From contig OY820591.1 of the NCBI GenBank assembly GCA_963555985.3, positions 2,144,001 to 2,208,000 of the forward strand: 64,000 bases of DNA. Reading direction: 5' to 3'. Shown piece after piece: positions 1 to 64,000 of the stretch (the first letter of the stretch is position 1; each line of letters opens with the position of its first letter). The notes under the pieces were generated by a model. It saw nothing but the letters and a program-made list of their open reading frames with translations. It ran no database searches and was not told the origin of the DNA. This DNA is from Dehalococcoidia bacterium. Lineage in GTDB: Bacteria > Chloroflexota > Dehalococcoidia > Bin125. Made by a program: the position numbers and the translations under genes.

Positions 1-685
1 CCATCGCAACCGCACCGGCGAGGGTCAGTACGTCGATGTGGCGGCGACCGAGGCGGCGCTGACGCTGAACGGACCAGTGCTGCTCGATTACACCGTCAAC
101 GGACGCCCGCTGCGGCGTGAGGGCTATCCCGACGCCAACCACTCGCAATTCCCGGCGATGGCCCCGCACAACATCTACGCCGCCAAGCCGATTCCCGGCT
201 CGTTCGACGAAGCCTGGATCGCCATCGCCTGCCGCAACGACGAGGACTGGCACGCGATGCGCGACGTGCTGGTCGCCGACGGCTGCGATTGGGCGTCGAA
301 CGACGACTATGGCCAACTCGCCGGTCGCTTGGCCGCGCAGGATGTGCTGGACGAACGAATCGGCGAGTGGTGCCTGCGCCGCGATCCGTATCAGTCCACT
401 GAGATGCTGCGCGAGGCCGGGGTGCCGGCCAATCCGGTGCAGACACCTGAGCAGCGGATCGACCAGGACGTCAACTCAGCCGAGGCGCGGCTCTGGCCGA
501 CGATTCGGCAAGCGGAGATGGGCCGCGTGCGCGTGGACGGGATTCCCGCGCATTTCTCCAAGACCGACTGGTCGATGACGCGCGGCGCAGCCGTGCTGGG
601 TGAGGACAACGATTACGTCTACGGCGAACTCCTGGGCCTGAGCCAGGACGAGATCGCCGGGCTCTACGAGGAGGGCGTGCTCTGA
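1..685 (+). CDS. CoA-transferase family III (CaiB/BaiF), 5'-truncated by window edge
   Basis: Frame open from base 2 (HRNRTGEGQYVDVAATEA), then APHNIY..WIAIAC and a C-terminal LGEDNDYVYGELLG typical of CaiB. Confidence 0.9.
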   Translation, partial: HRNRTGEGQYVDVAATEAALTLNGPVLLDYTVNGRPLRREGYPDANHSQFPAMAPHNIYAAKPIPGSFDEAWIAIACRNDEDWHAMRDVLVADGCDWASNDDYGQLAGRLAAQDVLDERIGEWCLRRDPYQSTEMLREAGVPANPVQTPEQRIDQDVNSAEARLWPTIRQAEMGRVRVDGIPAHFSKTDWSMTRGAAVLGEDNDYVYGELLGLSQDEIAGLYEEGVL

Positions 686-1941
686 TGACGACCAACTCCA
701 ATCCGCTGGCGATGATGGCGCTGGACGACCTGCGCGTGCTCGAAATCGGAGACGAGCGCGGCGCCTGGTGCGGCAAGCTGCTGGCCGACATGGGCGCGGA
801 CGTGATCAAGATCGAGCCGCCCGAGGGCGATCCGTCGCGGCAGTACGAGCCGTTCGTCGACGACCAACCGCATCACGAGCGCTCGCTCTTCTTCTGGTAC
901 TACAACACGTCCAAGCGCAGCGTCGTGCTGGACTTCAACGACCGCTCGAACGCGGATGCGTTCCTCAAGCTGGTCGAATCCGCCGACATCATCTTCGACA
1001 CGAATACGTACGATCCTGTCGGTCGCCTGGGGTTGGACTACGACCGGATCATGTCGGACAATCCTGGCCTGATCTGGTGCACGATCACCAACTTCGGCTT
1101 CGGCTCGGTGCGGGACGACGAACCGCATACGGACCTGACCCTAGCCGCCAACGGCGGCTTCGCCTGGATGAACGGCTATGACGACCACTCGCTGCCGCCG
1201 GTGCGCGGCGGCGGCCAGCAGGCCTATCACACCGGCTCGAACTACGCCTTCATGTCGATCCTGACGGCGCTGCTGCACCGCGACGCGACCGGTGTGGGAC
1301 AGCACATCAACGTCAATATCAACGCCTCGGTCAACGTGACCACTGAGGCCGGGTCGTACTCGTGGCTGGTCTCGCACTCGACCGTCCAGCGCCAAACCGG
1401 GCGCCACGCCGGCGTCGCCCCATCCATGCCCTCCCAGATACAGTGCGCCGACGGTCGCTACGTCAACACCGGCATCCCGCCGCGGCGCCCGCGCGAGTTC
1501 GGCCTGGTTTACCAGTGGCTGGAGGAGGAAGGTCTGCTGGACGAACTGCCGGAAGCGGCGCTGTTGCAGGTCGGGGCCGAACTGGAGAGTTTCTCGCTGG
1601 CGGATGTCTTCAGCGGCAACAACGAAGAGCTGCTGGCGATCTTCGGGGCTGGTCGTGAGGCGTTCGACCTGCTCGCCTCCAGGCTGACGGCGTACGAGTT
1701 CTTCACCAAGGCGCAGAATTACGGCTTCCAGGTCGGGGTGATCCACAGTCCCGAAGAGGCGCTGGAGGATCCGCATTTCGTCGATCGGGGGATGCAGGTC
1801 AAGGTGGAGCATCCCGAGATCGGGCGCGAGGTGGTCTATCCGGGCGCGCCCTACCAGCTCACGAAGGGGAGTTGGGGGATCACTCGGCGTCCGCCGCTCC
1901 TCGGGGAGCATACGGACGAGGTGCTGTCGGAGCTGGGCTAG
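685..1941 (+). CDS. CoA-transferase family III subunit (no obvious catalytic Asp)
   Basis: LDDLRVLE..LADMGADVIKIEPPEGD, NTSKRSVVLD, PPLLGEHT; start overlaps the upstream stop. Confidence 0.92.
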   Translation: MTTNSNPLAMMALDDLRVLEIGDERGAWCGKLLADMGADVIKIEPPEGDPSRQYEPFVDDQPHHERSLFFWYYNTSKRSVVLDFNDRSNADAFLKLVESADIIFDTNTYDPVGRLGLDYDRIMSDNPGLIWCTITNFGFGSVRDDEPHTDLTLAANGGFAWMNGYDDHSLPPVRGGGQQAYHTGSNYAFMSILTALLHRDATGVGQHINVNINASVNVTTEAGSYSWLVSHSTVQRQTGRHAGVAPSMPSQIQCADGRYVNTGIPPRRPREFGLVYQWLEEEGLLDELPEAALLQVGAELESFSLADVFSGNNEELLAIFGAGREAFDLLASRLTAYEFFTKAQNYGFQVGVIHSPEEALEDPHFVDRGMQVKVEHPEIGREVVYPGAPYQLTKGSWGITRRPPLLGEHTDEVLSELG

Positions 1942-2420
1942 GGCGACCTCAGCCGGGCCAGCCTTTGTCGGTCGCGGGCGTAGTCTTCTTCGATGCTTCG
2001 CAGCGCAGTCAGGACTTCCATGTCGCAGGCTCGTGCGACGCGGGCGGCGTTGCGATCGTCGGTGGCGACAACGAATCCGTCGCTCCGCGATTGCGCGAGC
2101 ATCCAGAGGTCCTCGCGCTCAGCGCCATAGACCAGACCAAGCTGCGCTGAGGTCCGCTTGAGCAAGGCGAAGTGATCAATCGCCGCGAGCGAGGGGGAAT
2201 CTAGAAACGTGACCGACCCCAATAGCGCCCGCAGACTGGCCAAGCGTCTGCCTCGCCATTCCATTGCTCGAATTTCACCCTGTACGAACATGGTGAGCAC
2301 GAGTCGCCGGCCGTTCAGTAGCTCTTGATAGGCGAAACGGTCCGCATGGCCGCTTGTCAGCAAGCTGACCACGTTGGTGTCAACCGACACCACCGGTTCG
2401 TCGCGGTATGGCAGTACCAC
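1938..2420 (-). CDS. PIN-domain (VapC-like) toxin
   Basis: VDTNVVS, GEI, EDLWMLA, ATDDR acidic tetrad. Confidence 0.8.
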   Translation of the reverse strand: MVLPYRDEPVVSVDTNVVSLLTSGHADRFAYQELLNGRRLVLTMFVQGEIRAMEWRGRRLASLRALLGSVTFLDSPSLAAIDHFALLKRTSAQLGLVYGAEREDLWMLAQSRSDGFVVATDDRNAARVARACDMEVLTALRSIEEDYARDRQRLARLRSP

Positions 2421-2426
2421 GCGGCG

Positions 2427-2810
2427 TTATCGATTGTTACGCCAGCGCGGATCGATGGCGTCAGCCAACTCTTCGCGCTCTTCCTGGGTCATGCCTGCCG
2501 TGATTTCATCCAGCCGAGCGACGAATTCCGCACCCGTCATTGGCTCGCCCCGGTTGACGATTGAGACCGTGCGGTCAATCACTTCATCCCTCAGCGAGGT
2601 CTCACGATAGGAGACGCTCGCGTCCTCTCCATCGAACAGGAGGGCTCGCTCCAGCGCGTCGCCGGGAAGGCGGAGTTCCACGGGCTGTTCACCGTCAACG
2701 GTCACGCGCGCTCGGAGGTTGCCGGGGTTGATAATCACTTCCAGGTGACCCCGGATCGTTTTGCGGCAGATTGAGATGCCTTGTTCGGTTGTTGGCTCAG
2801 CGCTGACCAT
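2427..2810 (-). CDS. Hypothetical protein, probable antitoxin partner of the PIN gene
   Basis: ATG at 2810 overlaps the upstream gene end; acidic helical C-terminus (MTQEEREELADAID); lies directly upstream of the PIN gene. Confidence 0.55.
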   Translation of the reverse strand: MVSAEPTTEQGISICRKTIRGHLEVIINPGNLRARVTVDGEQPVELRLPGDALERALLFDGEDASVSYRETSLRDEVIDRTVSIVNRGEPMTGAEFVARLDEITAGMTQEEREELADAIDPRWRNNR

Positions 2811-3690
2811 GCCGCAAGGATACATCGGTGAGCCATCGCTGCGCACGGAGCTGTGCACGCTCGTTTGCGATTAGGCCATGCCCCTCGCCGCGCAGGACTA
2901 AGAACTCTCCATGCGGAATGCGGCTCGCCAAAACCTCACCGAAGGCGACTGGAACGGTCGTGTCGGCGTCTCCGTGGATGATGAGCACGGGACATCCGAT
3001 CCGCTGCAATTCGTCTGACAGATCGGTGGCTCGCTGGGCTTGCATGTTGAGCAAGGCACCGTGCGCGAGTCGAGCGAGTTCGCTATCCGCGAGTCTCTTC
3101 AGCGCCCGGTTTCGATTCTCCCGGAACGCTGTGAGCGCTGGAACAGGTTCGGGCGGTTCGGGTGGCGAGCGCCATTCTTCCTCTGATTCCGCAAGTACAG
3201 CCTCGATGCCCTTTGCGTCCAACAGGTCGAGCAGCGTTAGACGCTTGGCGACTGTGGCCAGCCGGTCGGCGACGAATGGATCGCCCAGATCGATGCCTTG
3301 CGGCGATAACGACATCAACGACGCGCCGGTATTGAGCAGCACCAGCGATTCCACCCGTCCAGGATGATCGAGCGCAAGCCTGATCCCGATCGGCCCACTC
3401 GCCGACGTGGCAATCACGGCCGTTCGCTCAATGCCCAGATAATCGAGCAGATCAACCGCATCCTGAGCCAAGTCCTCAAGCGAGAACGGCTCAGTGTCAT
3501 ACTCCGACAGCCCCGCGCAGCGGCGGTCGTACCAGATCAGCTTGAGGCCGTCGGTCGGGACCTGCCAACGGATCCTGGGGCCATTCCAGAGCGTGGAGGA
3601 CGGCCCGCCCCAAGCCCCGTGGATGATCAGCACAGACTGACCCGACGGATCGCCGCCGACTTCGTAGGCAACCCGCCGGCTATTGATCAG
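2797..3690 (-). CDS. Alpha/beta hydrolase (start uncertain: CTG 3690 or GTG 3633)
   Basis: LIIHG, YDRRCAGLS, ATSASG nucleophile elbow, IIHGDADTTVP, GEGH. Confidence 0.85.
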   Translation of the reverse strand: MINSRRVAYEVGGDPSGQSVLIIHGAWGGPSSTLWNGPRIRWQVPTDGLKLIWYDRRCAGLSEYDTEPFSLEDLAQDAVDLLDYLGIERTAVIATSASGPIGIRLALDHPGRVESLVLLNTGASLMSLSPQGIDLGDPFVADRLATVAKRLTLLDLLDAKGIEAVLAESEEEWRSPPEPPEPVPALTAFRENRNRALKRLADSELARLAHGALLNMQAQRATDLSDELQRIGCPVLIIHGDADTTVPVAFGEVLASRIPHGEFLVLRGEGHGLIANERAQLRAQRWLTDVSLRHGQR

Positions 3691-3692
3691 CG

Positions 3693-4466
3693 CTAGTCGT
3701 ATTTCGGCTGATCCTCAATGCCGGGCATCACCCAGGTGACGAGCTCGCCAGGCGGCTCTGCGAAGGTCAGGCCCGGCATGTCGGGCTGTACGCCGCTGAG
3801 CACGAGCTTGTACTCCTCGACGTACTCCGGGTCGCCGTCCACCATGCGGAACGGGCGGTCGTGGCCGGGATAAAGCACGTCGGACATGCTCATCACCTTG
3901 GCGATCGACTCGTTCGCCTGCGACTCGCTGTAGAACACGAGCGGGCTGCGTCCGGCCTTGCCGACTGCCGCCGTGTGCATCGCATCGCCAGTCAGTCCGC
4001 AGATGCCGGCTTCGGTCTCAACCAACAAGCCAATGCTGCCGGGCGAGTGTCCGGGCAGGTGGATCACCTTGACGCCCTTGGCCAGTTCGTCGCCGTCGAC
4101 CACTTCCTGCATCGGATGCGTTTCAATCGCCGCGCCCGTCCACTGCGGCGTGGCCCAGTCGTTGACGTGCGGCTCGGAGGCGTACTTGCGCTCATGCGGG
4201 TGAATCGCCATCGGCACATCCGGGAAGGCGTCGAAGTTCTGCACGTGATCCCAGTGCGCGTGAGTCATGAAGACGAGGTCGATATCGGAGACGCCCAGCC
4301 CGCGCGCGGCGAGTTGCTCCTGGAGTTGGACGCGCCGACCGACGTGCGCCGTGTCGACGAGGATGCGCCGCCCGTCCGATTCGACCAGGATCACCGCGCA
4401 GAACGCCGGTGTGCCGGAGTCGGTACCGAATGAGTAGCCGGGGAGGAGGATGTCGAGGGTTGCCAT
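3693..4466 (-). CDS. Metallo-beta-lactamase fold hydrolase (AHL-lactonase-like)
   Basis: THAHWDH, LPGHSPG, TGDA, YPGHD motifs. Confidence 0.9.
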   Translation of the reverse strand: MATLDILLPGYSFGTDSGTPAFCAVILVESDGRRILVDTAHVGRRVQLQEQLAARGLGVSDIDLVFMTHAHWDHVQNFDAFPDVPMAIHPHERKYASEPHVNDWATPQWTGAAIETHPMQEVVDGDELAKGVKVIHLPGHSPGSIGLLVETEAGICGLTGDAMHTAAVGKAGRSPLVFYSESQANESIAKVMSMSDVLYPGHDRPFRMVDGDPEYVEEYKLVLSGVQPDMPGLTFAEPPGELVTWVMPGIEDQPKYD

Positions 4467-5029
4467 GTCGGGGTCCTTCCTAGGTGCGTTCGCACTGGTT
4501 GGGTGGATCGTTGCCGGCGGAATTTTTTTCCGGCGCGGCAGATTGCGAGGAAACCTAGTGATTTACGGGAGATCGCGCGATTTGGGTGGAAGGTAGTGGA
4601 AGATTTTGGAACGGTGTTGTCAGTTCGGAGCGTCAGCTCCTGTTCGATCTTGTTCGATTCTGTTCGATGGCGTTCGGCCTGTTCGGCTGTGCGGACGGTT
4701 CGGCCTCGTTCGAGTTCGTTCGATTCTGTTCGGCGGCGTTCGGCCTGTTCGAGGGAGATGAGGGGCGACGCGAACGGATTGGCGGATGGATTCCCGCCTG
4801 CGGAGACGTTTGTGTAAGTCGATCGTTCCGTCATTGCCGCGCTCCGCCGCGGCAATCTCGCGGTGAGGGCGACGACGGTGCAGATAACGGCGAGATACCC
4901 GCGGCAAGCGCGGGTATGACGGAGTCTTGATTGGCTCGAGTTTTGCAAAGGTCTCCCTGCGCGGGAATGACGGGATTGCCTGTTGACCGGCTCGTTCAGC
5001 CGCTTTTTCGGCGAGGGTCGAGTGGACAT
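4391..5029 (-). other. Repeat-rich ORF or gene remnant with 10-bp periodic CGAAC and TTCCA runs and an in-frame MITE
   Basis: SD GAGGAG then ATG at 5029; RTESNxxEQE-type repeats shared with the HTH gene at 42188-43123. Confidence 0.45.
4802..4956. mobile_element. MITE-like element inserted in a REP hairpin loop, 4-bp TSD CTGC
   Basis: Ends GGAGACGTTTGTGTAAG...TTTTGCAAAGGTCTCC; CTGC at 4798-4801 and 4957-4960; removal restores GGATTCCCGCCTGCGCGGGAATGAC. Confidence 0.8.
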
Positions 5030-5057
5030 CGGCTCCTCGGTTTCCGTCTGCGACACG

Positions 5058-5069
5058 GAACTCACGTAC
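5058..5069. promoter_or_regulatory. LexA/SOS-like box GAAC-TCAC-GTAC
   Basis: Matches GAAC-N4-GT(T/A)C, ~30 bp upstream of ATG 5029. Confidence 0.5.
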
Positions 5070-5145
5070 TCTCACTAGCGGCGGCGATCAAGGCCGGGAG
5101 TTCACCGATACCTCGCAGGGCGACTGAGGGGAGCGCTTACTTCCG

Positions 5146-6399
5146 CTAGTCGCCCGATCCCGCCGCCGCGGCCGCAGCGATGCGGGCCTTCGCGGCCTCG
5201 TCGTAGCTGATGCTGACCGGCGGCTCGGAGTCGAACGGGCCGTCCAGATCGAGTTCGGCACCGATCTCGCGCAGTGCCGGCATGACCTCGGTACCGAGCA
5301 GCTCGATGCAGCGCATCGAGTCCCCGTGCGTGACGCGACCGTCGTTGCCCCAGAGGGCGAGGATGCCCGGCCGGGTCTCTTCGAGGATCGTGCGCAGTTT
5401 GACGATGCACTCGTCCGGCGTGCCCGCGATGATCTGCATGTTGTCGAGCTGTGTCTCGAAGTCGAGTGCGCGCGGCGGCGGGCGGCGACCGTTCATCACC
5501 TCCACCAGCGCCTCGCGGTTGCGCGGCGAGGCGTAGCCGGCCGGGTTCGACCAGACCGGGTGCGCCAGTCCGGTGAACTCGCCCTGCATCCACATGAACT
5601 GGGAGGCGTTCTCCAGCGCCTTCTCAGTCGTGTCCGCGACATGCACGCGGAGCAGGTAACCGCGATTCTCGGGGCCCGGGTCGTAGCCAACCTCGTGCGC
5701 CGCGTCGTCGTAGGTGTTCCAGATGCGCTTGGTCGCCTCGATCGTCGTGTTCAGCGCGATGTACGGGTAGCGATGCTTCGCCGCCCAGATCACGGTCTCG
5801 CGCGAGAGCACGCCCGGAATCCAGATGCGCGGATGCGGCTGTTGCAGCGGCAGCGCCCACGGGTTCACGACCCGGTGCTGGTAGTGCTTGCCCTCCCAGC
5901 GGAACGGGCCAGGCCGCGTCCAGGCCTCCACGATCAGGTCGTGAGCCTCCTCGAAGCGCTCGCGGTTGTAGGCCGGGTTCACGCCCGTCGCGAGCTGTTC
6001 GGTGCCGCCTCCGCGCACGAAACCGGAAACTAACCGACCCTGCGAGATCATGTCGATCATCGCCAGCTCTTCGGCCAGCCGGATCGGATTGTCGGCCAGC
6101 GGCAGCGGATTGCCGAGCAGGACGATCTTCACCCGCTCGGTCGCGCCGGCAAGCACCGAGGCCCAGATGTTGCACTTGGCCTGCATACAGAAGGGCGCGT
6201 TGTGGTGCTCGTTGAGCATGATCCCGTCAACGCCCACCTCCTCCGCCAGCTTGTACTCGGTCAGGCGGTGGTTGTAGAGCTCCGCGCCCGCCTCCGAGTC
6301 GAAGTTGGAGTTGGAGAAGAGCAGCGCGGTCACCCCCTCCTCGGCGGCGTGCTCGTCGTAGGCCGACATCGGCTGTTCGGTGAAGTACATCAGGTGCAT
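5146..6399 (-). CDS. LLM-class flavin-dependent oxidoreductase (luciferase-like monooxygenase)
   Basis: LNEHHN, PIRLAEELAMIDMISQGRL, PLQQPHPRIW. Confidence 0.93.
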   Translation of the reverse strand: MHLMYFTEQPMSAYDEHAAEEGVTALLFSNSNFDSEAGAELYNHRLTEYKLAEEVGVDGIMLNEHHNAPFCMQAKCNIWASVLAGATERVKIVLLGNPLPLADNPIRLAEELAMIDMISQGRLVSGFVRGGGTEQLATGVNPAYNRERFEEAHDLIVEAWTRPGPFRWEGKHYQHRVVNPWALPLQQPHPRIWIPGVLSRETVIWAAKHRYPYIALNTTIEATKRIWNTYDDAAHEVGYDPGPENRGYLLRVHVADTTEKALENASQFMWMQGEFTGLAHPVWSNPAGYASPRNREALVEVMNGRRPPPRALDFETQLDNMQIIAGTPDECIVKLRTILEETRPGILALWGNDGRVTHGDSMRCIELLGTEVMPALREIGAELDLDGPFDSEPPVSISYDEAAKARIAAAAAAGSGD

Positions 6400-6471
6400 G
6401 GGAGGCTCCAGTCACGATCAGATCGAGTCGCGCGCAGTCTAGCGCTCCCGCCGCGTTGCTAGGCTGAGGCG

Positions 6472-6750
6472 GTGATCACACACTTCGCTGATCGGCGGCT
6501 TCGAGATTTCCATATGCGGGGAGACCGTCGCAGGTTGCCGCCGCCGATGATCGAAACCATTGAGGAGATTCTGGACGACCTGGATTCGGCCTCGTCGCCA
6601 GAAGACATGAACCAGCCCGGCTATCGACTGCACCAATTGTCGGGAGACATGGCGGGATTCTGGTCTGTTCGCGTCACCCGCAACTGGAGAATCGTGTTTC
6701 GCTTCGACGGACCAGACGTCCGCGATGTACGCTTAATCGACTACCACTAG
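6472..6750 (+). CDS. higB: HigB (RelE-like) toxin
   Basis: YRLHQLSGDMAGFWSVRVTRNWRIVFRF..DYH. Confidence 0.92.
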   Translation: MITHFADRRLRDFHMRGDRRRLPPPMIETIEEILDDLDSASSPEDMNQPGYRLHQLSGDMAGFWSVRVTRNWRIVFRFDGPDVRDVRLIDYH

Positions 6751-6764
6751 GGGGATCAGTCGCT

Positions 6765-7049
6765 GTGACTCGAGCCAATCCAACCCATCCTGGTCGCTCT
6801 CTCTTCCATAGCTGCATTGAGGCGCTCAACCTCACGATGTCCGAGGCAGCGGCGCATCTCAAGGTGGAGGAGGCCGCCCTACAGGCCATCTGCGACGGTC
6901 AGGCGCCGATCACCGCCGACATGGCCGTCCGCTTCGAGCAGGCTTTCGGCAGCACCGCCGAGTTCTGGCTGCGGCGCCAGGCCAGCTACGACCTCGCGCG
7001 AGTGAGGAAGACCTGCGACAAGATCGAGCGTCTCGAAGTCGCGGCCTAA
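6765..7049 (+). CDS. higA: HigA antitoxin (XRE HTH)
   Basis: PTHPG..ITADMAVRFEQAFGSTAEFWLRRQASYDL. Confidence 0.92.
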   Translation: MTRANPTHPGRSLFHSCIEALNLTMSEAAAHLKVEEAALQAICDGQAPITADMAVRFEQAFGSTAEFWLRRQASYDLARVRKTCDKIERLEVAA

Positions 7050-8956
7050 CGCCCGCAGCGAGCAAGATTCGGCTGCACCGGCGTCTCGAACAGGCCGTCG
7101 AGGTCGAAAGTGGAGGTATAGCGGCGGTCGGGATTGTCGCGCTCGTGAGCCTCAACAGTGAACACGCCATCGGCCCGGGCTGCCCACGCCAGTTGTGAGA
7201 TCAAGTCACGGGCGTCTTCTCGCCCTGTCCATTTGTATTCGGTATCGCCCCAGCTTCCCCAACCCGAGCGCCACTCTTCGCTCTGCACCTCGCCACCGTC
7301 GATACGGTACAGAATCGTCCAGTCCAAGTCGGCCTCAACCTGCCAATAGATATCCACTTCCAGCCGATCACTCCCGCACTGAACAGACAGTCGCGCTTCA
7401 CGACCGGTCTGGCCGATCGCAGTGTCCATCGCGACAAAAGAACGAAAATCGCCGCTCTCCTCATCGGCGTATGCGCCCCACCACATCTCATCATCACCGC
7501 CCCAACCGATGTACAACCCTGACATCTCTTCGTCGAGTCCTCCTAACATCGCGCCCGATGCTGCGTCGCACAAATCAGGCCAACTGCCCTCCAATCGTGG
7601 ACTACAGAACAGTTCGCCAATTGCGCCGCTCGCCTCACTATGCCTGGCTCGTACTGGTGGACGCGACGCAATCTCAATGCCGTAGCGCTTCGCCTCATCT
7701 CGGGCAGCATCGACATCAGCGATCGGGAAGTAACGTTCCCACAGACTGAGCAACATGGCGGTGAACGCACCGCCGTGCCCGGCATCCCTCACGCTTGCCT
7801 GATCGACGATCGAATGGGCTAACTCGTGGACGACTGCGCCCAGGTTACGAACCTCCGTACCGAGTGTAATCTCGTCCCGACTGGCGTGACCGTGAGATTG
7901 TTCGCTGCTGAATCGGACCGTCGGCGGAGTGCTGCGAGGAAAGTAGTCGGCGAAGATCGCGTTCACGACTCCTTGCGCCTCCGAGCGAGTTACATCGATC
8001 TGATCCAACGATGTACCGATCTGTCGCGACTCCCAAGCGTAGGCGGCATTCTGTTGCACATCACAATCGGACGTCGGACAGATTGTGACCAGCGGAGCGC
8101 TCCCGTGACATCCCTCAGATGCAGTGTCCACAAGGATGTGCTCAGTCAGAATGTCAAGATCCAGCACTCCGCAACGAGTGCGATAAGTCCGCCCGTCAAC
8201 CTCAAGGTCAAACTCGCCGTCGCGCGTCGTGATCGATGCCCCGCGCCGCAATTCGCCGAAGGCGTGCCCAGACAACGGAGGCAACTGGAAAGCAGAAGTG
8301 AATCGCCAGGTATTGCGGGAGAGTCCGGTCAGCACCGGGCGTGTCGGCTGGCGCAACGCCTCCCATTGACCGTCACCCAGACGCTGTACGCCCAACTCGA
8401 TCCCGCCTGTTGAGAGGCGCCGCGCCGAGATCCGGAGCACTTGTGTGCCGACATCGGTTGGATTGGCCAACTCAGGCGGTTCCACAGTGACGACGTCTTC
8501 GCAGTTCCGCGTGCCGGTCTGCATCTCCAGCCCATCGTCGTTAAGCGACAGGATCAGTCGCCCGCAGCGAGCGTGGTAGCGAGTATCGCCGAGCGTAACC
8601 GTGAATTGCTCCGGTCCCGCCTCGTTGGACCATCCTCGATTGAGCACACTGATCTCGGCTCTAGCTTGGACAACCTCGATTTCAACGCCTGAAGTGGTGT
8701 GCCAACGATCGGCGACGGCCGCGGCCGACAATATGTTTCGCGTCGGCGTTGCGAATCGCCAGCGACCGTCCACGCGGTATTGCAGCCCCACCGACACAGA
8801 GCCGTCGGCATTGGCGCGAGCCGCGAGCCTGATCTCCGCGCCGACCGGAGCCGACTCCGCTCCACTACGGATCGGAACGAACAGCAGCCCCCCGCCGATC
8901 AGGACGACAATCGCCACGATCCAGACGAAGCGAGGCTGGCACGGAACGGAACGCAT
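7046..8956 (-). CDS. Exported multidomain protein with duplicated N-terminal domain and SprT-like zincin motif
   Basis: N-terminal hydrophobic segment; VVHELAH..GHGGAF; two similar ~140-aa repeats. Confidence 0.7.
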   Translation of the reverse strand: MRSVPCQPRFVWIVAIVVLIGGGLLFVPIRSGAESAPVGAEIRLAARANADGSVSVGLQYRVDGRWRFATPTRNILSAAAVADRWHTTSGVEIEVVQARAEISVLNRGWSNEAGPEQFTVTLGDTRYHARCGRLILSLNDDGLEMQTGTRNCEDVVTVEPPELANPTDVGTQVLRISARRLSTGGIELGVQRLGDGQWEALRQPTRPVLTGLSRNTWRFTSAFQLPPLSGHAFGELRRGASITTRDGEFDLEVDGRTYRTRCGVLDLDILTEHILVDTASEGCHGSAPLVTICPTSDCDVQQNAAYAWESRQIGTSLDQIDVTRSEAQGVVNAIFADYFPRSTPPTVRFSSEQSHGHASRDEITLGTEVRNLGAVVHELAHSIVDQASVRDAGHGGAFTAMLLSLWERYFPIADVDAARDEAKRYGIEIASRPPVRARHSEASGAIGELFCSPRLEGSWPDLCDAASGAMLGGLDEEMSGLYIGWGGDDEMWWGAYADEESGDFRSFVAMDTAIGQTGREARLSVQCGSDRLEVDIYWQVEADLDWTILYRIDGGEVQSEEWRSGWGSWGDTEYKWTGREDARDLISQLAWAARADGVFTVEAHERDNPDRRYTSTFDLDGLFETPVQPNLARCGR

Positions 8957-9723
8957 CAATCGCCCGCAATCACCCCCGCCAACGCCGACGCCGCGTCCGA
9001 CTCCAAATGATGACCACCCGCGATCTCCACCAACTCCGCATCTCCCAACAACTCCACGTACTGCTGCGCGCACGCCGACGGCACCACCGTGTCCTCCGAC
9101 CCTCGCACGACCAGCGTCTTCACTCGCACGTTCGGCAGCAGATGCGGCAGCGTCTGCGAGTACAGGAAGGGCCGCCACGCCGTCCGCGCCGTCATCTCAC
9201 GATTCGCGTCCCACGCGATCAGCTGCTCCGTACTCGGATCCTCCCCATACAGTTCGTCGAAGTTCGCGGGATCGGCAAAGCAGGACTTCACGTAGTCCGC
9301 GTGCGCCTCGAGGAATTGATCCCGAATCTCCCCCTCATTCGGCTGCAAACCCATTGGATTCACCAGCACCAGACCATCCAGCCGCGCCTGATTGAACGTA
9401 GCCATCTCTACGGCGAGGTACGCGCCGAAACCAAGACCCACCAGGGTCGCCCGATCAACCTCAAGCGCGTCCAGCAGCAGCGACGTCACCGCCGCCAGAT
9501 CACGCACCGAGCGCATCCAGTCCCCCCGCTGCGTCCCGTCCCAGCCGGGCAGCGTGGGCAGGATCACGTCGTGCGTCTGCGACAGCTGCTGATGAAACGC
9601 GAGCCAGCCGGGATTCCCGGTCTCATGGTGGATCACCAGCGCGACCGGTCCCGCTCCGGCCCGCAGCACGCTGATCGGCAAGCCCGCGACTTCAACGGTG
9701 GTTTCGGCTGGAGCGTCTGACAT
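8956..9723 (-). CDS. Alpha/beta hydrolase fold protein (nucleophile Ser absent)
   Basis: PTLPGWDG, LVGLGFGA elbow, VVRGSEDTVVP, GGHH. Confidence 0.85.
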   Translation of the reverse strand: MSDAPAETTVEVAGLPISVLRAGAGPVALVIHHETGNPGWLAFHQQLSQTHDVILPTLPGWDGTQRGDWMRSVRDLAAVTSLLLDALEVDRATLVGLGFGAYLAVEMATFNQARLDGLVLVNPMGLQPNEGEIRDQFLEAHADYVKSCFADPANFDELYGEDPSTEQLIAWDANREMTARTAWRPFLYSQTLPHLLPNVRVKTLVVRGSEDTVVPSACAQQYVELLGDAELVEIAGGHHLESDAASALAGVIAGD

Positions 9724-9857
9724 CTGCCACTCTCGTCTCTGTTCGATCTGACCACGATCTGCGTTCGGTTCCGACGGCATGGTAAGGCAGAAGCCCGGCT
9801 CCCCCGCGCTGATACCCTCGCGGGCAGCGGATCGGCAAGCTGAGGAAGGGCAAGGCC

Positions 9858-12422
9858 ATGGCAGCGACGGCAACCCCGGAGACCCTGAACGTATTGACGG
9901 AAGCGGAAGCGCAGGCGCGAGCGGCGCAGATTTCGGACGTGTCCTACGAGCTCGCCCTGAGCATCCAGGCCGGCTCAGAGACCTACGACGGCGAACTCAC
10001 CGCGCGTTTCAGCCACGCCGCTCCGGCGGACGGCACCTTCCTCGAATGCACCTCCAAGACAATTCACTCGCTCAGCGTGAACGGCGCAGCCGCTGACGTC
10101 CGCCACGAGCGCAACCGCCTCTACCTGGATGGCGCGTCGCTCGCGGCTGAGAACGAGGTCGTGATCTCCTACACCAACGACTACGACCACATCGGCGCCG
10201 GGCTGCACCAGTTCGTCGATCCCGAAGACGACCGCGAGTACCTCTACACCCACTTCGAGCCGTATGACGCTCACCGCCTCCTCCCCTGCTTCGACCAGCC
10301 CGACATCAAGGCGACCCTCGATCTCACCGTGACCGCGCCCTCCGAATGGCAGGTCGTCGCCAACTATCCGCCGACAGAATCGAACCCAGCCGAACAAGGC
10401 CGAACACGGCACGCCTTCACCACCACGCCGCGCATCTCTACCTATCTGTTCGCGCTGGTGGCCGGGCCGTACGTCCGCTTCGAGGATGCCTGGGAAGACG
10501 TCTCGCTCGGAGTCCTCTGCCGCGAGTCGATCGCGCCACACTTCGACGCGGACGAGTTCTTCGAGGTCACCCGCCAGGGTCTGACCTTCTTCTCCGACTT
10601 CTTCGACTTCCGCTACCCCTTCGACAAGTACGACCAGGTATTCGTGCCCGAATTCAACATGGGCGCGATGGAGAACGTCGGCTGTATCACCTTCTCTGAG
10701 CGCATGATCTTCCGCGACCCTCCGACCGAGTTGCAGCGTCTCAACCGGGCTGAGGTCGTGCTCCACGAGATGGCCCATATGTGGTTCGGCGATCTCGTCA
10801 CGATGCGTTGGTGGAACGACCTCTGGCTGAACGAGTCGTTCGCCACCTACATGGCCTACCTCTCGATGGAACACGCCACCCGCTGGTCGAATTCCGCCTG
10901 GTCCGCCTTCCACGCGCGGATGAAGGCCTGGGCTTACGAGCAGGATCAGCTCCCGACCACCCACCCGATCGCGGGCGAAGTGCCCGACACCGACGCCACC
11001 TTCCTCAACTTCGACGGGATCACCTACGGCAAGGGCGCAGCCGTGCTCAAGCAACTCGTCGCCTTCCTCGGCGCGGACGGCTTCCGCGAGGGGATGCGCG
11101 ACTACTTCCGCACCCACGCCTGGGGCAATACGACCCTCGCCGACTTCCTCGCCGCGCTCGAACGCGGCTCCGGCCGCGAACTCGGGCGCTGGTCGGAGGC
11201 CTGGCTCGAAACCGCCGGCGTCAACACGATCGCGCCCCAGTGGGATGTGGCCGAAGGCGCGGTCAACTCCTTCACGATCCAGCAGACCGCTCCGGCCGAT
11301 CACCCAACCCTGCGCCCTCATCGCACCGAAATCGCCGTCTACGACCGCGCGGACGACGGCCCGCAATTGCGCGACGCCCAGCCCGTCGACATCGACGGTG
11401 CAGCCACCATCATCGAGGAGCTCTCCGGCGCGCCCGCGCCCGCAGCCGTCTTCCCCAATCACGACGACCACGCCTTCGCCAAGATCGCCCTCGACCAACG
11501 CTCGCTCGAATTCGTCCAAGCCGAACTCGATCGCTTCCCCGACAGCTTCCAGCGCCTCCTGCTCTGGCACACGCTCTGGGACATGGTCCGCGACCAACAA
11601 TTCTCCGCAGCCGACTACGCCTCCCTCTGCACCGAGAAGCTGGCCGCCGAAGACACCCTGGAGATCGCCCAAACCGTCGCCTACAACGCGCTCCACGCCG
11701 TCGGCTCGTATCTGCCCGAGGCGATGCGGCTCGACAGCGCCGCCCAGCTCTACCAGTTCGCCCGCGCTCAGCTCTTCGCCGCGACCGAGCCGGACTTCCG
11801 CATCATGTGGTCGCGCGTGATGATTGGCGCGGCGCAGAACGTCGAGCACATCAACGAGGCGCTGCAACTGGTCGACGAAGGCACCGGCATTGACGGCTAC
11901 GAACTCGATCAGGACATGCGCTGGTCGCTGATCACCAAGGCCACCGCCTACGGAATTCCAGGAGGCTTCGAGCGCCTGGAGGCCGAATTGGAGCGCGACG
12001 GCTCCGACCGCGGCCGCCGCGCCGCCGAACAAATCCGAACCTCGCGCCCCGACCCCGAAGTCAAAGCCGCCGCCTGGACTCGCTACCAGGAAGACGCCGA
12101 GACCTCCCTGCAAATGCTCACCGCCTCCATGCACGGCTTCTGGTGGCGTCCCCAGGCGGAGCTCCTGGAGAGCTACACCGATCGCTTCTTCAATGAAATC
12201 CGCAGCGTCTTCGACAAGCGCGACAAGGAGTACGCCTCCCGCTTCTTCGGCGCTCTCTACCCGGGCCAGATGTCCCCCTCGGACATCGTGATTGACCGCT
12301 CCGAAGCCCTCCTCGCCGAGCTCGGAGGCGACCTCGTGATCCTCTCCCGCCCCCTCCGAGAAGCCCTCGACGAAGCCCGCCGCGCCCGAGCCTGCCAAGA
12401 GTTCGCCGCCGCCAATGCCTAG
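9858..12422 (+). CDS. pepN: Aminopeptidase N (M1 family)
   Basis: GAMEN, HEMAHMWFG..LWLNESFA, FDGITYGKG. Confidence 0.97.
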   Translation: MAATATPETLNVLTEAEAQARAAQISDVSYELALSIQAGSETYDGELTARFSHAAPADGTFLECTSKTIHSLSVNGAAADVRHERNRLYLDGASLAAENEVVISYTNDYDHIGAGLHQFVDPEDDREYLYTHFEPYDAHRLLPCFDQPDIKATLDLTVTAPSEWQVVANYPPTESNPAEQGRTRHAFTTTPRISTYLFALVAGPYVRFEDAWEDVSLGVLCRESIAPHFDADEFFEVTRQGLTFFSDFFDFRYPFDKYDQVFVPEFNMGAMENVGCITFSERMIFRDPPTELQRLNRAEVVLHEMAHMWFGDLVTMRWWNDLWLNESFATYMAYLSMEHATRWSNSAWSAFHARMKAWAYEQDQLPTTHPIAGEVPDTDATFLNFDGITYGKGAAVLKQLVAFLGADGFREGMRDYFRTHAWGNTTLADFLAALERGSGRELGRWSEAWLETAGVNTIAPQWDVAEGAVNSFTIQQTAPADHPTLRPHRTEIAVYDRADDGPQLRDAQPVDIDGAATIIEELSGAPAPAAVFPNHDDHAFAKIALDQRSLEFVQAELDRFPDSFQRLLLWHTLWDMVRDQQFSAADYASLCTEKLAAEDTLEIAQTVAYNALHAVGSYLPEAMRLDSAAQLYQFARAQLFAATEPDFRIMWSRVMIGAAQNVEHINEALQLVDEGTGIDGYELDQDMRWSLITKATAYGIPGGFERLEAELERDGSDRGRRAAEQIRTSRPDPEVKAAAWTRYQEDAETSLQMLTASMHGFWWRPQAELLESYTDRFFNEIRSVFDKRDKEYASRFFGALYPGQMSPSDIVIDRSEALLAELGGDLVILSRPLREALDEARRARACQEFAAANA

Positions 12423-12429
12423 CAGCGCG

Positions 12430-12712
12430 TCTCTCCCTCCTCCCCCTTGAGGAGACCTGCGCGTAATCCCAAATTCCGTCATTCCCGCGCAGGCGGGAAT
12501 CCATGCAGCGCGTCTAGCGGCATCTGGATTCCCGCTTGCGCAGACCGTCGCAACCCCCACTTCCGTCATTCCTGCGTAGGCAGGAATCTCGAACCTCCCA
12601 AGTATGAAGCCACTCCCAATCTGGTCGTACCACCAACCCTCACATCACGCGATCCGATCCTCCAAGCTCCAACGCACCCACAAGATCCTGCCCCCGCGAA
12701 GACGGGAGTCAG
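12430..12712. repeat. Nested REP/MITE cluster
   Basis: CTCCCCC-TTGA-GGAGACCTGCGCGTAAT end, GTCATTCCCGCGCAGGCGGGAATCC hairpin, second end GCAGACCGTCGCAAC at 12540 inside the next hairpin loop. Confidence 0.8.
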
Positions 12713-12771
12713 AGAGGACGAAAACACCCCACCAAGAACCACCCACCACGATCGCATACCCTAGCCACGTT

Positions 12772-13644
12772 ATGCAAAGCTTCGTCGCCCTCGACGTAGA
12801 GACCGCAAACCCCAACTTCGCCTCGATCTGCGCGGTCGGCGCAGCTCGATTCGACGACGGTGCAGTGGTCGATCAGCTCTACCAGCTGGTCGATCCGCGC
12901 GACGTGTTCGGCGCGCAACACGTCCGCATTCACGGAATTCAAGCCACCGACGTGATCGGACAGCCAGTGTTCCGCGAAATCGCCCCGGAACTGGAAACGT
13001 TCGTCAACGGCAGCGTCGTAGTCCACCACGGACACTTCGACCGCAACGCGATTACGCAAGCGTCGCAGCGCTGGAAGCTGCCGCCGCCGCGTTGGGACTG
13101 GCTCGATTCGGCCCAGACCGCACGGCGAGCCTGGCCCCAGTTCGCGCAACGAGATTACAACCTGGTCAACGTGTGCCGAACAATCGGCTACGAGTTCCAG
13201 CATCACAATGCGCTTGAGGACGCGAAAGCGGCGGGCGAGGTGGTGTTGGCCGCCTCGCGGCGCTTGGGCGTGGAGAGCTTGGCTGCGCTGGCGCAGGCCT
13301 GCGATCATACGCCGGTGCTGACTCGTCCGCCCGAGTGGCAGCGCGGACTCTGGCCGGAGCATGATCAACGCCTGCGCGGGCAGGTCGTCGTCTTCGCCTC
13401 CGACGTGGAGCCGGCCCGCCGCGAGCGGATGATCGAGTCGATTCGGCTGCATGGCGCTGAAGTCTTGGGCAAGCTCTCGAAGCGTGTGACGCTCCTGGTC
13501 GTGAGCGATCAAGCCTTGCGCACGAATCGCGCCTCCGCACGGAGCAGCCAGCACCGCCGCGCCGAGCAGTGGATCCGGGACGGGCATCAGATTCGGATCG
13601 TGGCCGAAACCACGCTGGCGCTCGAACTGAAAGGACGGCGCTGA
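12772..13644 (+). CDS. DEDDh 3'-5' exonuclease (DnaQ-like) with C-terminal BRCT-like domain
   Basis: FVALDVETAN, HHGHFD, HHNALEDA; C-terminal LRGQVVVF..SKRVTLLVV. Confidence 0.88.
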   Translation: MQSFVALDVETANPNFASICAVGAARFDDGAVVDQLYQLVDPRDVFGAQHVRIHGIQATDVIGQPVFREIAPELETFVNGSVVVHHGHFDRNAITQASQRWKLPPPRWDWLDSAQTARRAWPQFAQRDYNLVNVCRTIGYEFQHHNALEDAKAAGEVVLAASRRLGVESLAALAQACDHTPVLTRPPEWQRGLWPEHDQRLRGQVVVFASDVEPARRERMIESIRLHGAEVLGKLSKRVTLLVVSDQALRTNRASARSSQHRRAEQWIRDGHQIRIVAETTLALELKGRR

Positions 13645-13645
13645 G

Positions 13646-14434
13646 ATGACACAGCCGATCCGCATCTCCGCCTGCTACACCTACCCCGTCAAAGGCATGA
13701 CCGCCCACTCCGTGGACTCCCTCCAACTCCAACCCGGACAGTCCGTGCTGGGCGACCGCGCCTTCGTCTTCGCTTTCGGCAACGCCGAGGTCATCGGCGC
13801 ACACGGCTGGGTCTCCAAGCGTCAGTCGGTCACGATGCTCAACACGCCCTACTTGGCGCTGGTCGAAGCCGGTTGGGACCCCGGCGAGCGCGTGCTCTCG
13901 ATCAGCCTGCGCGGACAATCCAAGTCCGCCCAGGTCGACGATCCCGCCGCCCGCGTCGAGATCGCCGAATGGTTCACCAACGTAGTACTCGGACTACCAG
14001 AAAATCCCCTCCGCGGCCGCCCCGAACGCGAACCCCTGCGCCTGCTCGGAGACGGCGAAAGCCGCTTCACCGACCGCGGCCCCACCCAAATCTCACTCGG
14101 AGCCTCCTCGTCCCTGGCCGATCTGTCCCGGCACGCCGGCGTAGACGTCGACTTCCGCCGCTTCCGCCTCAACTTTGAGGTGGACGATATCGACGCCTGG
14201 GGCGAAATGGACTGGGTCGGCAAACAAGCCCAAATCGGAGCCGACGTAGTCATCGACGTCACCGCCCCGATCCAGCGCTGCAACGCCATCAACGCCTCCC
14301 CCGTCGGAGCCGGCCGCGATGTAGAGCTGATGCAAGTCCTCCAACGCGCGTACGGACACCTCAACTTCGGCATCGAAGCCAACGTCCTCAAAGGCGGCGC
14401 CATCTCCGTCGGCGACGAAATCGTGCTCGCCTAA
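13646..14434 (+). CDS. MOSC domain protein
   Basis: YPVKG, DRAF, RRFRLNF, IQRC, FGI..V..GGAISVGD. Confidence 0.9.
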   Translation: MTQPIRISACYTYPVKGMTAHSVDSLQLQPGQSVLGDRAFVFAFGNAEVIGAHGWVSKRQSVTMLNTPYLALVEAGWDPGERVLSISLRGQSKSAQVDDPAARVEIAEWFTNVVLGLPENPLRGRPEREPLRLLGDGESRFTDRGPTQISLGASSSLADLSRHAGVDVDFRRFRLNFEVDDIDAWGEMDWVGKQAQIGADVVIDVTAPIQRCNAINASPVGAGRDVELMQVLQRAYGHLNFGIEANVLKGGAISVGDEIVLA

Positions 14435-14468
14435 CACGCCCTCATTCACTTCCCAACAACTCCTTGAT

Positions 14469-14508
14469 CTCCCCCTTGAGGGGGAGATGCCGGAGGCAGA
14501 GGGGGTGA
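14469..14508. repeat. REP-like double hairpin, empty form (CTCCCCCTTGAGGGGGAGATGCCGGAGGCAGAGGGGG)
   Basis: Same hairpin that carries a MITE at 45910-46125. Confidence 0.8.
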
Positions 14509-14587
14509 AACGCCGCACTCCGCTCTACGAAGCCGCTAACCCAAACTGTCACCCTTGCAACACCCCGACCAACCCGGTCCCGCCACA

Positions 14588-14608
14588 GAACACCAGTACA
14601 TATAAGAT
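14588..14608 (+). promoter_or_regulatory. LexA/SOS-like box GAAC-ACCA-GTAC next to -10 TAAGAT
   Basis: Box at 14588-14599, -10 at 14603-14608, upstream of small ORF 14651. Confidence 0.5.
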
Positions 14609-14650
14609 CGACCGCAGCCAACGCCGCACCCACAACCAACGGAACCCGCC

Positions 14651-14833
14651 ATGACCGCAGCAACAGACCTGGACAAACCTGGACTCGCATCTCAATTCCG
14701 CTCAAAACACCCTCGAAATCTAGCCGGATCTGGACGGATCTGGACTTTTCCGGACTACCTGCCGCCGAATTCCCCGCCCACGACGGCAAATTCGCCCCGT
14801 CCAACCACAAATCCCGCGACCGGCCCTACCTGA
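14651..14833 (+). other. Small ORF or remnant with 10-bp periodic GGAC motifs
   Basis: GGAC at 14671/14681 and 14732/14742/14752; SGRIWT peptide similar to ORF 63301. Confidence 0.35.
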
Positions 14834-14873
14834 CCAACCCTTGCCCGACCCGAGCAGGCTCTAGGCTGTCGGC

Positions 14874-15629
14874 ATGGAGCGGTTTCCGGAGCAGTCCTGG
14901 GACCCGTGCGACCCGCGCACGGAGGAGCGGCTGCTGACTGCAACCGTCACCGACGGCGCCCGCATCCCCTACGCCTCCAACTACGTCTTCCTGCTCGAAC
15001 TCTCCCACCCCGGCGCCGACGCGCTCGGCTACGCCGTCTACAAACCCGCCAAAGGCGAAAACCCGCTCTGGGATTTCCCCGCCAACCTCTACCGCCGCGA
15101 AGTCGCCGCCTACCGCCTCTCCGAAGCGCTCGGCTGGGCCCTCATTCCCCCAACGGTCGAACGCGCCGACGGTCTCGAATACGGCGTCGGCTCGCTCCAG
15201 GCCTACGTCCCCACCGACTATCGCCGCACCTTCTTCGAACTCCGCGACGACTACGCCGAGGTGATGCGCCGCTTCGCCCTCTTCGACTGGCTCGCCAACA
15301 ACGCCGACCGCAAGGGCGGACACGTTCTCCTCGGAGCAGGCGACCACCTCTGGGGCATCGACAACGGCCTCTGCTTCCACGTCGACGAGAAGCTCCGAAC
15401 CGTGATCTGGGACTACGCCGGAGAGCCGATCCCACCCGAGCAGTTGGCCGACGTCGAGCGTCTCCTCACCGAGCTCGCAACCAGCGGCTCCGCCCACACG
15501 CGGCTCTCCGGCCTGCTCAGCGACGATGAGCTCGGTCTCCTCGCCGCCCGCGCCAAGCGCGCCTTGGAGCATGGTTGCTTGCCGGAACCGCCTGCCGGCC
15601 GCCGCTCCTACCCCTGGCCGCTGGTCTGA
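14874..15629 (+). CDS. SCO1664 family protein (PI3/4-kinase-like fold)
   Basis: VYKP..GENPLWDFP..REVAAY, NNADRKGGH, IDNGLCF, RSYPWP. Confidence 0.9.
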   Translation: MERFPEQSWDPCDPRTEERLLTATVTDGARIPYASNYVFLLELSHPGADALGYAVYKPAKGENPLWDFPANLYRREVAAYRLSEALGWALIPPTVERADGLEYGVGSLQAYVPTDYRRTFFELRDDYAEVMRRFALFDWLANNADRKGGHVLLGAGDHLWGIDNGLCFHVDEKLRTVIWDYAGEPIPPEQLADVERLLTELATSGSAHTRLSGLLSDDELGLLAARAKRALEHGCLPEPPAGRRSYPWPLV

Positions 15630-16174
15630 CCCACACGCCGTCGCACCCACGAGAGCGCAACGCTCGCTCCCACCGCAAACGCGCCTGCGAGCGCATTGAA
15701 GAGCATGTCGGTCGGATCGAAAACGCGGCTCGGAATAACCGCCTGCACGCCCTCGTCGAGCAGGCCGAGCGCGGCTGTCGCCAGGATCGCGAGGAGCGGC
15801 GGAGCGACAACGCGACCGCCTTGCGACTTGCGCTCGGACAGCGCCTCGTAGACCAACACTCCCAGCACCCCGAACTCGATCAGGTGCGAGCGCTCCGCGA
15901 GCGTCAGGCGCAGGAGCACCAGCAGGTAAACCGCTGCCAGTCCCAGCCAGAGGGCGACCTCCACGCCTCTCGGCCGCGCCCGTACGCCCTGGGCCAAGAC
16001 CGTCGCGCCAACGAGCGCGATCATGCCCGCGAACAACGCCGCCTCCAGCAGCCTCCGCTCTCCCAACACATCCACCAACACGCCGGCCAGACCAAGCGTC
16101 GAGAAGATCGCCGCCACGACCGCCAGCACCCACAGCCACAAGCGCCGCTCGCGGCGGCTGCGAAAGATCGGCAC
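15608..16174 (-). CDS. VanZ-like membrane protein
   Basis: ERSHLIEFGVLG, LLDEGVQ..PSRVFDPTDMLFN; multiple TM segments. Confidence 0.8.
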   Translation of the reverse strand: MPIFRSRRERRLWLWVLAVVAAIFSTLGLAGVLVDVLGERRLLEAALFAGMIALVGATVLAQGVRARPRGVEVALWLGLAAVYLLVLLRLTLAERSHLIEFGVLGVLVYEALSERKSQGGRVVAPPLLAILATAALGLLDEGVQAVIPSRVFDPTDMLFNALAGAFAVGASVALSWVRRRVGQTSGQG

Positions 16175-16181
16175 CCGAGCC

Positions 16182-18584
16182 CTAATCGTTGCTGGACCCG
16201 AACGCGCCGCGAGCGATCAGCACCGGCGCCGTCGGAACATCCGATGTAACCCCGGACTCATACAACTCCGCAATCCGCGCTTCGGAGTAGCCCAACTCCC
16301 GCAAGACCTCGCGGTTGTGCTCCGCAAAGCGCGGAGCCGCCCGCCGAATCGAGGCGGGAGTGCGGCTGAACCGCCAGGGCCAGCTCGGGAACGGGTAGAC
16401 GCCGATGACCGAGTGGTCGATCCAGCGATAGAACCCGCTTGCGTGGATGTGCGGATCGTGCAGCACCTGCCAGTTCGCCAAAATCGGCGCAGCCGAGATG
16501 TTCGCTCCTTGCAGCGCTCGCACTGCCTCATATTGCTCCCGCTCGCTCGTCCAGGCGGCAATCGCCGCATCAAGCTCGTCATGGCGAGCGCGGCGTCCCT
16601 CGAGGCTGGCGAGGGACGAGTCCTCCGCCAGATCGGGACGCTCAATCAACTCACACAGCGAAACCCAATCGGCGTCGGTCTGAACGCTGAGCGCGATCCA
16701 GACATCCTCACCCATCGCCCGGTACGCCCCCTGCGGCGCAAAGCGAGCGTCGCGATTGGCGTTGGGCTGCCGAACTGCGCCGCTCACCTGGTACTCCATC
16801 AGCGCCTCGAAAAAGTAGGCCGCCCCCGCCTCGTTGAGGGCAATGTCGATGTACTGACCCTCGCCCGACCGTTCGCGCTGCTCCAGCGCGGCCAGAATCG
16901 CCGCCGTAGCGTGATTGCCCGAGACTGGATCCGCGTAGAACAGCGGCGTCCGCCGCACCTGATCCGGCTGATATCCCGTCACCGACGCCAAGCCCGAGGA
17001 CGCCTCGATATTCGACCCGTACGCAGACCAGTCGCGCCACGGCCCCGTCGCGCCGAAACCCGACATCGAGACGTAGATCAGACGCGGGTTGTGCGCACGC
17101 ACGATCTCCTGATCGAGACGAAGATTGGGCATCACCCGCGCCGAGTTGTTCTCAACGAAGACATCGGCCTCGCTGATCAAGTCCAGGAAGACGGCTTTCC
17201 CGTCCTCGGTCGAGAGGTCGACAATCAGGTCGCGCTTGTTCCGGTTGAGCAGGTTGAAATACATCGCTCGGTCATACGGATAGCGCTGCGGATCCTGCGT
17301 CGGGCCGGGCATGAACAGCGCCCGCGTCGCCGGACGCGCGGCCCATTCCAGCTTGATCACGTCCGCGCCTAAGTCGCCCAGGTGCCGCCCCACGATCGGA
17401 CCGGCCCAGTTGCTGGTCAGTTCGACCACGCGCAGCCCCTGCAAGGGCAATTCCGTGGTCGCCATCGCGGGCGGCGGAGCCGGCCGCGGCGTGTCCGCGA
17501 ATTCCTGTCGAATCGCCGCCGTGTGCTCCCCCAGCGCGGGGGCCGGCCCCTGTCGGCAGGCCGGAGTGTCCGAAAGCAGGTAAGCGGGGCCGGGAAAACG
17601 CAGCTCGCCCAGCGCTTGATCCTCCCCCGCCTCCCACCAGTCTCGCGCGCCCAACTGGATGTTCTCGTCCAACCCCTTTGCATCCAACACCGGGGTGCAC
17701 GCGATTCGCAGCTCCTGCGCCAGCGTCGCCACTTCCTCCGCGCCATAATCCCGCGCCCAAACCTCCACATCTCGATACAGTTCGCCGAGCTGAGCTTGCC
17801 AGGCGTCAATGCTGGTCAGTTCGACTTGCTCCATTCGCTCCGGCTGATCGATCAACAGGAATACGTTCGGATTCGGTACCGCCCGCATGAACAGCGCCCA
17901 CCCGTCCCGCGTCTTGGTGAAATCGTGCGGCGAGCGATTGAGCGCAATCCCGCTCGCGATCCAGGACGAGATCAACCACGCATGAGCCGACAGGTTCGCC
18001 TCCAGCGCATTCAGCGCCACTCGCTGGCCGTGACCGGATCGCCTGCGTTCGCGCACCGCCGTCAGCGCCGCGATCGCCGCATGAACTCCAAGGTGCAGCT
18101 GACTCTGACCGCCGGGCAACATCAGCGGCTCCCGCCCGGGATCGCCGGTGAAGAACATGTACCCGCCCATCGCCCAAGTCGCGATCTCCGAACCGCGCCA
18201 CTTGGCGTACGGCCCCTCCTCTCCCCAATCGGAGAGCGACACCTCGATCACGCGCTCCGGCAAGCGAGCGGGCAGATCGTTCCGCCAGGGCGAGCCATCG
18301 TCGGCAATCAGCACATCGGCTCGCCGCAGCAGCAGATCGAGCAGCTGCCGCGCGTCGGCATGATCGGTGGGAACCACCGATTCTTTGCCCGCTCCCAGAT
18401 GTGCAAACGGCCCGCCCCAGGCAGCGTCATCCGGCGCATTCCAACGGCGAAGCGAAGAAGGTTCGCTCGCTTCCAGCATGATCACGCGCGCGCCCAGGTC
18501 GGCGAGCAGTTTCGATGCGTACGCACCGGCGAGTTCGGTAGAAAGATCGAGCACAACCAGAGCGTCAAGAGCTGTGACAGACAT
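16182..18584 (-). CDS. Two-domain CoA-transferase family III
   Basis: Two CaiB repeats (LADLGARVI / LGDLGADVIK); Asp in FYADPVSG of the C-terminal domain. Confidence 0.92.
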   Translation of the reverse strand: MSVTALDALVVLDLSTELAGAYASKLLADLGARVIMLEASEPSSLRRWNAPDDAAWGGPFAHLGAGKESVVPTDHADARQLLDLLLRRADVLIADDGSPWRNDLPARLPERVIEVSLSDWGEEGPYAKWRGSEIATWAMGGYMFFTGDPGREPLMLPGGQSQLHLGVHAAIAALTAVRERRRSGHGQRVALNALEANLSAHAWLISSWIASGIALNRSPHDFTKTRDGWALFMRAVPNPNVFLLIDQPERMEQVELTSIDAWQAQLGELYRDVEVWARDYGAEEVATLAQELRIACTPVLDAKGLDENIQLGARDWWEAGEDQALGELRFPGPAYLLSDTPACRQGPAPALGEHTAAIRQEFADTPRPAPPPAMATTELPLQGLRVVELTSNWAGPIVGRHLGDLGADVIKLEWAARPATRALFMPGPTQDPQRYPYDRAMYFNLLNRNKRDLIVDLSTEDGKAVFLDLISEADVFVENNSARVMPNLRLDQEIVRAHNPRLIYVSMSGFGATGPWRDWSAYGSNIEASSGLASVTGYQPDQVRRTPLFYADPVSGNHATAAILAALEQRERSGEGQYIDIALNEAGAAYFFEALMEYQVSGAVRQPNANRDARFAPQGAYRAMGEDVWIALSVQTDADWVSLCELIERPDLAEDSSLASLEGRRARHDELDAAIAAWTSEREQYEAVRALQGANISAAPILANWQVLHDPHIHASGFYRWIDHSVIGVYPFPSWPWRFSRTPASIRRAAPRFAEHNREVLRELGYSEARIAELYESGVTSDVPTAPVLIARGAFGSSND

Positions 18585-18648
18585 GGCAATACCCCCAAAT
18601 GCGCAGGGAGTGTAACTGGCTAAGATGGAGTCGGAGGAGGGCGCTCCG

Positions 18649-18855
18649 ATGACCACGGAAGCGAGCGATCAACAGAACCGGCAAGTAGGCGGCCGGAATG
18701 GGCAATCGGAACTCTCGCCTATAGACGAGGTGAACCGAATCGTTGACGAGGCGTTCGCCAACGTGCCCAGGGAAGTGATGGCGCGGATGAGGCCGGAGAT
18801 GGTTCGGTATCTCAATGAGAAAGCTGGGTTCAATTCCGACGGTAACCCGAAGTGA
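18649..18855 (+). CDS. Putative antitoxin
   Basis: Strong SD GGAGGAGG; IVDEAFANVPREV motif; stop overlaps the PIN start (GTGA). Confidence 0.7.
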   Translation: MTTEASDQQNRQVGGRNGQSELSPIDEVNRIVDEAFANVPREVMARMRPEMVRYLNEKAGFNSDGNPK

Positions 18856-19277
18856 TCGCACAGGCACCGATCTTCATCGACACGACCTACCTGATTGCGC
18901 GCATGGACGAAGGCGACCAATGGCACGCTGCGTCGACCCGCGCCCGCGCGGTACTTGAGAATCGCCGCATCGTGACCACCGATGGCGTCCTCATCGAATT
19001 CATGGCTGGCGTAGCTCGGCATGGACCGCAGGCTCGAAGCGCAGCGGCGAGGGTAGCCGAAGAACTCAAACGCTCCCCAAACGTCGAAGTGGTCGAACAA
19101 ACCACCGCGCTCATGGCCGCCGGAATCGACGCCTACCGCAATGAATTCCTTTACACCCGCCTCAGCCTCCAGGACTGCATCGCCATCCTCGTCATGCGGG
19201 AACGCGGAATCACCGAAGCGCTGACCGCCGATCAAGAGTTCCTGCGCGCCGGAATCACCCCCTTGATGACCGTCTGA
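18852..19277 (+). CDS. PIN-domain (VapC-like) toxin
   Basis: FIDTTYLIA..DQWH, VLIEF, SLQDC, ALTADQEF. Confidence 0.9.
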   Translation: MIAQAPIFIDTTYLIARMDEGDQWHAASTRARAVLENRRIVTTDGVLIEFMAGVARHGPQARSAAARVAEELKRSPNVEVVEQTTALMAAGIDAYRNEFLYTRLSLQDCIAILVMRERGITEALTADQEFLRAGITPLMTV

Positions 19278-19286
19278 TCATCCCTG

Positions 19287-20030
19287 CTAGGCAGACCCAC
19301 GCAACACAATCCGGGAACTGCCCACGTCAATCTGCTTCACCGCCAACGAGATCCGGTTGTCCTCATTCAGCGCCTGCCAGTAATCGTCTGCCGCCTCTTC
19401 AGCGGTTTCGGGCAGCGGCAGCCACAACGGATCCCCCGCATACGGCGGCAGCGGATTCCCGTCCGTGCGATACGTGGTAATCCCATAGCCAAACCCAGGC
19501 GGAGGCGGCGCTGGACGCCAAAATGTGCGATCTGTCTGAACCGCATCCGCCGCATTCGCGCGAAGAATCGCCAACTCCAGTCCTGCCGCGCCCTCCAGCT
19601 CGAGCAACCCCGCAATGCGCGGCGTGTAGTTCGGAGCATCATCCTCGCGTTCACGCAGCGCCAGCGCAGCGTCGAAACGCTCACCCCGCGCGAGCGCGTC
19701 AACAATCGTCCGCGTATGGTCGCCGTTGCTCACGACGTACCGGTTCGGTAACTCCAGCATCGCTTCGTAGATGATGTTGGTCGGATCCTCGACCTGCGCC
19801 GGATCCCGAGCCTCGGTACGCAGCGACGCCCCCTCCGCCACAAACCGCCGATTGCGGCTGTTCGCGCTGCGACCCATGATCCAATAGACCTGCACCCAAT
19901 CGCCCGACAGCAGCCGCCCAATCACGATCCCCCGCCCCGGATACGGATTCGCCGCCAGGTGACGCCCAAAATTCTGCTGCGCGCGGACACGCAACTCATC
20001 GAGCTGGGACACGGCCTGGGATTCGGGCAT
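19287..20030 (-). CDS. IMP cyclohydrolase (stand-alone, PurO-like Ntn fold)
   Basis: NPYPGRGIVIG, YWIMGRSANSRNR, VVSNGDHT, EDDAPNYTPRI. Confidence 0.88.
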   Translation of the reverse strand: MPESQAVSQLDELRVRAQQNFGRHLAANPYPGRGIVIGRLLSGDWVQVYWIMGRSANSRNRRFVAEGASLRTEARDPAQVEDPTNIIYEAMLELPNRYVVSNGDHTRTIVDALARGERFDAALALREREDDAPNYTPRIAGLLELEGAAGLELAILRANAADAVQTDRTFWRPAPPPPGFGYGITTYRTDGNPLPPYAGDPLWLPLPETAEEAADDYWQALNEDNRISLAVKQIDVGSSRIVLRGSA

Positions 20031-20092
20031 GGAGCCAGAATACCGGCGGCTGGATCCTCAGTGATCAGCCGGTGTAGGGATAGACTTTGCCT

Positions 20093-22012
20093 ATGCCCGC
20101 ACCCACGACGCAGACCGTCGATCCACTCCTGATCGCCAACCGAGGCGAGATCGCCGGCCGAATCCTGCGCACCTGCCGACGCATGGGAATCAGCGCAGTC
20201 GCGGTCTACTCGGACGCCGATCAAGGGGCATCCCACGTCGCCGCAGCGGACGCAGCAGTGCGAATCGGCCCCGCGCCGGCGACCGCGAGCTACCTCAACG
20301 CAGACGCGGTGATCGACGCCGCCCAAAACTCAGGCGCAGCCGCCATTCACCCCGGCTACGGCTTCCTCTCCGAGCGCGCCGACTTCGCCCGCGCCGTCAC
20401 CGACGCCGGTCTGGTCTGGATCGGCCCGCCCGCCTCCGCGATCGAGGCGCTCGGAGATAAGGTCTCGGCGCGCAAACTTGCAATCGCTGCGGGAGTCGCC
20501 GTCGCCGACGGAATCGACCAAGACGGCGGCGACCAAGCGCTCGCCGATCAGATCGAGACCTTGGGCTATCCGGTGATGATCAAAGCCGCGGCCGGAGGCG
20601 GCGGGCGCGGGATGCGCCTGCTTCGCTCCGGCGCAGATGCCCCCGACGGACTCGCCACCGCCATCGCAGGCGCGCGCCGTGAAGCCCAGGCCGCCTTCGG
20701 CGACGGACGCCTGCTCGTAGAGCGCGCACTCATGTCGGGCCGACACGTCGAAGTCCAAGTCCTCTTCGATCAGCACGGACACGGTATCCACCTCGGCGAG
20801 CGCGACTGCTCCGTCCAGCGCCGCCGCCAGAAAGTGATCGAGGAAGCTCCCTCACCCGCCGTCGACTCCGATCTGCGTGAGCGCTTGGGCAACGCAGCGC
20901 TGGCCGTTTGCCGCGCCGCCGGTTATGTGAACGCCGGCACGGTCGAATTCCTCCTCCAACCCAATCGCGACTTCGTCTTCCTCGAAGTCAACACCCGCCT
21001 CCAGGTCGAGCATCCCGTCACCGAAATGCTGACCGGTCTCGATCTGGTCGAATGGCAGTTGCGGATCGCCGCCGGCGAACAACTCTCATTGACTCAAGAA
21101 GAGCTCGACTGGAACGGCCACGCGCTCGAATTGCGGCTCTACGCAGAAGACCCGGCCCGCGGCTATGTTCCCTCCACCGGCCGCTTGCGCTGGTTCGGCG
21201 CGTTCGACGCACGCGCGCGGCACGACATCGGGCCGGTTGAAGGCGACGCTGTCACGCCCCACTACGACTCCATGCTCGCAAAGACCATCGTCCACGCGCC
21301 CACCCGCGCGGATGCGCTCGAACGCGCCTCGGAGGCGCTTGACGCCTGGGCTGTAGACGGGGTGACCACCAACGCCGCTCAGTTGGCCGCGATCGTGCGC
21401 TCCGAGGACTTTCGCTTCGGCGCGGTGGATGTCGGCTGGCTCGATCGAGCAGAGCTCGAGCCGCTCGAAGCGCCCCGCGACGCTCTAGTCGCAGCCGCCC
21501 TCGGCGACATCGCCAATGGAGGAGCCTGGCGCTCGTCCGGAGACTTCATTCGGCGCTACGGCTGCTACGGAACGCCGCACACCGTCCGCCTCACGCGAGT
21601 ACCCGGCTCCGCCAATCGTTGGACTGCGGTTGTGGACGAGGACGAAGCGGTTGAGGTCGATGGATCGCTGCGCGGCTGGGAAGTGAATGCTTCAGCCAAG
21701 GGCGTCGTCGTCAGCCGGGGAGAGCGACACTGGGTGTTCACACGCGACCAGAGGCGCCGGACAGCCGGCAGCGGACGGCGCAGCAGCGGCGCCAACATCC
21801 TGCGCGCGCCGATGCCCGGCACGGTGATCGCGGTGCTGGTCGCAGAGGGCGAGGAAGTCGAGGCGGGGCAAACCTTGGCGATCATGGAGGCGATGAAGAT
21901 GGAACACCTACTCACCGCGCCCAACGCGGGTGTGGTCAGCGCAGTTCATGTCGCGGCAGGCGCGACCGTGGACGAAGCGCAAACACTGATCGAACTGGGA
22001 CCGTCCGACTGA
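20093..22012 (+). CDS. Biotin carboxylase / biotin carrier subunit of an acyl-CoA carboxylase
   Basis: LLIANRGEIA, HPGYGFLSE, ERDCSVQRRRQK, EVNTRLQVEH, EAMKME. Confidence 0.93.
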   Translation: MPAPTTQTVDPLLIANRGEIAGRILRTCRRMGISAVAVYSDADQGASHVAAADAAVRIGPAPATASYLNADAVIDAAQNSGAAAIHPGYGFLSERADFARAVTDAGLVWIGPPASAIEALGDKVSARKLAIAAGVAVADGIDQDGGDQALADQIETLGYPVMIKAAAGGGGRGMRLLRSGADAPDGLATAIAGARREAQAAFGDGRLLVERALMSGRHVEVQVLFDQHGHGIHLGERDCSVQRRRQKVIEEAPSPAVDSDLRERLGNAALAVCRAAGYVNAGTVEFLLQPNRDFVFLEVNTRLQVEHPVTEMLTGLDLVEWQLRIAAGEQLSLTQEELDWNGHALELRLYAEDPARGYVPSTGRLRWFGAFDARARHDIGPVEGDAVTPHYDSMLAKTIVHAPTRADALERASEALDAWAVDGVTTNAAQLAAIVRSEDFRFGAVDVGWLDRAELEPLEAPRDALVAAALGDIANGGAWRSSGDFIRRYGCYGTPHTVRLTRVPGSANRWTAVVDEDEAVEVDGSLRGWEVNASAKGVVVSRGERHWVFTRDQRRRTAGSGRRSSGANILRAPMPGTVIAVLVAEGEEVEAGQTLAIMEAMKMEHLLTAPNAGVVSAVHVAAGATVDEAQTLIELGPSD

Positions 22013-22035
22013 GCGCGGCTAGAGATGAGTGGTCG

Positions 22036-23436
22036 ATGAACGAGGCGCAAGAGGGGCTGCGAGCACGCCGCGCACGGGTCGCCGACAGCTGGTCGTTTCA
22101 CGACGGCCCCGTCCTGATCTCCGCAGGAGTCCCAATCCCCATCGAAGGCACCGATCAGTTTCACGACTTCCACGCCCACCCCGAGTTTCAATACCTCAGC
22201 GGCATCGCCGAACCTGGCGCAACTCTCGCTTGGGAGCCGGAGCAGGGCTGGACTCTGTTCACTCCCTCCCTGAGCATCGAAGACCTCGTCTGGATGTCCC
22301 CCCCGCCCTCAGCGGAAGTCCAGGCCGAACGAACCGCAATCGCCCAAACCCGTGACTTCTCCAACCTCGCCGCTTGGCTCGCCGAGCGCCGCGGCCGGCC
22401 AATCGCCCTGCTCGGCAACCGCGACATCGAGCGGCGCGGAGCCGAGTACGGCGTCCACAACTGGTCCGCGCTCGAACCAACCGTTGACGAAGACGCCACC
22501 GAGCGCCTCGGACGCGCCCTGGCCGAACGCCGCCGCGCCAAAGACGCGCTCGAACTCGATCGAATGCAGCGAGCCGTGGACGCCGCCTTAGCCGGACACA
22601 TTCGCGCCCAACAGGTCGCCCGAGCCGGTCTCACCGAGCGAGCCGTCCAAATCGAAATGGAAGCCGAATTCTTCCGCCTTGGCGGACAACGCACCGCCTA
22701 CGGCTCCATCGTCGGCTCCGGACCCAACAGCGCCATCCTTCACGGAACACCCGGCAGCCGCGTGCTCTCAGAAGGAGAACTCGTCCTGATCGACGCCGGC
22801 GCAGAAGTCGAGGGCTACGCCTCAGACGTCACCAGAACCTTCCCCGTCGCCGCACAGTTCAGCGGCCTCCAGCGCGACCTCTACAACGTCGTTCTCGCCG
22901 CCCAGAGCGAAGCAATTGAGGCGGCAGCGCCGGGCGTTGAGTACAAACACCTCCACCTCCAAGCCTCAGCCACGATCGCCCAGGGCCTCGCGGACGCCGG
23001 CATCCTGCGCGGAGCGCCGAACGACCTGGTCGACACCGACGCCCATGCGCTGTTCTTCCCCCACGGACTCGGACACATGCTCGGCCTCGCCACTCACGAC
23101 TGCGGCGGCTACCTCGAGGGCCGCGTCCCCGAAGATCGCTTCGGCCTCGCCTATCTCCGCGCCGACTTGCCCCTCGAACCCGGCTACGTTCTTACCATCG
23201 AGCCAGGCATCTACTTCGTTCCCGCCCTCCTCACCGATCCGGCCCGCCGCGAGCGCTACCGCGAGCTGGTCAACTGGGAGATGGTGGACGGCTTGCTCGA
23301 CTTCGGCGGAATCCGGATCGAAGACGACATCCTGATTACGCCTGGAGGCTGCGAAGTGCTGAGCAGGGCGCTGCCCTCCGCAGCCAGCGAGATCGAGGCA
23401 ATCCGGCGCGACGCACTCGGAGCGGGTGATGACTGA
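22036..23436 (+). CDS. pepP: Xaa-Pro aminopeptidase (M24)
   Basis: IDAGAE..YASDVTRT, HGLGHMLGL..HD, TIEPGIY, GGIRIEDD. Confidence 0.92.
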   Translation: MNEAQEGLRARRARVADSWSFHDGPVLISAGVPIPIEGTDQFHDFHAHPEFQYLSGIAEPGATLAWEPEQGWTLFTPSLSIEDLVWMSPPPSAEVQAERTAIAQTRDFSNLAAWLAERRGRPIALLGNRDIERRGAEYGVHNWSALEPTVDEDATERLGRALAERRRAKDALELDRMQRAVDAALAGHIRAQQVARAGLTERAVQIEMEAEFFRLGGQRTAYGSIVGSGPNSAILHGTPGSRVLSEGELVLIDAGAEVEGYASDVTRTFPVAAQFSGLQRDLYNVVLAAQSEAIEAAAPGVEYKHLHLQASATIAQGLADAGILRGAPNDLVDTDAHALFFPHGLGHMLGLATHDCGGYLEGRVPEDRFGLAYLRADLPLEPGYVLTIEPGIYFVPALLTDPARRERYRELVNWEMVDGLLDFGGIRIEDDILITPGGCEVLSRALPSAASEIEAIRRDALGAGDD

Positions 23437-25576
23437 CCAGCCCGCTCGCCTCACCATCTCCGATGTCGCCCGCTACCCCCGCCCGGGTATGTCCGTCCCC
23501 GGCATGGTCGGATTCACCCCCGACAGCCGCCAGCTCAACTGGCTTCACGCCGAAGGCGGCGGTCTGGTTCGTTCGCTCTGGCAGATCGAGCTCGAAACCG
23601 GAGCACGATCTGTGCTCGCCGGTCCCGAACGCGCCGGCGAACCGATCTCGCGCGAAGAAGAACTCCGCCGCGAACGCACCCGCACCCGCGAACTCGGTGT
23701 CCCCGCCTACTACTGGGCGCGAGACGCCTCACCGCCCGTCCTCATGATCTCCGGCCCCATCGTCCGCATCGCCATTGGGGACGAACCGCTGCGCGAACTG
23801 CCCGGGACGGAGGGCGCAGTGGATCCGACGCTGAGCACCGACGGTTCGCGGCTGTCATTCATCCGCGCAGGCAACCTGTTCGTCGTGCCCACAGACGGCT
23901 CAGCCCAGCCAACCCAACTCACCGACGCCGCCGAAGACGGTCTCACCTTCGGACTCGCCGACTACATTGCCCAAGAGGAATTCGGACAACTGCACGGTCA
24001 CTGGTGGAGCCGAGATGGAGGCTGGATCGCCCTCGTTCGCGTCGACAGCCGCGCCATCGCGCCCTACCCCATCGTCCATCAAGGCGCAGCGGATGTGGAC
24101 GTCGAAACTCACCGCTACCCCTTTGCCGGAGACCCCAACGCCGAGGTCGCGCTCGGAGTCATCCCCGCCGAAGGCGGCGACATCCGCTGGCTTCCGCTCC
24201 CGGATGAAGACGGCTATCTCGTCCGAGTCGCCTGGTGGTCAACGCCGGACAACGAGGCCGGTCGCCTGGTCATCCAGTGGCTCGACCGCGAGCAGCGCCG
24301 CCTGCGCCTGCTCGCATTCGACAACTGGGATGACCCAACCCTCCTGATCGACGAACGTCAGCAACCCTGGATCAACATCGCCGACGATGCCCGCGGACTC
24401 TCCGACGGCCGCTTCCTCTGGAGTTCGGAGCGATCCGGCTTCCGCCATCTCTCCATACACGCCGCCGATGGATCACTGGAGCATGAACTGACGTCGGGCA
24501 CCTGGATCGTAGACGGCGTGATCGGCCTGGACGAGACCAACAACCACGTCTACTTCACCAGCACCCGAGACTCGGCGCTCGGCCGTCAAGTCGAGCGCGT
24601 TGCCCTCAACGGCGGCGAGCCGGAACGCCTCAGCCGCACCGGCGGCGTCAGCGGAGGAGCACTGTCCCGCGACGGCCGCTGGCTCGCCCTGCTCGAAAGT
24701 TCGCTCGAATCGCCGCCTTCGATCAGTCTGGTCGATACCCGCGACGGATCACGGCGCACGCTCTACGAATCCAGCCTGACTGCCGAAGCGCTGGGTCTGC
24801 GCCCGCCCGAATTCCGCCGCTTCGCCGCCAACGACGGCACGGCCCTCTACGGAGCGCTCTACCGCCCCGATCCGGCAGTCGAACGACCGCCCCTGCTGGC
24901 CGCAGTCTACGGCGGACCTCACGCCCAAACCGTGCTGGACGCCTGGGCGCTGACCGTCGATCTCCGCGCCCAATATCTTGCTCAGCAGGGCTATCTCGTG
25001 CTCAAACTGGACAACCGCGGCATGGCCGGTCGGGGACTCGCCTTCGAGGGGCATTTGGATCGGCGCATGGGCACTGTAGAGGTCGACGACCAAGCAGCCG
25101 CCGTAGAAGCGCTCGCCGCAACCGGTGAGATCGCCCCCGACCGCGTCGGCGTCTACGGCTGGTCCTACGGCGGCTACATGACCGTCATGTCTATGCTCCG
25201 ACGCCCCGACCTCTTCAAGGTCGGCGTCTCCGGCGCGCCCGTCTCCGATTGGGACGGCTACGACACCGGCTACACCGAGCGCTACATGGGCACCCCCCAG
25301 AACAACGCCGAGGGCTACCGCGAGGGCTCGCTGCTCACTCACGCCGAAAACCTTCGCGGCAAGCTCCTGATCGTTCATGGCGGAGTCGATGAAAACGTCC
25401 ACTTCCGCCACACCGCCCGCCTCATCACTGCCCTCACCCAAACCGACCGCGACTACGATCTCCTCCTCTTCCCCTCCGAACGCCACATGCCCAGAGACCA
25501 AGCCGGCCTCGAATACCAAGAGCGCCGCGTCGCCCGCTACTTCGACCAACACCTCAAACCGGAACCGCCCAGCTAA
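23429..25576 (+). CDS. Dipeptidyl-peptidase IV (S9B)
   Basis: QEEF, YGGP, GWSYGG, DENVH, catalytic His in SERH. Confidence 0.94.
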
Positions 25577-25588
25577 ACCAACCAACTC

Positions 25589-25640
25589 CTCTCCCCCCGC
25601 ACTGCGGGGGGAGATGTCACGAAGTGACAGAGGGGGGTCC
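25589..25640. repeat. REP-like double hairpin, direct repeat with 26472-26523
   Basis: CTCTCCCCCCGCACTGCGGGGGGAGATGTCACGAAGTGACAGAGGGGGGTCC. Confidence 0.85.
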
Positions 25641-25682
25641 GACCACTCGCCTACTCCCCAACCACAACTGGAGGCCGCGACC

Positions 25683-26456
25683 ATGCCGATCCCCACCACC
25701 GCCTCCGACGCCGCCCAAATCCTCGGCGTCGGCATCGACGCCGATCACAAGACTATCCGCGACCGCTACCGCCGCCTGGCACGCATCTACCACCCCGACC
25801 AGAACCCCGACGACGATGCCGCCGGCGTGCGAATGCTCGAACTCAACGCCGCCGTCGATCTCCTCCTCGGCGCAGAGACCCCAACCGTCGAACCAATCCT
25901 CGAAGAAGTCCCCACTCGAACCCTCACCCGCCTCGAACAGCGCCGCGAAGCGCGCATCCGCTCCGCGCTGCATCACCTCCCCTACGGCGTCTACGTGATC
26001 GGCACCGCCACTCCCGACGGCGAACCCAACGCAATGGTCGCCGACTGGGTGATGCAGGTCTCCTTCTCTCCCCGCATCATCTGCATCTCGTTCGAGCGCG
26101 ACGCCACCTCCCTCCGCAATCTCCGCGAGACCCGCGAACTCACGGTCAACCTCCTCCCCGAATCCGGCATGGACCTGGCCGCCCGCTTCCTCCAACCCTC
26201 CGACCCCTCCAAAATCCAGGGACGCCGAGCAGACATGGCCGCCCCGGACAAAATGCGCGGCGTCGCCTATCAGCAGTTGGAGAGCGGCGCGCCCGTCCTC
26301 GAAGACTCCCTCATGTGGATCGCCGCCGAAGCCCAGCAGTTCGTCCCCGTCGGAGAACACATCATGGCCCTCTGCCGAGTCTTCGACGGAGACGCGCTAC
26401 CGATCGACGAAGGCCCCCTCACCACCCTCTACACCGGCTGGCACTATGGCGGCTAG
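25683..26456 (+). CDS. J-domain (DnaJ-like) / flavin reductase-like domain fusion
   Basis: ILGV..YRRLARIYHPDQNP..LNAA (HPD intact); then LPYGVYVIG..QVSFSP..TVNLL..GEH..YGG. Confidence 0.85.
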   Translation: MPIPTTASDAAQILGVGIDADHKTIRDRYRRLARIYHPDQNPDDDAAGVRMLELNAAVDLLLGAETPTVEPILEEVPTRTLTRLEQRREARIRSALHHLPYGVYVIGTATPDGEPNAMVADWVMQVSFSPRIICISFERDATSLRNLRETRELTVNLLPESGMDLAARFLQPSDPSKIQGRRADMAAPDKMRGVAYQQLESGAPVLEDSLMWIAAEAQQFVPVGEHIMALCRVFDGDALPIDEGPLTTLYTGWHYGG

Positions 26457-26471
26457 GGACGCCCCCAAAAA

Positions 26472-26523
26472 CTCTCCCCCTGCATCGCGGGGGGAGATGT
26501 CACGAAGTGACAGAGGGAGGTCC
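26472..26523. repeat. REP-like double hairpin
   Basis: CTCTCCCCCTGCATCGCGGGGGGAGATGTCACGAAGTGACAGAGGGAGGTCC. Confidence 0.85.
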
Positions 26524-27879
26524 GCCCGCACACTGATCGCGCGACCGGCACGCCAACACAAGCACAAAGCCGGATGGGCCGCAAACGGCCTTTCTCCCCA
26601 ACCAGCACCTTCGGCAGCATCGCAGCCGCCCCGAGCCGACAGCCGCGAAACGCGCCTCTTCGGCTACCACCTGCGAACGTTCGACTCCTTCCGCGAACCC
26701 GCCTTCACCTGGTTCTTCGTCTCCACGCTGGGGCAGATGTACTCCGCCATCGGCCAGATGTTTGTCCGCTCCTTCCTCGTCTACGAACTCACCGGCTCCT
26801 ACGCCGCGATGGGACTAGTCGCCGTCGCCGGAGCCGTCCCCCAATTCTTGCTCGGACCCTACGGCGGCGTCCTCGCCGACCGCTACGCCAAGAAATCCGT
26901 CACCCTCGTCTTCCAGATCGTCGGTTTCGGCAACACCTTCCTCATCGGCACCCTTGCGCTGCTGGGACTGCTGGAATTCTGGCACCTGCTCGTCTCCGGC
27001 GTCTTCCAGGGCGTCCTCGTCGCCCTCATGGTGCCCGCGCGCCAGGCAATGGTCTCCGAGATCGTCAGCCGCGAACGGATCATGAACGGCGTCGCCCTCA
27101 ACACTGCCGCCATGAACCTGATGCAGTTCACCGCGCCCCTAATCGGCGGAATCCTGCTCGCCACTGCCGGCGCCGGCGTCACCTTCTACGTCATGGCCGG
27201 CTGCTACGCCTTCGCCACACTCACCCTCCTGCCCGTCCCCCGCGTACCCGCCCAAGCCGCCGGCGGTCGCGGCGGACTCGGCGAAGCCCTGCGCGACATC
27301 GCCGACGGCTTCCGCTACATGGCCCGTCAACGCGAACTGCGCCTGATCCTGCTGCTCTCCTTTGGAGTCTCAGCGCTCGGTATGCCCTTCCAGGGGCTCC
27401 TGCCCGGATTCGTTCAAGACGCCTTCAACGCCGACTCCGCTCTGGCCAGCCTCTTCATGTCGTTCTCAGCGATCGGAGCGTTTCTGGCGGCGATGCTGAT
27501 CGCATCCTTGCGCCGCGCCGGACGCGGCAAGCTGCTCTTGGCAATGGGAGCGGTCGTCGGTGCAGCCACAATGGCCATCGCCCTCTCCCCCTGGCTCTGG
27601 CTGAGCCTGCCAATCATGATCTTCATGGGCGTCGGCCAGGCCGGACGCATGACCATGGCCTCAGCCCTAATTCAGGAACTCGCCCAACCCGCCTATCGCG
27701 GCCGCGCCATGTCCGTTCTGATGATGCAGTTCAGTCTCATGCAAGCCGGCGTCTTCATCCTCGGCATCGCCGCCGAACTGGTCGGCATCCGCGCCGCCGT
27801 CAGCGTCGTCTCACTCGTCTTGCTTGCCCTCGTCGCCCTCTTCGCGCTCGGCTCACCCACCATGCGCCGCCTACAGTGA
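26497..27879 (+). CDS. MFS transporter (DHA3/EntS-like); start uncertain
   Basis: GGVLADRY motif A, PARQAMV, RGRAMS, about 12 TM segments. Confidence 0.88.
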   Translation: MSRSDRGRSARTLIARPARQHKHKAGWAANGLSPQPAPSAASQPPRADSRETRLFGYHLRTFDSFREPAFTWFFVSTLGQMYSAIGQMFVRSFLVYELTGSYAAMGLVAVAGAVPQFLLGPYGGVLADRYAKKSVTLVFQIVGFGNTFLIGTLALLGLLEFWHLLVSGVFQGVLVALMVPARQAMVSEIVSRERIMNGVALNTAAMNLMQFTAPLIGGILLATAGAGVTFYVMAGCYAFATLTLLPVPRVPAQAAGGRGGLGEALRDIADGFRYMARQRELRLILLLSFGVSALGMPFQGLLPGFVQDAFNADSALASLFMSFSAIGAFLAAMLIASLRRAGRGKLLLAMGAVVGAATMAIALSPWLWLSLPIMIFMGVGQAGRMTMASALIQELAQPAYRGRAMSVLMMQFSLMQAGVFILGIAAELVGIRAAVSVVSLVLLALVALFALGSPTMRRLQ

Positions 27880-27943
27880 TCCAGCTACCCTCTGTGAGCG
27901 CTCACCCGTCGAACCGGAAGCGATAGCCGAAAGAGAGCGACCG

Positions 27944-28378
27944 ATGATTACCTATCTCGACCACGTCGGCATTGTCGCCCACTCGCTGGAGCAGGCGGGC
28001 GAAGTCTTGGTCGACCAATTGGGACTCCAGTACGACGAAGAGCGCACTCCCTTCCCAGACGGCGGCTACTTCGCCCCCGAACGCACGCAGATCTTCTTCG
28101 TCAAGGTCAATCTCGGTGAAACCAGGATCGAAATCCTCCTCCCCGAAGACGAAATCAGCGGCATCGGCAAGTTTCTCGCCCGCCGCGGCCCCGGCCTGCA
28201 CCACCTCGGCTACGGTTCCACCGACGTCGTCGGCGACACCAAGCTCTTCATGGAACGAGGCCTCCAATACATCGACTTCGGCGGCCCCATCGAAGAGATC
28301 ACCGCCTCCTTCTTCCACCCCAAGACCGCGGGCGGCATCCTCACCGAGATCGTCCCCGATCGGCGTCCCAACCGCTAG
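27944..28378 (+). CDS. VOC family protein (methylmalonyl-CoA epimerase-like)
   Basis: LDHVGI, IEIL, RGPGLHHL, FFHPKTAGGILTE. Confidence 0.85.
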   Translation: MITYLDHVGIVAHSLEQAGEVLVDQLGLQYDEERTPFPDGGYFAPERTQIFFVKVNLGETRIEILLPEDEISGIGKFLARRGPGLHHLGYGSTDVVGDTKLFMERGLQYIDFGGPIEEITASFFHPKTAGGILTEIVPDRRPNR

Positions 28379-28405
28379 CGCGCCGGACTGATTGGCTGCG
28401 CAGCG

Positions 28406-29299
28406 ATGGCGCAGGAACGAACGCCGACCTTGCCCCGTCTCGATCAAGAGCGGCTCGCCCTCGTCCTCAGCGGCGGCGGCAACCTCGGCGTCGTCCAAGC
28501 CCCCTTCCTCGAGTATCTGATCGCGATCGGCGTCACCCCCGACCTGATCGTGGGCACCTCGGTCGGAGCCCTAAACGGCGCCTACCTTGCTTTCCACCCG
28601 CACAACATCGACGGCCTCGGCGATATCTGGCGCGCGCTCCGCGACCGGCGCTTGTGGCACCGCAACATCCTCCGCATCGGCCGCAACCTGATCGGCCAAA
28701 GAATGAGCCTCTACTCCAATCGATTCCTCCATGAACTGATCGCGCCTCACGTCACCGTTGATGAAATCTCGGCCTCGGAAATCCCGCTCTTCATCACCGC
28801 CACCAGCCTCAGCCAAGGACGAAAACACGTCTTCACCCGCGGTCCCGTCGTCGATGCCATCCTCGCTTCCTCCGCGGTCCCAGGCCTCTTCCCACCCGTC
28901 GAGATCGGCGGCGAGTGGTTCGTCGATGCCGGCGTCGCCACCGGCCTCGACCTCGAAACCGCCATCCTCCAGGGCGCTACGCAAATTCTGGCCGTCGATC
29001 TCGGCGCCGACCCTTCTCCCCATCACCCCAGCGGCCTGGTCGATCTGCTCGCCCGCTCCATGGAGATCGCCACCCAACAGCGAACCCAAGCCGAGGTCGA
29101 TCAGTTCGGCAGAGAAGCCCCCACCGTGATCTGGAGACCCGGCCTCAAAGCATCGTCAGGCACGAACTTCGCCGACGTCGATCACCTCTACGAAGCCGCC
29201 AGAGAACTCGCTCCGGCCCTGATCGAACAGTCTCGCAACCCCGACGGCAGCTGGAAAACCGGCATCTACGAAGGCGCCGTCTCCATCCGCCGCGCCTAA
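28406..29299 (+). CDS. Patatin-like phospholipase
   Basis: LVLSGGGNLG, GTSVG, ASSAVPG, VDAG. Confidence 0.92.
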   Translation: MAQERTPTLPRLDQERLALVLSGGGNLGVVQAPFLEYLIAIGVTPDLIVGTSVGALNGAYLAFHPHNIDGLGDIWRALRDRRLWHRNILRIGRNLIGQRMSLYSNRFLHELIAPHVTVDEISASEIPLFITATSLSQGRKHVFTRGPVVDAILASSAVPGLFPPVEIGGEWFVDAGVATGLDLETAILQGATQILAVDLGADPSPHHPSGLVDLLARSMEIATQQRTQAEVDQFGREAPTVIWRPGLKASSGTNFADVDHLYEAARELAPALIEQSRNPDGSWKTGIYEGAVSIRRA

Positions 29300-29304
29300 A
29301 CCAA

Positions 29305-29525
29305 ATCCCCTCTCCCCCCCGCACCGCGAAGTCCGTCCCCGCGTAAGGAGACCTGTGCGTAAATCAAAGATCGTCATACCTGCGCTTGCCGCGGAGCCTG
29401 TCTCCGTCCTGTGGGATATCTCGCTGTGATCTGCACCGTCGTCGCGAACACGGCGAGATTGCCGCGACGGAGCGCGGCAATGACGGAGAACATCGACTTT
29501 CGCAAAGCTCCCCCTACGCGGGCAT
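29305..29525. repeat. REP/MITE cluster (MITE-like 29347-29513 carrying a REP doublet)
   Basis: GGAGACCTGTGCGTAAATC...GACTTTCGCAAAGCTCCCC; interior matches the reverse complement of 4829-4922. Confidence 0.75.
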
Positions 29526-29583
29526 GGCAGAGGCGTAACGGCCAGACCCTGCTCCTAGACTGACTCTCGCCACTTTGCAGCGG

Positions 29584-30783
29584 ATGTCTGTCATGCGCGA
29601 CCTCCGAGTCCTCGACCTCAGCCAAACCGTCGCCGGCGCATACTGCGCTCGCCTCTTCGCCGCCGCCGGCGCGCACGTCACCCTCGTCGAGCCAACCGGT
29701 GGCTCGCGCCTCCGCACCGCCCCGCCCCTCCTCAGCACTACGAAACCACCGCGCAGCGCCGCCTTCGAGTACCTCTCCGCCTGGAAGCGAGGGATCGCCC
29801 TCAGCACCAACACCCCTGAAGGCGAAACCGTGCTCGACAGCCTCCTCGATCACGCAGATCTCGTCGTCTCCTCGCTAACTGACACACCCCAGAAAATCCT
29901 CGACTTCGACCGCCGGATCCGCTCCGACCGCCCTGCCCTGATTCACGTCGTCGCCTCCTCCTACGGACTCTCCGGCCCCTGGTCGGGCTGGCGTTCGAGC
30001 GACCTCACCGATTGGGCCGTCAGCGGCTACCTCTACATCACCGGCGATCCCCAGCGCGAACCCTTGCAAGGCGCGGGGCCCTGGGCCTCATACGTCGCCG
30101 GAACCACCGCCGCCGTCGGAGCCATGGCCGCCCTCCACCACCGCCGCCAAACCGGACGCGGACAGCTCGTGGACGTCGGCGCGATGGAATCGATGGCCGC
30201 CGCCCATCAATGGAGCCTCGTCATGTGGTCCCATCAAGGCGTCGTCAAACACCGCGCCAACAACCGCCACGCCGAAGCCCACCATCCCGTCTCCCTCATG
30301 CCCTGCGCCGACGGTTGGGTCTGCATCGGCGCGCCCTCCCAGGCCCAGTGGATCAATCTCTGCATCGCCCTCGATCTACCCGAAATGGCCCACAACCCCC
30401 GCTACAGCACCTCCGGCCGACGCTACGACCTGGCCGAAGAGATCGACGCCAGCTTCGCCCCCTTCCTCATGGCCCGCACACGCAGCGAAGTCGTCAACCA
30501 CTTGCAAGCCCATCACGTCCCCGCCAGCGCCGTACTTGCCCTCGATGAGACCCTGCGCGACGAACAGCTCGAAGCGCGGGCCTATTGGGTCTACCCCGAA
30601 GACCTGGGCAGCGGCGCGCAAATGCCCGGCCTGCCCTTCCTGATGCCGTCGTCACCCCTCGAATTCAAGCCCGCGCCCAAGCTCGGCGCGGACACCGCAG
30701 CCGTCTTGACTGAGTGCGGCTTCTCCGAACAAGAGCTCATCGCCCTCGAACAGGCCGGCCTGATCGGAGTGGGACGTGCTTAG
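29584..30783 (+). CDS. CoA-transferase family III subunit (no obvious catalytic Asp)
   Basis: LRVLDLS, AWKRGI, GQLVDV, APKLGADT. Confidence 0.9.
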   Translation: MSVMRDLRVLDLSQTVAGAYCARLFAAAGAHVTLVEPTGGSRLRTAPPLLSTTKPPRSAAFEYLSAWKRGIALSTNTPEGETVLDSLLDHADLVVSSLTDTPQKILDFDRRIRSDRPALIHVVASSYGLSGPWSGWRSSDLTDWAVSGYLYITGDPQREPLQGAGPWASYVAGTTAAVGAMAALHHRRQTGRGQLVDVGAMESMAAAHQWSLVMWSHQGVVKHRANNRHAEAHHPVSLMPCADGWVCIGAPSQAQWINLCIALDLPEMAHNPRYSTSGRRYDLAEEIDASFAPFLMARTRSEVVNHLQAHHVPASAVLALDETLRDEQLEARAYWVYPEDLGSGAQMPGLPFLMPSSPLEFKPAPKLGADTAAVLTECGFSEQELIALEQAGLIGVGRA

Positions 30784-32086
30784 CGGCGTCCGCGTGATCG
30801 AATTCGGCTACGCCTGGGCTGGGCCGCTCGTGGGACGAACCCTGGGCGATCTCGGTGCAGACGTGATCAAAATCGAGCAAAACACCGCTCGCGGCGGACC
30901 CGTCCCCGACGATCCCGAACTCCACGCCGCGCTTGCCAACTGGCAGCGCGGGACACTGCCCGAACCCACCCTGCGAGCATCTGTCTTCCCGGAGTCCGAC
31001 CCGGGCGACGATCCCTGGAACCGCGCCGGCATCTTCAACAAGCTCAATCGCAACAAGCGCAGTCTCTGCGCCGATCTCAAGTCCGAAGACGGCAAGCGCA
31101 TCTGGCGCCGCCTGGTCGAGACCGCCGATGTCGTGGTCGACAACTTCAGCCCGCGCGGTTCCCACAGCCTCGGCATCGACTACGACACCATCCGCCAGTG
31201 GAACCCGCGTATCATCTCCGTCTCTCTCACCGGCTACGGCCACACCGGACCCTTCCGGCAGCGAGTCTCCTACGGACCAATCCTCGAAGCCCACTCCGGC
31301 GCGGTCGCCGCCACCGGCTACCTCGGCGGCGGCCCCATGAAGCTGGGCCACGCCTTCCCCGACCCGGTCGGCGGACTCCACGGCGCCTTCGCCGTCCTCG
31401 CCGCCCTCTGGGAGCGCGAGCGCACCGGCGAGGGCATGTTCATCGATCTCTCCCAACTCCAGACCTACGCGGGCATAATCGGCGACCTACTCCTCCAGAC
31501 CTCGATCGAGGGCGCTCCCCAACGCCGGGGCAATCGCGGACGAGGCGTCGCCCCGCAAGGCGTCTATCCCTGTCTCTCAGAAACGCATGACGCCCGCGAC
31601 CAACTCGATATGTGGCTCGCCATCACCATCGACAGCGACGACGCCTGGCAGGGACTGAAATCCGTCCTCAAAGACGCGCGCCTAGACGATCCAACCTACG
31701 AGTCCGTGAGCGGCCGCGAGGCCGCCCACGCTCAGATCGATGCAGTCATCGCCGACTGGACATCCACGCAGAACCGCTTCGACGCCGCCGCCGCACTACA
31801 AGCCGCAGGCGTCCCCGCCGCCCCAGCCATGACCAACGCCGACCTGATCCAATCCAAACACCTCCAAGACCGAGCCTTCATCGTCGAATGGACCCAACCC
31901 GGCCTCGGCCCCTACCAATACGGCGGCTTCCCTATCCACTTCTCCAACCAACCATCCCCCGAAATGAACCCAACCCCCGCACTCGGAGCCGACAATCACC
32001 CAATCCTGAAAGAACTTGGCTTCACTCCCGACGAGATCGACCAGTTCCAATCAAGCGGCGTGATCTTCGACTCACCGCTTGCCTAG
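30776..32086 (+). CDS. CoA-transferase family III subunit (Asp present)
   Basis: LGDLGADVIKIE, NRNKRS, AFPDPVGG. Confidence 0.92.
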   Translation: MLSGVRVIEFGYAWAGPLVGRTLGDLGADVIKIEQNTARGGPVPDDPELHAALANWQRGTLPEPTLRASVFPESDPGDDPWNRAGIFNKLNRNKRSLCADLKSEDGKRIWRRLVETADVVVDNFSPRGSHSLGIDYDTIRQWNPRIISVSLTGYGHTGPFRQRVSYGPILEAHSGAVAATGYLGGGPMKLGHAFPDPVGGLHGAFAVLAALWERERTGEGMFIDLSQLQTYAGIIGDLLLQTSIEGAPQRRGNRGRGVAPQGVYPCLSETHDARDQLDMWLAITIDSDDAWQGLKSVLKDARLDDPTYESVSGREAAHAQIDAVIADWTSTQNRFDAAAALQAAGVPAAPAMTNADLIQSKHLQDRAFIVEWTQPGLGPYQYGGFPIHFSNQPSPEMNPTPALGADNHPILKELGFTPDEIDQFQSSGVIFDSPLA

Positions 32087-32101
32087 CCGCGGCGAACGAA
32101 C

Positions 32102-32596
32102 TCAGCCGTCATCCTCCGCCGACGCTAATCCCCCGATCCCTTCACGATCCAGCCGATACAACAGCCACTCCGACTCATGCACCATCCCAATCCGACCGTA
32201 GAATCCACGCGCCGGATTCCAGTCCAAAACAGAAAGATCCAGCCGCGTCCAGTTCCGCTCACTTGCGATCCGAGCCAACGCCTGCATCAGCGCAAACCCC
32301 GCCCCCGTCCCCCGATGCTCCGCCTCCACAAACAAGTCTTCCAGATACAGCGCCGGCCGCCCCTCCCAAGTCGAGTAGTGCGGGAAGAACAGCGCCATCC
32401 CAATCGGCCGCCCCTCCCGCTCGGCGATCAGCGTCTCAAAGTGCCGATCGGGGCCGAATCCGTGAGCGCGAATGTCCGCCTCAGTCGTCTTTACCGCCTC
32501 CGGCGGTTCGTGCTCAAATGCAGCGAGACCGCGAATGAAGTTCAGAATCGCCGCCGCATCCTCGGGCACGGCCTCCCGTACGGTCACGTCCGCCAT
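32102..32596 (-). CDS. GNAT N-acetyltransferase (diamine acetyltransferase-like)
   Basis: YSTWEG..YLEDLFV..RGTGAG, VLDWN. Confidence 0.9.
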   Translation of the reverse strand: MADVTVREAVPEDAAAILNFIRGLAAFEHEPPEAVKTTEADIRAHGFGPDRHFETLIAEREGRPIGMALFFPHYSTWEGRPALYLEDLFVEAEHRGTGAGFALMQALARIASERNWTRLDLSVLDWNPARGFYGRIGMVHESEWLLYRLDREGIGGLASAEDDG

Positions 32597-32611
32597 CGCC
32601 GCTCGCCTCTC

Positions 32612-33406
32612 TCACTCGCCGGTGAAGACGGGCGGGCGCTTCTCGATGAACGAGGCCTGCGCTTCGGCGACATCATGCGGCGCCCGATTCCCGTAGTTAA
32701 TCGCCGTAGTCTCGTTGCGCAGCGCCTCCGTCAGGGTCGCGTTGAGATTGCGCTGCATCACCCGCTTTGCCGCCCGCGCCGCCAACGGCGGCCAGAACGC
32801 AATCTGTCCCGCAACTTCGCGCGCCCGAGCCATCAACTCCTCATGCGCCACGCGCTCGTTGATCAAGCCCATCGCCAGCGCCTCGTCCGACTCCACGAAG
32901 CGGCTCGTCAACACCAGCTCCGCCGCCTTCGGATAGCCGACCACACGCGGCAGGAACCAAGTCATCCCCGCATCCGGACTCAGCGACCGCTCCAGGAACA
33001 CCACCTTGAAGCGCGCCTTCTCCGATCCAACCCGAATATCGCAGGCCAGCGCCAGGCTCATCCCCGCGCCCGCCGCCACCCCGTTCACCGCCGCAATCGC
33101 GGGCTTGTCCAATTCTCCAAACGTCAGCGCCTGCCGACCCACCCAGCCGAATTCATCCAATCGCTCGTTCTGAGTCACGCGCTCAACCTGCCCTGGCCGA
33201 GCGGTCAGATCCGCGCCCGAGCAGAACCCGCGCCCGGCTCCCGTGATGATCACCACCCGCACATCGTCGTCAGCCTGAAGCTGGTTCGCCGCCGTGATCA
33301 TCTCGTCGTGCAGCGGCCGGCTGAGCGCGTTCAGCTTTTCCGGCCGGTCAAGCGTGATCACGCCGATCGGCGCGTCAATCTCCAGGCGAAGGTGTTGAAA
33401 AGTCAT
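32612..33406 (-). CDS. Enoyl-CoA hydratase/isomerase (crotonase)
   Basis: LDRPEKLNAL, GRGFCSGADL, AVNGVAAGAG..ACDIR, FIEKRPPVFTG. Confidence 0.93.
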   Translation of the reverse strand: MTFQHLRLEIDAPIGVITLDRPEKLNALSRPLHDEMITAANQLQADDDVRVVIITGAGRGFCSGADLTARPGQVERVTQNERLDEFGWVGRQALTFGELDKPAIAAVNGVAAGAGMSLALACDIRVGSEKARFKVVFLERSLSPDAGMTWFLPRVVGYPKAAELVLTSRFVESDEALAMGLINERVAHEELMARAREVAGQIAFWPPLAARAAKRVMQRNLNATLTEALRNETTAINYGNRAPHDVAEAQASFIEKRPPVFTGE

Positions 33407-33990
33407 CCTGAACTCCGTTCCCCCAGCAGGGTATCGCGCAGCCGCGCAATTTCGGCAAACCGGAAGCAGGTGCCCTCGTGATCGTTCACGATCCCCACGG
33501 CCTGCATGAAGGCGTAGCAGGTCGTCGGCCCGACGAATCGAAATCCGCGCCGCTTCAACTCCCGAGACATCGCCCGCGACTCAACGGTCTGAGGCTGAAT
33601 ATCGCTGCGAGGTTCATTCGACGGGTCGGCATACGCCCAAACAATTTCCGCGAGGCTCAATCCCTGCCGGCGCAGCAACAGCGTCGCCTGAGCATTGCCG
33701 ACCGTCGCCTCAATCTTGCCTCGATGCCTGATGATCCCGGCATCCCCAGTCAGCGCTTCCACGCCGGCCCCGTCAATCTCAGCAATCGCCCCGACATCCC
33801 AATCCAGAAACGCCCGCCGATACCCCTCGCGCCGCATCAACACCGTCCGCCACGAAAGCCCGGCCTGCGCCCCCTCCAAGGTCAGCGTCTCAAACAGCGC
33901 AGATTCGTCCCATCTGGGCACACCCCATTCAAGATCGTGATAAGCGATCATGTCCGAGTCGTCGGCGGGCCAGGCACAGCGCGTGAGCAT
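33403..33990 (-). CDS. tag: DNA-3-methyladenine glycosylase I
   Basis: RCAW..YHDLEWG, LEGAQAGLSW, IIRHRGKI, FVGPT..NDH...C. Confidence 0.95.
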   Translation of the reverse strand: MLTRCAWPADDSDMIAYHDLEWGVPRWDESALFETLTLEGAQAGLSWRTVLMRREGYRRAFLDWDVGAIAEIDGAGVEALTGDAGIIRHRGKIEATVGNAQATLLLRRQGLSLAEIVWAYADPSNEPRSDIQPQTVESRAMSRELKRRGFRFVGPTTCYAFMQAVGIVNDHEGTCFRFAEIARLRDTLLGERSSG

Positions 33991-34370
33991 TCTTGTTGCC
34001 CTGAGAATTTTGGTAGCCTGAGCAGGCAGAGGAAGTATCGTCCCATGCCAGACAGCATCCACAGTCTGTCACTTGCCGAGTCTGGCGGGAAGCCGCCTAC
34101 TCTGCCGCCAGATCCGGTGAAGCGGGGGCCGCCAAGCCAACCTGTGCGTCGCCGTGGAGGGCCAACGTAATGCGATCCCTACAGACATGGCTCACGCGCG
34201 CACGAAACGTGGTGCAGGCGCTGAAGCTCTTTCTGTTCGGCCGTTCCCGCAACCCCGAGGGCACGCCCTCTCAACATCATCCAGTGGTCGATACAGCTGA
34301 GGGAAGGGGCAGTAGGCCGCCGACGCTCCCGCCGGCCCCTTATCGCTCTGGACTATGGGGACGCATCCCC

Positions 34371-34859
34371 TCACGGGATCCAGACGGCAGCTGACGCAGC
34401 GGCAGCAACGATCTGAAAGAGAGTCAGCACCGCGAGCACTGCCAAGCCAATCACCTTCTCTTCCAAGACCTTCGTGACTCCTATGCAGGCCCTCCCAATG
34501 CTCTCGACATAGCTCCAGGCCAATGCATCATTCCCATATTCGCCGGTCATGTGGGTCAACAAATCTGCGGGCGCAACGAATTGGCTCATGTCACGAGGGC
34601 GGAGCGCCAAACCGCCGACGATCAACACGAGCACGAAGATCGCGGCTGGCGCCACAACCGCAACCCAAGCAGTCGGTTCCGTGGCCGAAATCAAAGCTCC
34701 GAAAAAGACCCCGAACAGGGCCACGTTGACCGCGACAATCAAGCTCGCCTTGCTATCTAGGGCATCCGTCGCCGAGAGCAGCGTAGACAGGTGAGCCTGC
34801 GCCACTTGGAGGGCGGCCATTCCGCCCGATGATTCGGGCTCGAGCGCGACGTCGGGCAT
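34371..34859 (-). CDS. 3-TM membrane protein, PycTM/DUF5706-like
   Basis: DALDSKAS before TM1, LRPR after TM2, EEK before TM3; leaderless TAGGCT promoter. Confidence 0.55.
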   Translation of the reverse strand: MPDVALEPESSGGMAALQVAQAHLSTLLSATDALDSKASLIVAVNVALFGVFFGALISATEPTAWVAVVAPAAIFVLVLIVGGLALRPRDMSQFVAPADLLTHMTGEYGNDALAWSYVESIGRACIGVTKVLEEKVIGLAVLAVLTLFQIVAAAASAAVWIP

Positions 34860-34899
34860 GGCCAGCAGCCTAACCCGATCCGGCAGGTAGCCTACTCAC

Positions 34900-35499
34900 A
34901 TGGCCTTTCTCCTCGGCGTCACCGGCTCCATCGCCAGCGGCAAATCCCTCCTCTGCCAACACCTCGTCGATCAACACAACGCCCGCCACATCGACGCCGA
35001 CCGACACGTCCACACCATGTACGAACCAGGCAAACCCGCCTTCGACCGCATCGTCGCCCAGTTCGGAGCGCGCGTGATCGGCGACGACGGCTACATCGAC
35101 CGCAAAGCCCTCGGCGACATCGTCTTCGGCAAACCCGACCTCCTAACCGCGCTGCGCACCGCCATCGGCGATATCGAAGGCGAATTCATGCGCCTGCTGC
35201 GAGAGCTGAAGACCGATCCGGCCCCGATTGCGGTGTTTGAGGCCGTTCGCCTCTTCGAAGGCCCCTACATGGAACTCTGCGACGCCGGTTGGCTGGTGGC
35301 GTCGGAGGACGAAACCGCCCTTACCCGGCTCATGGCCCGCAACAAGCTCACCCGCGAGGAGGCCGAGCAGCGCATGGCCTCCGCCACACCCTGGCTCGAG
35401 CGCGCGCCCAAAGCCGACCTCGTACTCCACAACGACGGCACAGTCGACGAGTTCCTCGCCGCCGCCGACACCGCCGTTCGAGAGGCCCTGAGCCGCTAG
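34900..35499 (+). CDS. coaE: Dephospho-CoA kinase
   Basis: GVTGSIASGKS P-loop, IDAD, IDRKALG.IVF, ADLVLHNDG. Confidence 0.92.
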   Translation: MAFLLGVTGSIASGKSLLCQHLVDQHNARHIDADRHVHTMYEPGKPAFDRIVAQFGARVIGDDGYIDRKALGDIVFGKPDLLTALRTAIGDIEGEFMRLLRELKTDPAPIAVFEAVRLFEGPYMELCDAGWLVASEDETALTRLMARNKLTREEAEQRMASATPWLERAPKADLVLHNDGTVDEFLAAADTAVREALSR

Positions 35500-35532
35500 C
35501 CTCACATCCACAGCAACAGGATGGAGGCAAAC

Positions 35533-37716
35533 ATGGGCGCACTCGACGGACTTCGCGTAATCGACTTCGGACAGTACATGGCCGGCCCCCTGGCCGCGAT
35601 GATGCTCGCCGACAACGGGGCCGACGTGATCCGCATCGATCCTCCCGCCGGACCGATCTGGGACACTCCCGCCAACGCGGTCTGGAATCGCGGCAAACGC
35701 CGCATCTCGCTCGACCTCAAGACTGCCGACGGGCGGCGCACGGCGCAGGAGTTGATTGCGTCCGCTGATGTTGTGGTCGAGAACTTCCGCCCGGGCGTGA
35801 TGGATCGTCTCGGTCTCGGGTCCGAGGAATCAACCAACGCCAACGACCGCCTGATCTACCTCTCGCTGCCTGGATTCTCCGCGGACGACGAACGCGCCGC
35901 GATGCCCGCTTGGGAAGGCGTGGTCTCTGCCGGCGTGGGTACCTACAGCGGCTCCCTCTTCGCCGACGCTCCCCGACCGGTCTACACCGCCGTGCCCATC
36001 GCCTCCTCCTACGCCGCCTTCACCGGCTGCGCCGGCGTCGCCATGGCCCTGGTCGCCCGCGAACGCGACGGCTTCGGACAACGCATCGAAGCCTCCCTGC
36101 ACGACAGCCTCTATCAGGCCATCGGCATTCGCGGCCTCAAGTTCCTCGACCGCGACGCCCCGCGCGGACCCGTCCCCTGGGTGGGACCCTACGAATGCGC
36201 CGACGGACGCTGGGTCTTCTTCCACGCTGCCTACTCCCACTTCATCCGTCAGTTCTGCATCGCCGCCGGCGTTCCCCAGTGGCTCGACGAACCCTGGTCG
36301 AAAGCCTCCGAAATCCAGCAGGACTTCTCTCTCGCCGACATCGCCCGCGCCCAACTCACCAACATCTTCCTCACCCGCACCGCCCAGGAGTGGGAAGACC
36401 TGATCAACGCCGCCGCCACCCCCACCGGCCCGCCGACCGTCCGCTGCCTCGACTCCGCCGAGTGGCTGCACGAACCCCACGCGCGCGAGGCCGAGATCAT
36501 CGTCGAACTCGACGACCCCGAACTTGGTCCCATGCTCCAGCCCGGCATCCAGGTGCGCATGTCCCAGACCCCCGGCGCGATTCGCGGACCCCGCAAAGCC
36601 CTCGACGCCGACCGCGGCGACATCCTCTCCGAGCTCTCAGCCTCAGCCCCCGCAGCGATCCGCGCCCCGGGCAACCGCCTCTCCCAAGCCCTCGAGGACG
36701 TCAACGCGCTCGACCTCTGCATCATCCTCGCCGGCCCCACCTGCGGACGCACGCTCGCCGAATTCGGCGCAGACGTGATCAAGATTGACAACCCCTCCCG
36801 CGAAAACGGGATCATGCTTCACGAAGACATCAATCGCGGCAAACGCTCGATCCTGCTCGACCTCAAGCGCCCCGAAGGCCGCGACCTCTTCATGCAACTC
36901 GCCGCCGACGCCGACGTCATCGTTCAGAACTACCGCCTCGGCAAGGTCGGCGGACTCAACGTCGACTACGACTCCGTCCGCCGCCTCAACCCCGATGTCG
37001 TCTACGCCTCGCTCAATGCCTTCGGCGAAATCGGCCCCTGGGCTCAGCGCGCCGGCTGGGAGCAACTCGCACAGTCGGCCAGCGGCATGATGACCCGCTA
37101 CGGCGACACCGAACCCACCCTCCAACCCTTCGCCATCAACGACTACGGCACCGGCATCAACGGCGCCTTCGCCGTCGGCATGGCCCTCTACCACCGCCTC
37201 CGCACCGGACAAGGCCAGCAAGTCTTCACCGCCCTCGCCCGCACCGCCAGCACCCTCCAGTCGAACATGCTCCATGGCTATGAAGGCAAACGTTGGGACG
37301 AACCCGCCGGCCAGGACGCCCTCGGCGACAGCCCCCTCCACCGGCTCTATGAAGCCGCCGACGGCTGGCTCTTCCTCGGAGCCAAGCCCGGACAAGCCGC
37401 CGACATCCCCTCCGAAGACGAATTCAAGACCAAGACCGTCGCCGAATGGATCGCCAAACTCACCGCCAACGGCATCGGCGCCGAGCCCGTCAAGTCAGTC
37501 GAAGACGCCATGACCAACCCTCGCGCCGTCAAACTCGGACTCTCCCTCACCCGCGAACACGACGGCCGCGGCCGGGTCCGAACCAACGGCCCCTCAGTCA
37601 ACCTCTCCCGAACCCCGGTCGTCGCCGGCCGCCCCGCCATGCTCCCAGGCTCCGCAGCCCCGGAACTCCTGGGCGAACGAGCGAAAGAACTTACAGCCGC
37701 AGGAGTCTTGGGATAA
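35533..37716 (+). CDS. Two-domain CoA-transferase family III
   Basis: Two NRGKR repeats; Asp in AINDYGTG of the C-terminal domain. Confidence 0.92.
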   Translation: MGALDGLRVIDFGQYMAGPLAAMMLADNGADVIRIDPPAGPIWDTPANAVWNRGKRRISLDLKTADGRRTAQELIASADVVVENFRPGVMDRLGLGSEESTNANDRLIYLSLPGFSADDERAAMPAWEGVVSAGVGTYSGSLFADAPRPVYTAVPIASSYAAFTGCAGVAMALVARERDGFGQRIEASLHDSLYQAIGIRGLKFLDRDAPRGPVPWVGPYECADGRWVFFHAAYSHFIRQFCIAAGVPQWLDEPWSKASEIQQDFSLADIARAQLTNIFLTRTAQEWEDLINAAATPTGPPTVRCLDSAEWLHEPHAREAEIIVELDDPELGPMLQPGIQVRMSQTPGAIRGPRKALDADRGDILSELSASAPAAIRAPGNRLSQALEDVNALDLCIILAGPTCGRTLAEFGADVIKIDNPSRENGIMLHEDINRGKRSILLDLKRPEGRDLFMQLAADADVIVQNYRLGKVGGLNVDYDSVRRLNPDVVYASLNAFGEIGPWAQRAGWEQLAQSASGMMTRYGDTEPTLQPFAINDYGTGINGAFAVGMALYHRLRTGQGQQVFTALARTASTLQSNMLHGYEGKRWDEPAGQDALGDSPLHRLYEAADGWLFLGAKPGQAADIPSEDEFKTKTVAEWIAKLTANGIGAEPVKSVEDAMTNPRAVKLGLSLTREHDGRGRVRTNGPSVNLSRTPVVAGRPAMLPGSAAPELLGERAKELTAAGVLG

Positions 37717-37769
37717 CAACCATCAAACGCCTAAGCTCAAAACAAGAGCCAGCGGACGGGAGACCGCCT

Positions 37770-38144
37770 ATGGGCGCGACTCACGTCACCGTCAACGTCA
37801 CCAATCCCGGCGATCACAGCCGCGAGTGGAGCGGACTCTTCCTCGTCGACACCGGCGCAACCGACTCCCTCGTGCCCAGGAAACACCTGGACGAGATCGG
37901 CGTCGCACCGGATGGCCAGCGCTTCTACATCTTGGCCGACGGCAGCGAGCTGCGCCTCGACATCGCCGTCGCCAGACTCGAAATCCTCGGCGAAATCGTC
38001 GGTACCACCGTCATGTTCGGCGATGACGACGCCGAACCCCTCCTGGGAGTCACCGCCCTCGAATCCTTAGGAATCGAAGTAGACCCCCTCAATCAACGCC
38101 TCAGACGCCTCCCCGCCGTCCGTCTCAAAACCGCACACCCTTGA
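37770..38144 (+). CDS. Clan AA (retropepsin-like) aspartic protease, AF_0612 type
   Basis: FLVDTGA, EPLLGVTALE..VDP. Confidence 0.88.
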   Translation: MGATHVTVNVTNPGDHSREWSGLFLVDTGATDSLVPRKHLDEIGVAPDGQRFYILADGSELRLDIAVARLEILGEIVGTTVMFGDDDAEPLLGVTALESLGIEVDPLNQRLRRLPAVRLKTAHP

Positions 38145-38183
38145 CGAACCCGATCCCCTGATGGCAATCGGCAGACCAACCCC

Positions 38184-38378
38184 ATGAGCGAACAACCGGA
38201 CGCCCTCAAGCACGAGACGCCTGCTCCACAGAACAACGGCGGCGAACCTTACGGCATCGAGGATCAGATCCACGCTGTCGTAGCTCATGCTTCCCATGCA
38301 GAACGTGACAAACTTCCGTCCGACTTCGGCAAGAACCTCGAAAACCACCTTTACGGCTATCCCAAGGAAGAAGACTGA
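38184..38378 (+). CDS. Putative antitoxin
   Basis: C-terminal LPSDFGKNLENHLYG.PK; TGATG coupling to the PIN remnant. Confidence 0.75.
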   Translation: MSEQPDALKHETPAPQNNGGEPYGIEDQIHAVVAHASHAERDKLPSDFGKNLENHLYGYPKEED

Positions 38379-38590
38379 TGCGAACACGGTTCGCAGATTC
38401 GGGGTGCTGGATTGCGCTCCTCTACCCGAACGATCAGCTTCATCAACTGGCCGATGCAGTCGCGGCTGTGCTGACCGACTGCGCGAGCTTTCTCGTGATG
38501 GAGAAGCGGGGCATCGCCGAGGCGCTGGCCTACGACCGCGATTTCGAGCAGGCCGGGTTCGTCGCCCTGCTGCGAGACGCATCGCTCTGA
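38378..38590 (+). pseudogene. PIN toxin with in-frame internal deletion
   Basis: N-terminal FADSG.WIAL..DQLH joined directly to C-terminal LTDCASF..DRDFEQAGF; 70 aa against ~140 aa for paralogs. Confidence 0.75.
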
Positions 38591-38643
38591 ACGCCGCCCG
38601 CCGACGCCCTCGCTATCCTGACCCCAATCCACGGGAGTACACC

Positions 38644-39840
38644 ATGCCCCTCGCCCTCTCCGACGTCCGCATCCTCGACCTCACCCAATACGAAGCCGGC
38701 ACCTCCTCCACCCAGGCGCTCGGCTGGCTCGGCGCCGAAATCGTCAAAGTCGAACCCCCTCAACGCGGTGAACCCGGACGCCGCCTCGGCGCCGGCCCCG
38801 ACGCCGTCGACTCCACCTACTTCATCACCCTCAACAACAACAAACGCTCCCTCACCCTCGATCTCAAGACTGACCAGGGCCGCGAACTCTTCCTCCAACT
38901 CGTGCCCAAATTCGACATCGTGGTCGAAAACTTCACCCTCGGCACGATGGAACGCCTCGGCATCGGCTACGACACGCTCAAAGAAATCCACCCCCAACTC
39001 ATCTACTGCACCGTCAAGGGCTTCGGTACCACCGGACCCTGGGCGCCCACCAAATCGTTCGACATGGTTGCCCAGGCCGCCGGCGGCGCCATGGCCATCA
39101 CCGGCACCGAAGACACCCTCCCGCTCAAACCCGGACCCACCATCGGCGACACCGGCACCGGCGTCCAAGCCGCCATTGGAATGCTCGCCGCCCTCTGGCA
39201 GCGCGCCCGCGACGGCGTCGGCCAAAAAGTCGAACTCTCCATGCAAGAAGCCGTCACCAACTACACCCGCGTCCCCATGACCCGCCGCGAAATCTCCGGC
39301 GACCCCGCCCCGCCCTACGGCGACGGCCAAACCGCACCCACCGGACTCTTCCCCTGCAAACCCGGCGGCCGCGCCGATTGGGTCTGGATCGTCGTCGCCG
39401 GCGGTCGAATGCGCAAAGCCCTCATGCACACCATCGGCCGTCCCGACCTGGCCGAATCCAATGGCGCGCGCGGAATCACCCGCAACGAAGGCGACGACGT
39501 CCGCCAGGCCATAGAAGCCTGGACCCGAGAACGGACCAAGTTCGAAGTCATGGACGCCATGAGAGAAGCCGGAGTCCCCTCCGGCCCCGTCCTCGACTCC
39601 GGCGAAATCTTCGACAACGAACACCTCCGCGAACGAGGAATGCTGGTCGACATCGAACACCCCACCAGAGGCCCTATGACCCTCCTCGGCTGCCCCATCC
39701 GCCTCAGCGAAAGCCCCCCGGTCCACCAACGAGCCCCCCTCCTCGGAGAACACACCGCCGAAGTCCTGGCCGAAGAGTTGGGCCTCGAAGCCTCTGCGGT
39801 TGAGGCCCTGGCCGAGTCAGGGGTCGTCTCAACCGCTTGA
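38644..39840 (+). CDS. CoA-transferase family III (formyl-CoA transferase-like)
   Basis: LDLTQYEAG, NNNKRSLTLDLK, GPTIGDTGTG. Confidence 0.92.
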   Translation: MPLALSDVRILDLTQYEAGTSSTQALGWLGAEIVKVEPPQRGEPGRRLGAGPDAVDSTYFITLNNNKRSLTLDLKTDQGRELFLQLVPKFDIVVENFTLGTMERLGIGYDTLKEIHPQLIYCTVKGFGTTGPWAPTKSFDMVAQAAGGAMAITGTEDTLPLKPGPTIGDTGTGVQAAIGMLAALWQRARDGVGQKVELSMQEAVTNYTRVPMTRREISGDPAPPYGDGQTAPTGLFPCKPGGRADWVWIVVAGGRMRKALMHTIGRPDLAESNGARGITRNEGDDVRQAIEAWTRERTKFEVMDAMREAGVPSGPVLDSGEIFDNEHLRERGMLVDIEHPTRGPMTLLGCPIRLSESPPVHQRAPLLGEHTAEVLAEELGLEASAVEALAESGVVSTA

Positions 39841-39859
39841 GCCGCTTCCACAAACAACA

Positions 39860-39937
39860 CCGTCATACCCACGCTTGCCGCGGAGCCTGTCCCCGCGAAG
39901 GCGAGGATCACTCGCCGTGATCTGCACGGTCGTCGCT
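39860..39937. repeat. Partial REP doublet with AGCCTGTCCCC insert
   Basis: Similar to 29372-29487 and 55312-55430. Confidence 0.75.
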
Positions 39938-39944
39938 CACGCAG

Positions 39945-41831
39945 CTAGCCCACTGCAACATCCCACCGATCCGCACAGTTCTGGACGACCAGATCGACAT
40001 CCTCGGCGAGAATCACACCCTCCGCCGCAAGACTCTCCGCATCCCCTCTGACCCGATCGAGATACGACGCTTTGTCCCCATACCGCGCCAGAATCTCCTC
40101 CCGACTGAACCACTGAGTCAGACCCACAAAGTGACTCGTCAAATCCTCCCCACCCGTCTCCGGGTGACGCGGATTCCAACCGGTATGCAGACCGAGCGGC
40201 TGCGTCAGATCCGGCAATCTGAGACCTGCAATCTCATTCCCATGCTCGTCGACCGCCGACACATAGCCCTGGTACTCCGCCCCCTCAACCGGCGGCAGCG
40301 CAGACCAATCCACCGTCCGCACCCGCGACAGACGCTCCGCATCCGGCGTCGTCACCCGATCACTCAGTTGCAACAGCACCTCTCCCCGCTTGGCGGCGGT
40401 GCCCTTAGCCAGACTCGGCACACTCGTCGGCGGCGGCTCCGACTCCCCAGCCGCCCAGCGATCCAGATTCACCAGCGCCGCCCGCATCAGCGGCGACTGA
40501 TCCACAGCGTTATGCCGGTACATGCTGCGATCGGCGGTCAAGTAGAAACTGTCAATCGGCTCGGCCTGACCAGCCCCGTGCTGCGTACACGCCAACAGAT
40601 AATGCCGCGACTGCGGATGCTCCGGAACATCCTCGCCCGTGGCCGGATCAATGTCGATCAGCGACGCATCCCCGCGCCAGAACTCCCAACTCGTATTCGT
40701 CTTCACGATCTTCGGCGTCGCGCCCTGTTCGTCCGAGCGCCCCAGTAACCCGTCGCACGCACCGGTCAACGGATCATCGCGCTCGACATCGGCGAAGGGA
40801 AACTCATGGATCGGCCCGGCCAGGAACAGCTGCGACGGCTGACCGTAGCGCCGGTTGAACTCGCCCCGAATGCCGCCCGCGACGTGGATGTGCATCCCGT
40901 CAAAGGCGCGCTGCGAGGGAGCGTCCGGATCACGGTTCAGGCCCAGATACAACAGGTGGCGAAGGAAGCGCCCGCTCTGCGAAATCCCGAAGCCATGCAC
41001 GCGCTCATAAGAACGCTGCCAGCCGCGCAGAAACAGCGCCGCATCGCGGAACGCGAGCAGACCCGTTCCGACAACCGGCGAGCGGTCGGTCGGATAGACG
41101 ACCTCGTAGATCTTGCCCGGCGTAAACCCGCCCTCAAGCCAAAGGTCGCGCGCACTCGGGACCACGCCCTCCTCGGTCTGCCGCGCAAACCGCCAACGCT
41201 CGCGTGAAATCTCGCGCGGCTCATCGTCCTCAAAGTCGAGCTCATAGAGACGCGAGCGCCCGTCCTCGTGCTCCGAGACCGGATAACCCGGCTGCCCCAG
41301 GTGCTCGATCGGCATCGAGGCCAACGGCTCGCTGGGACGCAAGTCGGTAATCGCCTCGCCCGACATCGGCTTGTCGTCCGCGCCCAGCGCTTCGGGAGCC
41401 TCAAAGTCCAGCAAGGTCGGAGCGTCAGGCGTGTTCCACTGCCAAGCGACCGAAGCCACGCTGAACCCATGCCGAAACAGGAAGCCGTCGCCGGGATGCA
41501 GCGGATCGGTGAGCGAGAACTCAGGCGGCGTCCGATTCAGCGAACCAGGCAGCAAACTCCGTCCCCGATTGGGCACATCGATCACGAGCGCCCCGTTCCC
41601 GGCCGACGCATCCGTCGGCCGCATCAGCACCAGATCGCCGCTAAAGCGAACGCAACCGTCCGATCCGCGCGGCGCGCACTCGAGGTCGGTGATCCGCTGA
41701 TGGTCTTCCAGCGCCGGATTGACCGCGTAGTGCAGCCGCGCCCGGATCAGCTCAAACGCCCCAGCGTCGCCGAACGCTTGCCCGTCGGCGTACGGTCCCT
41801 GCTGCACAATTTCGATTCGTTCGACGGACAT
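39945..41831 (-). CDS. Alpha/beta hydrolase domain protein
   Basis: DVPNRG, GISQSGRFLR, AFDG, DEHGNEIAGLRLP. Confidence 0.82.
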   Translation of the reverse strand: MSVERIEIVQQGPYADGQAFGDAGAFELIRARLHYAVNPALEDHQRITDLECAPRGSDGCVRFSGDLVLMRPTDASAGNGALVIDVPNRGRSLLPGSLNRTPPEFSLTDPLHPGDGFLFRHGFSVASVAWQWNTPDAPTLLDFEAPEALGADDKPMSGEAITDLRPSEPLASMPIEHLGQPGYPVSEHEDGRSRLYELDFEDDEPREISRERWRFARQTEEGVVPSARDLWLEGGFTPGKIYEVVYPTDRSPVVGTGLLAFRDAALFLRGWQRSYERVHGFGISQSGRFLRHLLYLGLNRDPDAPSQRAFDGMHIHVAGGIRGEFNRRYGQPSQLFLAGPIHEFPFADVERDDPLTGACDGLLGRSDEQGATPKIVKTNTSWEFWRGDASLIDIDPATGEDVPEHPQSRHYLLACTQHGAGQAEPIDSFYLTADRSMYRHNAVDQSPLMRAALVNLDRWAAGESEPPPTSVPSLAKGTAAKRGEVLLQLSDRVTTPDAERLSRVRTVDWSALPPVEGAEYQGYVSAVDEHGNEIAGLRLPDLTQPLGLHTGWNPRHPETGGEDLTSHFVGLTQWFSREEILARYGDKASYLDRVRGDAESLAAEGVILAEDVDLVVQNCADRWDVAVG

Positions 41832-41914
41832 TGGCGACCTCGCTTCCAGTCCCACCTAGACTAAGGCCTCCCCAGAACCCCTTTCTGATCACCCCTCTGC
41901 TCCCCTCTCCCTGA

Positions 41915-42059
41915 GGAGACCTGCGCGTAATCCCGGATTCCGTCATTCCAGGCTTGACCTGGAATCTCGTCCGGAATTGCGGGCTCTCTGGTCGGAGCGA
42001 GATTCCAGCGTTCGCTGGAATGACGAGAGCAGCGGGAATGCCAATTTGCAAAGGCCTCC
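41915..42059. mobile_element. MITE-like element carrying a REP doublet
   Basis: GGAGACCTGCGCGTAAT...ATTTGCAAAGGCCTCC; ~100-bp core nearly identical to 45948-46050. Confidence 0.8.
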
Positions 42060-42109
42060 GCAGGCGGGGAGTGAGGGCGAGGGGCCCTCCTGTTACCCAG
42101 ATAACACTT

Positions 42110-42142
42110 TCGTACTACTCATATATTCGGAATATATATACT
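42110..42142 (+). promoter_or_regulatory. AT-rich promoter/operator: palindrome ATATATTC-G-GAATATAT overlapping -10 TATACT
   Basis: Palindrome at 42121-42137, -10 at 42137-42142; GAATATATATAC is a degenerate SOS-like box. Confidence 0.55.
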
Positions 42143-42187
42143 ATGGCAAGAATCGCGTCACAGCTCAACACAGGAGAGCGAGCAAGC

Positions 42188-43123
42188 ATGACCTTTCCCC
42201 GCTACCCCAACCCCGCCCGCCGCGCCAAACTGCTCCAAGCCCACCAACTCCGGCAACAAGGACTCACCCTCCGACAGATCGCCCAGGAGATGGGCTGCGC
42301 ACACTCCACCGTCGCCGCCTACCTCAAAGACTTCGAACTCTTCCGCGCCGACTTGATCCAGGAACTCGCCGCCGACCAACTCGTCGTCCACCTGCTCCAA
42401 CTCGCCGATCTCAACGACGAACACCACGACCGCCGCCGCGCCGACATCCGCGAATTGCGCCTGCTGCTCACGGCCGTGCCCCACATCCGCCGCGACGAGT
42501 CCGAACGCACCCAAGAACTCGTCCAGGGCGGCGTCAGCGTCGACCGCTACGGTCAACGCTACCCCAGGCCCGAACGCTTCTTCCCCCCCACACCCGAAGA
42601 GATCGAGCAGATCAACCAACCCCACGCCGAACCGAACGCCGACCTCGACCCCGACCAAGCCCTCGTCTGCACCCCCGAACCCGCTCGAACAGCACCGAAC
42701 AGCACCGAACAAGAACTTTCCGCTTCCCCTCTCCCCCCCTTGCAGGGGAGATGTCCCGTAGAGCCTGCCCCCGCGCACGCGGGGGACAGAGGGGGGGCGC
42801 CGCCCGCCAAACACGCCGAACACACCGACGAACCCGCCCGAACAAAATCGAACAAGCCCGAACAAGAAACCGCCCAAACCCCAGCCCAGGACGGCGAATC
42901 GGCCGAAACCGGCCAGATTTCCCCCGACCCCGCCCTCCAACAGGCCATCGACGACATCGACCGCCGGCTCAAAGACATCCTCAGCGACCGAGACTGGCTC
43001 AACGACTACCCGTCCCGCAACCCCCGGCACCCCGAACGCCGGAAAGCCCTGCGCCTCGTCGAGCAAAAGCAAGCCCTGCTCGCCCAACTCCACGCGGAAC
43101 CGGAGGCCCCCGACGCAGCCTGA
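42188..43123 (+). CDS. HTH-domain protein with embedded REP hairpin and 10-bp periodic CGAAC runs
   Basis: SD AGGAGA; LRQQGLTLRQIAQEMGCAHSTVAAYL HTH; low-complexity linker 42670-42930. Confidence 0.75.
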   Translation: MTFPRYPNPARRAKLLQAHQLRQQGLTLRQIAQEMGCAHSTVAAYLKDFELFRADLIQELAADQLVVHLLQLADLNDEHHDRRRADIRELRLLLTAVPHIRRDESERTQELVQGGVSVDRYGQRYPRPERFFPPTPEEIEQINQPHAEPNADLDPDQALVCTPEPARTAPNSTEQELSASPLPPLQGRCPVEPAPAHAGDRGGAPPAKHAEHTDEPARTKSNKPEQETAQTPAQDGESAETGQISPDPALQQAIDDIDRRLKDILSDRDWLNDYPSRNPRHPERRKALRLVEQKQALLAQLHAEPEAPDAA

Positions 43124-43149
43124 CCGACGCCAACCCCGCCAGCCGCCGC

Positions 43150-43316
43150 TCAGGGAGACCCTTGCGAAAGTCGCCGGTCCGCGGATCACGTCATTCCCGC
43201 GAACGCGGGAATCCATGCAGCGATCGAGTGGGACGGGAATTCCCGCGTTCGCAGACCGTTGCAACCCTCTATATCCGTCATTCCCGCGCAGCCTGCCCCT
43301 GCGCAGGCAGGGGGGC
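43150..43316. repeat. Nested REP/MITE cluster
   Basis: GGAGACCCTTGCGAAAG end, GTCATTCCCGCGAACGCGGGAATCC hairpin, GCAGACCGTTGCAAC end, AGCCTGCCCC insert. Confidence 0.8.
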
Positions 43317-43319
43317 TCC

Positions 43320-44453
43320 TCAGTCCAAGCCCCAGATCGCCTGGGCGTTCCCGCCCACGATCTTCTGCGCGTCCTCGATCGAGTCGGTCGCGTCGAACAC
43401 GTCCCAGAGGCTTTGCTGCGCGTAGCCGACCGCGCTTTCGGGGTGCGGGTAGTCGCTGCCCCAGAGCACCTTGTCGACGCCGATCAGGTCGAGCTGGCGC
43501 AGGCCGGACGGATCCTCGATGAAGGTCGCGTAGCAGTTCTCGAACCAGTAGTGGCTGGGCTTGTTCGCCAGCTTCGGCGTCATCTCGCTCTCGAACGAGG
43601 CGTACACCTTGTCGCAATCGAACAGGCAGCTCGGCACCCAGGAAATACCGCCCTCGGTGAAGACCACCTTGAGGCCGGGGTTGCGCTCAAAAATGCCCGC
43701 GAAGGCCAGCAGCGCGAACAGCCGCCGGAACGGCTGGAACGCCACCACGATCGTCGTCGCCAGCCCGCCCTGACCGCGAGCGTCGAACGTCTCGCCCACG
43801 TGGAAGCTGAGCGGCAGGCCCGACTCGCCGATCGCCTTCCACATCGGCTCCAGCGCGCGCGCGTTGTAGTACACCTTCGCGTGCGGCGGCGGCAGCGAGG
43901 GCATCAGCACGCCCTTGAACCCCAGCGCCTTAATCTTCTGCAGCTCGTCCTCGGTCCGCTCGGGGTCCCAGTAGTTGAGCAGAGCGAGGCCGTGCAGCTT
44001 GTCGGGGTACTCCGCGCAAAACTCGGCCAGCATCTCGTTGTAGGCGTCCATGCAGGCCTGGATGTAGTCGAAATCCTGGTTCCGAATCACACCCAACATC
44101 CGCTGCGGGAACAGGATCTCCTGATCCACGCCCTCGCGCGAGATCTCCTCCACACGAATGCCCGCGTCCCACATCCCCGCCCGGCCCTCGATCATCTCCG
44201 AAGGCATTGCCGGGTTGTCGGTCGTCTGACCGTCGATCTCCATGTGGAAGCCGCGCTCGTTGAACACCCCGCGCGGCGCCCGGTCGCGGTACTTGGCCGG
44301 CATTCGATCGACGAATGCGCCCGTCTCCAGCCAGTGGCTGTCGGCCGAGATCACGGTCGTGCCCGCAGGCAGCGGTCGTTGCGTCGCCGGCAATTCGCGC
44401 TGGTTCGGCCAAGGCAGAGGATCGGTGCTGATGCTGCTCAGAGTCGTGGTCAT
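43320..44453 (-). CDS. Amidohydrolase family protein (Amidohydro_2)
   Basis: ISADSH, LSFH, VFTEGG..W, WGSDYPH. Confidence 0.93.
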   Translation of the reverse strand: MTTTLSSISTDPLPWPNQRELPATQRPLPAGTTVISADSHWLETGAFVDRMPAKYRDRAPRGVFNERGFHMEIDGQTTDNPAMPSEMIEGRAGMWDAGIRVEEISREGVDQEILFPQRMLGVIRNQDFDYIQACMDAYNEMLAEFCAEYPDKLHGLALLNYWDPERTEDELQKIKALGFKGVLMPSLPPPHAKVYYNARALEPMWKAIGESGLPLSFHVGETFDARGQGGLATTIVVAFQPFRRLFALLAFAGIFERNPGLKVVFTEGGISWVPSCLFDCDKVYASFESEMTPKLANKPSHYWFENCYATFIEDPSGLRQLDLIGVDKVLWGSDYPHPESAVGYAQQSLWDVFDATDSIEDAQKIVGGNAQAIWGLD

Positions 44454-44561
44454 GGATTGTGGTCCGTTCGCTGCGGGACGTGCGAGTGTGTCATGAGTCT
44501 CACAAACAGGATACCGCCCTCAAGCACAGCGCTTGACCGTTTCACGGTTAGCCTGCGCAGC

Positions 44562-45860
44562 ATGGCTGTCGAAGCGACAACGTATGAGCCGCAGGGCGCG
44601 AAACGACGGCGGATTGGGCGCATCTACTACGGCTGGTACGTGCTCTTCGGCATGGTCGTCGCGCTGATCGTCGCCGAGGGCGTCACGATCGGCTCACTCA
44701 GCGCCTACACCGAGCCGCTCGAGAACCACTTCGGCTGGTCCCGCCGAGACGTCTCGATGGGCTTCTCGGTCACGGTCGGCACGATTGGCCTCTTCGCGCC
44801 CTTCATTGGCAGGCTGATTGACGTCGTCGGCCCGCGCCGCCTGATGCTGATCGGCGCGCCCCTCTGCGGCGCGGCCTTCGTCCTGCTCGCCTTCATGACC
44901 CAGCTCTGGCATTGGTACGTCTACCTCGGCGTCTCCTCGCTGGCCCTGGGAATGATCGCCTACATCCCCGCCCAGGCGCTGGCGGTGCGTTGGTTCGACC
45001 GCCGCCGCGCGGTGGCGCTCAGCATCATCGGCGCCTCCGTCTGGATGGGCCAGTTGCTGATGCTGCCGCTGGTGCAGTTCATCATTTCCACCCTCGGTTG
45101 GGAAGACGCCTTCATCTATTCGGCCATGCTCATCGTCGGCGCCTACGTCGTCGCCTTCATCTTCGTTCGCGATCGCCCCAGAGCGAACGAAAGCGATTCC
45201 GCTGCGCCGCCCGCCTCGGCGACCTCAGCCGAACCGGTCGCGCTCAGCGGCATGACGCTCGCTCAGACGATGCGCACCCCCCTCTTCTGGGCGCTCGTCG
45301 GCGGCCTCATGCTGCTCTACTTCGTCGTCTTCGGCTGGATGTCCCAGGGCGTGCCCTACTACCAATCGGTGGGCTTCTCCGACACCTGGTCGGCGCAGAT
45401 CGTCTCGCTCACTGCGGGCGGCGCAGTGGTCTGGCTGCTGACCGCCGGTTCGCAACTCGAACGCTTCCGCCGCCCCGAGCGCATCGCCGCATTCGGCGCG
45501 TTATTCGTCTGCGCTTCGCTGATGGTGCTCTACGCCACCGGAGGCAACATCCCCGGCGTCGGCATCGCGGTCGTGTTGTACATCGTCGGCTTCGCCGCGA
45601 CCCCGCCGCTGGAGGCGCTCATGCTCTCGCGCGCCTTCGGGCTGCGCAACTTCGCCACGATCATGGGCACCGCCTTCCTCTTCCAGACGATCGCGATCGT
45701 CTTCTCACCCATCATCGCCGGCGAGATCTACGACCGAGACGGCAACTACGACCTGGTGCTCATCATCTACGCGATCTGCGTCGCCGCCAGTTCTGTGGTC
45801 TTCCTGATTGCAAGTCGCTTGCCGCAACCATTCGCCCGGCAGTCGCAGTTGGATGCATAA
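44562..45860 (+). CDS. MFS transporter (MCT/OFA-like)
   Basis: YYGWYV, GRLIDVVGPRR, WFDRRRA; about 12 TM segments. Confidence 0.92.
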   Translation: MAVEATTYEPQGAKRRRIGRIYYGWYVLFGMVVALIVAEGVTIGSLSAYTEPLENHFGWSRRDVSMGFSVTVGTIGLFAPFIGRLIDVVGPRRLMLIGAPLCGAAFVLLAFMTQLWHWYVYLGVSSLALGMIAYIPAQALAVRWFDRRRAVALSIIGASVWMGQLLMLPLVQFIISTLGWEDAFIYSAMLIVGAYVVAFIFVRDRPRANESDSAAPPASATSAEPVALSGMTLAQTMRTPLFWALVGGLMLLYFVVFGWMSQGVPYYQSVGFSDTWSAQIVSLTAGGAVVWLLTAGSQLERFRRPERIAAFGALFVCASLMVLYATGGNIPGVGIAVVLYIVGFAATPPLEALMLSRAFGLRNFATIMGTAFLFQTIAIVFSPIIAGEIYDRDGNYDLVLIIYAICVAASSVVFLIASRLPQPFARQSQLDA

Positions 45861-45867
45861 TCCATGT

Positions 45868-46127
45868 TCCATCATTCCCGCCTACGGAGACCGTTGCAAA
45901 AGTCCGCTCTCCTCTCCCCCTTGAGGAGGCCTATGCAAAATCCCCATTTCCGTCATTCCAGGCTTGACCTGGAATCTCGTCCGGAATTGCGGGCTATCTG
46001 GTCGGAGCGAGATTCCAGCGTTCGCTGGAATGACGAGAGCAACGGGAATGTGATTTACGCGCAACTCTCCTTGAAGGGGAGATGCCGCAGCCTGCCCCTG
46101 GCCTGAACAGGGGGCAGAGGGGGTGAG
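45868..46127. repeat. Nested REP cluster
   Basis: REP arm, GGAGACCGTTGCAAAAG end, double hairpin carrying a MITE and an AGCCTGCCCC insert. Confidence 0.8.
45925..46070. mobile_element. MITE-like element with 4-bp TSD TTGA
   Basis: TTGA at 45921-45924 and 46071-46074; ends GGAGGCCTATGCAAAAT / ATTTACGCGCAACTCTCC. Confidence 0.82.
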
Positions 46128-46153
46128 AACGTTGAATGCCGATGATGACGAAC

Positions 46154-46230
<77 letters not shown>

Positions 46231-46254
46231 ACGAATTCAGCTTACTACCAGCCC

Positions 46255-47394
46255 CTACCAGTTGCTGAACGCTCCGTCGCGGCGCTGGAGCATCGGCGCG
46301 TATCCAACGCCCGGCTCTGGGTACTTCGACGCAGCCTCAGCGTCAAAGCTGATACCCCAGCCCGGCTGCTCGCTGGGCAGCGCATGACCGCGCTCGAACG
46401 GAGTCTGCTGCGGGAACACATCCTCCAGCACCGAACCGGGTTCGCGGGCCATCTCCAACACGCCGGCGTTGCTCGAGGCGAGAGTCAAGTGCGCTCCCGC
46501 CGCCGACGAGACCGGTCCCAGCGGGTTGTGCGGCGCGATCTGGATGTGGTGCGTCTCGGCCCAGCGCGCGATCTTGAGCGCCTCGGTCAATCCGCCGACC
46601 AAGCAGAGATCGATCCTTGCGTAATCGATCAACTCCTCCTCGATCGCAGTGGCGAAACCCCACTTGGTGAACCACTGCTCGCCAGCCGCAAGCGGCACGC
46701 TGGTGCGTTCGCGCAGACGCCGATAGGACTCGGGCCGCTCGGAGCGCAGCGCATCCTCAATGAAGTAGGGATTAACGTCCTCAACCGCTCGGCAGTAGCG
46801 CAGCGCATCGGGCAGATCGATCCGGGTATGGACATCGACGCAAAGCTCCAACTCAGGTCCGAAGTGCGAGCGCACAGCCTCGATCGCACGCACCGACTTG
46901 CGCACCGCGTCGGAAGGATCGAACGCTTCGCCCGTCGTGCCGCTGAACCCCCAGCGCGCGAAGCGCCAGCCGCCAGCGACGGTGCGCTCGATGTCGTCGA
47001 TCAATTGAGCAGGATCATCTTCGCCCTCGTTATGCGGATAGCACTGCATCCGCTCGCGCACGAGTCCGCCGATCAGGTTGTAGACGGGCTGTCCGAGCAG
47101 CTTGCCCTTCAGGTCCCAGAGCGCAAGGTCGATCGCGGAGATGGCTGCGCAGTTGATCCGGTCGGCGGGGAAGAACGACGCGCGCGCCATCAGCTGCCAG
47201 AGCTGCTCGGTGCGCATCGGGTCTTTACCGAGGACGAGTTCCGAGAAGCGTTCAACACAGGCAGCGACGGCCTGTTCCTGCCAAGTGAGCCCGGACTCGC
47301 CGACGCCGAAGGAGCCGTCGTCGGCTGTGACCGTGACGAACAAGTGCGGACGCCAGGTCATGATCGGATAGACGTCAACGCTGGCGACCTTCAT
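46255..47394 (-). CDS. Mandelate racemase/enolase superfamily dehydratase (galactonate dehydratase-like)
   Basis: [33 protein letters not shown]. Confidence 0.9.
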
Positions 47395-47409
47395 TGCATT
47401 GCCCTTCAG

Positions 47410-47558
47410 TCACGCCGCAAACCGGCGGTTTCAGTCCCCGATGTACTCGGGGACCCGCTCGGCCCGCGCCGCGCAGAGTGGTCATGCGACCGACAGCCAG
47501 CCGAGGCTGAACGGGAGCAAGTCCCCGCGCGGAGGCGGGGACGGGAAACCGGAGGCGA
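47410..47558. ncRNA. Candidate structured RNA (rod or four-way junction)
   Basis: Extensive self-complementarity: GGTTTC/GAAACC, two GTCCCCG/CGGGGAC pairs, CCCGCTCGGCC/GGCTGAACGGG. Confidence 0.45.
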
Positions 47559-47559
47559 G

Positions 47560-47778
47560 CTACCGCCGATCATCCCGCCCGTCGTAGATCGGCTCGTTCA
47601 GGTAGACGTCGCCGTTGCGGATCTTGAGGTTGAAGAGGCACTTCGTGTCGGTACAGACCCAGGCTTTGAAGTGCACGGCGGCGCCCTGTCCGCCGAAGTC
47701 GGACAGGGGCACGAGGACGCCGTCTTCGCACTCCGTGCACTTGGGAAATCCGCCGACTACCAGACCTTCGCTCGCCAT
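47560..47778 (-). CDS. Small zinc-ribbon protein
   Basis: CTEC..LVPLSDFG..KAWVCTDTKC. Confidence 0.75.
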   Translation of the reverse strand: MASEGLVVGGFPKCTECEDGVLVPLSDFGGQGAAVHFKAWVCTDTKCLFNLKIRNGDVYLNEPIYDGRDDRR

Positions 47779-47875
47779 CGCCCCGCTTCTCTCTTGGGCC
47801 GCGCCCGCTCACCGGCATCCACAGCACAGTCCCGCACAGCGCCGGCCCGTAAACAGGATAGCCGCGTGAGCGGCG

Positions 47876-49573
47876 TTACGTCTGCGGGTCCGCTCTGAGC
47901 CGCTCGGTCGGCTCGCCAGCGGTCCACTCGGCGTGATTCTGGAGGTAGTACTCGTAGGCGTCGGCCAGAGCGAGCCAGGAGGCTTCGATCACGTCGCTGG
48001 AGGAGCCGACCGTGTTCCAGACGCGCTCGCCGTCGGTGGACTCGATCAGAGCGCGAACCTGGGCTTCGGTGCCGGCGTCGGTATCGATGATGCGGACTTT
48101 GTAATCGAGCAGTGAGACTGTGCTGAGCTCCGGGTAGGCCTCTTCGAGACCCTTGCGCGCAGCCTGATCGAGCGCGTTGACGGGGCCGTTGCCGTCAGCT
48201 GTGGTGTGGAACATCTCGTTGCCGACGCGAATCTTGGTCACAGCTTCGGCGAGCATCATCGAGTCCCCGCCGGCGCCCCAGCCGTTCTGTCCACTCTCAG
48301 CGTTGGCAGCGCTCAGAGTCGGTCGGCGGCGTTCGACGACGAGGAAGTCGTCGAGCTCGAAGGGCGCGGCGTAGCCCGGACGGGCGCGCATGGCGAGCAG
48401 CTCAAAGGAGGCTTCCGCCCCCTCGTACTGGAAGCCGCGGCTTTCCATGTGTTTGACCTGTTCGAGCAGTTTGGTCGTCTCGGCTGCGGTGAGCGGGAGG
48501 TCGTGTCCGCGCTCGGCGAGTTTGTAGGCGATGTTGCGCTTGCCGGAGAGCTCCGAGACCAGGACGCGCTGGTCGTTGCCGACCACCTGCGGATCGATGT
48601 GTTGGTAGGTGTTGGGGTCTTTAACGATGGCGGCGACGTGATAGCCGGCCTTATGCGCGAAGGCGGAAGCGCCGACGTAAGGCGATTGCCCGTTGAGAGG
48701 ACGGTTGGCGAGCTCCGCCACGAAGCGGCTGGCGGCGGTGATTTCGCGCAGTTGATCCTCGCGGACGACTTCAATGCCCATCTTGAGCTGGAGATTGGGC
48801 ACAATGCTGGAGAGATTGGCGTTGCCGCAGCGCTCGCCATAGCCGTTGAGGCAGCCCTGCACTTGCTCCACGCCGGCGGCGACGGCGGCGAGACTGTTGG
48901 CGACCGCGAGCTCGCAGTCGTTGTGGGTGTGGATGCCGAGCCGGGCCTCGGGGATCGCCTCGCGCACCGCGAGCACGGCGTCGGCGACCTCGTTGGTCAT
49001 CGCGCCGCCGTTGGTATCACAGAGGATCAGGTAGACGGCGCCGGCGCGATGGGCGGCGCGAAGCACGTTGAGGGTGTAATCGGGGTCTTCGCGGTAACCG
49101 TCGAAGAAGTGCTCGGCGTCGAAGTGGACTTCGCGTCCGAGCGAGGCCATGTAGCCGACCGACTCGCGCACCATCGCCAGGTTCTCTTCACGGGAGGTGT
49201 TGAGAACGCTCTGCACCTGGGAGGCGATCGCCTTGCCGACGAAAGTGACGACGGGGGTTTCGGCTTCCCGCAGGGCGACGATGTTGAAGTCGGTCTCGAC
49301 ATCGGATTCAGGCTTGCGGGTACCGCCGAAGGCGACGAGCTTGGCTTGCTGCAAGGGAGTGGTCTTCATCTGCTCGAAGAAGGCCTTGTCCTTCTCATTC
49401 GAGCCGGGGAATCCGCCCTCGACATAGTGGATGCCGAGCTGGTCGAGGCGGCGGGCGACGGCGATCTTGTCCTGCAAGGAGAAGGCGATGCCCTCCATCT
49501 GAGAACCGTCGCGGAGCAGAGTGTCGTAGAGCACCACGCTAGGCGCAGTGTCAGCTTGGGTTGGGTTGGTCAT
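47876..49573 (-). CDS. cimA: (R)-citramalate synthase
   Basis: YDTLLRDGSQ, YVEGGFPGSN, DAEHFFDG, HTHND, GYGERCGN, SELSGK, FQYEGAEASFEL, GNGPVNALD. Confidence 0.93.
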   Translation of the reverse strand: MTNPTQADTAPSVVLYDTLLRDGSQMEGIAFSLQDKIAVARRLDQLGIHYVEGGFPGSNEKDKAFFEQMKTTPLQQAKLVAFGGTRKPESDVETDFNIVALREAETPVVTFVGKAIASQVQSVLNTSREENLAMVRESVGYMASLGREVHFDAEHFFDGYREDPDYTLNVLRAAHRAGAVYLILCDTNGGAMTNEVADAVLAVREAIPEARLGIHTHNDCELAVANSLAAVAAGVEQVQGCLNGYGERCGNANLSSIVPNLQLKMGIEVVREDQLREITAASRFVAELANRPLNGQSPYVGASAFAHKAGYHVAAIVKDPNTYQHIDPQVVGNDQRVLVSELSGKRNIAYKLAERGHDLPLTAAETTKLLEQVKHMESRGFQYEGAEASFELLAMRARPGYAAPFELDDFLVVERRRPTLSAANAESGQNGWGAGGDSMMLAEAVTKIRVGNEMFHTTADGNGPVNALDQAARKGLEEAYPELSTVSLLDYKVRIIDTDAGTEAQVRALIESTDGERVWNTVGSSSDVIEASWLALADAYEYYLQNHAEWTAGEPTERLRADPQT

Positions 49574-49616
49574 GTCGGGGTCGTCCGTTGGTAGAGGAGA
49601 GGAGTGCTGGGAGCGT

Positions 49617-49703
49617 CTAGCAGCCAATCGCAACCGCCGCGCGATTGGACGCGGCGGCGTAGCGCTCCTTGATCCGTATGACGCTGGCGGTGGCGCCGGT
49701 CAT
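49617..49703 (-). promoter_or_regulatory. Putative leader peptide/attenuator upstream of cimA
   Basis: 28-aa uORF MTGATASVIRIKERYAAASNRAAVAIGC with overlapping alternative hairpins. Confidence 0.4.
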
Positions 49704-49751
49704 AGGACGACTCACTCTCCACAGAGAGCGTACACCCTCCGACGCTAGCGC

Positions 49752-50924
49752 CTAGTGCCGGAACAGCCGCCGCCCCGTCAGCGCCATCACCATCCCGTAA
49801 CCGTTCGCCGCCTCAATCACGTCCTGATCCGCGATCGAACCCCCCGGCTGCAACACATACTGCGCCGCACTCGCCTGCGCACGATCGATGTTGTCGCGGA
49901 AGGGCACGAAGGCATCATGGCTGAGCACGGTCGAGAATCGCCCGATCCATTCACGACGGCTCTCTGCCGAGAGCGGCCCCGGCCAAGGATCGAGCTGGGC
50001 TTGGAGGCGATCCTGTTCGGGCTGGGAGAGTTCGTGCCAGGCGATGTACTGCTCGCGCGCGGTGAAGCGATCGGGGCGGCGCAGGCCTTTGACGAATTGC
50101 AAGTTGAGCACATCGGGATGCTGCTGGAGCATCCAGCGGTCGGCTTTGGCGCAGGCGATGCGGGTGCAGTGGATGCGGGACTGCTGGCCCGCGCCAAGAC
50201 CAATCACTTGGCCGTCGGCGGCGAGACAGACGGAGTTGGATTGGGTGTACTTGAGCGCGATCGTGGCGATCTTGAGGTCGCGTCGCGCGTCGGCGCTGAA
50301 GTCAGTTCGTTCGGTGACTACGTTGCTGAAGATTGAGTCGTCGATCGGGGTGAGATCGGCGGGCTGCTCCAAGCGCACGCCGAAGAGATCGCGCGCTTCG
50401 CGGTCGGGGGCTGTGAAGAACGGATCCGCCTCGAGCACGAGGTAGCGCCCGCCCTTCTTCTTGGCGAGGATCGCCAGTGCCTCCTGGTCGTAGGCGGGCG
50501 CGATGATGCCGTCCGAGACTTCGCGGCGCAGCACCTGGGCCAGATAGACATCTACGCGGTCGGAGACGGCGGCGAAGTCTCCGTAGGCGGAGACGAGATC
50601 GCCGCCGCGCGCGCGCACGTAGGCGGCGGCGACGGGTGAGAGTTCGCGCTTCTCAACTTGGTAGGCGCGTGTCAAGGACTCGCTGAGCGGGAGTCCGATC
50701 GCCGCGCCAGCCGGGGAGACGTGTTTGAAGGAGGCTCCGGCGGGCAGATCGAAGGCGTCGCGCAGCTCGCTGACGAGTTGCCAGGCGCTGAGCGCGTCGA
50801 GCAGGTTGATGTAGCCGGGCTGACCGTTGAGTACGCGGAAGGGGAGACGCTCAGCGAGCGCCGCGGCAGAGGCGGGTGCCTGATGGGGGTTGAGTCCGTA
50901 GCGGAGCTCGACTGATTCACTCAT
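49752..50924 (-). CDS. purH: AICAR transformylase (PurH C-terminal part only, no IMP cyclohydrolase domain)
   Basis: Starts at LRYGLNPHQ; SFKHVSPAG, KYTQSNSV, GQQSRIHC, PFRDN, QPGGS, RLFRH. Confidence 0.92.
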   Translation of the reverse strand: MSESVELRYGLNPHQAPASAAALAERLPFRVLNGQPGYINLLDALSAWQLVSELRDAFDLPAGASFKHVSPAGAAIGLPLSESLTRAYQVEKRELSPVAAAYVRARGGDLVSAYGDFAAVSDRVDVYLAQVLRREVSDGIIAPAYDQEALAILAKKKGGRYLVLEADPFFTAPDREARDLFGVRLEQPADLTPIDDSIFSNVVTERTDFSADARRDLKIATIALKYTQSNSVCLAADGQVIGLGAGQQSRIHCTRIACAKADRWMLQQHPDVLNLQFVKGLRRPDRFTAREQYIAWHELSQPEQDRLQAQLDPWPGPLSAESRREWIGRFSTVLSHDAFVPFRDNIDRAQASAAQYVLQPGGSIADQDVIEAANGYGMVMALTGRRLFRH

Positions 50925-50942
50925 GTGGCAAGGAACCGGCGG

Positions 50943-51824
50943 CTATCCAACGAGATCCTCGAGCGCGGATTCGATTTCGAGGTGTTGGAAGCGGTAGCCG
51001 GAGTCGAGGGTGCGGGTAGGGATGATGCGCTGGCTGGCGAGCAGGACGGAGGCGCCTTCGCCGAGCATCAGCTTGAGCGCGATGGGGGGTACAGGGGCAA
51101 AGGCGGGACGCTTGAGCGCGCGTCCCAGCGCGCGCGAGAAGTCGGCATTGCGGACGGGATGGGGAGCGGTGACGTTGAGCACGCCTTCGACGCCGCTGCT
51201 CTGGAGCGCGTGCATGATCACGCCGACCGCATCTTCAATGTGGACCCAACTCCACCAGGCGCGGCCGAGACCGATCGGGCCGCCCAGACCAAGTTTGAAG
51301 GGCAGCAAGAGTCGTTCGAGCGCGCCTCCATCGGCGGAGAGGATGATCCCAAAGCGCAGGGTGGCGGTGCGGACGCCGGCATTGGAGGCGGCCTCTTCCC
51401 ATTCCTGGCAGAGGCGGGCGAGGAAGTCGTTGCCCGGCGGAGCGGCTTCCGAGCTTTCGCGCTCGACGCGTGAGCCGTAGTAGCCGATCGCGGAGGCGGA
51501 GACGAGCGCGCCCGGTTTTTCGCCGGATTCCTGGATTGCATTCACGACCTGGGCTGTGGACTCAATTCGGCTGTCGCGCAAGGCGGCCTTGCGGGAAGCG
51601 GACCAGCGCTGGTCGACGATGCCCTCACCGGCGAGATGGACGACGCCGGCGGCGCCGGCGACGGCGTCAGTGAGTCCGTCCCAGCCGATCCAGTTGACGC
51701 CGCCGACGGCGGCGTGGGCGCGGGGATTGCGTGAGACTGCGATCACGCTGGTACCGCGCCGGCGCAGCTCCTGTACGAGCGCGCCGCCGATCAGGCCGCT
51801 GGCTCCGGTGACTACCACATGCAT
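50943..51824 (-). CDS. TIGR01777 / YfcH-like NAD-dependent epimerase
   Basis: VTGASGLIG, HLAGE, SASAIGYYG, WVHIED, SQR..P. Confidence 0.92.
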   Translation of the reverse strand: MHVVVTGASGLIGGALVQELRRRGTSVIAVSRNPRAHAAVGGVNWIGWDGLTDAVAGAAGVVHLAGEGIVDQRWSASRKAALRDSRIESTAQVVNAIQESGEKPGALVSASAIGYYGSRVERESSEAAPPGNDFLARLCQEWEEAASNAGVRTATLRFGIILSADGGALERLLLPFKLGLGGPIGLGRAWWSWVHIEDAVGVIMHALQSSGVEGVLNVTAPHPVRNADFSRALGRALKRPAFAPVPPIALKLMLGEGASVLLASQRIIPTRTLDSGYRFQHLEIESALEDLVG

Positions 51825-51869
51825 CGTGAGCCTCCTCGCGTGCGTCTCTACGACGGTTGGGGTTGCGTG

Positions 51870-52400
51870 CTAGCCGCCCCGGTTCGGCATCACCGGGTCG
51901 AGGCCGTGCATTCCGCGTATGAGGTTGATTTCGCCTCGATGTCCGTTGAGGTGAGTGCAGAGGTGGAGCGTAATCGACTCGCCCAGGGTCTCGGTACGGT
52001 CGCCGAGTTGGATTTCGCGGCTGAGGTCGTCGTCGCTGAGGGAGTCGAGGAAGGCGTGGGTCGACTCGTTGACGGCGTCCTGGTAGGAGCAGAAGGCATC
52101 CATGTCGCCGATGGCGACTGTGGACGCCTCTTCGGTGCTCTGGCCGGTGCCGAAGCCGCGCTCGGGCAGGCCGGTCTTCTCGGCCCAACCACCTTCGCGC
52201 CAGATTTCCTGCTTGCCCTGCCACGCGCCCTGTACGAGCAGGTCTTCGACCCGGGCGGCGTGCCAGAGCACCCAAGCGACGGAGTGGCTTTCGCCGTCGG
52301 GGACGAAGTGAAGCTGTTCGGCGGTCTGTCCCGTGCGAGCGTCACGGAAGCCGCCGTGAATGAAGCTGAGCATGTCCTTGATGTAGCCAACAGCGCTCAT
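51870..52400 (-). CDS. DinB family protein
   Basis: SVAWVLWH..RVED, H.NGHRGEI. Confidence 0.85.
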   Translation of the reverse strand: MSAVGYIKDMLSFIHGGFRDARTGQTAEQLHFVPDGESHSVAWVLWHAARVEDLLVQGAWQGKQEIWREGGWAEKTGLPERGFGTGQSTEEASTVAIGDMDAFCSYQDAVNESTHAFLDSLSDDDLSREIQLGDRTETLGESITLHLCTHLNGHRGEINLIRGMHGLDPVMPNRGG

Positions 52401-52456
52401 CGGACTTCCTTTCGCCGATCGCGGGCGCTCTGAAGCCCGCAGCTGTTTCCAGTCGG

Positions 52457-53293
52457 TCAGCGTCCCGTCGAGCCGGCGCTGTCCGGGTCGTCGTCGCTGG
52501 CGGCGTCCGCGGGCGGGGCGAGTAGATCGACCAGCCGCCGCATGCGCCGGAGCGAGTTTCGGATCCTGTCGATGTCTGCCGGATCGAGGTTGAGCGTAAG
52601 CGCGTCAATGGAGGCCAAGGCAGCGTCCGTCTCGGTGAGTTCGGCACGCGCCGCATCGGCGTCAGCCGGCGATCCCTTCCAAACGAGCGGTCCATCCTCG
52701 TCGGGCAGCAACTCGCTCAGCCGTTCAAGCATTGTCTGCGCCTCGCGGATGCGCTGGAGCGCACGCAGACCGTCGATCGAAGCGCGCAGGAGATCGGAAT
52801 CGTCGGGCGCTTCGGCCTCGTCCTCGTCGGGCGATGCCAAGACCTCTTCGATCTCGCTCAAGACATTGGGGTCAAGCTGGGGCATCTCAGGCGCGGAAGG
52901 CTCCGCTTCGATTGGCGGCTCGAGGCCGAAAGCCTTGCCCAGTTCTTCGGCGATGCGGGGATCGAGGCCGCTCGCCTCGGTGAGGCGCTGGGCCAGTTCT
53001 CGGAGCTGATCCTCACCCACGCCCATTGAGGTGAGCGTCTCGCGGACGAGTCGTTGAACTTCGGCGTGATCCTGTCGGATCAGGGCGTCGGCCAGTTCGA
53101 GTTGGGTCTCGATGGCGCGGAATCCGAGCCGGCGTTGGGTATCGTCGCGCTGGAGTAGGGTGGACATCAAGCGCGTGAAGAGGGTCGTAGTGCGCGCGAT
53201 TCGCATCCGGTCGTCCGGATGCTCGGGAAAGTCGCCGGTGACGGAGACTTCAAAGCCGGTGCGCTTGTCGGTGGCCACGTATTGGTCGGGCAT
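52457..53293 (-). CDS. Hypothetical protein
   Basis: ATG 10 nt after the upstream stop; ordered N-terminus and acidic helical C-terminus. Confidence 0.65.
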   Translation of the reverse strand: MPDQYVATDKRTGFEVSVTGDFPEHPDDRMRIARTTTLFTRLMSTLLQRDDTQRRLGFRAIETQLELADALIRQDHAEVQRLVRETLTSMGVGEDQLRELAQRLTEASGLDPRIAEELGKAFGLEPPIEAEPSAPEMPQLDPNVLSEIEEVLASPDEDEAEAPDDSDLLRASIDGLRALQRIREAQTMLERLSELLPDEDGPLVWKGSPADADAARAELTETDAALASIDALTLNLDPADIDRIRNSLRRMRRLVDLLAPPADAASDDDPDSAGSTGR

Positions 53294-53303
53294 GAGCTGA
53301 ATC

Positions 53304-54263
53304 CTACCGCCGTGCGGCCGCTTGGGAGAGGAAGCCGCTGACGGCTTCGAGGAAACCGGGCGTGTTTTGGGAGTGCACGTTGTGGCCGCAGTCGGGCACT
53401 TCCACCAGGGCGGCGTTGGGCAGATCGTCGACGAAGCGTTCGGCCGCATCGGCTTCGAGGATGTTGGAGCGTTCACCCCGCACCAGCAGGGTGGGGCCGC
53501 TAAAGGCGTGAAAGCCGTCGGCCACGTCGCGGCGGTCAGCGGCTGGGCGGCGGAAGGAGGGATCGTGGAGGATACGATCCGACTTGCTGACGTATTTGCC
53601 GTCGGAGCGTTGGACGAGGTTGTAGCGCGCGGTTCGCTCCATGTGCTCGCGTGAGCGGAAGGGATCGTAGGCGGCGACACGATCGATGAACTCATCGAGG
53701 TGGTCGAACTCGACGTTGCGGACGACGAAGTTGCGGATCTGCTCAGCACCGCGCTGAGAGACTTCGGGGCCGACGTCGACGAGCACGACCGCCGCCGGCA
53801 GATCGGGGCGGCGAGCGGTGAGGCGCATCGTGACCATGCCGCCCATCGAGTGACCCATCACGATCGGGCGTTGGAGCCTCTCTTCGGCAATCAGGCTGAG
53901 CGCGTCGGAGGCCATCTGGTCGGGGCCGTAGTCGGCGTCGCGGGCCCACTCGCTGTCGCCGTGTCCGCGCTGGTCGAGGGCGAGGATGTGGAAGCGGTCG
54001 GCGAGCTGGAGCGAGACCAGATCCCAGGAATGCGCCGACTGATTGCCGCCGTGCAGGAGCAGCAAGGGCGTCATGCCCGGCTCGCCCCATTCGAGTAGGT
54101 GCAGGCGGAGGTGATTGATCACGACATTGCGCGAGACGTAGCGGATGCTGGGGGAATGCGAAATGCCGAGATCGGCGGCGCTCTCGCAGAGACTGGCGAA
54201 TTCGTCGGTGCTGGTGAGGTCAACCGCTTCGGCGGTTGGGGCGAAGGTGTTCAGATAGGTCAC
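53304..54263 (-). CDS. Alpha/beta hydrolase
   Basis: LLHGG, DQRGHGDS, GHSMGG, GHNVH. Confidence 0.92.
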   Translation of the reverse strand: MTYLNTFAPTAEAVDLTSTDEFASLCESAADLGISHSPSIRYVSRNVVINHLRLHLLEWGEPGMTPLLLLHGGNQSAHSWDLVSLQLADRFHILALDQRGHGDSEWARDADYGPDQMASDALSLIAEERLQRPIVMGHSMGGMVTMRLTARRPDLPAAVVLVDVGPEVSQRGAEQIRNFVVRNVEFDHLDEFIDRVAAYDPFRSREHMERTARYNLVQRSDGKYVSKSDRILHDPSFRRPAADRRDVADGFHAFSGPTLLVRGERSNILEADAAERFVDDLPNAALVEVPDCGHNVHSQNTPGFLEAVSGFLSQAAARR

Positions 54264-54418
54264 GGCGCTCCCCGGCAAGCTGACCCAGATTCGGCGCGAG
54301 ATCTGCAGCCGCGCTCAGTGTAGCCCGCCCCTCCGCTGCGTCTCCGCAGTGTCGCCGGCGGTTGCAGTCTGTACCCTCTACCCGTTCTCGCATGATCCAG
54401 AGCAGGAAGGACTGAGCG

Positions 54419-55297
54419 ATGGCCTTCGCACACCCCGAGTATCTCGTCTCCACGGACTGGCTGGCGGAGCATCTCAACGATCCCGATGTTCGCGTGTTTG
54501 AATCGACCGTGTTTCTGCGCCCGCGCGACGGGGGCGGCTACCGCGTCGAATCGGGGCGGGCAGAGTATGAGTCGGGGCATATCCCCAATGCGGGATTCCT
54601 CGATCTGCAAGCGGACTTCTCCGACAACGAGCAGCGGCTGCGCTTCATGATGCTGGGGCCCGAGACATTCGCCGAAGCCGCCGGCAGGCACGGCATCTCC
54701 GAATCGTCACGGCTCGTGCTGTACGACCGCCTGGGCAGTATGTGGGCGGCGCGTCTGTGGTGGATGTTCCGCGCGATGGGATGTGAGCAGGCGGCGGTGC
54801 TCGACGGCGGCTGGCGCAAATGGTCGGCAGAGGGTCGCGCGGTGTCAACCGAGGCCGTGAGCTATGCGCCCGCCCGCTTCAGCCCGAACTGGGACCAGCG
54901 CCGTTTCGCAGACCTGGACGAAGTGCGCTCCTTCGTTGAGGGCGGAGGCGACGGTTCGTGTCTGATCAACGCGCTGGGGCGCGATCAGCACAGCGGCGCG
55001 GACGGCGGGCGCACCTATGGCCGCGCCGGACATATCCCGGGTTCGACCAATGTGCCGGCGATGGAGCTGCTCGATCCTGAGACAGGCGCGTACCTACCGG
55101 CGGAGACGCTCGCGGCGCAGTTCGCTGAGGCCGGCGCCGATCCCGCGCAGCGCGTAGTGACGTACTGCGGCGGTGGGATTGCGGCCTCGAACGACGCTTT
55201 CGTCCTGAGTTTGCTCGGCTACGACAATGTGGCGGTGTACGACGCCTCGATGTCGGAATATGCGGCCGATCCGTCGTTGCCGTTGGAGGTGGACTGA
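54419..55297 (+). CDS. Sulfurtransferase (tandem rhodanese, SseA-like)
   Basis: LVSTDWL, GHIPNA, AARLWW, LDGG, GHIPG, YCGGG. Confidence 0.93.
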   Translation: MAFAHPEYLVSTDWLAEHLNDPDVRVFESTVFLRPRDGGGYRVESGRAEYESGHIPNAGFLDLQADFSDNEQRLRFMMLGPETFAEAAGRHGISESSRLVLYDRLGSMWAARLWWMFRAMGCEQAAVLDGGWRKWSAEGRAVSTEAVSYAPARFSPNWDQRRFADLDEVRSFVEGGGDGSCLINALGRDQHSGADGGRTYGRAGHIPGSTNVPAMELLDPETGAYLPAETLAAQFAEAGADPAQRVVTYCGGGIAASNDAFVLSLLGYDNVAVYDASMSEYAADPSLPLEVD

Positions 55298-55311
55298 GCG
55301 GTCCCACGCCG

Positions 55312-55432
55312 CCGTCATGCCCGCGCTTGCCGCGGAGCCTGTCCCCGCGAAGGCGGAGACCACTCGCCGTGTTCTACACCGTCGTCGCCAATACATCGAG
55401 ATTGCCGCGACGGAGCGCGGCAATGACGGAGT
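55312..55432. repeat. REP doublet between convergent genes
   Basis: GTCATGCCCGCGCTTGCCGCGG..GATTGCCGCGACGGAGCGCGGCAATGAC. Confidence 0.8.
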
Positions 55433-55438
55433 GAAATC

Positions 55439-57766
<2,328 letters not shown>

Positions 57767-58513
57767 CTAGTCTGCCTCGACCGCTTTCCGCGCCTCTTCG
57801 CAGCGCTGGATGAACGCGACCGTCTCGGCAGCGAAGCGCTCCGGTTCACTGCTGAGCGGGTTGTGACCGCTCTCCTCGAACGTGCGCAGATCCGCGTTGG
57901 GAATCTCACGAGCCATGAACTCCGCGGCGGCGTGAGGCGCGATCGGGTCATGGCGACCATGGAAGATCGCGACGGGAATATCGATGTCCTTGAGCGTTGA
58001 CTCCAGGTCGCACGTCGCGCGCGACTGCTGAGAGCCGCGCCAACAGGCGCGAGTGACGGCGCGGAACGTCTCACCCCAGACCTCGCGTCCGGGAGCATCG
58101 TGATCGGGATCGGTCAGAGGTTGTCCACCGAAGTTCGGGGACGGAGGTCCGCCTACGAGCACGGCCTGCGATACGCGCGCCGATCCGTGCCGGTGCAGAT
58201 AAGCAAGTACGGTGCGCACGCCCAGCGACCAGCCCATGATCGTGACGTCGCGCAGATCGTGCGCGCTGATAAACGCGGCCTGGTCGTCCGCGAATTGCTC
58301 AATGCTGTAGAGCGCATCGTCCGGTGACTCCGACGGCGGGCGTCCGCGATGATTGAGGGCGACACAGTGGAAGCGGTCGCTCAGATCGTCGATCAAGTTC
58401 GCGTAGAGCGACGCATTGCCCTGCGTGCCGTGGACGAAGACGATCGTCGGCGCTTCGGAATTGCTCTGCTCGTGATAGAAGAGACGCAGTCCATTGACCT
58501 GTTCAAAGGGCAT
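57767..58513 (-). CDS. Alpha/beta hydrolase
   Basis: VFVHG, GWSLG, FHGRHD, SGH. Confidence 0.88.
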   Translation of the reverse strand: MPFEQVNGLRLFYHEQSNSEAPTIVFVHGTQGNASLYANLIDDLSDRFHCVALNHRGRPPSESPDDALYSIEQFADDQAAFISAHDLRDVTIMGWSLGVRTVLAYLHRHGSARVSQAVLVGGPPSPNFGGQPLTDPDHDAPGREVWGETFRAVTRACWRGSQQSRATCDLESTLKDIDIPVAIFHGRHDPIAPHAAAEFMAREIPNADLRTFEESGHNPLSSEPERFAAETVAFIQRCEEARKAVEAD

Positions 58514-58582
58514 CGGTTTACTCTCGTTCGCTAGCCTGCGCGCGGTTTGAGGCTGCGCGCATCATTCCGTTTGGGGGATGGT

Positions 58583-59653
58583 ATGACCTTGATCACCGAG
58601 CTTGATACGCCCGCCCTGCTGGTCGATCTCGATGCGCTCGAACACAACGCCTCGCTGATGGCGCAGCGCTGCGCCGAGGCGGGCATTGCCTGGCGGCCTC
58701 ACGTCAAAGCGTGCAAGGCTCCGGCGATGGCGCTGCGGCTGATCGCATCAGGCGCGGTCGGGGTGACCTGCGCCAAGGCGTCCGAAGCGATGGCGATGGC
58801 CCAGGGCGGCGTCGGCGACATCCTGATCGCGAATGAGGTCGTGGGCACGCAGAAGGTCGGCCGATTGATTGAGGTGGCCAAGCTCGCCACTGTCGCCGTC
58901 GCCGTCGATGACGCCGACAACCTGCGCGAGATCGCAGCTGCTGCCGATGCGGCCGGAGTCGCTGTCGATGTGCTCGTCGATATCGATGTCAATTTGCATC
59001 GCTGCGGCGTCGAACCAGCGGCCGCTCCGAGCCTCTGCGCGCTGACCGAGGATCTGCCCGGCGTGCGCTTGTGTGGCCTCATGGGCTACGAAGGTCACGT
59101 GATGGGTCTCCCGCCGGATGAGAAACAGCGAGAGACGGCGATCTCAGCCGCGATTCTCAGCGAAGCCCGCGATCTCTGCGAGGCCAACGGACATGAACTC
59201 GGCGTCCTCTCGGGCGGGGGCAGCGGGAACTATCGCTACGTATTGGAGCAGCGAACCCTGACCGAACTGCAAGCCGGGGGCGCAGCGCTGATGGACGTGA
59301 CCTACGAGCAGATGGGCGTGGCGGGTCACCATCGCGCGCTCAGCCTGGTCTGCCAGGTGGTCAGCGCGACCAGCGCGGGACGCGCGGCGGGAGACGCCGG
59401 CTGGAAGGCCACCGGCCGTCACACGGGTCTCCCGCTCGCAGTCGAACCGCCCGGAGTCTCCTGCGTCGGCCTCAGCGCGGAGCACACCCATCTCACCGTC
59501 GAAGAAGGACAAGAACTGCACGTGGGCGACCGCGTTCGGATGATTCCGCACTACTCGGACAGCACTGTCCTCCTCCATCGCCAGCTCTACGCCGTGCGCG
59601 GCGAGGAGGTAGAAGAGGTCTGGGAGATCACGGGGGCGGGAGCGCTGCACTGA
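58583..59653 (+). CDS. DSD1/D-threonine aldolase family PLP-dependent enzyme
   Basis: LDTPALLVD, RPHVKACK, RCGV, MGYEGH, ELQAG, SAEH. Confidence 0.9.
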   Translation: MTLITELDTPALLVDLDALEHNASLMAQRCAEAGIAWRPHVKACKAPAMALRLIASGAVGVTCAKASEAMAMAQGGVGDILIANEVVGTQKVGRLIEVAKLATVAVAVDDADNLREIAAAADAAGVAVDVLVDIDVNLHRCGVEPAAAPSLCALTEDLPGVRLCGLMGYEGHVMGLPPDEKQRETAISAAILSEARDLCEANGHELGVLSGGGSGNYRYVLEQRTLTELQAGGAALMDVTYEQMGVAGHHRALSLVCQVVSATSAGRAAGDAGWKATGRHTGLPLAVEPPGVSCVGLSAEHTHLTVEEGQELHVGDRVRMIPHYSDSTVLLHRQLYAVRGEEVEEVWEITGAGALH

Positions 59654-59706
59654 GAGCGGCGTGACGACTAACCGGCTAGCGCCGAATTCGAGGATTGGCT
59701 CGGTAG

Positions 59707-59913
59707 TCATCGAAGCTCGAACGAGCCGCGATCTAGCGCCGACTCATCCATGTATGACCGGAGAGCAGCTCGCAGTTCCGAGTCCTTGTCCACCGCCCGG
59801 CGCAAGTCGGCGGTCACGTCCAGTAGAAATTCGAGGTTCGAGGCGAAGCCGTCGTCGATCGGTTCGCGCTCTGATCCTTCCGGCGCATGAGGGTCAGTTC
59901 GTTTGCTCGTCAT
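59707..59913 (-). CDS. Small hypothetical protein
   Basis: SD-like GGGAAG, 68 aa, helical, intergenic. Confidence 0.45.
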   Translation of the reverse strand: MTSKRTDPHAPEGSEREPIDDGFASNLEFLLDVTADLRRAVDKDSELRAALRSYMDESALDRGSFELR

Positions 59914-59987
59914 GACTCTTCCCCCCCACGCTCCGGTGGTAGCTGGTTGGGGTAGGATTTGGACGTTGAGCGGGAGAGGATCGCGCG

Positions 59988-61226
59988 ATGCTGTCGCCCT
60001 ATCGAGTGCTTGATTTATCCGACGAACGGGGAATGTTGACCGGCCAAATCCTGGCCGATCTGGGAGCCGATGTCATTGCGGTTGAACCGCCGAACGGGTC
60101 CTCGGCACGATCGGTGGGGCCCTTCGCTGGTGACGATCCCAAGCCAGACCGCTCGCTCTACTGGTGGGCCTACGCCCGCAACAAGCGCGGCATCACCTGC
60201 AACCTCGATCACTCCGACGGCCAGGCTCTCATTCGCCAACTTGCGGCGACAGCCGACTTCGTGATCGAATCCGCCGATCCCGGCGCGATGGCCGCGCGCG
60301 GACTGGGCTACGACGACCTGGCCGCCGATCACGACGACCTGATCTACACCTCGATCTCCGCATTCGGCCAAACCGGACCAAAAGCCACCTATCAAGCCAC
60401 CGATCTCATCCTGATGGCCGCTGGCGGCCCGCTAATTCTCTCGGGCGGTGCCGGCGAAGCGCCCGTTCGCGTCTCCGTGCCGCAGGCCTGGAGCCACGCT
60501 TGCGGCGAAGCCGCGATCGCGACGATGGTCGCCCTGCGCGCGCGCAGCCAGATCGGACGCGGGCAGCACATCGATATCTCCGCCCAGCAATCAGTGGCCG
60601 CCGCGACGATGTCGGCCAATCTCGCCGCCTCGATCGGCGCCAGCGAGACAGCACGTGTCGCCGGCGGCATGGCCGTCGGTCCGTTCACGGGCAAGCTGAT
60701 CTGGGAGGCCGCCGATGGCTACATCTCCCTGACCTTCCTCTTCGGCTCCGGCATCGGGCCGTTCTCACGACGCTTGTTTGAGTGGATGTACGAAGAGGAC
60801 GAGTGTACGCAGGACGACCGTGACCTGGACTGGATCGGCCTGGGCGCGGAGTTCATTACCGGAGCGCGACCGCTCTCGGAATGGGATCGGCTGATGGACG
60901 TGGTCGGTGAGTTCTTGCGCAAGCGCACCCGCGCCGAACTGTTCGAGCAGGCGCAGGCTCGCTCGCTCCTGATCGTGCCGGTCACCACTGTCGACGAAGT
61001 CGCCGACTCCGAGCAGTTTGAGGCGCGCGAGTTCTGGCGCGAGCATGAGATGCCCGGCTGGCCTGAGTCGGTGCGATTCCCCGGACCCTTCGTCAAGCTC
61101 TCTAACCACCCGATCGAATACCGCCGCCGCGCGCCGTCGCTCGGCGAGCATAACGCCGAGGTCTACGGCGAACTCGGACTCAACGCCGACGCGCTCAACG
61201 ACCTCCGAGAACGAGGGGTGATCTGA
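59988..61226 (+). CDS. CoA-transferase family III subunit (no obvious catalytic Asp)
   Basis: LADLGADVIAVEPP, ARNKRG, APSLGEHN. Confidence 0.92.
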   Translation: MLSPYRVLDLSDERGMLTGQILADLGADVIAVEPPNGSSARSVGPFAGDDPKPDRSLYWWAYARNKRGITCNLDHSDGQALIRQLAATADFVIESADPGAMAARGLGYDDLAADHDDLIYTSISAFGQTGPKATYQATDLILMAAGGPLILSGGAGEAPVRVSVPQAWSHACGEAAIATMVALRARSQIGRGQHIDISAQQSVAAATMSANLAASIGASETARVAGGMAVGPFTGKLIWEAADGYISLTFLFGSGIGPFSRRLFEWMYEEDECTQDDRDLDWIGLGAEFITGARPLSEWDRLMDVVGEFLRKRTRAELFEQAQARSLLIVPVTTVDEVADSEQFEAREFWREHEMPGWPESVRFPGPFVKLSNHPIEYRRRAPSLGEHNAEVYGELGLNADALNDLRERGVI

Positions 61227-62474
61227 ATGACCACGACACTCCCGAACGTCCCTGCCGTTCCGACAGAAGGCGCACTCGCGGGCCTGAAGGTGCTGGACCT
61301 GATGTGGGTCGTTGCAGGTCCCACTGCGACTCGCGCGATGGCCGACTTTGGCGCGACCGTCGTGCGGATCGAGTCCGCCAACCGGATCGAGACGGCGCGC
61401 GGGATCGGGCCGTACCACAACAACGGGCAGGGTCCGGATCACTCCGGGCTGTTCGGCAACATGAACGCGAACAAGCTCGGTCTATCGCTCAACCTCGGTA
61501 CTCAAGAAGCGCGCGATGTCTTGCTGGATCTCATCAAGTGGTGCGACGTCCTCACAGAGTCGTTCTCGCCCCGCGCGATGCGCGCTTGGGGAATGGACTA
61601 TGACGCTCTGCGTGAGATCAGGCCTGACCTGATCATGCTCTCGACCTGCCTCTTCGGGCAGGCGGGGCCGCTCTCGCGGGTAGCCGGCTTTGGCACGATG
61701 GGAGCGGCGATCGGCGGTTACATTGCGCTCGCCGGCAACCCCGGCGGCGCGCCGATCGGGCCCTATTCCGCCTACACCGACTACCTCTCACCCCGCTTCG
61801 CGCTGCCCACGATCTTGGCTGCGCTCGATCATCGGGATCGCACCGGCGAGGGCGTCTACATCGACCAGGCGCAGGCCGAGTCGTCGCTGCACTTCATGAG
61901 CACAGCGCTGCTCGATTACACGATCAACGGGCGCGTCCCGCAGCTGGTCGCCAACGCCGATCCGGTGATGGCTCCGCATGGCTGCTACCGAACCGATGGC
62001 GACGACGATTGGGTCGCGATTGCGGTACGCGACGATCACGACTGGGCCAACCTCTGCGCCGCGATGGGGCAAGGCGAACTCACCTGCGATGATCGCTTCG
62101 CCGACCTGGATGCGCGTAAGGCGAATGAAGATGAGCTCAACGGCATCGTCGCGGAGTGGACATCCACACACGGTGCGATCGAGATTGAGTACATGCTGCA
62201 AGCGTTCGGTGTGCCCGCTCACGCCGTCTCGAACAGCTCCGCGGCCGTCGCGGATCCGCAGTTGCAGCACCGAGGCCACTTCATCGCGATCGAGCATCCC
62301 GAGCACGGCGCAACGACGATCGAGGCGGCGAAGGGGCGGATGTCCGAGACTCCGCCCAGCTACCGCTCGGCGGCGCCCTCGATCGGGCGGGATAACGATC
62401 TCGTGCTGAGAGAGATCCTCGGTTACGACGACGAACGCATCGCCGAACTGGTCATCGCCGACGCGCTGACCTAG
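61227..62474 (+). CDS. CoA-transferase family III subunit (Asp present)
   Basis: VLDLMWVVAGP, NANKLG, AYTDYL. Confidence 0.92.
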   Translation: MTTTLPNVPAVPTEGALAGLKVLDLMWVVAGPTATRAMADFGATVVRIESANRIETARGIGPYHNNGQGPDHSGLFGNMNANKLGLSLNLGTQEARDVLLDLIKWCDVLTESFSPRAMRAWGMDYDALREIRPDLIMLSTCLFGQAGPLSRVAGFGTMGAAIGGYIALAGNPGGAPIGPYSAYTDYLSPRFALPTILAALDHRDRTGEGVYIDQAQAESSLHFMSTALLDYTINGRVPQLVANADPVMAPHGCYRTDGDDDWVAIAVRDDHDWANLCAAMGQGELTCDDRFADLDARKANEDELNGIVAEWTSTHGAIEIEYMLQAFGVPAHAVSNSSAAVADPQLQHRGHFIAIEHPEHGATTIEAAKGRMSETPPSYRSAAPSIGRDNDLVLREILGYDDERIAELVIADALT

Positions 62475-62476
62475 CG

Positions 62477-62911
62477 CTAGAGATAATGCCGTAGCAGCGG
62501 CGTGAATCCGGCCCGCGCAAACTCTTGGTCGGCAGTCAGGATGCTGGTAATGCCATACTCCCGCATCACCTGGATGGCGACGCAATCTTGTAGGGAGAAG
62601 CTGGAGTCGGCGAATTCGCCGGCGTAGAGATCGAGCGCCACGGTCATGAGTTGCGGACTCTCCGCGATCACGGTGTAGCGATCCTCCGTGGCAAGCGCCT
62701 GGAGCCGAACCGCAATACGTGTGCGGATTTGAGGCTTGGAGCGAGAGTAGCGCGCCAACGTTTCGGCGAAGATGCCATACGTAGTCAGATATTGCTGACT
62801 CGGCCGAATGTCGGCGGCGGCGCGCAGAGCCGGAATGCGCCGCTGGTCTTCAACTCTGTTGATTGCGATGTAGTAGACGCTGTCAACGAAGATGGGAGAC
62901 GGAGCATCCAT
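62477..62911 (-). CDS. PIN-domain (VapC-like) toxin
   Basis: FVDSVYYIA, FAET, SLQDC, LTADQEF; paralog of 18852-19277. Confidence 0.88.
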   Translation of the reverse strand: MDAPSPIFVDSVYYIAINRVEDQRRIPALRAAADIRPSQQYLTTYGIFAETLARYSRSKPQIRTRIAVRLQALATEDRYTVIAESPQLMTVALDLYAGEFADSSFSLQDCVAIQVMREYGITSILTADQEFARAGFTPLLRHYL

Positions 62912-63127
62912 CAGCACTCAGGCATCCCAAACTTGCGCCTGAGAAATCTGTCAATCTCCTCCTTGGCGTCGCCCAACTCCTCCTCGTCCGTAACGACCTG
63001 GAGGCTCAAGTAGCGCTTCCTGAGCCGAAGGCGCGTCGGGCGGCAGCGGCTTGAGCGGCACATACCAGCTTGGACGCCGGCGCGCTTGATCGGCGTCTAC
63101 GCCATTCTGGGGCGGTTCGTCAGTCAT
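62911..63127 (-). pseudogene. Putative antitoxin split by a frameshift near 63030
   Basis: SD GGAG plus ATG 63127 in one frame; C-terminal EEIDRFLRRKFGMPEC with TGATG coupling to the PIN gene in another frame. Confidence 0.5.
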
Positions 63128-63300
63128 CGACGGCTCCGGTTCGATCCTAGGGCCTGTTTACACAACCACGAGCGCGGTCGGCCCGCACGAGCGCTGGTCT
63201 CGAGGCTGAGCCTCGGCGCTCCCGTCCCCGCCCTCCGCAACCGAGCCGAAACCGGGTATGCTCAGAACATATACGCGCACGAATCCAATGGGAGACCGCT

Positions 63301-63531
63301 GTGTCCCACAAACGACTCGCTCCAAACCTGAACAGTGCTGGACATGCCCGGATTCTCCTGGAAAAAATCTGCCCGAATCGAGATCAATCCGGACAGATCT
63401 GGACAAATCTGGACAAATCCAGACCCTCGAACGCACGATCCTCAGCGCTCGCCAGGAGATCCGCTCAATTCCTCCGAAATTCTCCCGCCAAACAGCGCCG
63501 ACGCACTTCGCGCAGTCTGAACAGGTCCTAG
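63301..63531 (+). other. Small ORF or remnant with 10-bp periodic ATC/GGAC array
   Basis: -10 TATGCT at 63257, AGAACATAT half box, SD GGAGA, GTG start; SGQIWT peptide. Confidence 0.35.
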
Positions 63532-63607
63532 CCTGCTGACGATGTGCGCGGTGATTGGGTAGCCTCTGCGGGCGAAGGTTGGCGTGTCAACTGGAGAGAG
63601 GTGTCCC

Positions 63608-64000
63608 ATGGCAGGACGACTGGACGGCAAGGTTGCGGTGATCACCGGAGCCGGCTCGGGGATGGGTCGCGCGACGGCGGAACTGTTCGCCGAGGAAGGC
63701 GCGCGGGTGGTGATCGTCGACCGCTGGGCCGAGCGCGCCGAGGATGCGGCCGCAGGCATCGGTTCGGAGGCCATCGCCGTCACTGCCGACGTCGCCAATG
63801 GTGAGGACGTCCAGTCCATGTATGCCGCCGCCGTGAGTCACTTCGGCGGGGTCAACGTGATCTACAACAACGCCGGCATTGGCGGGCGCGAGGACAACAT
63901 CCGCGATTGTCCTGAAGAAGTGTTCGACGAGATCATGTCGATCAACCTGCGCGGCGTCTGGCTGGGGATGAAGTACGGCATTCCCCACTTGGAGCGCGCC
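63608..64000 (+). CDS. SDR family oxidoreductase, 3'-truncated by window edge
   Basis: MAGRLDGKVAVITGAGSGMG, NNAG, INLRG. Confidence 0.93.
   Translation, partial: MAGRLDGKVAVITGAGSGMGRATAELFAEEGARVVIVDRWAERAEDAAAGIGSEAIAVTADVANGEDVQSMYAAAVSHFGGVNVIYNNAGIGGREDNIRDCPEEVFDEIMSINLRGVWLGMKYGIPHLERA

Follow-up and report, generated by a model that had tools for sequence, protein, structure and literature searches.

The four loci of our window (the whole 64-kb stretch of DNA analysed here) in which a GAAC-type box accompanies short motifs repeated every 10 bp are members of a single ancient family of dispersed paralogues in Dehalococcoidia/Chloroflexota, and the arrays of this family are maintained by selection on nucleotides, not on the peptide. 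An earlier note on this DNA had taken the loci, designated a to d, for independent examples of a shared layout; all four are copies or derivatives of the one family, and the association between box and arrays therefore follows from common descent. Reasoning from sequence comparison, we tentatively posit, at a likelihood somewhat short of even, that the arrays would be phased sites for the family's own HTH protein and that the box would be a separate, LexA-like operator.

Period-10 arrays in the window

The period-10 arrays exceed chance. Seven loci carry a 5-mer in at least three copies at exactly 10-bp spacing (k=5); by the same measure, the non-codon periods 7, 8, 11, 13, and 14 give 0, 0, 1, 0, and 0 loci and the codon-multiple periods two to four loci each, while 100 dinucleotide-preserving shuffles of the window yield a mean of 0.30 period-10 loci and a maximum of 2. 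The string GAAC-N4-GTAC occurs three times versus 0.48 expected, a count reached by 0 of 100 shuffles; the third match, at 7849, has no array adjoining, and GAAC-N4-GTTC has 0 occurrences in the window. The coordinates given earlier for loci a to d all hold on recheck. A CGAAC triple also lies within an unrelated aminopeptidase gene (10381-10405), for which we have no explanation.

The HTH gene, its protein, and its arrays

Locus a (42188..43123, plus strand) is an intact member of an HTH gene family confined to Chloroflexota, with 94 relatives. Its 311-aa product matches Pfam HTH_23, and an AF2 model predicts an N-terminal HTH with a helical hairpin (helices 9-112), a disordered linker (pLDDT <50 at residues 165-243), and a C-terminal two-helix domain (helices 248-302). 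Upstream lie a promoter element, GTTACCCAGATAACAC (42092..42107, plus strand), which aligns with an element in most homologous upstream regions, and a candidate promoter/operator box, GGAATATATATACTAT (42129..42144, plus strand; PWM score, 17.3), a degenerate copy of the family box; the string GAATATATATAC occupies 42131-42142, and TATACT occupies 42137-42142. Across the family, the upstream element reads GTCGCCCA..ACAC or GTCAACAGCAACAC and is placed ~21-23 nt 5' of the box.

Two arrays, each of four units at exact 10-bp spacing, occupy the plus strand of the gene. Array 1 (42676..42711; CGAAC starts at 42676/86/96/706) codes PEPARTAPNSTEQ and is found in some homologues; array 2 (42829..42864; CGAAC(A) units, starts at 42829/39/49/59) codes EPARTKSNKPEQ, is universal in the family, and shows per-base conservation of 86-100%. 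The arrays correspond to codons 163-176 and 214-227, within the pLDDT <50 segment. Between them, in frame, sits a REP-like palindromic element (42722..42800, plus strand) with one copy, at 42745, of a core, GGGGAGATG, that occurs five times in the window versus 1.0 expected. Similar REP-like elements are translated within the linkers of relatives, and the linker tolerates in-frame insertions. We find no common helical phasing between arrays 1 and 2: across family loci, their distances range from 99 to 240 bp and share no common remainder. A conserved tail 3' of array 2 (42865..42920, plus strand), coding ..NPAQDGxSA.., aligns with window positions 14762-14871 and shows some synonymous-site conservation, Pro-232 being CCA in 20/21 genes.

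The gene is flanked by an inverted pair of REP-like repeats (left, 42001..42054; partner, 43160-43213; no strand assigned) with 54-nt arms that are 74% complementary. These are members of a general GTCATTCC..GGAAT repeat family and are probably unrelated to the mechanism; we accordingly rejected them as transposon inverted repeats.

The HTH domain matches generic HTH models only (Pfam HTH_23; PHROG). A PDB sequence/profile search returned no relevant relatives of the protein, Foldseek gave 0 matches at E ≤ 1e-3 in PDB and BFVD, and we found no longer fused forms; a search with the C-terminal domain gave seven matches, three to family members and four to repetitive proteins, and so no relative beyond the family. 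Terminase-type matches are limited to the generic HTH (PHROG E 1e-4, residues 14-55; an Atlas score of 0.83 is a lead only). Small-terminase genes with an internal pac site offer a comparison. In phage P1, the site is located in pacA, as 4+3 clusters. In the small-terminase genes of P22 and P1, as is proposed here, the cis site of a DNA-binding protein falls within that protein's own gene. P1 pac has seven hexanucleotide repeats and is made up of clustered short repeats (PMC11260489). Unlike pac loci, however, the HTH gene has no terminase large subunit, capsid, or other phage genes nearby; its neighbours are hydrolase, amidohydrolase, and MFS genes, and with matches at the HTH level only we rejected a small terminase with an internal pac site.

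Conservation in related genomes

The 94 relatives occur in several copies per genome (P0001, P0007, P0009, and P0094 share one 3.15-Mb contig) and come from Chloroflexota in every case in which a source is named. In the window itself, tblastn with the HTH protein, a paralogue search of the kind that the earlier note had proposed, finds no further gene copies. For comparison, we took 28 homologous loci from 12 genomes. The complete unit spans ~1.2 kb, and its linker-coding DNA holds between one and three arrays, each with 3-4 CGAAC(A) units; a box, AGAACATAT(G/A)TAC, lies 45-58 nt 5' of the ATG in 28/28 homologous gene copies from the related genomes. At least two CGAAC motifs at exact 10-bp spacing are present in 25 of 29 ORFs (the 28 homologues and the window's copy). 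Among the four exceptions, L012 and L022 are frameshifted or truncated ORFs with arrays persisting downstream, L021 has CGATCA units in place of CGAAC, and L027 is cut off by a contig end. The layout of a box followed by 10-bp arrays is real and conserved in homologues from 12 other genomes.

The period is conserved as well. Of 124 successive CGAAC pairs within 30 nt, 81 are spaced by 10, 2 by 9, and none by 11. The flanks of the 28 loci show no excess of CGAAC pairs at 10 bp (2+2 pairs, like other distances).

Selection on nucleotides rather than peptide

Codon usage in array 2 separates the two levels at which the repeats could be conserved. In 26 genes, with columns 218-226 set by protein alignment, Arg-218 is encoded by CGA in 24/24 genes versus a background of 19%; Thr-219 is ACA in 23/26 and ACG in 3/26, with an ACA background of 8%; and Glu-225 is GAA in 25/25 versus 67%. 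Where the amino acid varies, the nucleotides stay: residue 221 is Pro in 14 genes, Ser in 11, and Ala in 1, and its codon is NCG in 26/26, while residue 224 alternates among Thr, Ser, Pro, and Ala with a codon that is constantly NNC. An AAC codon is present at the array 2 columns in 25 of the 26 genes. Of 126 conserved columns, only four show a minority codon in 80% or more of the genes, 218 and 219 among them. The peptide, in turn, is dispensable, since the arrays fall in a region of pLDDT <50 in which in-frame REP-like insertions are tolerated, and the arrays persist in non-coding copies (b, c, d, L005, and L012). The proposal that the signal lies in the nucleotides and not in the protein is thus borne out and, with DNA letters rather than protein conserved, the arrays look like a built-in binding site.

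These data bear directly on the notion that the repeats are a protein motif (R-T-x-P-N-x-x-E-Q) or a slippage/contingency repeat that switches frame, which we consider barely credible. It is true that R218, T219, N222, and E225 are nearly invariant in protein alignments and that, with a 10-bp unit that is no multiple of 3, gain or loss of a unit would shift the frame. However, synonymous sites are fixed, the amino acid varies at 221 and 224 where nucleotides are constant, and the motif falls in a predicted disordered segment; the codon evidence largely refutes a protein-level motif. As to slippage, the same arrays occur in non-coding copies, the spacer letters differ from unit to unit, and copies do not differ in unit number as a phase-variable locus would: L002, L006, L007, and L015 all have three units at 582-602 and L017, L018, and L019 all have three units at 741-761. 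Identity of both unit number and position within these two sets, whose members are 87-97% identical, led us to reject a contingency locus.

HTH-less derivatives

Loci b, c, and d are HTH-less, internally deleted members of the family that retain promoter and arrays. They had been presented as ORFs, but the "ORFs" in question (b, 4391-5065 on the minus strand; c, from 14651; d, from 63301) match no Pfam family and sit in intergenic gaps between annotated genes, and these three of the four are probably not genes. All three loci lie just 5' of unrelated genes and are co-oriented with them.

Locus b (4467..5145, minus strand) is an intergenic derivative with ~11 CGAAC units and REP insertions, collinear with other HTH-less elements. 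Its arrays, GTTCG x4 at 4641-4676, GTTCG x5 at 4698-4742, and TGGAA (TTCCA) x3 at 4587-4611, match the DNA profile of the gene at E values of 2e-4 and 1.5e-3. The exact box reported there, GAACTCACGTAC at 5058-5069, is present, as are the arrays, but it is weak and runs opposite to them. Locus c (14548..14873, plus strand) is identified by a profile match and by its promoter layout: an upstream element (14548-14563), a box (14587-14608) that includes the exact GAACACCAGTAC at 14588-14599 followed by ATATAAGAT, CTGGAC arrays at 14663-14684 and 14725-14757 (10-bp arrays at 14663-14684 and 14725-14745, plus one further CCGGAC unit), and a tail (14762-14871) matching the stretch of the gene beyond its arrays (profile E 9.6e-5). 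With a full HTH-type promoter, the same 23-nt element-box spacing, a gene-like tail, and no HTH coding part, locus c vindicates the phrase "genes or remnants" used in the earlier description. Locus d (63264..63525, plus strand), upstream of an SDR gene starting at 63608, combines a box, AGAACATATACGC (63264-63277; PWM score, 19.7), with a ATCTGGACAA-type array in which ATC recurs six times at 10-bp spacing (63367-63419); its match to the gene profile is weak (E 0.17).

Loci b, c, and d form a collinear set with L005 (17930-18122) and L012 (19557-19759). The 3' arrays of b, L005, and L012 consist of TTCCA or CCTGAAAAAA units, and loci c and d carry CTGGAC units. A profile built from these five elements detects no new HTH-less elements in 630 kb, and pairwise global alignments of HTH-less elements with genes of the family are too noisy for placing deletion end points.

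The promoter box and LexA

The family box, AGAACATAT(G/A)TAC(T/G), overlaps a -10-like hexamer, represented in the window's copy by TATACT/TACTAT. It invites comparison with LexA boxes, which in cyanobacteria follow RGTACNNNDGTWCB, as given in the cited part of PMC3091678. In the form AGAACATATGTACT, the family box fits this sequence on its reverse complement and is one base off the Gram-positive GAAC-N4-GTTC, although either consensus may not be that of the host. Unlike a LexA box, it is never a perfect palindrome and its right half varies: among the 28 boxes, the right half-site is GTAC, ATAC, or AATC, and GTTC once only (L023, with 5-nt spacing). Departures from the LexA consensus are seen in the window's copy (GGAATATATATACT) and in several others.

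A host factor, with LexA as the obvious candidate, could bind both the box and the arrays, the CGAAC units being LexA-type half-sites in direct repeat (GAAC-N6-GAAC) and the loci being SOS-controlled or titrating LexA. Besides the fit of the box to the cyanobacterial sequence, this idea draws on the alpha-proteobacterial LexA sites, which the same source, in the part cited, describes as direct repeats, GAAC-N7-GAAC (PMC3091678), and on the rarity of strong boxes outside the family: only 5 of 45 PWM matches scoring at least 13.5 lie outside it, in 566 kb, so that a small regulon fits better than a general promoter. We nonetheless judge it distinctly unlikely. The right half of the box is variable, with GTTC in 1/28; the box in the window itself is degenerate (GGAAT); the direct repeats are spaced by 10 rather than 11; and LexA would not account for variant arrays of TGGAC and CGATC. 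A single mononucleotide shuffle of these loci is enough to yield 10 PWM matches at or above 13.5, so weak boxes mean little. No suitable ORF with a RecA Walker or LexA S24 motif and no uvr gene turned up in the 630 kb examined (the window plus 566 kb), and the consensus to which the box is compared may belong to other hosts. Our search of the literature on the Dehalococcoides/Chloroflexi LexA box and on CGAACA direct repeats found no account of the family.

Mobility and probable concerted evolution

The family had been suspected of being a selfish element. However, its loci are syntenic across genomes, which argues against current mobility: L010, L016, L020, L021, L026, and L028 share flanks across six genomes, and shared flanks also unite L005/L014/L022/L023, L002-L011, and L009-L015. 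We rejected a recently mobile element on the basis of these syntenic copies and an insertion sequence or transposon because no transposase catalytic domain is present and the ends of the repeated unit differ between copy pairs. Paralogues within one genome (OZ253456) are 87-95% identical, whereas the syntenic orthologues L002-L011, L009-L015, and L006-L008 are 78-86% identical, with flanks at 89-94%. Paralogues that are more alike than syntenic orthologues are read here as a sign of concerted evolution.

What the arrays may do

In the reading we favour, the arrays would be protein-binding sites in phase with the helix, arranged head to tail along a single DNA face and most likely occupied by the family's own HTH protein, and the box, LexA-like in sequence, would be a distinct operator controlling expression. 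If its own protein occupies the arrays, the gene carries its own cis site, like plasmid rep genes with internal iterons. None of our computations links CGAAC to the HTH domain, and the recognition helix of L021 shows no obvious change although its units have become CGATCA. Moreover, one CGAAC-specific protein cannot explain all arrays, given the CTGGAC, TTCCA, and CCTGAAAAAA arrays of the HTH-less loci, and no cognate protein for variant arrays is evident, because all four paralogues on the window's contig encode RT..N..E.

Arrays of this geometry have precedents. BldC sits head to tail on four direct repeats spaced by one helical turn (PMC5859096). The family shares with BldC and with OmpR/PhoB-type regulators two to four short direct repeats one helical turn apart, which in those systems are bound cooperatively on one DNA face (PMC5859096). 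BldC, however, is a 68-residue MerR-like winged HTH with sites in target-gene promoters; the candidate sites of this family are embedded in coding sequence, and the 311-aa product has a generic HTH_23 match only and no receiver domain.

A second precedent comes from pSK41 Rep, a 319-aa protein whose N-terminal domain binds four Rep boxes central in rep, whose linker is encoded by origin DNA, and whose C-terminal domain recruits DnaG, according to the cited portion of PMC5703833. Within that portion (PMC5703833), the likeness extends to size (~310-320 aa), to the order of an N-terminal DNA-binding/oligomerisation domain, a dispensable linker, and a small helical C-terminal domain, and to ~4 direct repeats in linker-coding DNA, which in pSK41 are bound by the protein's own N-terminal domain. 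Central direct repeats in dispensable-linker DNA, a feature by which RepA_N systems are recognised, are thus found in the HTH gene, but a plasmid or mobile-element context, another such feature, is not: RepA_N systems are plasmid-borne, while this family is chromosomal, syntenic, and multi-copy. The repeats differ too, being 6-bp units at a 10-bp period here and semi-palindromic iterons with a poly-A tract there, and the HTH protein is without RepA_N (PF06970) or a DnaD-like fold or sequence (Pfam, PDB profile search, and Foldseek).

One specific form of the favoured reading would make the family a RepA_N-like mini-replicon, integrated into the chromosome at several sites and silent or damage-induced, whose initiator would bind iterons inside its own gene. 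The parallels in architecture and size (311 versus 319 aa, central repeats, repeat-encoded linker) speak for it, as does the multi-copy state, and the HTH-less copies would then be origin-only or titrating sites. We hold it very unlikely all the same: apart from the missing RepA_N or DnaD-like domain, no AT-rich unwinding element adjoins the arrays (among 30-mers of the unit, GC content is lowest in the promoter, 0.23, and next lowest in array 2 itself, 0.40), copies sit at syntenic metabolic-gene loci in up to six genomes, the window holds no plasmid, phage, or integrase genes, and a chromosome with several additional active origins would bear a high cost.

The arrays could instead act in RNA: CGAACA or variant motifs, single-stranded and regularly spaced, would be recognised by an RNA-binding protein or a small RNA, and the HTH-less copies would serve as leader or sponge RNAs from the same promoter. 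Such an element would account for arrays that are all on the sense strand, downstream of the box and promoter, and for HTH-less copies that keep exactly the promoter and the arrays; the array regions are also C/A-rich, G-poor, and mostly unpaired in predicted folds, and a hairpin, GATCTCC..GGGAGATC, 3' of the arrays is common to L005 and L012. We find this rather unlikely, however, because an exact 10-nt period has no obvious RNA rationale and equals the helical repeat of DNA, the shared strand follows from common descent and hence is not independent evidence, fold z-scores are inconsistent (-2.9, -2.0, -1.7, -0.7, -0.6, and +0.1), and b and c lack the hairpin. Rfam matches in the window at the gathering threshold are to tRNA only, and loci a and b (at E ≤ 10 or E ≤ 1), L005, and L012 give no Rfam matches.

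Returning to binding by the family's own protein, we can extend it into a bolder picture, which we regard as strongly doubtful. The cassettes would be pairs of a protein and its own site at no fewer than five conserved chromosomal positions, each with an oligomerising HTH protein, a phased loading array, and a LexA-like operator, and would function as (i) damage-inducible auxiliary origins or (ii) DNA-bridging hubs that join copies. Physical pairing of copies, if true, would explain the homogenisation of paralogues by gene conversion.

Concluding remarks

The family provides a clear case of a cis-acting nucleic-acid signal within a protein-coding region, one that has persisted in paralogues whose DNA identity is only ~60%. 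A "peptide motif" conserved in a disordered linker can be the mere imprint of a DNA motif, and HTH-less derivatives are expected to yield spurious ORFs from gene callers. To our knowledge, almost no regulatory biology is experimentally known in this uncultured Chloroflexota clade. If the HTH protein binds the arrays in its own gene, the family would parallel, on the chromosome, those plasmids that carry the origin inside rep, and it would open DNA organisation, replication, or SOS-type control to testing in Dehalococcoidia.

Arrays and boxes in the window

The layout described in the earlier note, a GAAC-N4-GTAC-like promoter box followed by short motifs repeated every 10 bp, is confirmed, and its coordinates for all four loci proved correct when the sequence was read again. 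A mechanical count found seven sites at which one 5-mer occurs three or more times with a spacing of exactly 10 bp: 4587, 4641, and 4698 in locus b, 10381 outside the four loci, 42676 and 42829 in locus a, and 63391 in locus d. The same count at control periods of 7, 8, 11, 13, and 14 returned 0, 0, 1, 0, and 0 sites, codon-multiple periods returned 2 to 4, and 100 dinucleotide-preserving shuffles gave a mean of 0.30 and a maximum of 2, versus 7 in the window; Tandem Repeats Finder independently listed the same arrays. GAAC-N4-GTAC was seen three times against 0.48 expected, and GAAC-N4-GTTC does not occur in the window. One GAAC-N4-GTAC match, at 7849, falls within a 710-aa minus-strand ORF (7046–9178) that has no Pfam family and no array nearby.

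Scanned against Pfam, 94 ORFs no shorter than 150 aa, chosen from the 124 listed, portray an ordinary chromosomal stretch in which genes for CoA-transferase III, hydrolases, and oxidoreductases are numerous; CoA-transferase family III has at least nine paralogues in the 64 kb, alongside luciferase-like, enolase-superfamily, and amidohydrolase genes. Locus a alone among the four is a gene with an assigned family (ORF 42188–43123, an HTH_23 match). The “ORF” of locus b sits in a 679-bp intergenic gap between minus-strand genes for a metallo-β-lactamase-fold protein (3693–4466) and a luciferase-like protein (5146–6399); a MOSC gene and ORF 14874 flank locus c, and locus d is found upstream of an SDR gene starting at 63608. 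The short ORFs of loci b, c, and d match no Pfam family. A HigB-like toxin gene (PF05015, E 2.6e-15) and the small HTH_3-like ORF after it (6472–7049) probably form a type II toxin-antitoxin pair. Coding strands in the window are strongly C-rich, with a GC skew of about -0.2 for plus-strand genes and a positive skew for minus-strand genes (8000–46000 compared with 48000–54000, with tRNA-Pro at 46154–46230), and the cumulative skew reaches its minimum near 45–46 kb, where gene orientation converges.

An HTH gene family at conserved positions

A search at E <= 1e-3 linked the locus a protein to 94 relatives, and all those with a source name come from Chloroflexi/Chloroflexota MAGs. Several are found together on one contig, a 3.15-Mb contig carrying the window's protein and three paralogues, and a scan of species-representative genomes recovered 28 loci in 12 Dehalococcoidia/Chloroflexota MAGs, with at most five per genome. 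An AlphaFold model (69-sequence alignment, mean pLDDT 72) places an N-terminal HTH that runs into a long helical hairpin (residues 9–112), a small β hairpin beyond it, a low-confidence stretch at residues ~151–243 (pLDDT mostly below 50), and two confident C-terminal helices (residues 248–302). Pfam, PHROGs, and a PDB sequence profile yielded a generic HTH at most, Foldseek against PDB and BFVD gave no matches at E <= 1e-3, and the best ESM Atlas score, 0.83, is a lead only; we found neither longer fused forms nor relatives of the C-terminal domain outside the family.

Within a genome, the repeated unit spans ~1.2–1.5 kb, with 91–99% identity between some copies and unrelated flanks. Across genomes, at least five synteny groups emerge from collinear similarity of the flanks: L010/L016/L020/L021/L026/L028 (six genomes), L005/L014/L022/L023, L002-L011, L009-L015, and L024-L025. 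Paralogues within OZ253456 are 87–95% identical and syntenic orthologues 78–86%, despite flanks at 89–94%; wherever both could be compared, same-genome paralogues are closer. Together, the closer paralogues and conserved positions suggest an old multi-locus family under concerted evolution, not recent transposition, and the syntenic placement of the copies disfavors the earlier proposal of a selfish element.

Two REP-like palindromic families are present in the window: the core GGGGAGATG..AGAGGGGG was seen five times against 1.0 expected (14481, 25608, 26491, 42745, and 46076), a second type, GTCATTCC..GGAAT, recurs, and REP-like sites also lie at 41942–41965, 45952–45975, and 43186–43252. One first-family copy is translated within the HTH ORF, and second-family copies form 54-nt inverted repeats on either side of the gene. 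In one genome, tandem repeats of ~108 bp lie directly upstream of the HTH unit (L017 9493–9800, L018 9043–9822, L019 9601–9824), their copy number differing among these paralogous loci.

Constraint on nucleotides

CGAAC units at exact 10-bp spacing are present in 25 of 29 ORFs, the window's copy included, usually as three or four units in one to three arrays. The note's interpretation is supported in part: these arrays, with the HTH-less derivatives considered below, bear out its suggestion that phased sites are carried by the genes of an HTH family or by their remnants. The four exceptions comprise two truncated ORFs with arrays surviving downstream (L012 and L022), one interrupted by a contig end (L027), and L021, which has CGATCA units at the corresponding places. 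In this syntenic orthologue, both arrays (10580–10790) read CGATCA for CGAACA and belong to a ~120 bp tandem duplication that includes a REP-like element; its promoter box is also weakened, to CAAACATATATAC.

Among 124 successive CGAAC pairs at most 30 nt apart, 81 are spaced by 10, 2 by 9, and none by 11. Spacer letters vary while those of CGAAC(A) stay constant, and in array 2, the universal one, per-base conservation across its three units is 86–100% in 21 non-redundant genes. As a guard against circularity, codon columns were taken from the protein alignment of 26 genes, not from the motif. Column 218 is Arg in 24 of 26 genes and CGA in all 24 (background, 19% of Arg codons); column 219 is Thr in all 26, with 23 ACA and 3 ACG (ACA background, 8%); column 221 is Pro in 14, Ser in 11, and Ala in 1, always NCG (CCG background, 21% of Pro; TCG, 13% of Ser); column 224 is Thr, Ser, Pro, or Ala, always NNC; and column 225 is Glu in 25 of 26, always GAA (25/25; background, 67%). 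A minority codon prevails in at least 80% of genes at 4 of 126 conserved-residue columns, two of them being 218 and 219. What looks in protein alignments like a near-invariant peptide, R-T-x-[P/S]-N-x-x-E-[Q/H], thus reflects three CGAACA units, each translated in a different frame. The constraint thus acts on nucleotides, at an exact 10-bp period, and falls in the coding DNA of a dispensable linker: both arrays lie where the AlphaFold model predicts disorder, and the linker accepts in-frame REP-like palindromic insertions (core at 42745).

An M1 aminopeptidase gene (9858–12422) contains three CGAAC at exactly 10 bp, coding SNPAEQGRT, and a further CGAAC pair at 10 bp near its 3' end (12026–12041); in 630 kb, no other array of this kind lies outside the HTH family.

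The constraint is also kept in copies without coding parts. Two further HTH-less elements lie in the flanks of other genomes (L005 17930–18122 and L012 19557–19759, both minus strand), and these and loci b, c, and d are collinear. In each, the box is followed by CGAACA-type units and then by another array of three units at 10 nt, with a core that varies among the elements (TTCCA in b, CTGGAC in c and d, CCTGAAAAAA in L005 and L012); next come a stretch that forms a hairpin in L005 and L012 and an A-run, the latter observed in b, L005, and L012. A full-gene DNA profile matches the locus b arrays (E 2e-4 and 1.5e-3), the locus c tail (14762–14871, E 9.6e-5, aligned to the gene segment after array 2), and, weakly, locus d (E 0.17); in locus c, the upstream element precedes the box by 23 nt, as in HTH genes. 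Judged by sequence, the noncoding loci are derivatives of the HTH gene. Each of the five stands just upstream of an unrelated gene in the same orientation; those downstream of the L005 and L012 elements are putative genes for an NhaA-like antiporter and an ABC permease. The association between box and array posited at the outset is real, and it follows from common descent in one repeat family.

The promoter box

Each of the 28 homologous loci has AGAACATAT(G/A)TAC(T/G), or AGAACATATAATC, 45–58 nt before the ATG, and most add a second element, GTCGCCCA..ACAC or GTCAACAGCAACAC, ~23 nt upstream of the box; the window's box at 42129 is a degenerate copy, GGAATATATATACT. With a position matrix from 15 distinct boxes, the three best window matches are 63264 (19.7, locus d), 42129 (17.3, locus a), and 14595 (13.9, locus c), scores near 13.5 being weak alone, since 10 matches at that level also arose when the 566 kb of loci were shuffled once. 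Of 45 matches at or above 13.5 in those loci, 30 lie upstream of HTH genes, 10 are the same boxes on the opposite strand, and 5 fall elsewhere; the box is therefore near family-specific and not a general promoter motif. The reverse strand of the consensus fits the cyanobacterial LexA box RGTACNNNDGTWCB, and the consensus is one base off the Gram-positive GAAC-N4-GTTC (LexA boxes as given in PMC3091678 and PMC3323433); LexA of this lineage may use it. Neither recA nor lexA was found in the 630 kb comprising the window and the 28 loci. Three strong box-like sites outside the family mark candidate regulon members of the same regulator: L003 18701, ~40 nt ahead of an ORF with an apparently DnaX-like N-terminus; L008 17540, 17 nt before an ORF for a small coiled-coil membrane protein; and L017 8794, ~250 nt upstream of a putative tRNA gene.

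A proposed cis site within its own gene

We posit that, along one face of B-DNA, the CGAAC units offer phased binding sites to a protein that would assemble head to tail, most likely the HTH gene's own product. Against this reading stand the variant arrays of the HTH-less copies and L021, which have no evident cognate protein, and the CGAAC triple (10381–10405) within the unrelated aminopeptidase gene. The uniform sense orientation of the arrays also counts against it and would suit an action at the RNA level, which we consider unlikely. For protein binding at the DNA level, several precedents exist. parS lies inside spo0J and lac O2 inside lacZ. The N-terminal domain of the 319-aa pSK41 Rep, as described in PMC5703833, binds four Rep boxes centrally within rep, its central linker is origin-encoded and dispensable, and its C-terminal domain binds DnaG; BldC, according to PMC5859096, forms a cooperative head-to-tail filament on four direct repeats one helical turn apart; and PMC11260489 places the P22 pac site within its small-terminase gene and gives P1 pac as seven hexanucleotide repeats. 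Because the defining domains were tested for and not found, membership in the RepA_N, terminase, or BldC families is ruled out, and the HTH family stands outside all three. As far as literature searches on the Dehalococcoides/Chloroflexi LexA box and on CGAACA direct repeats show, the system is undescribed; architecturally, it is a new form of an arrangement known elsewhere, a DNA-binding protein with its cis site, here a predicted one, inside the gene that encodes it.
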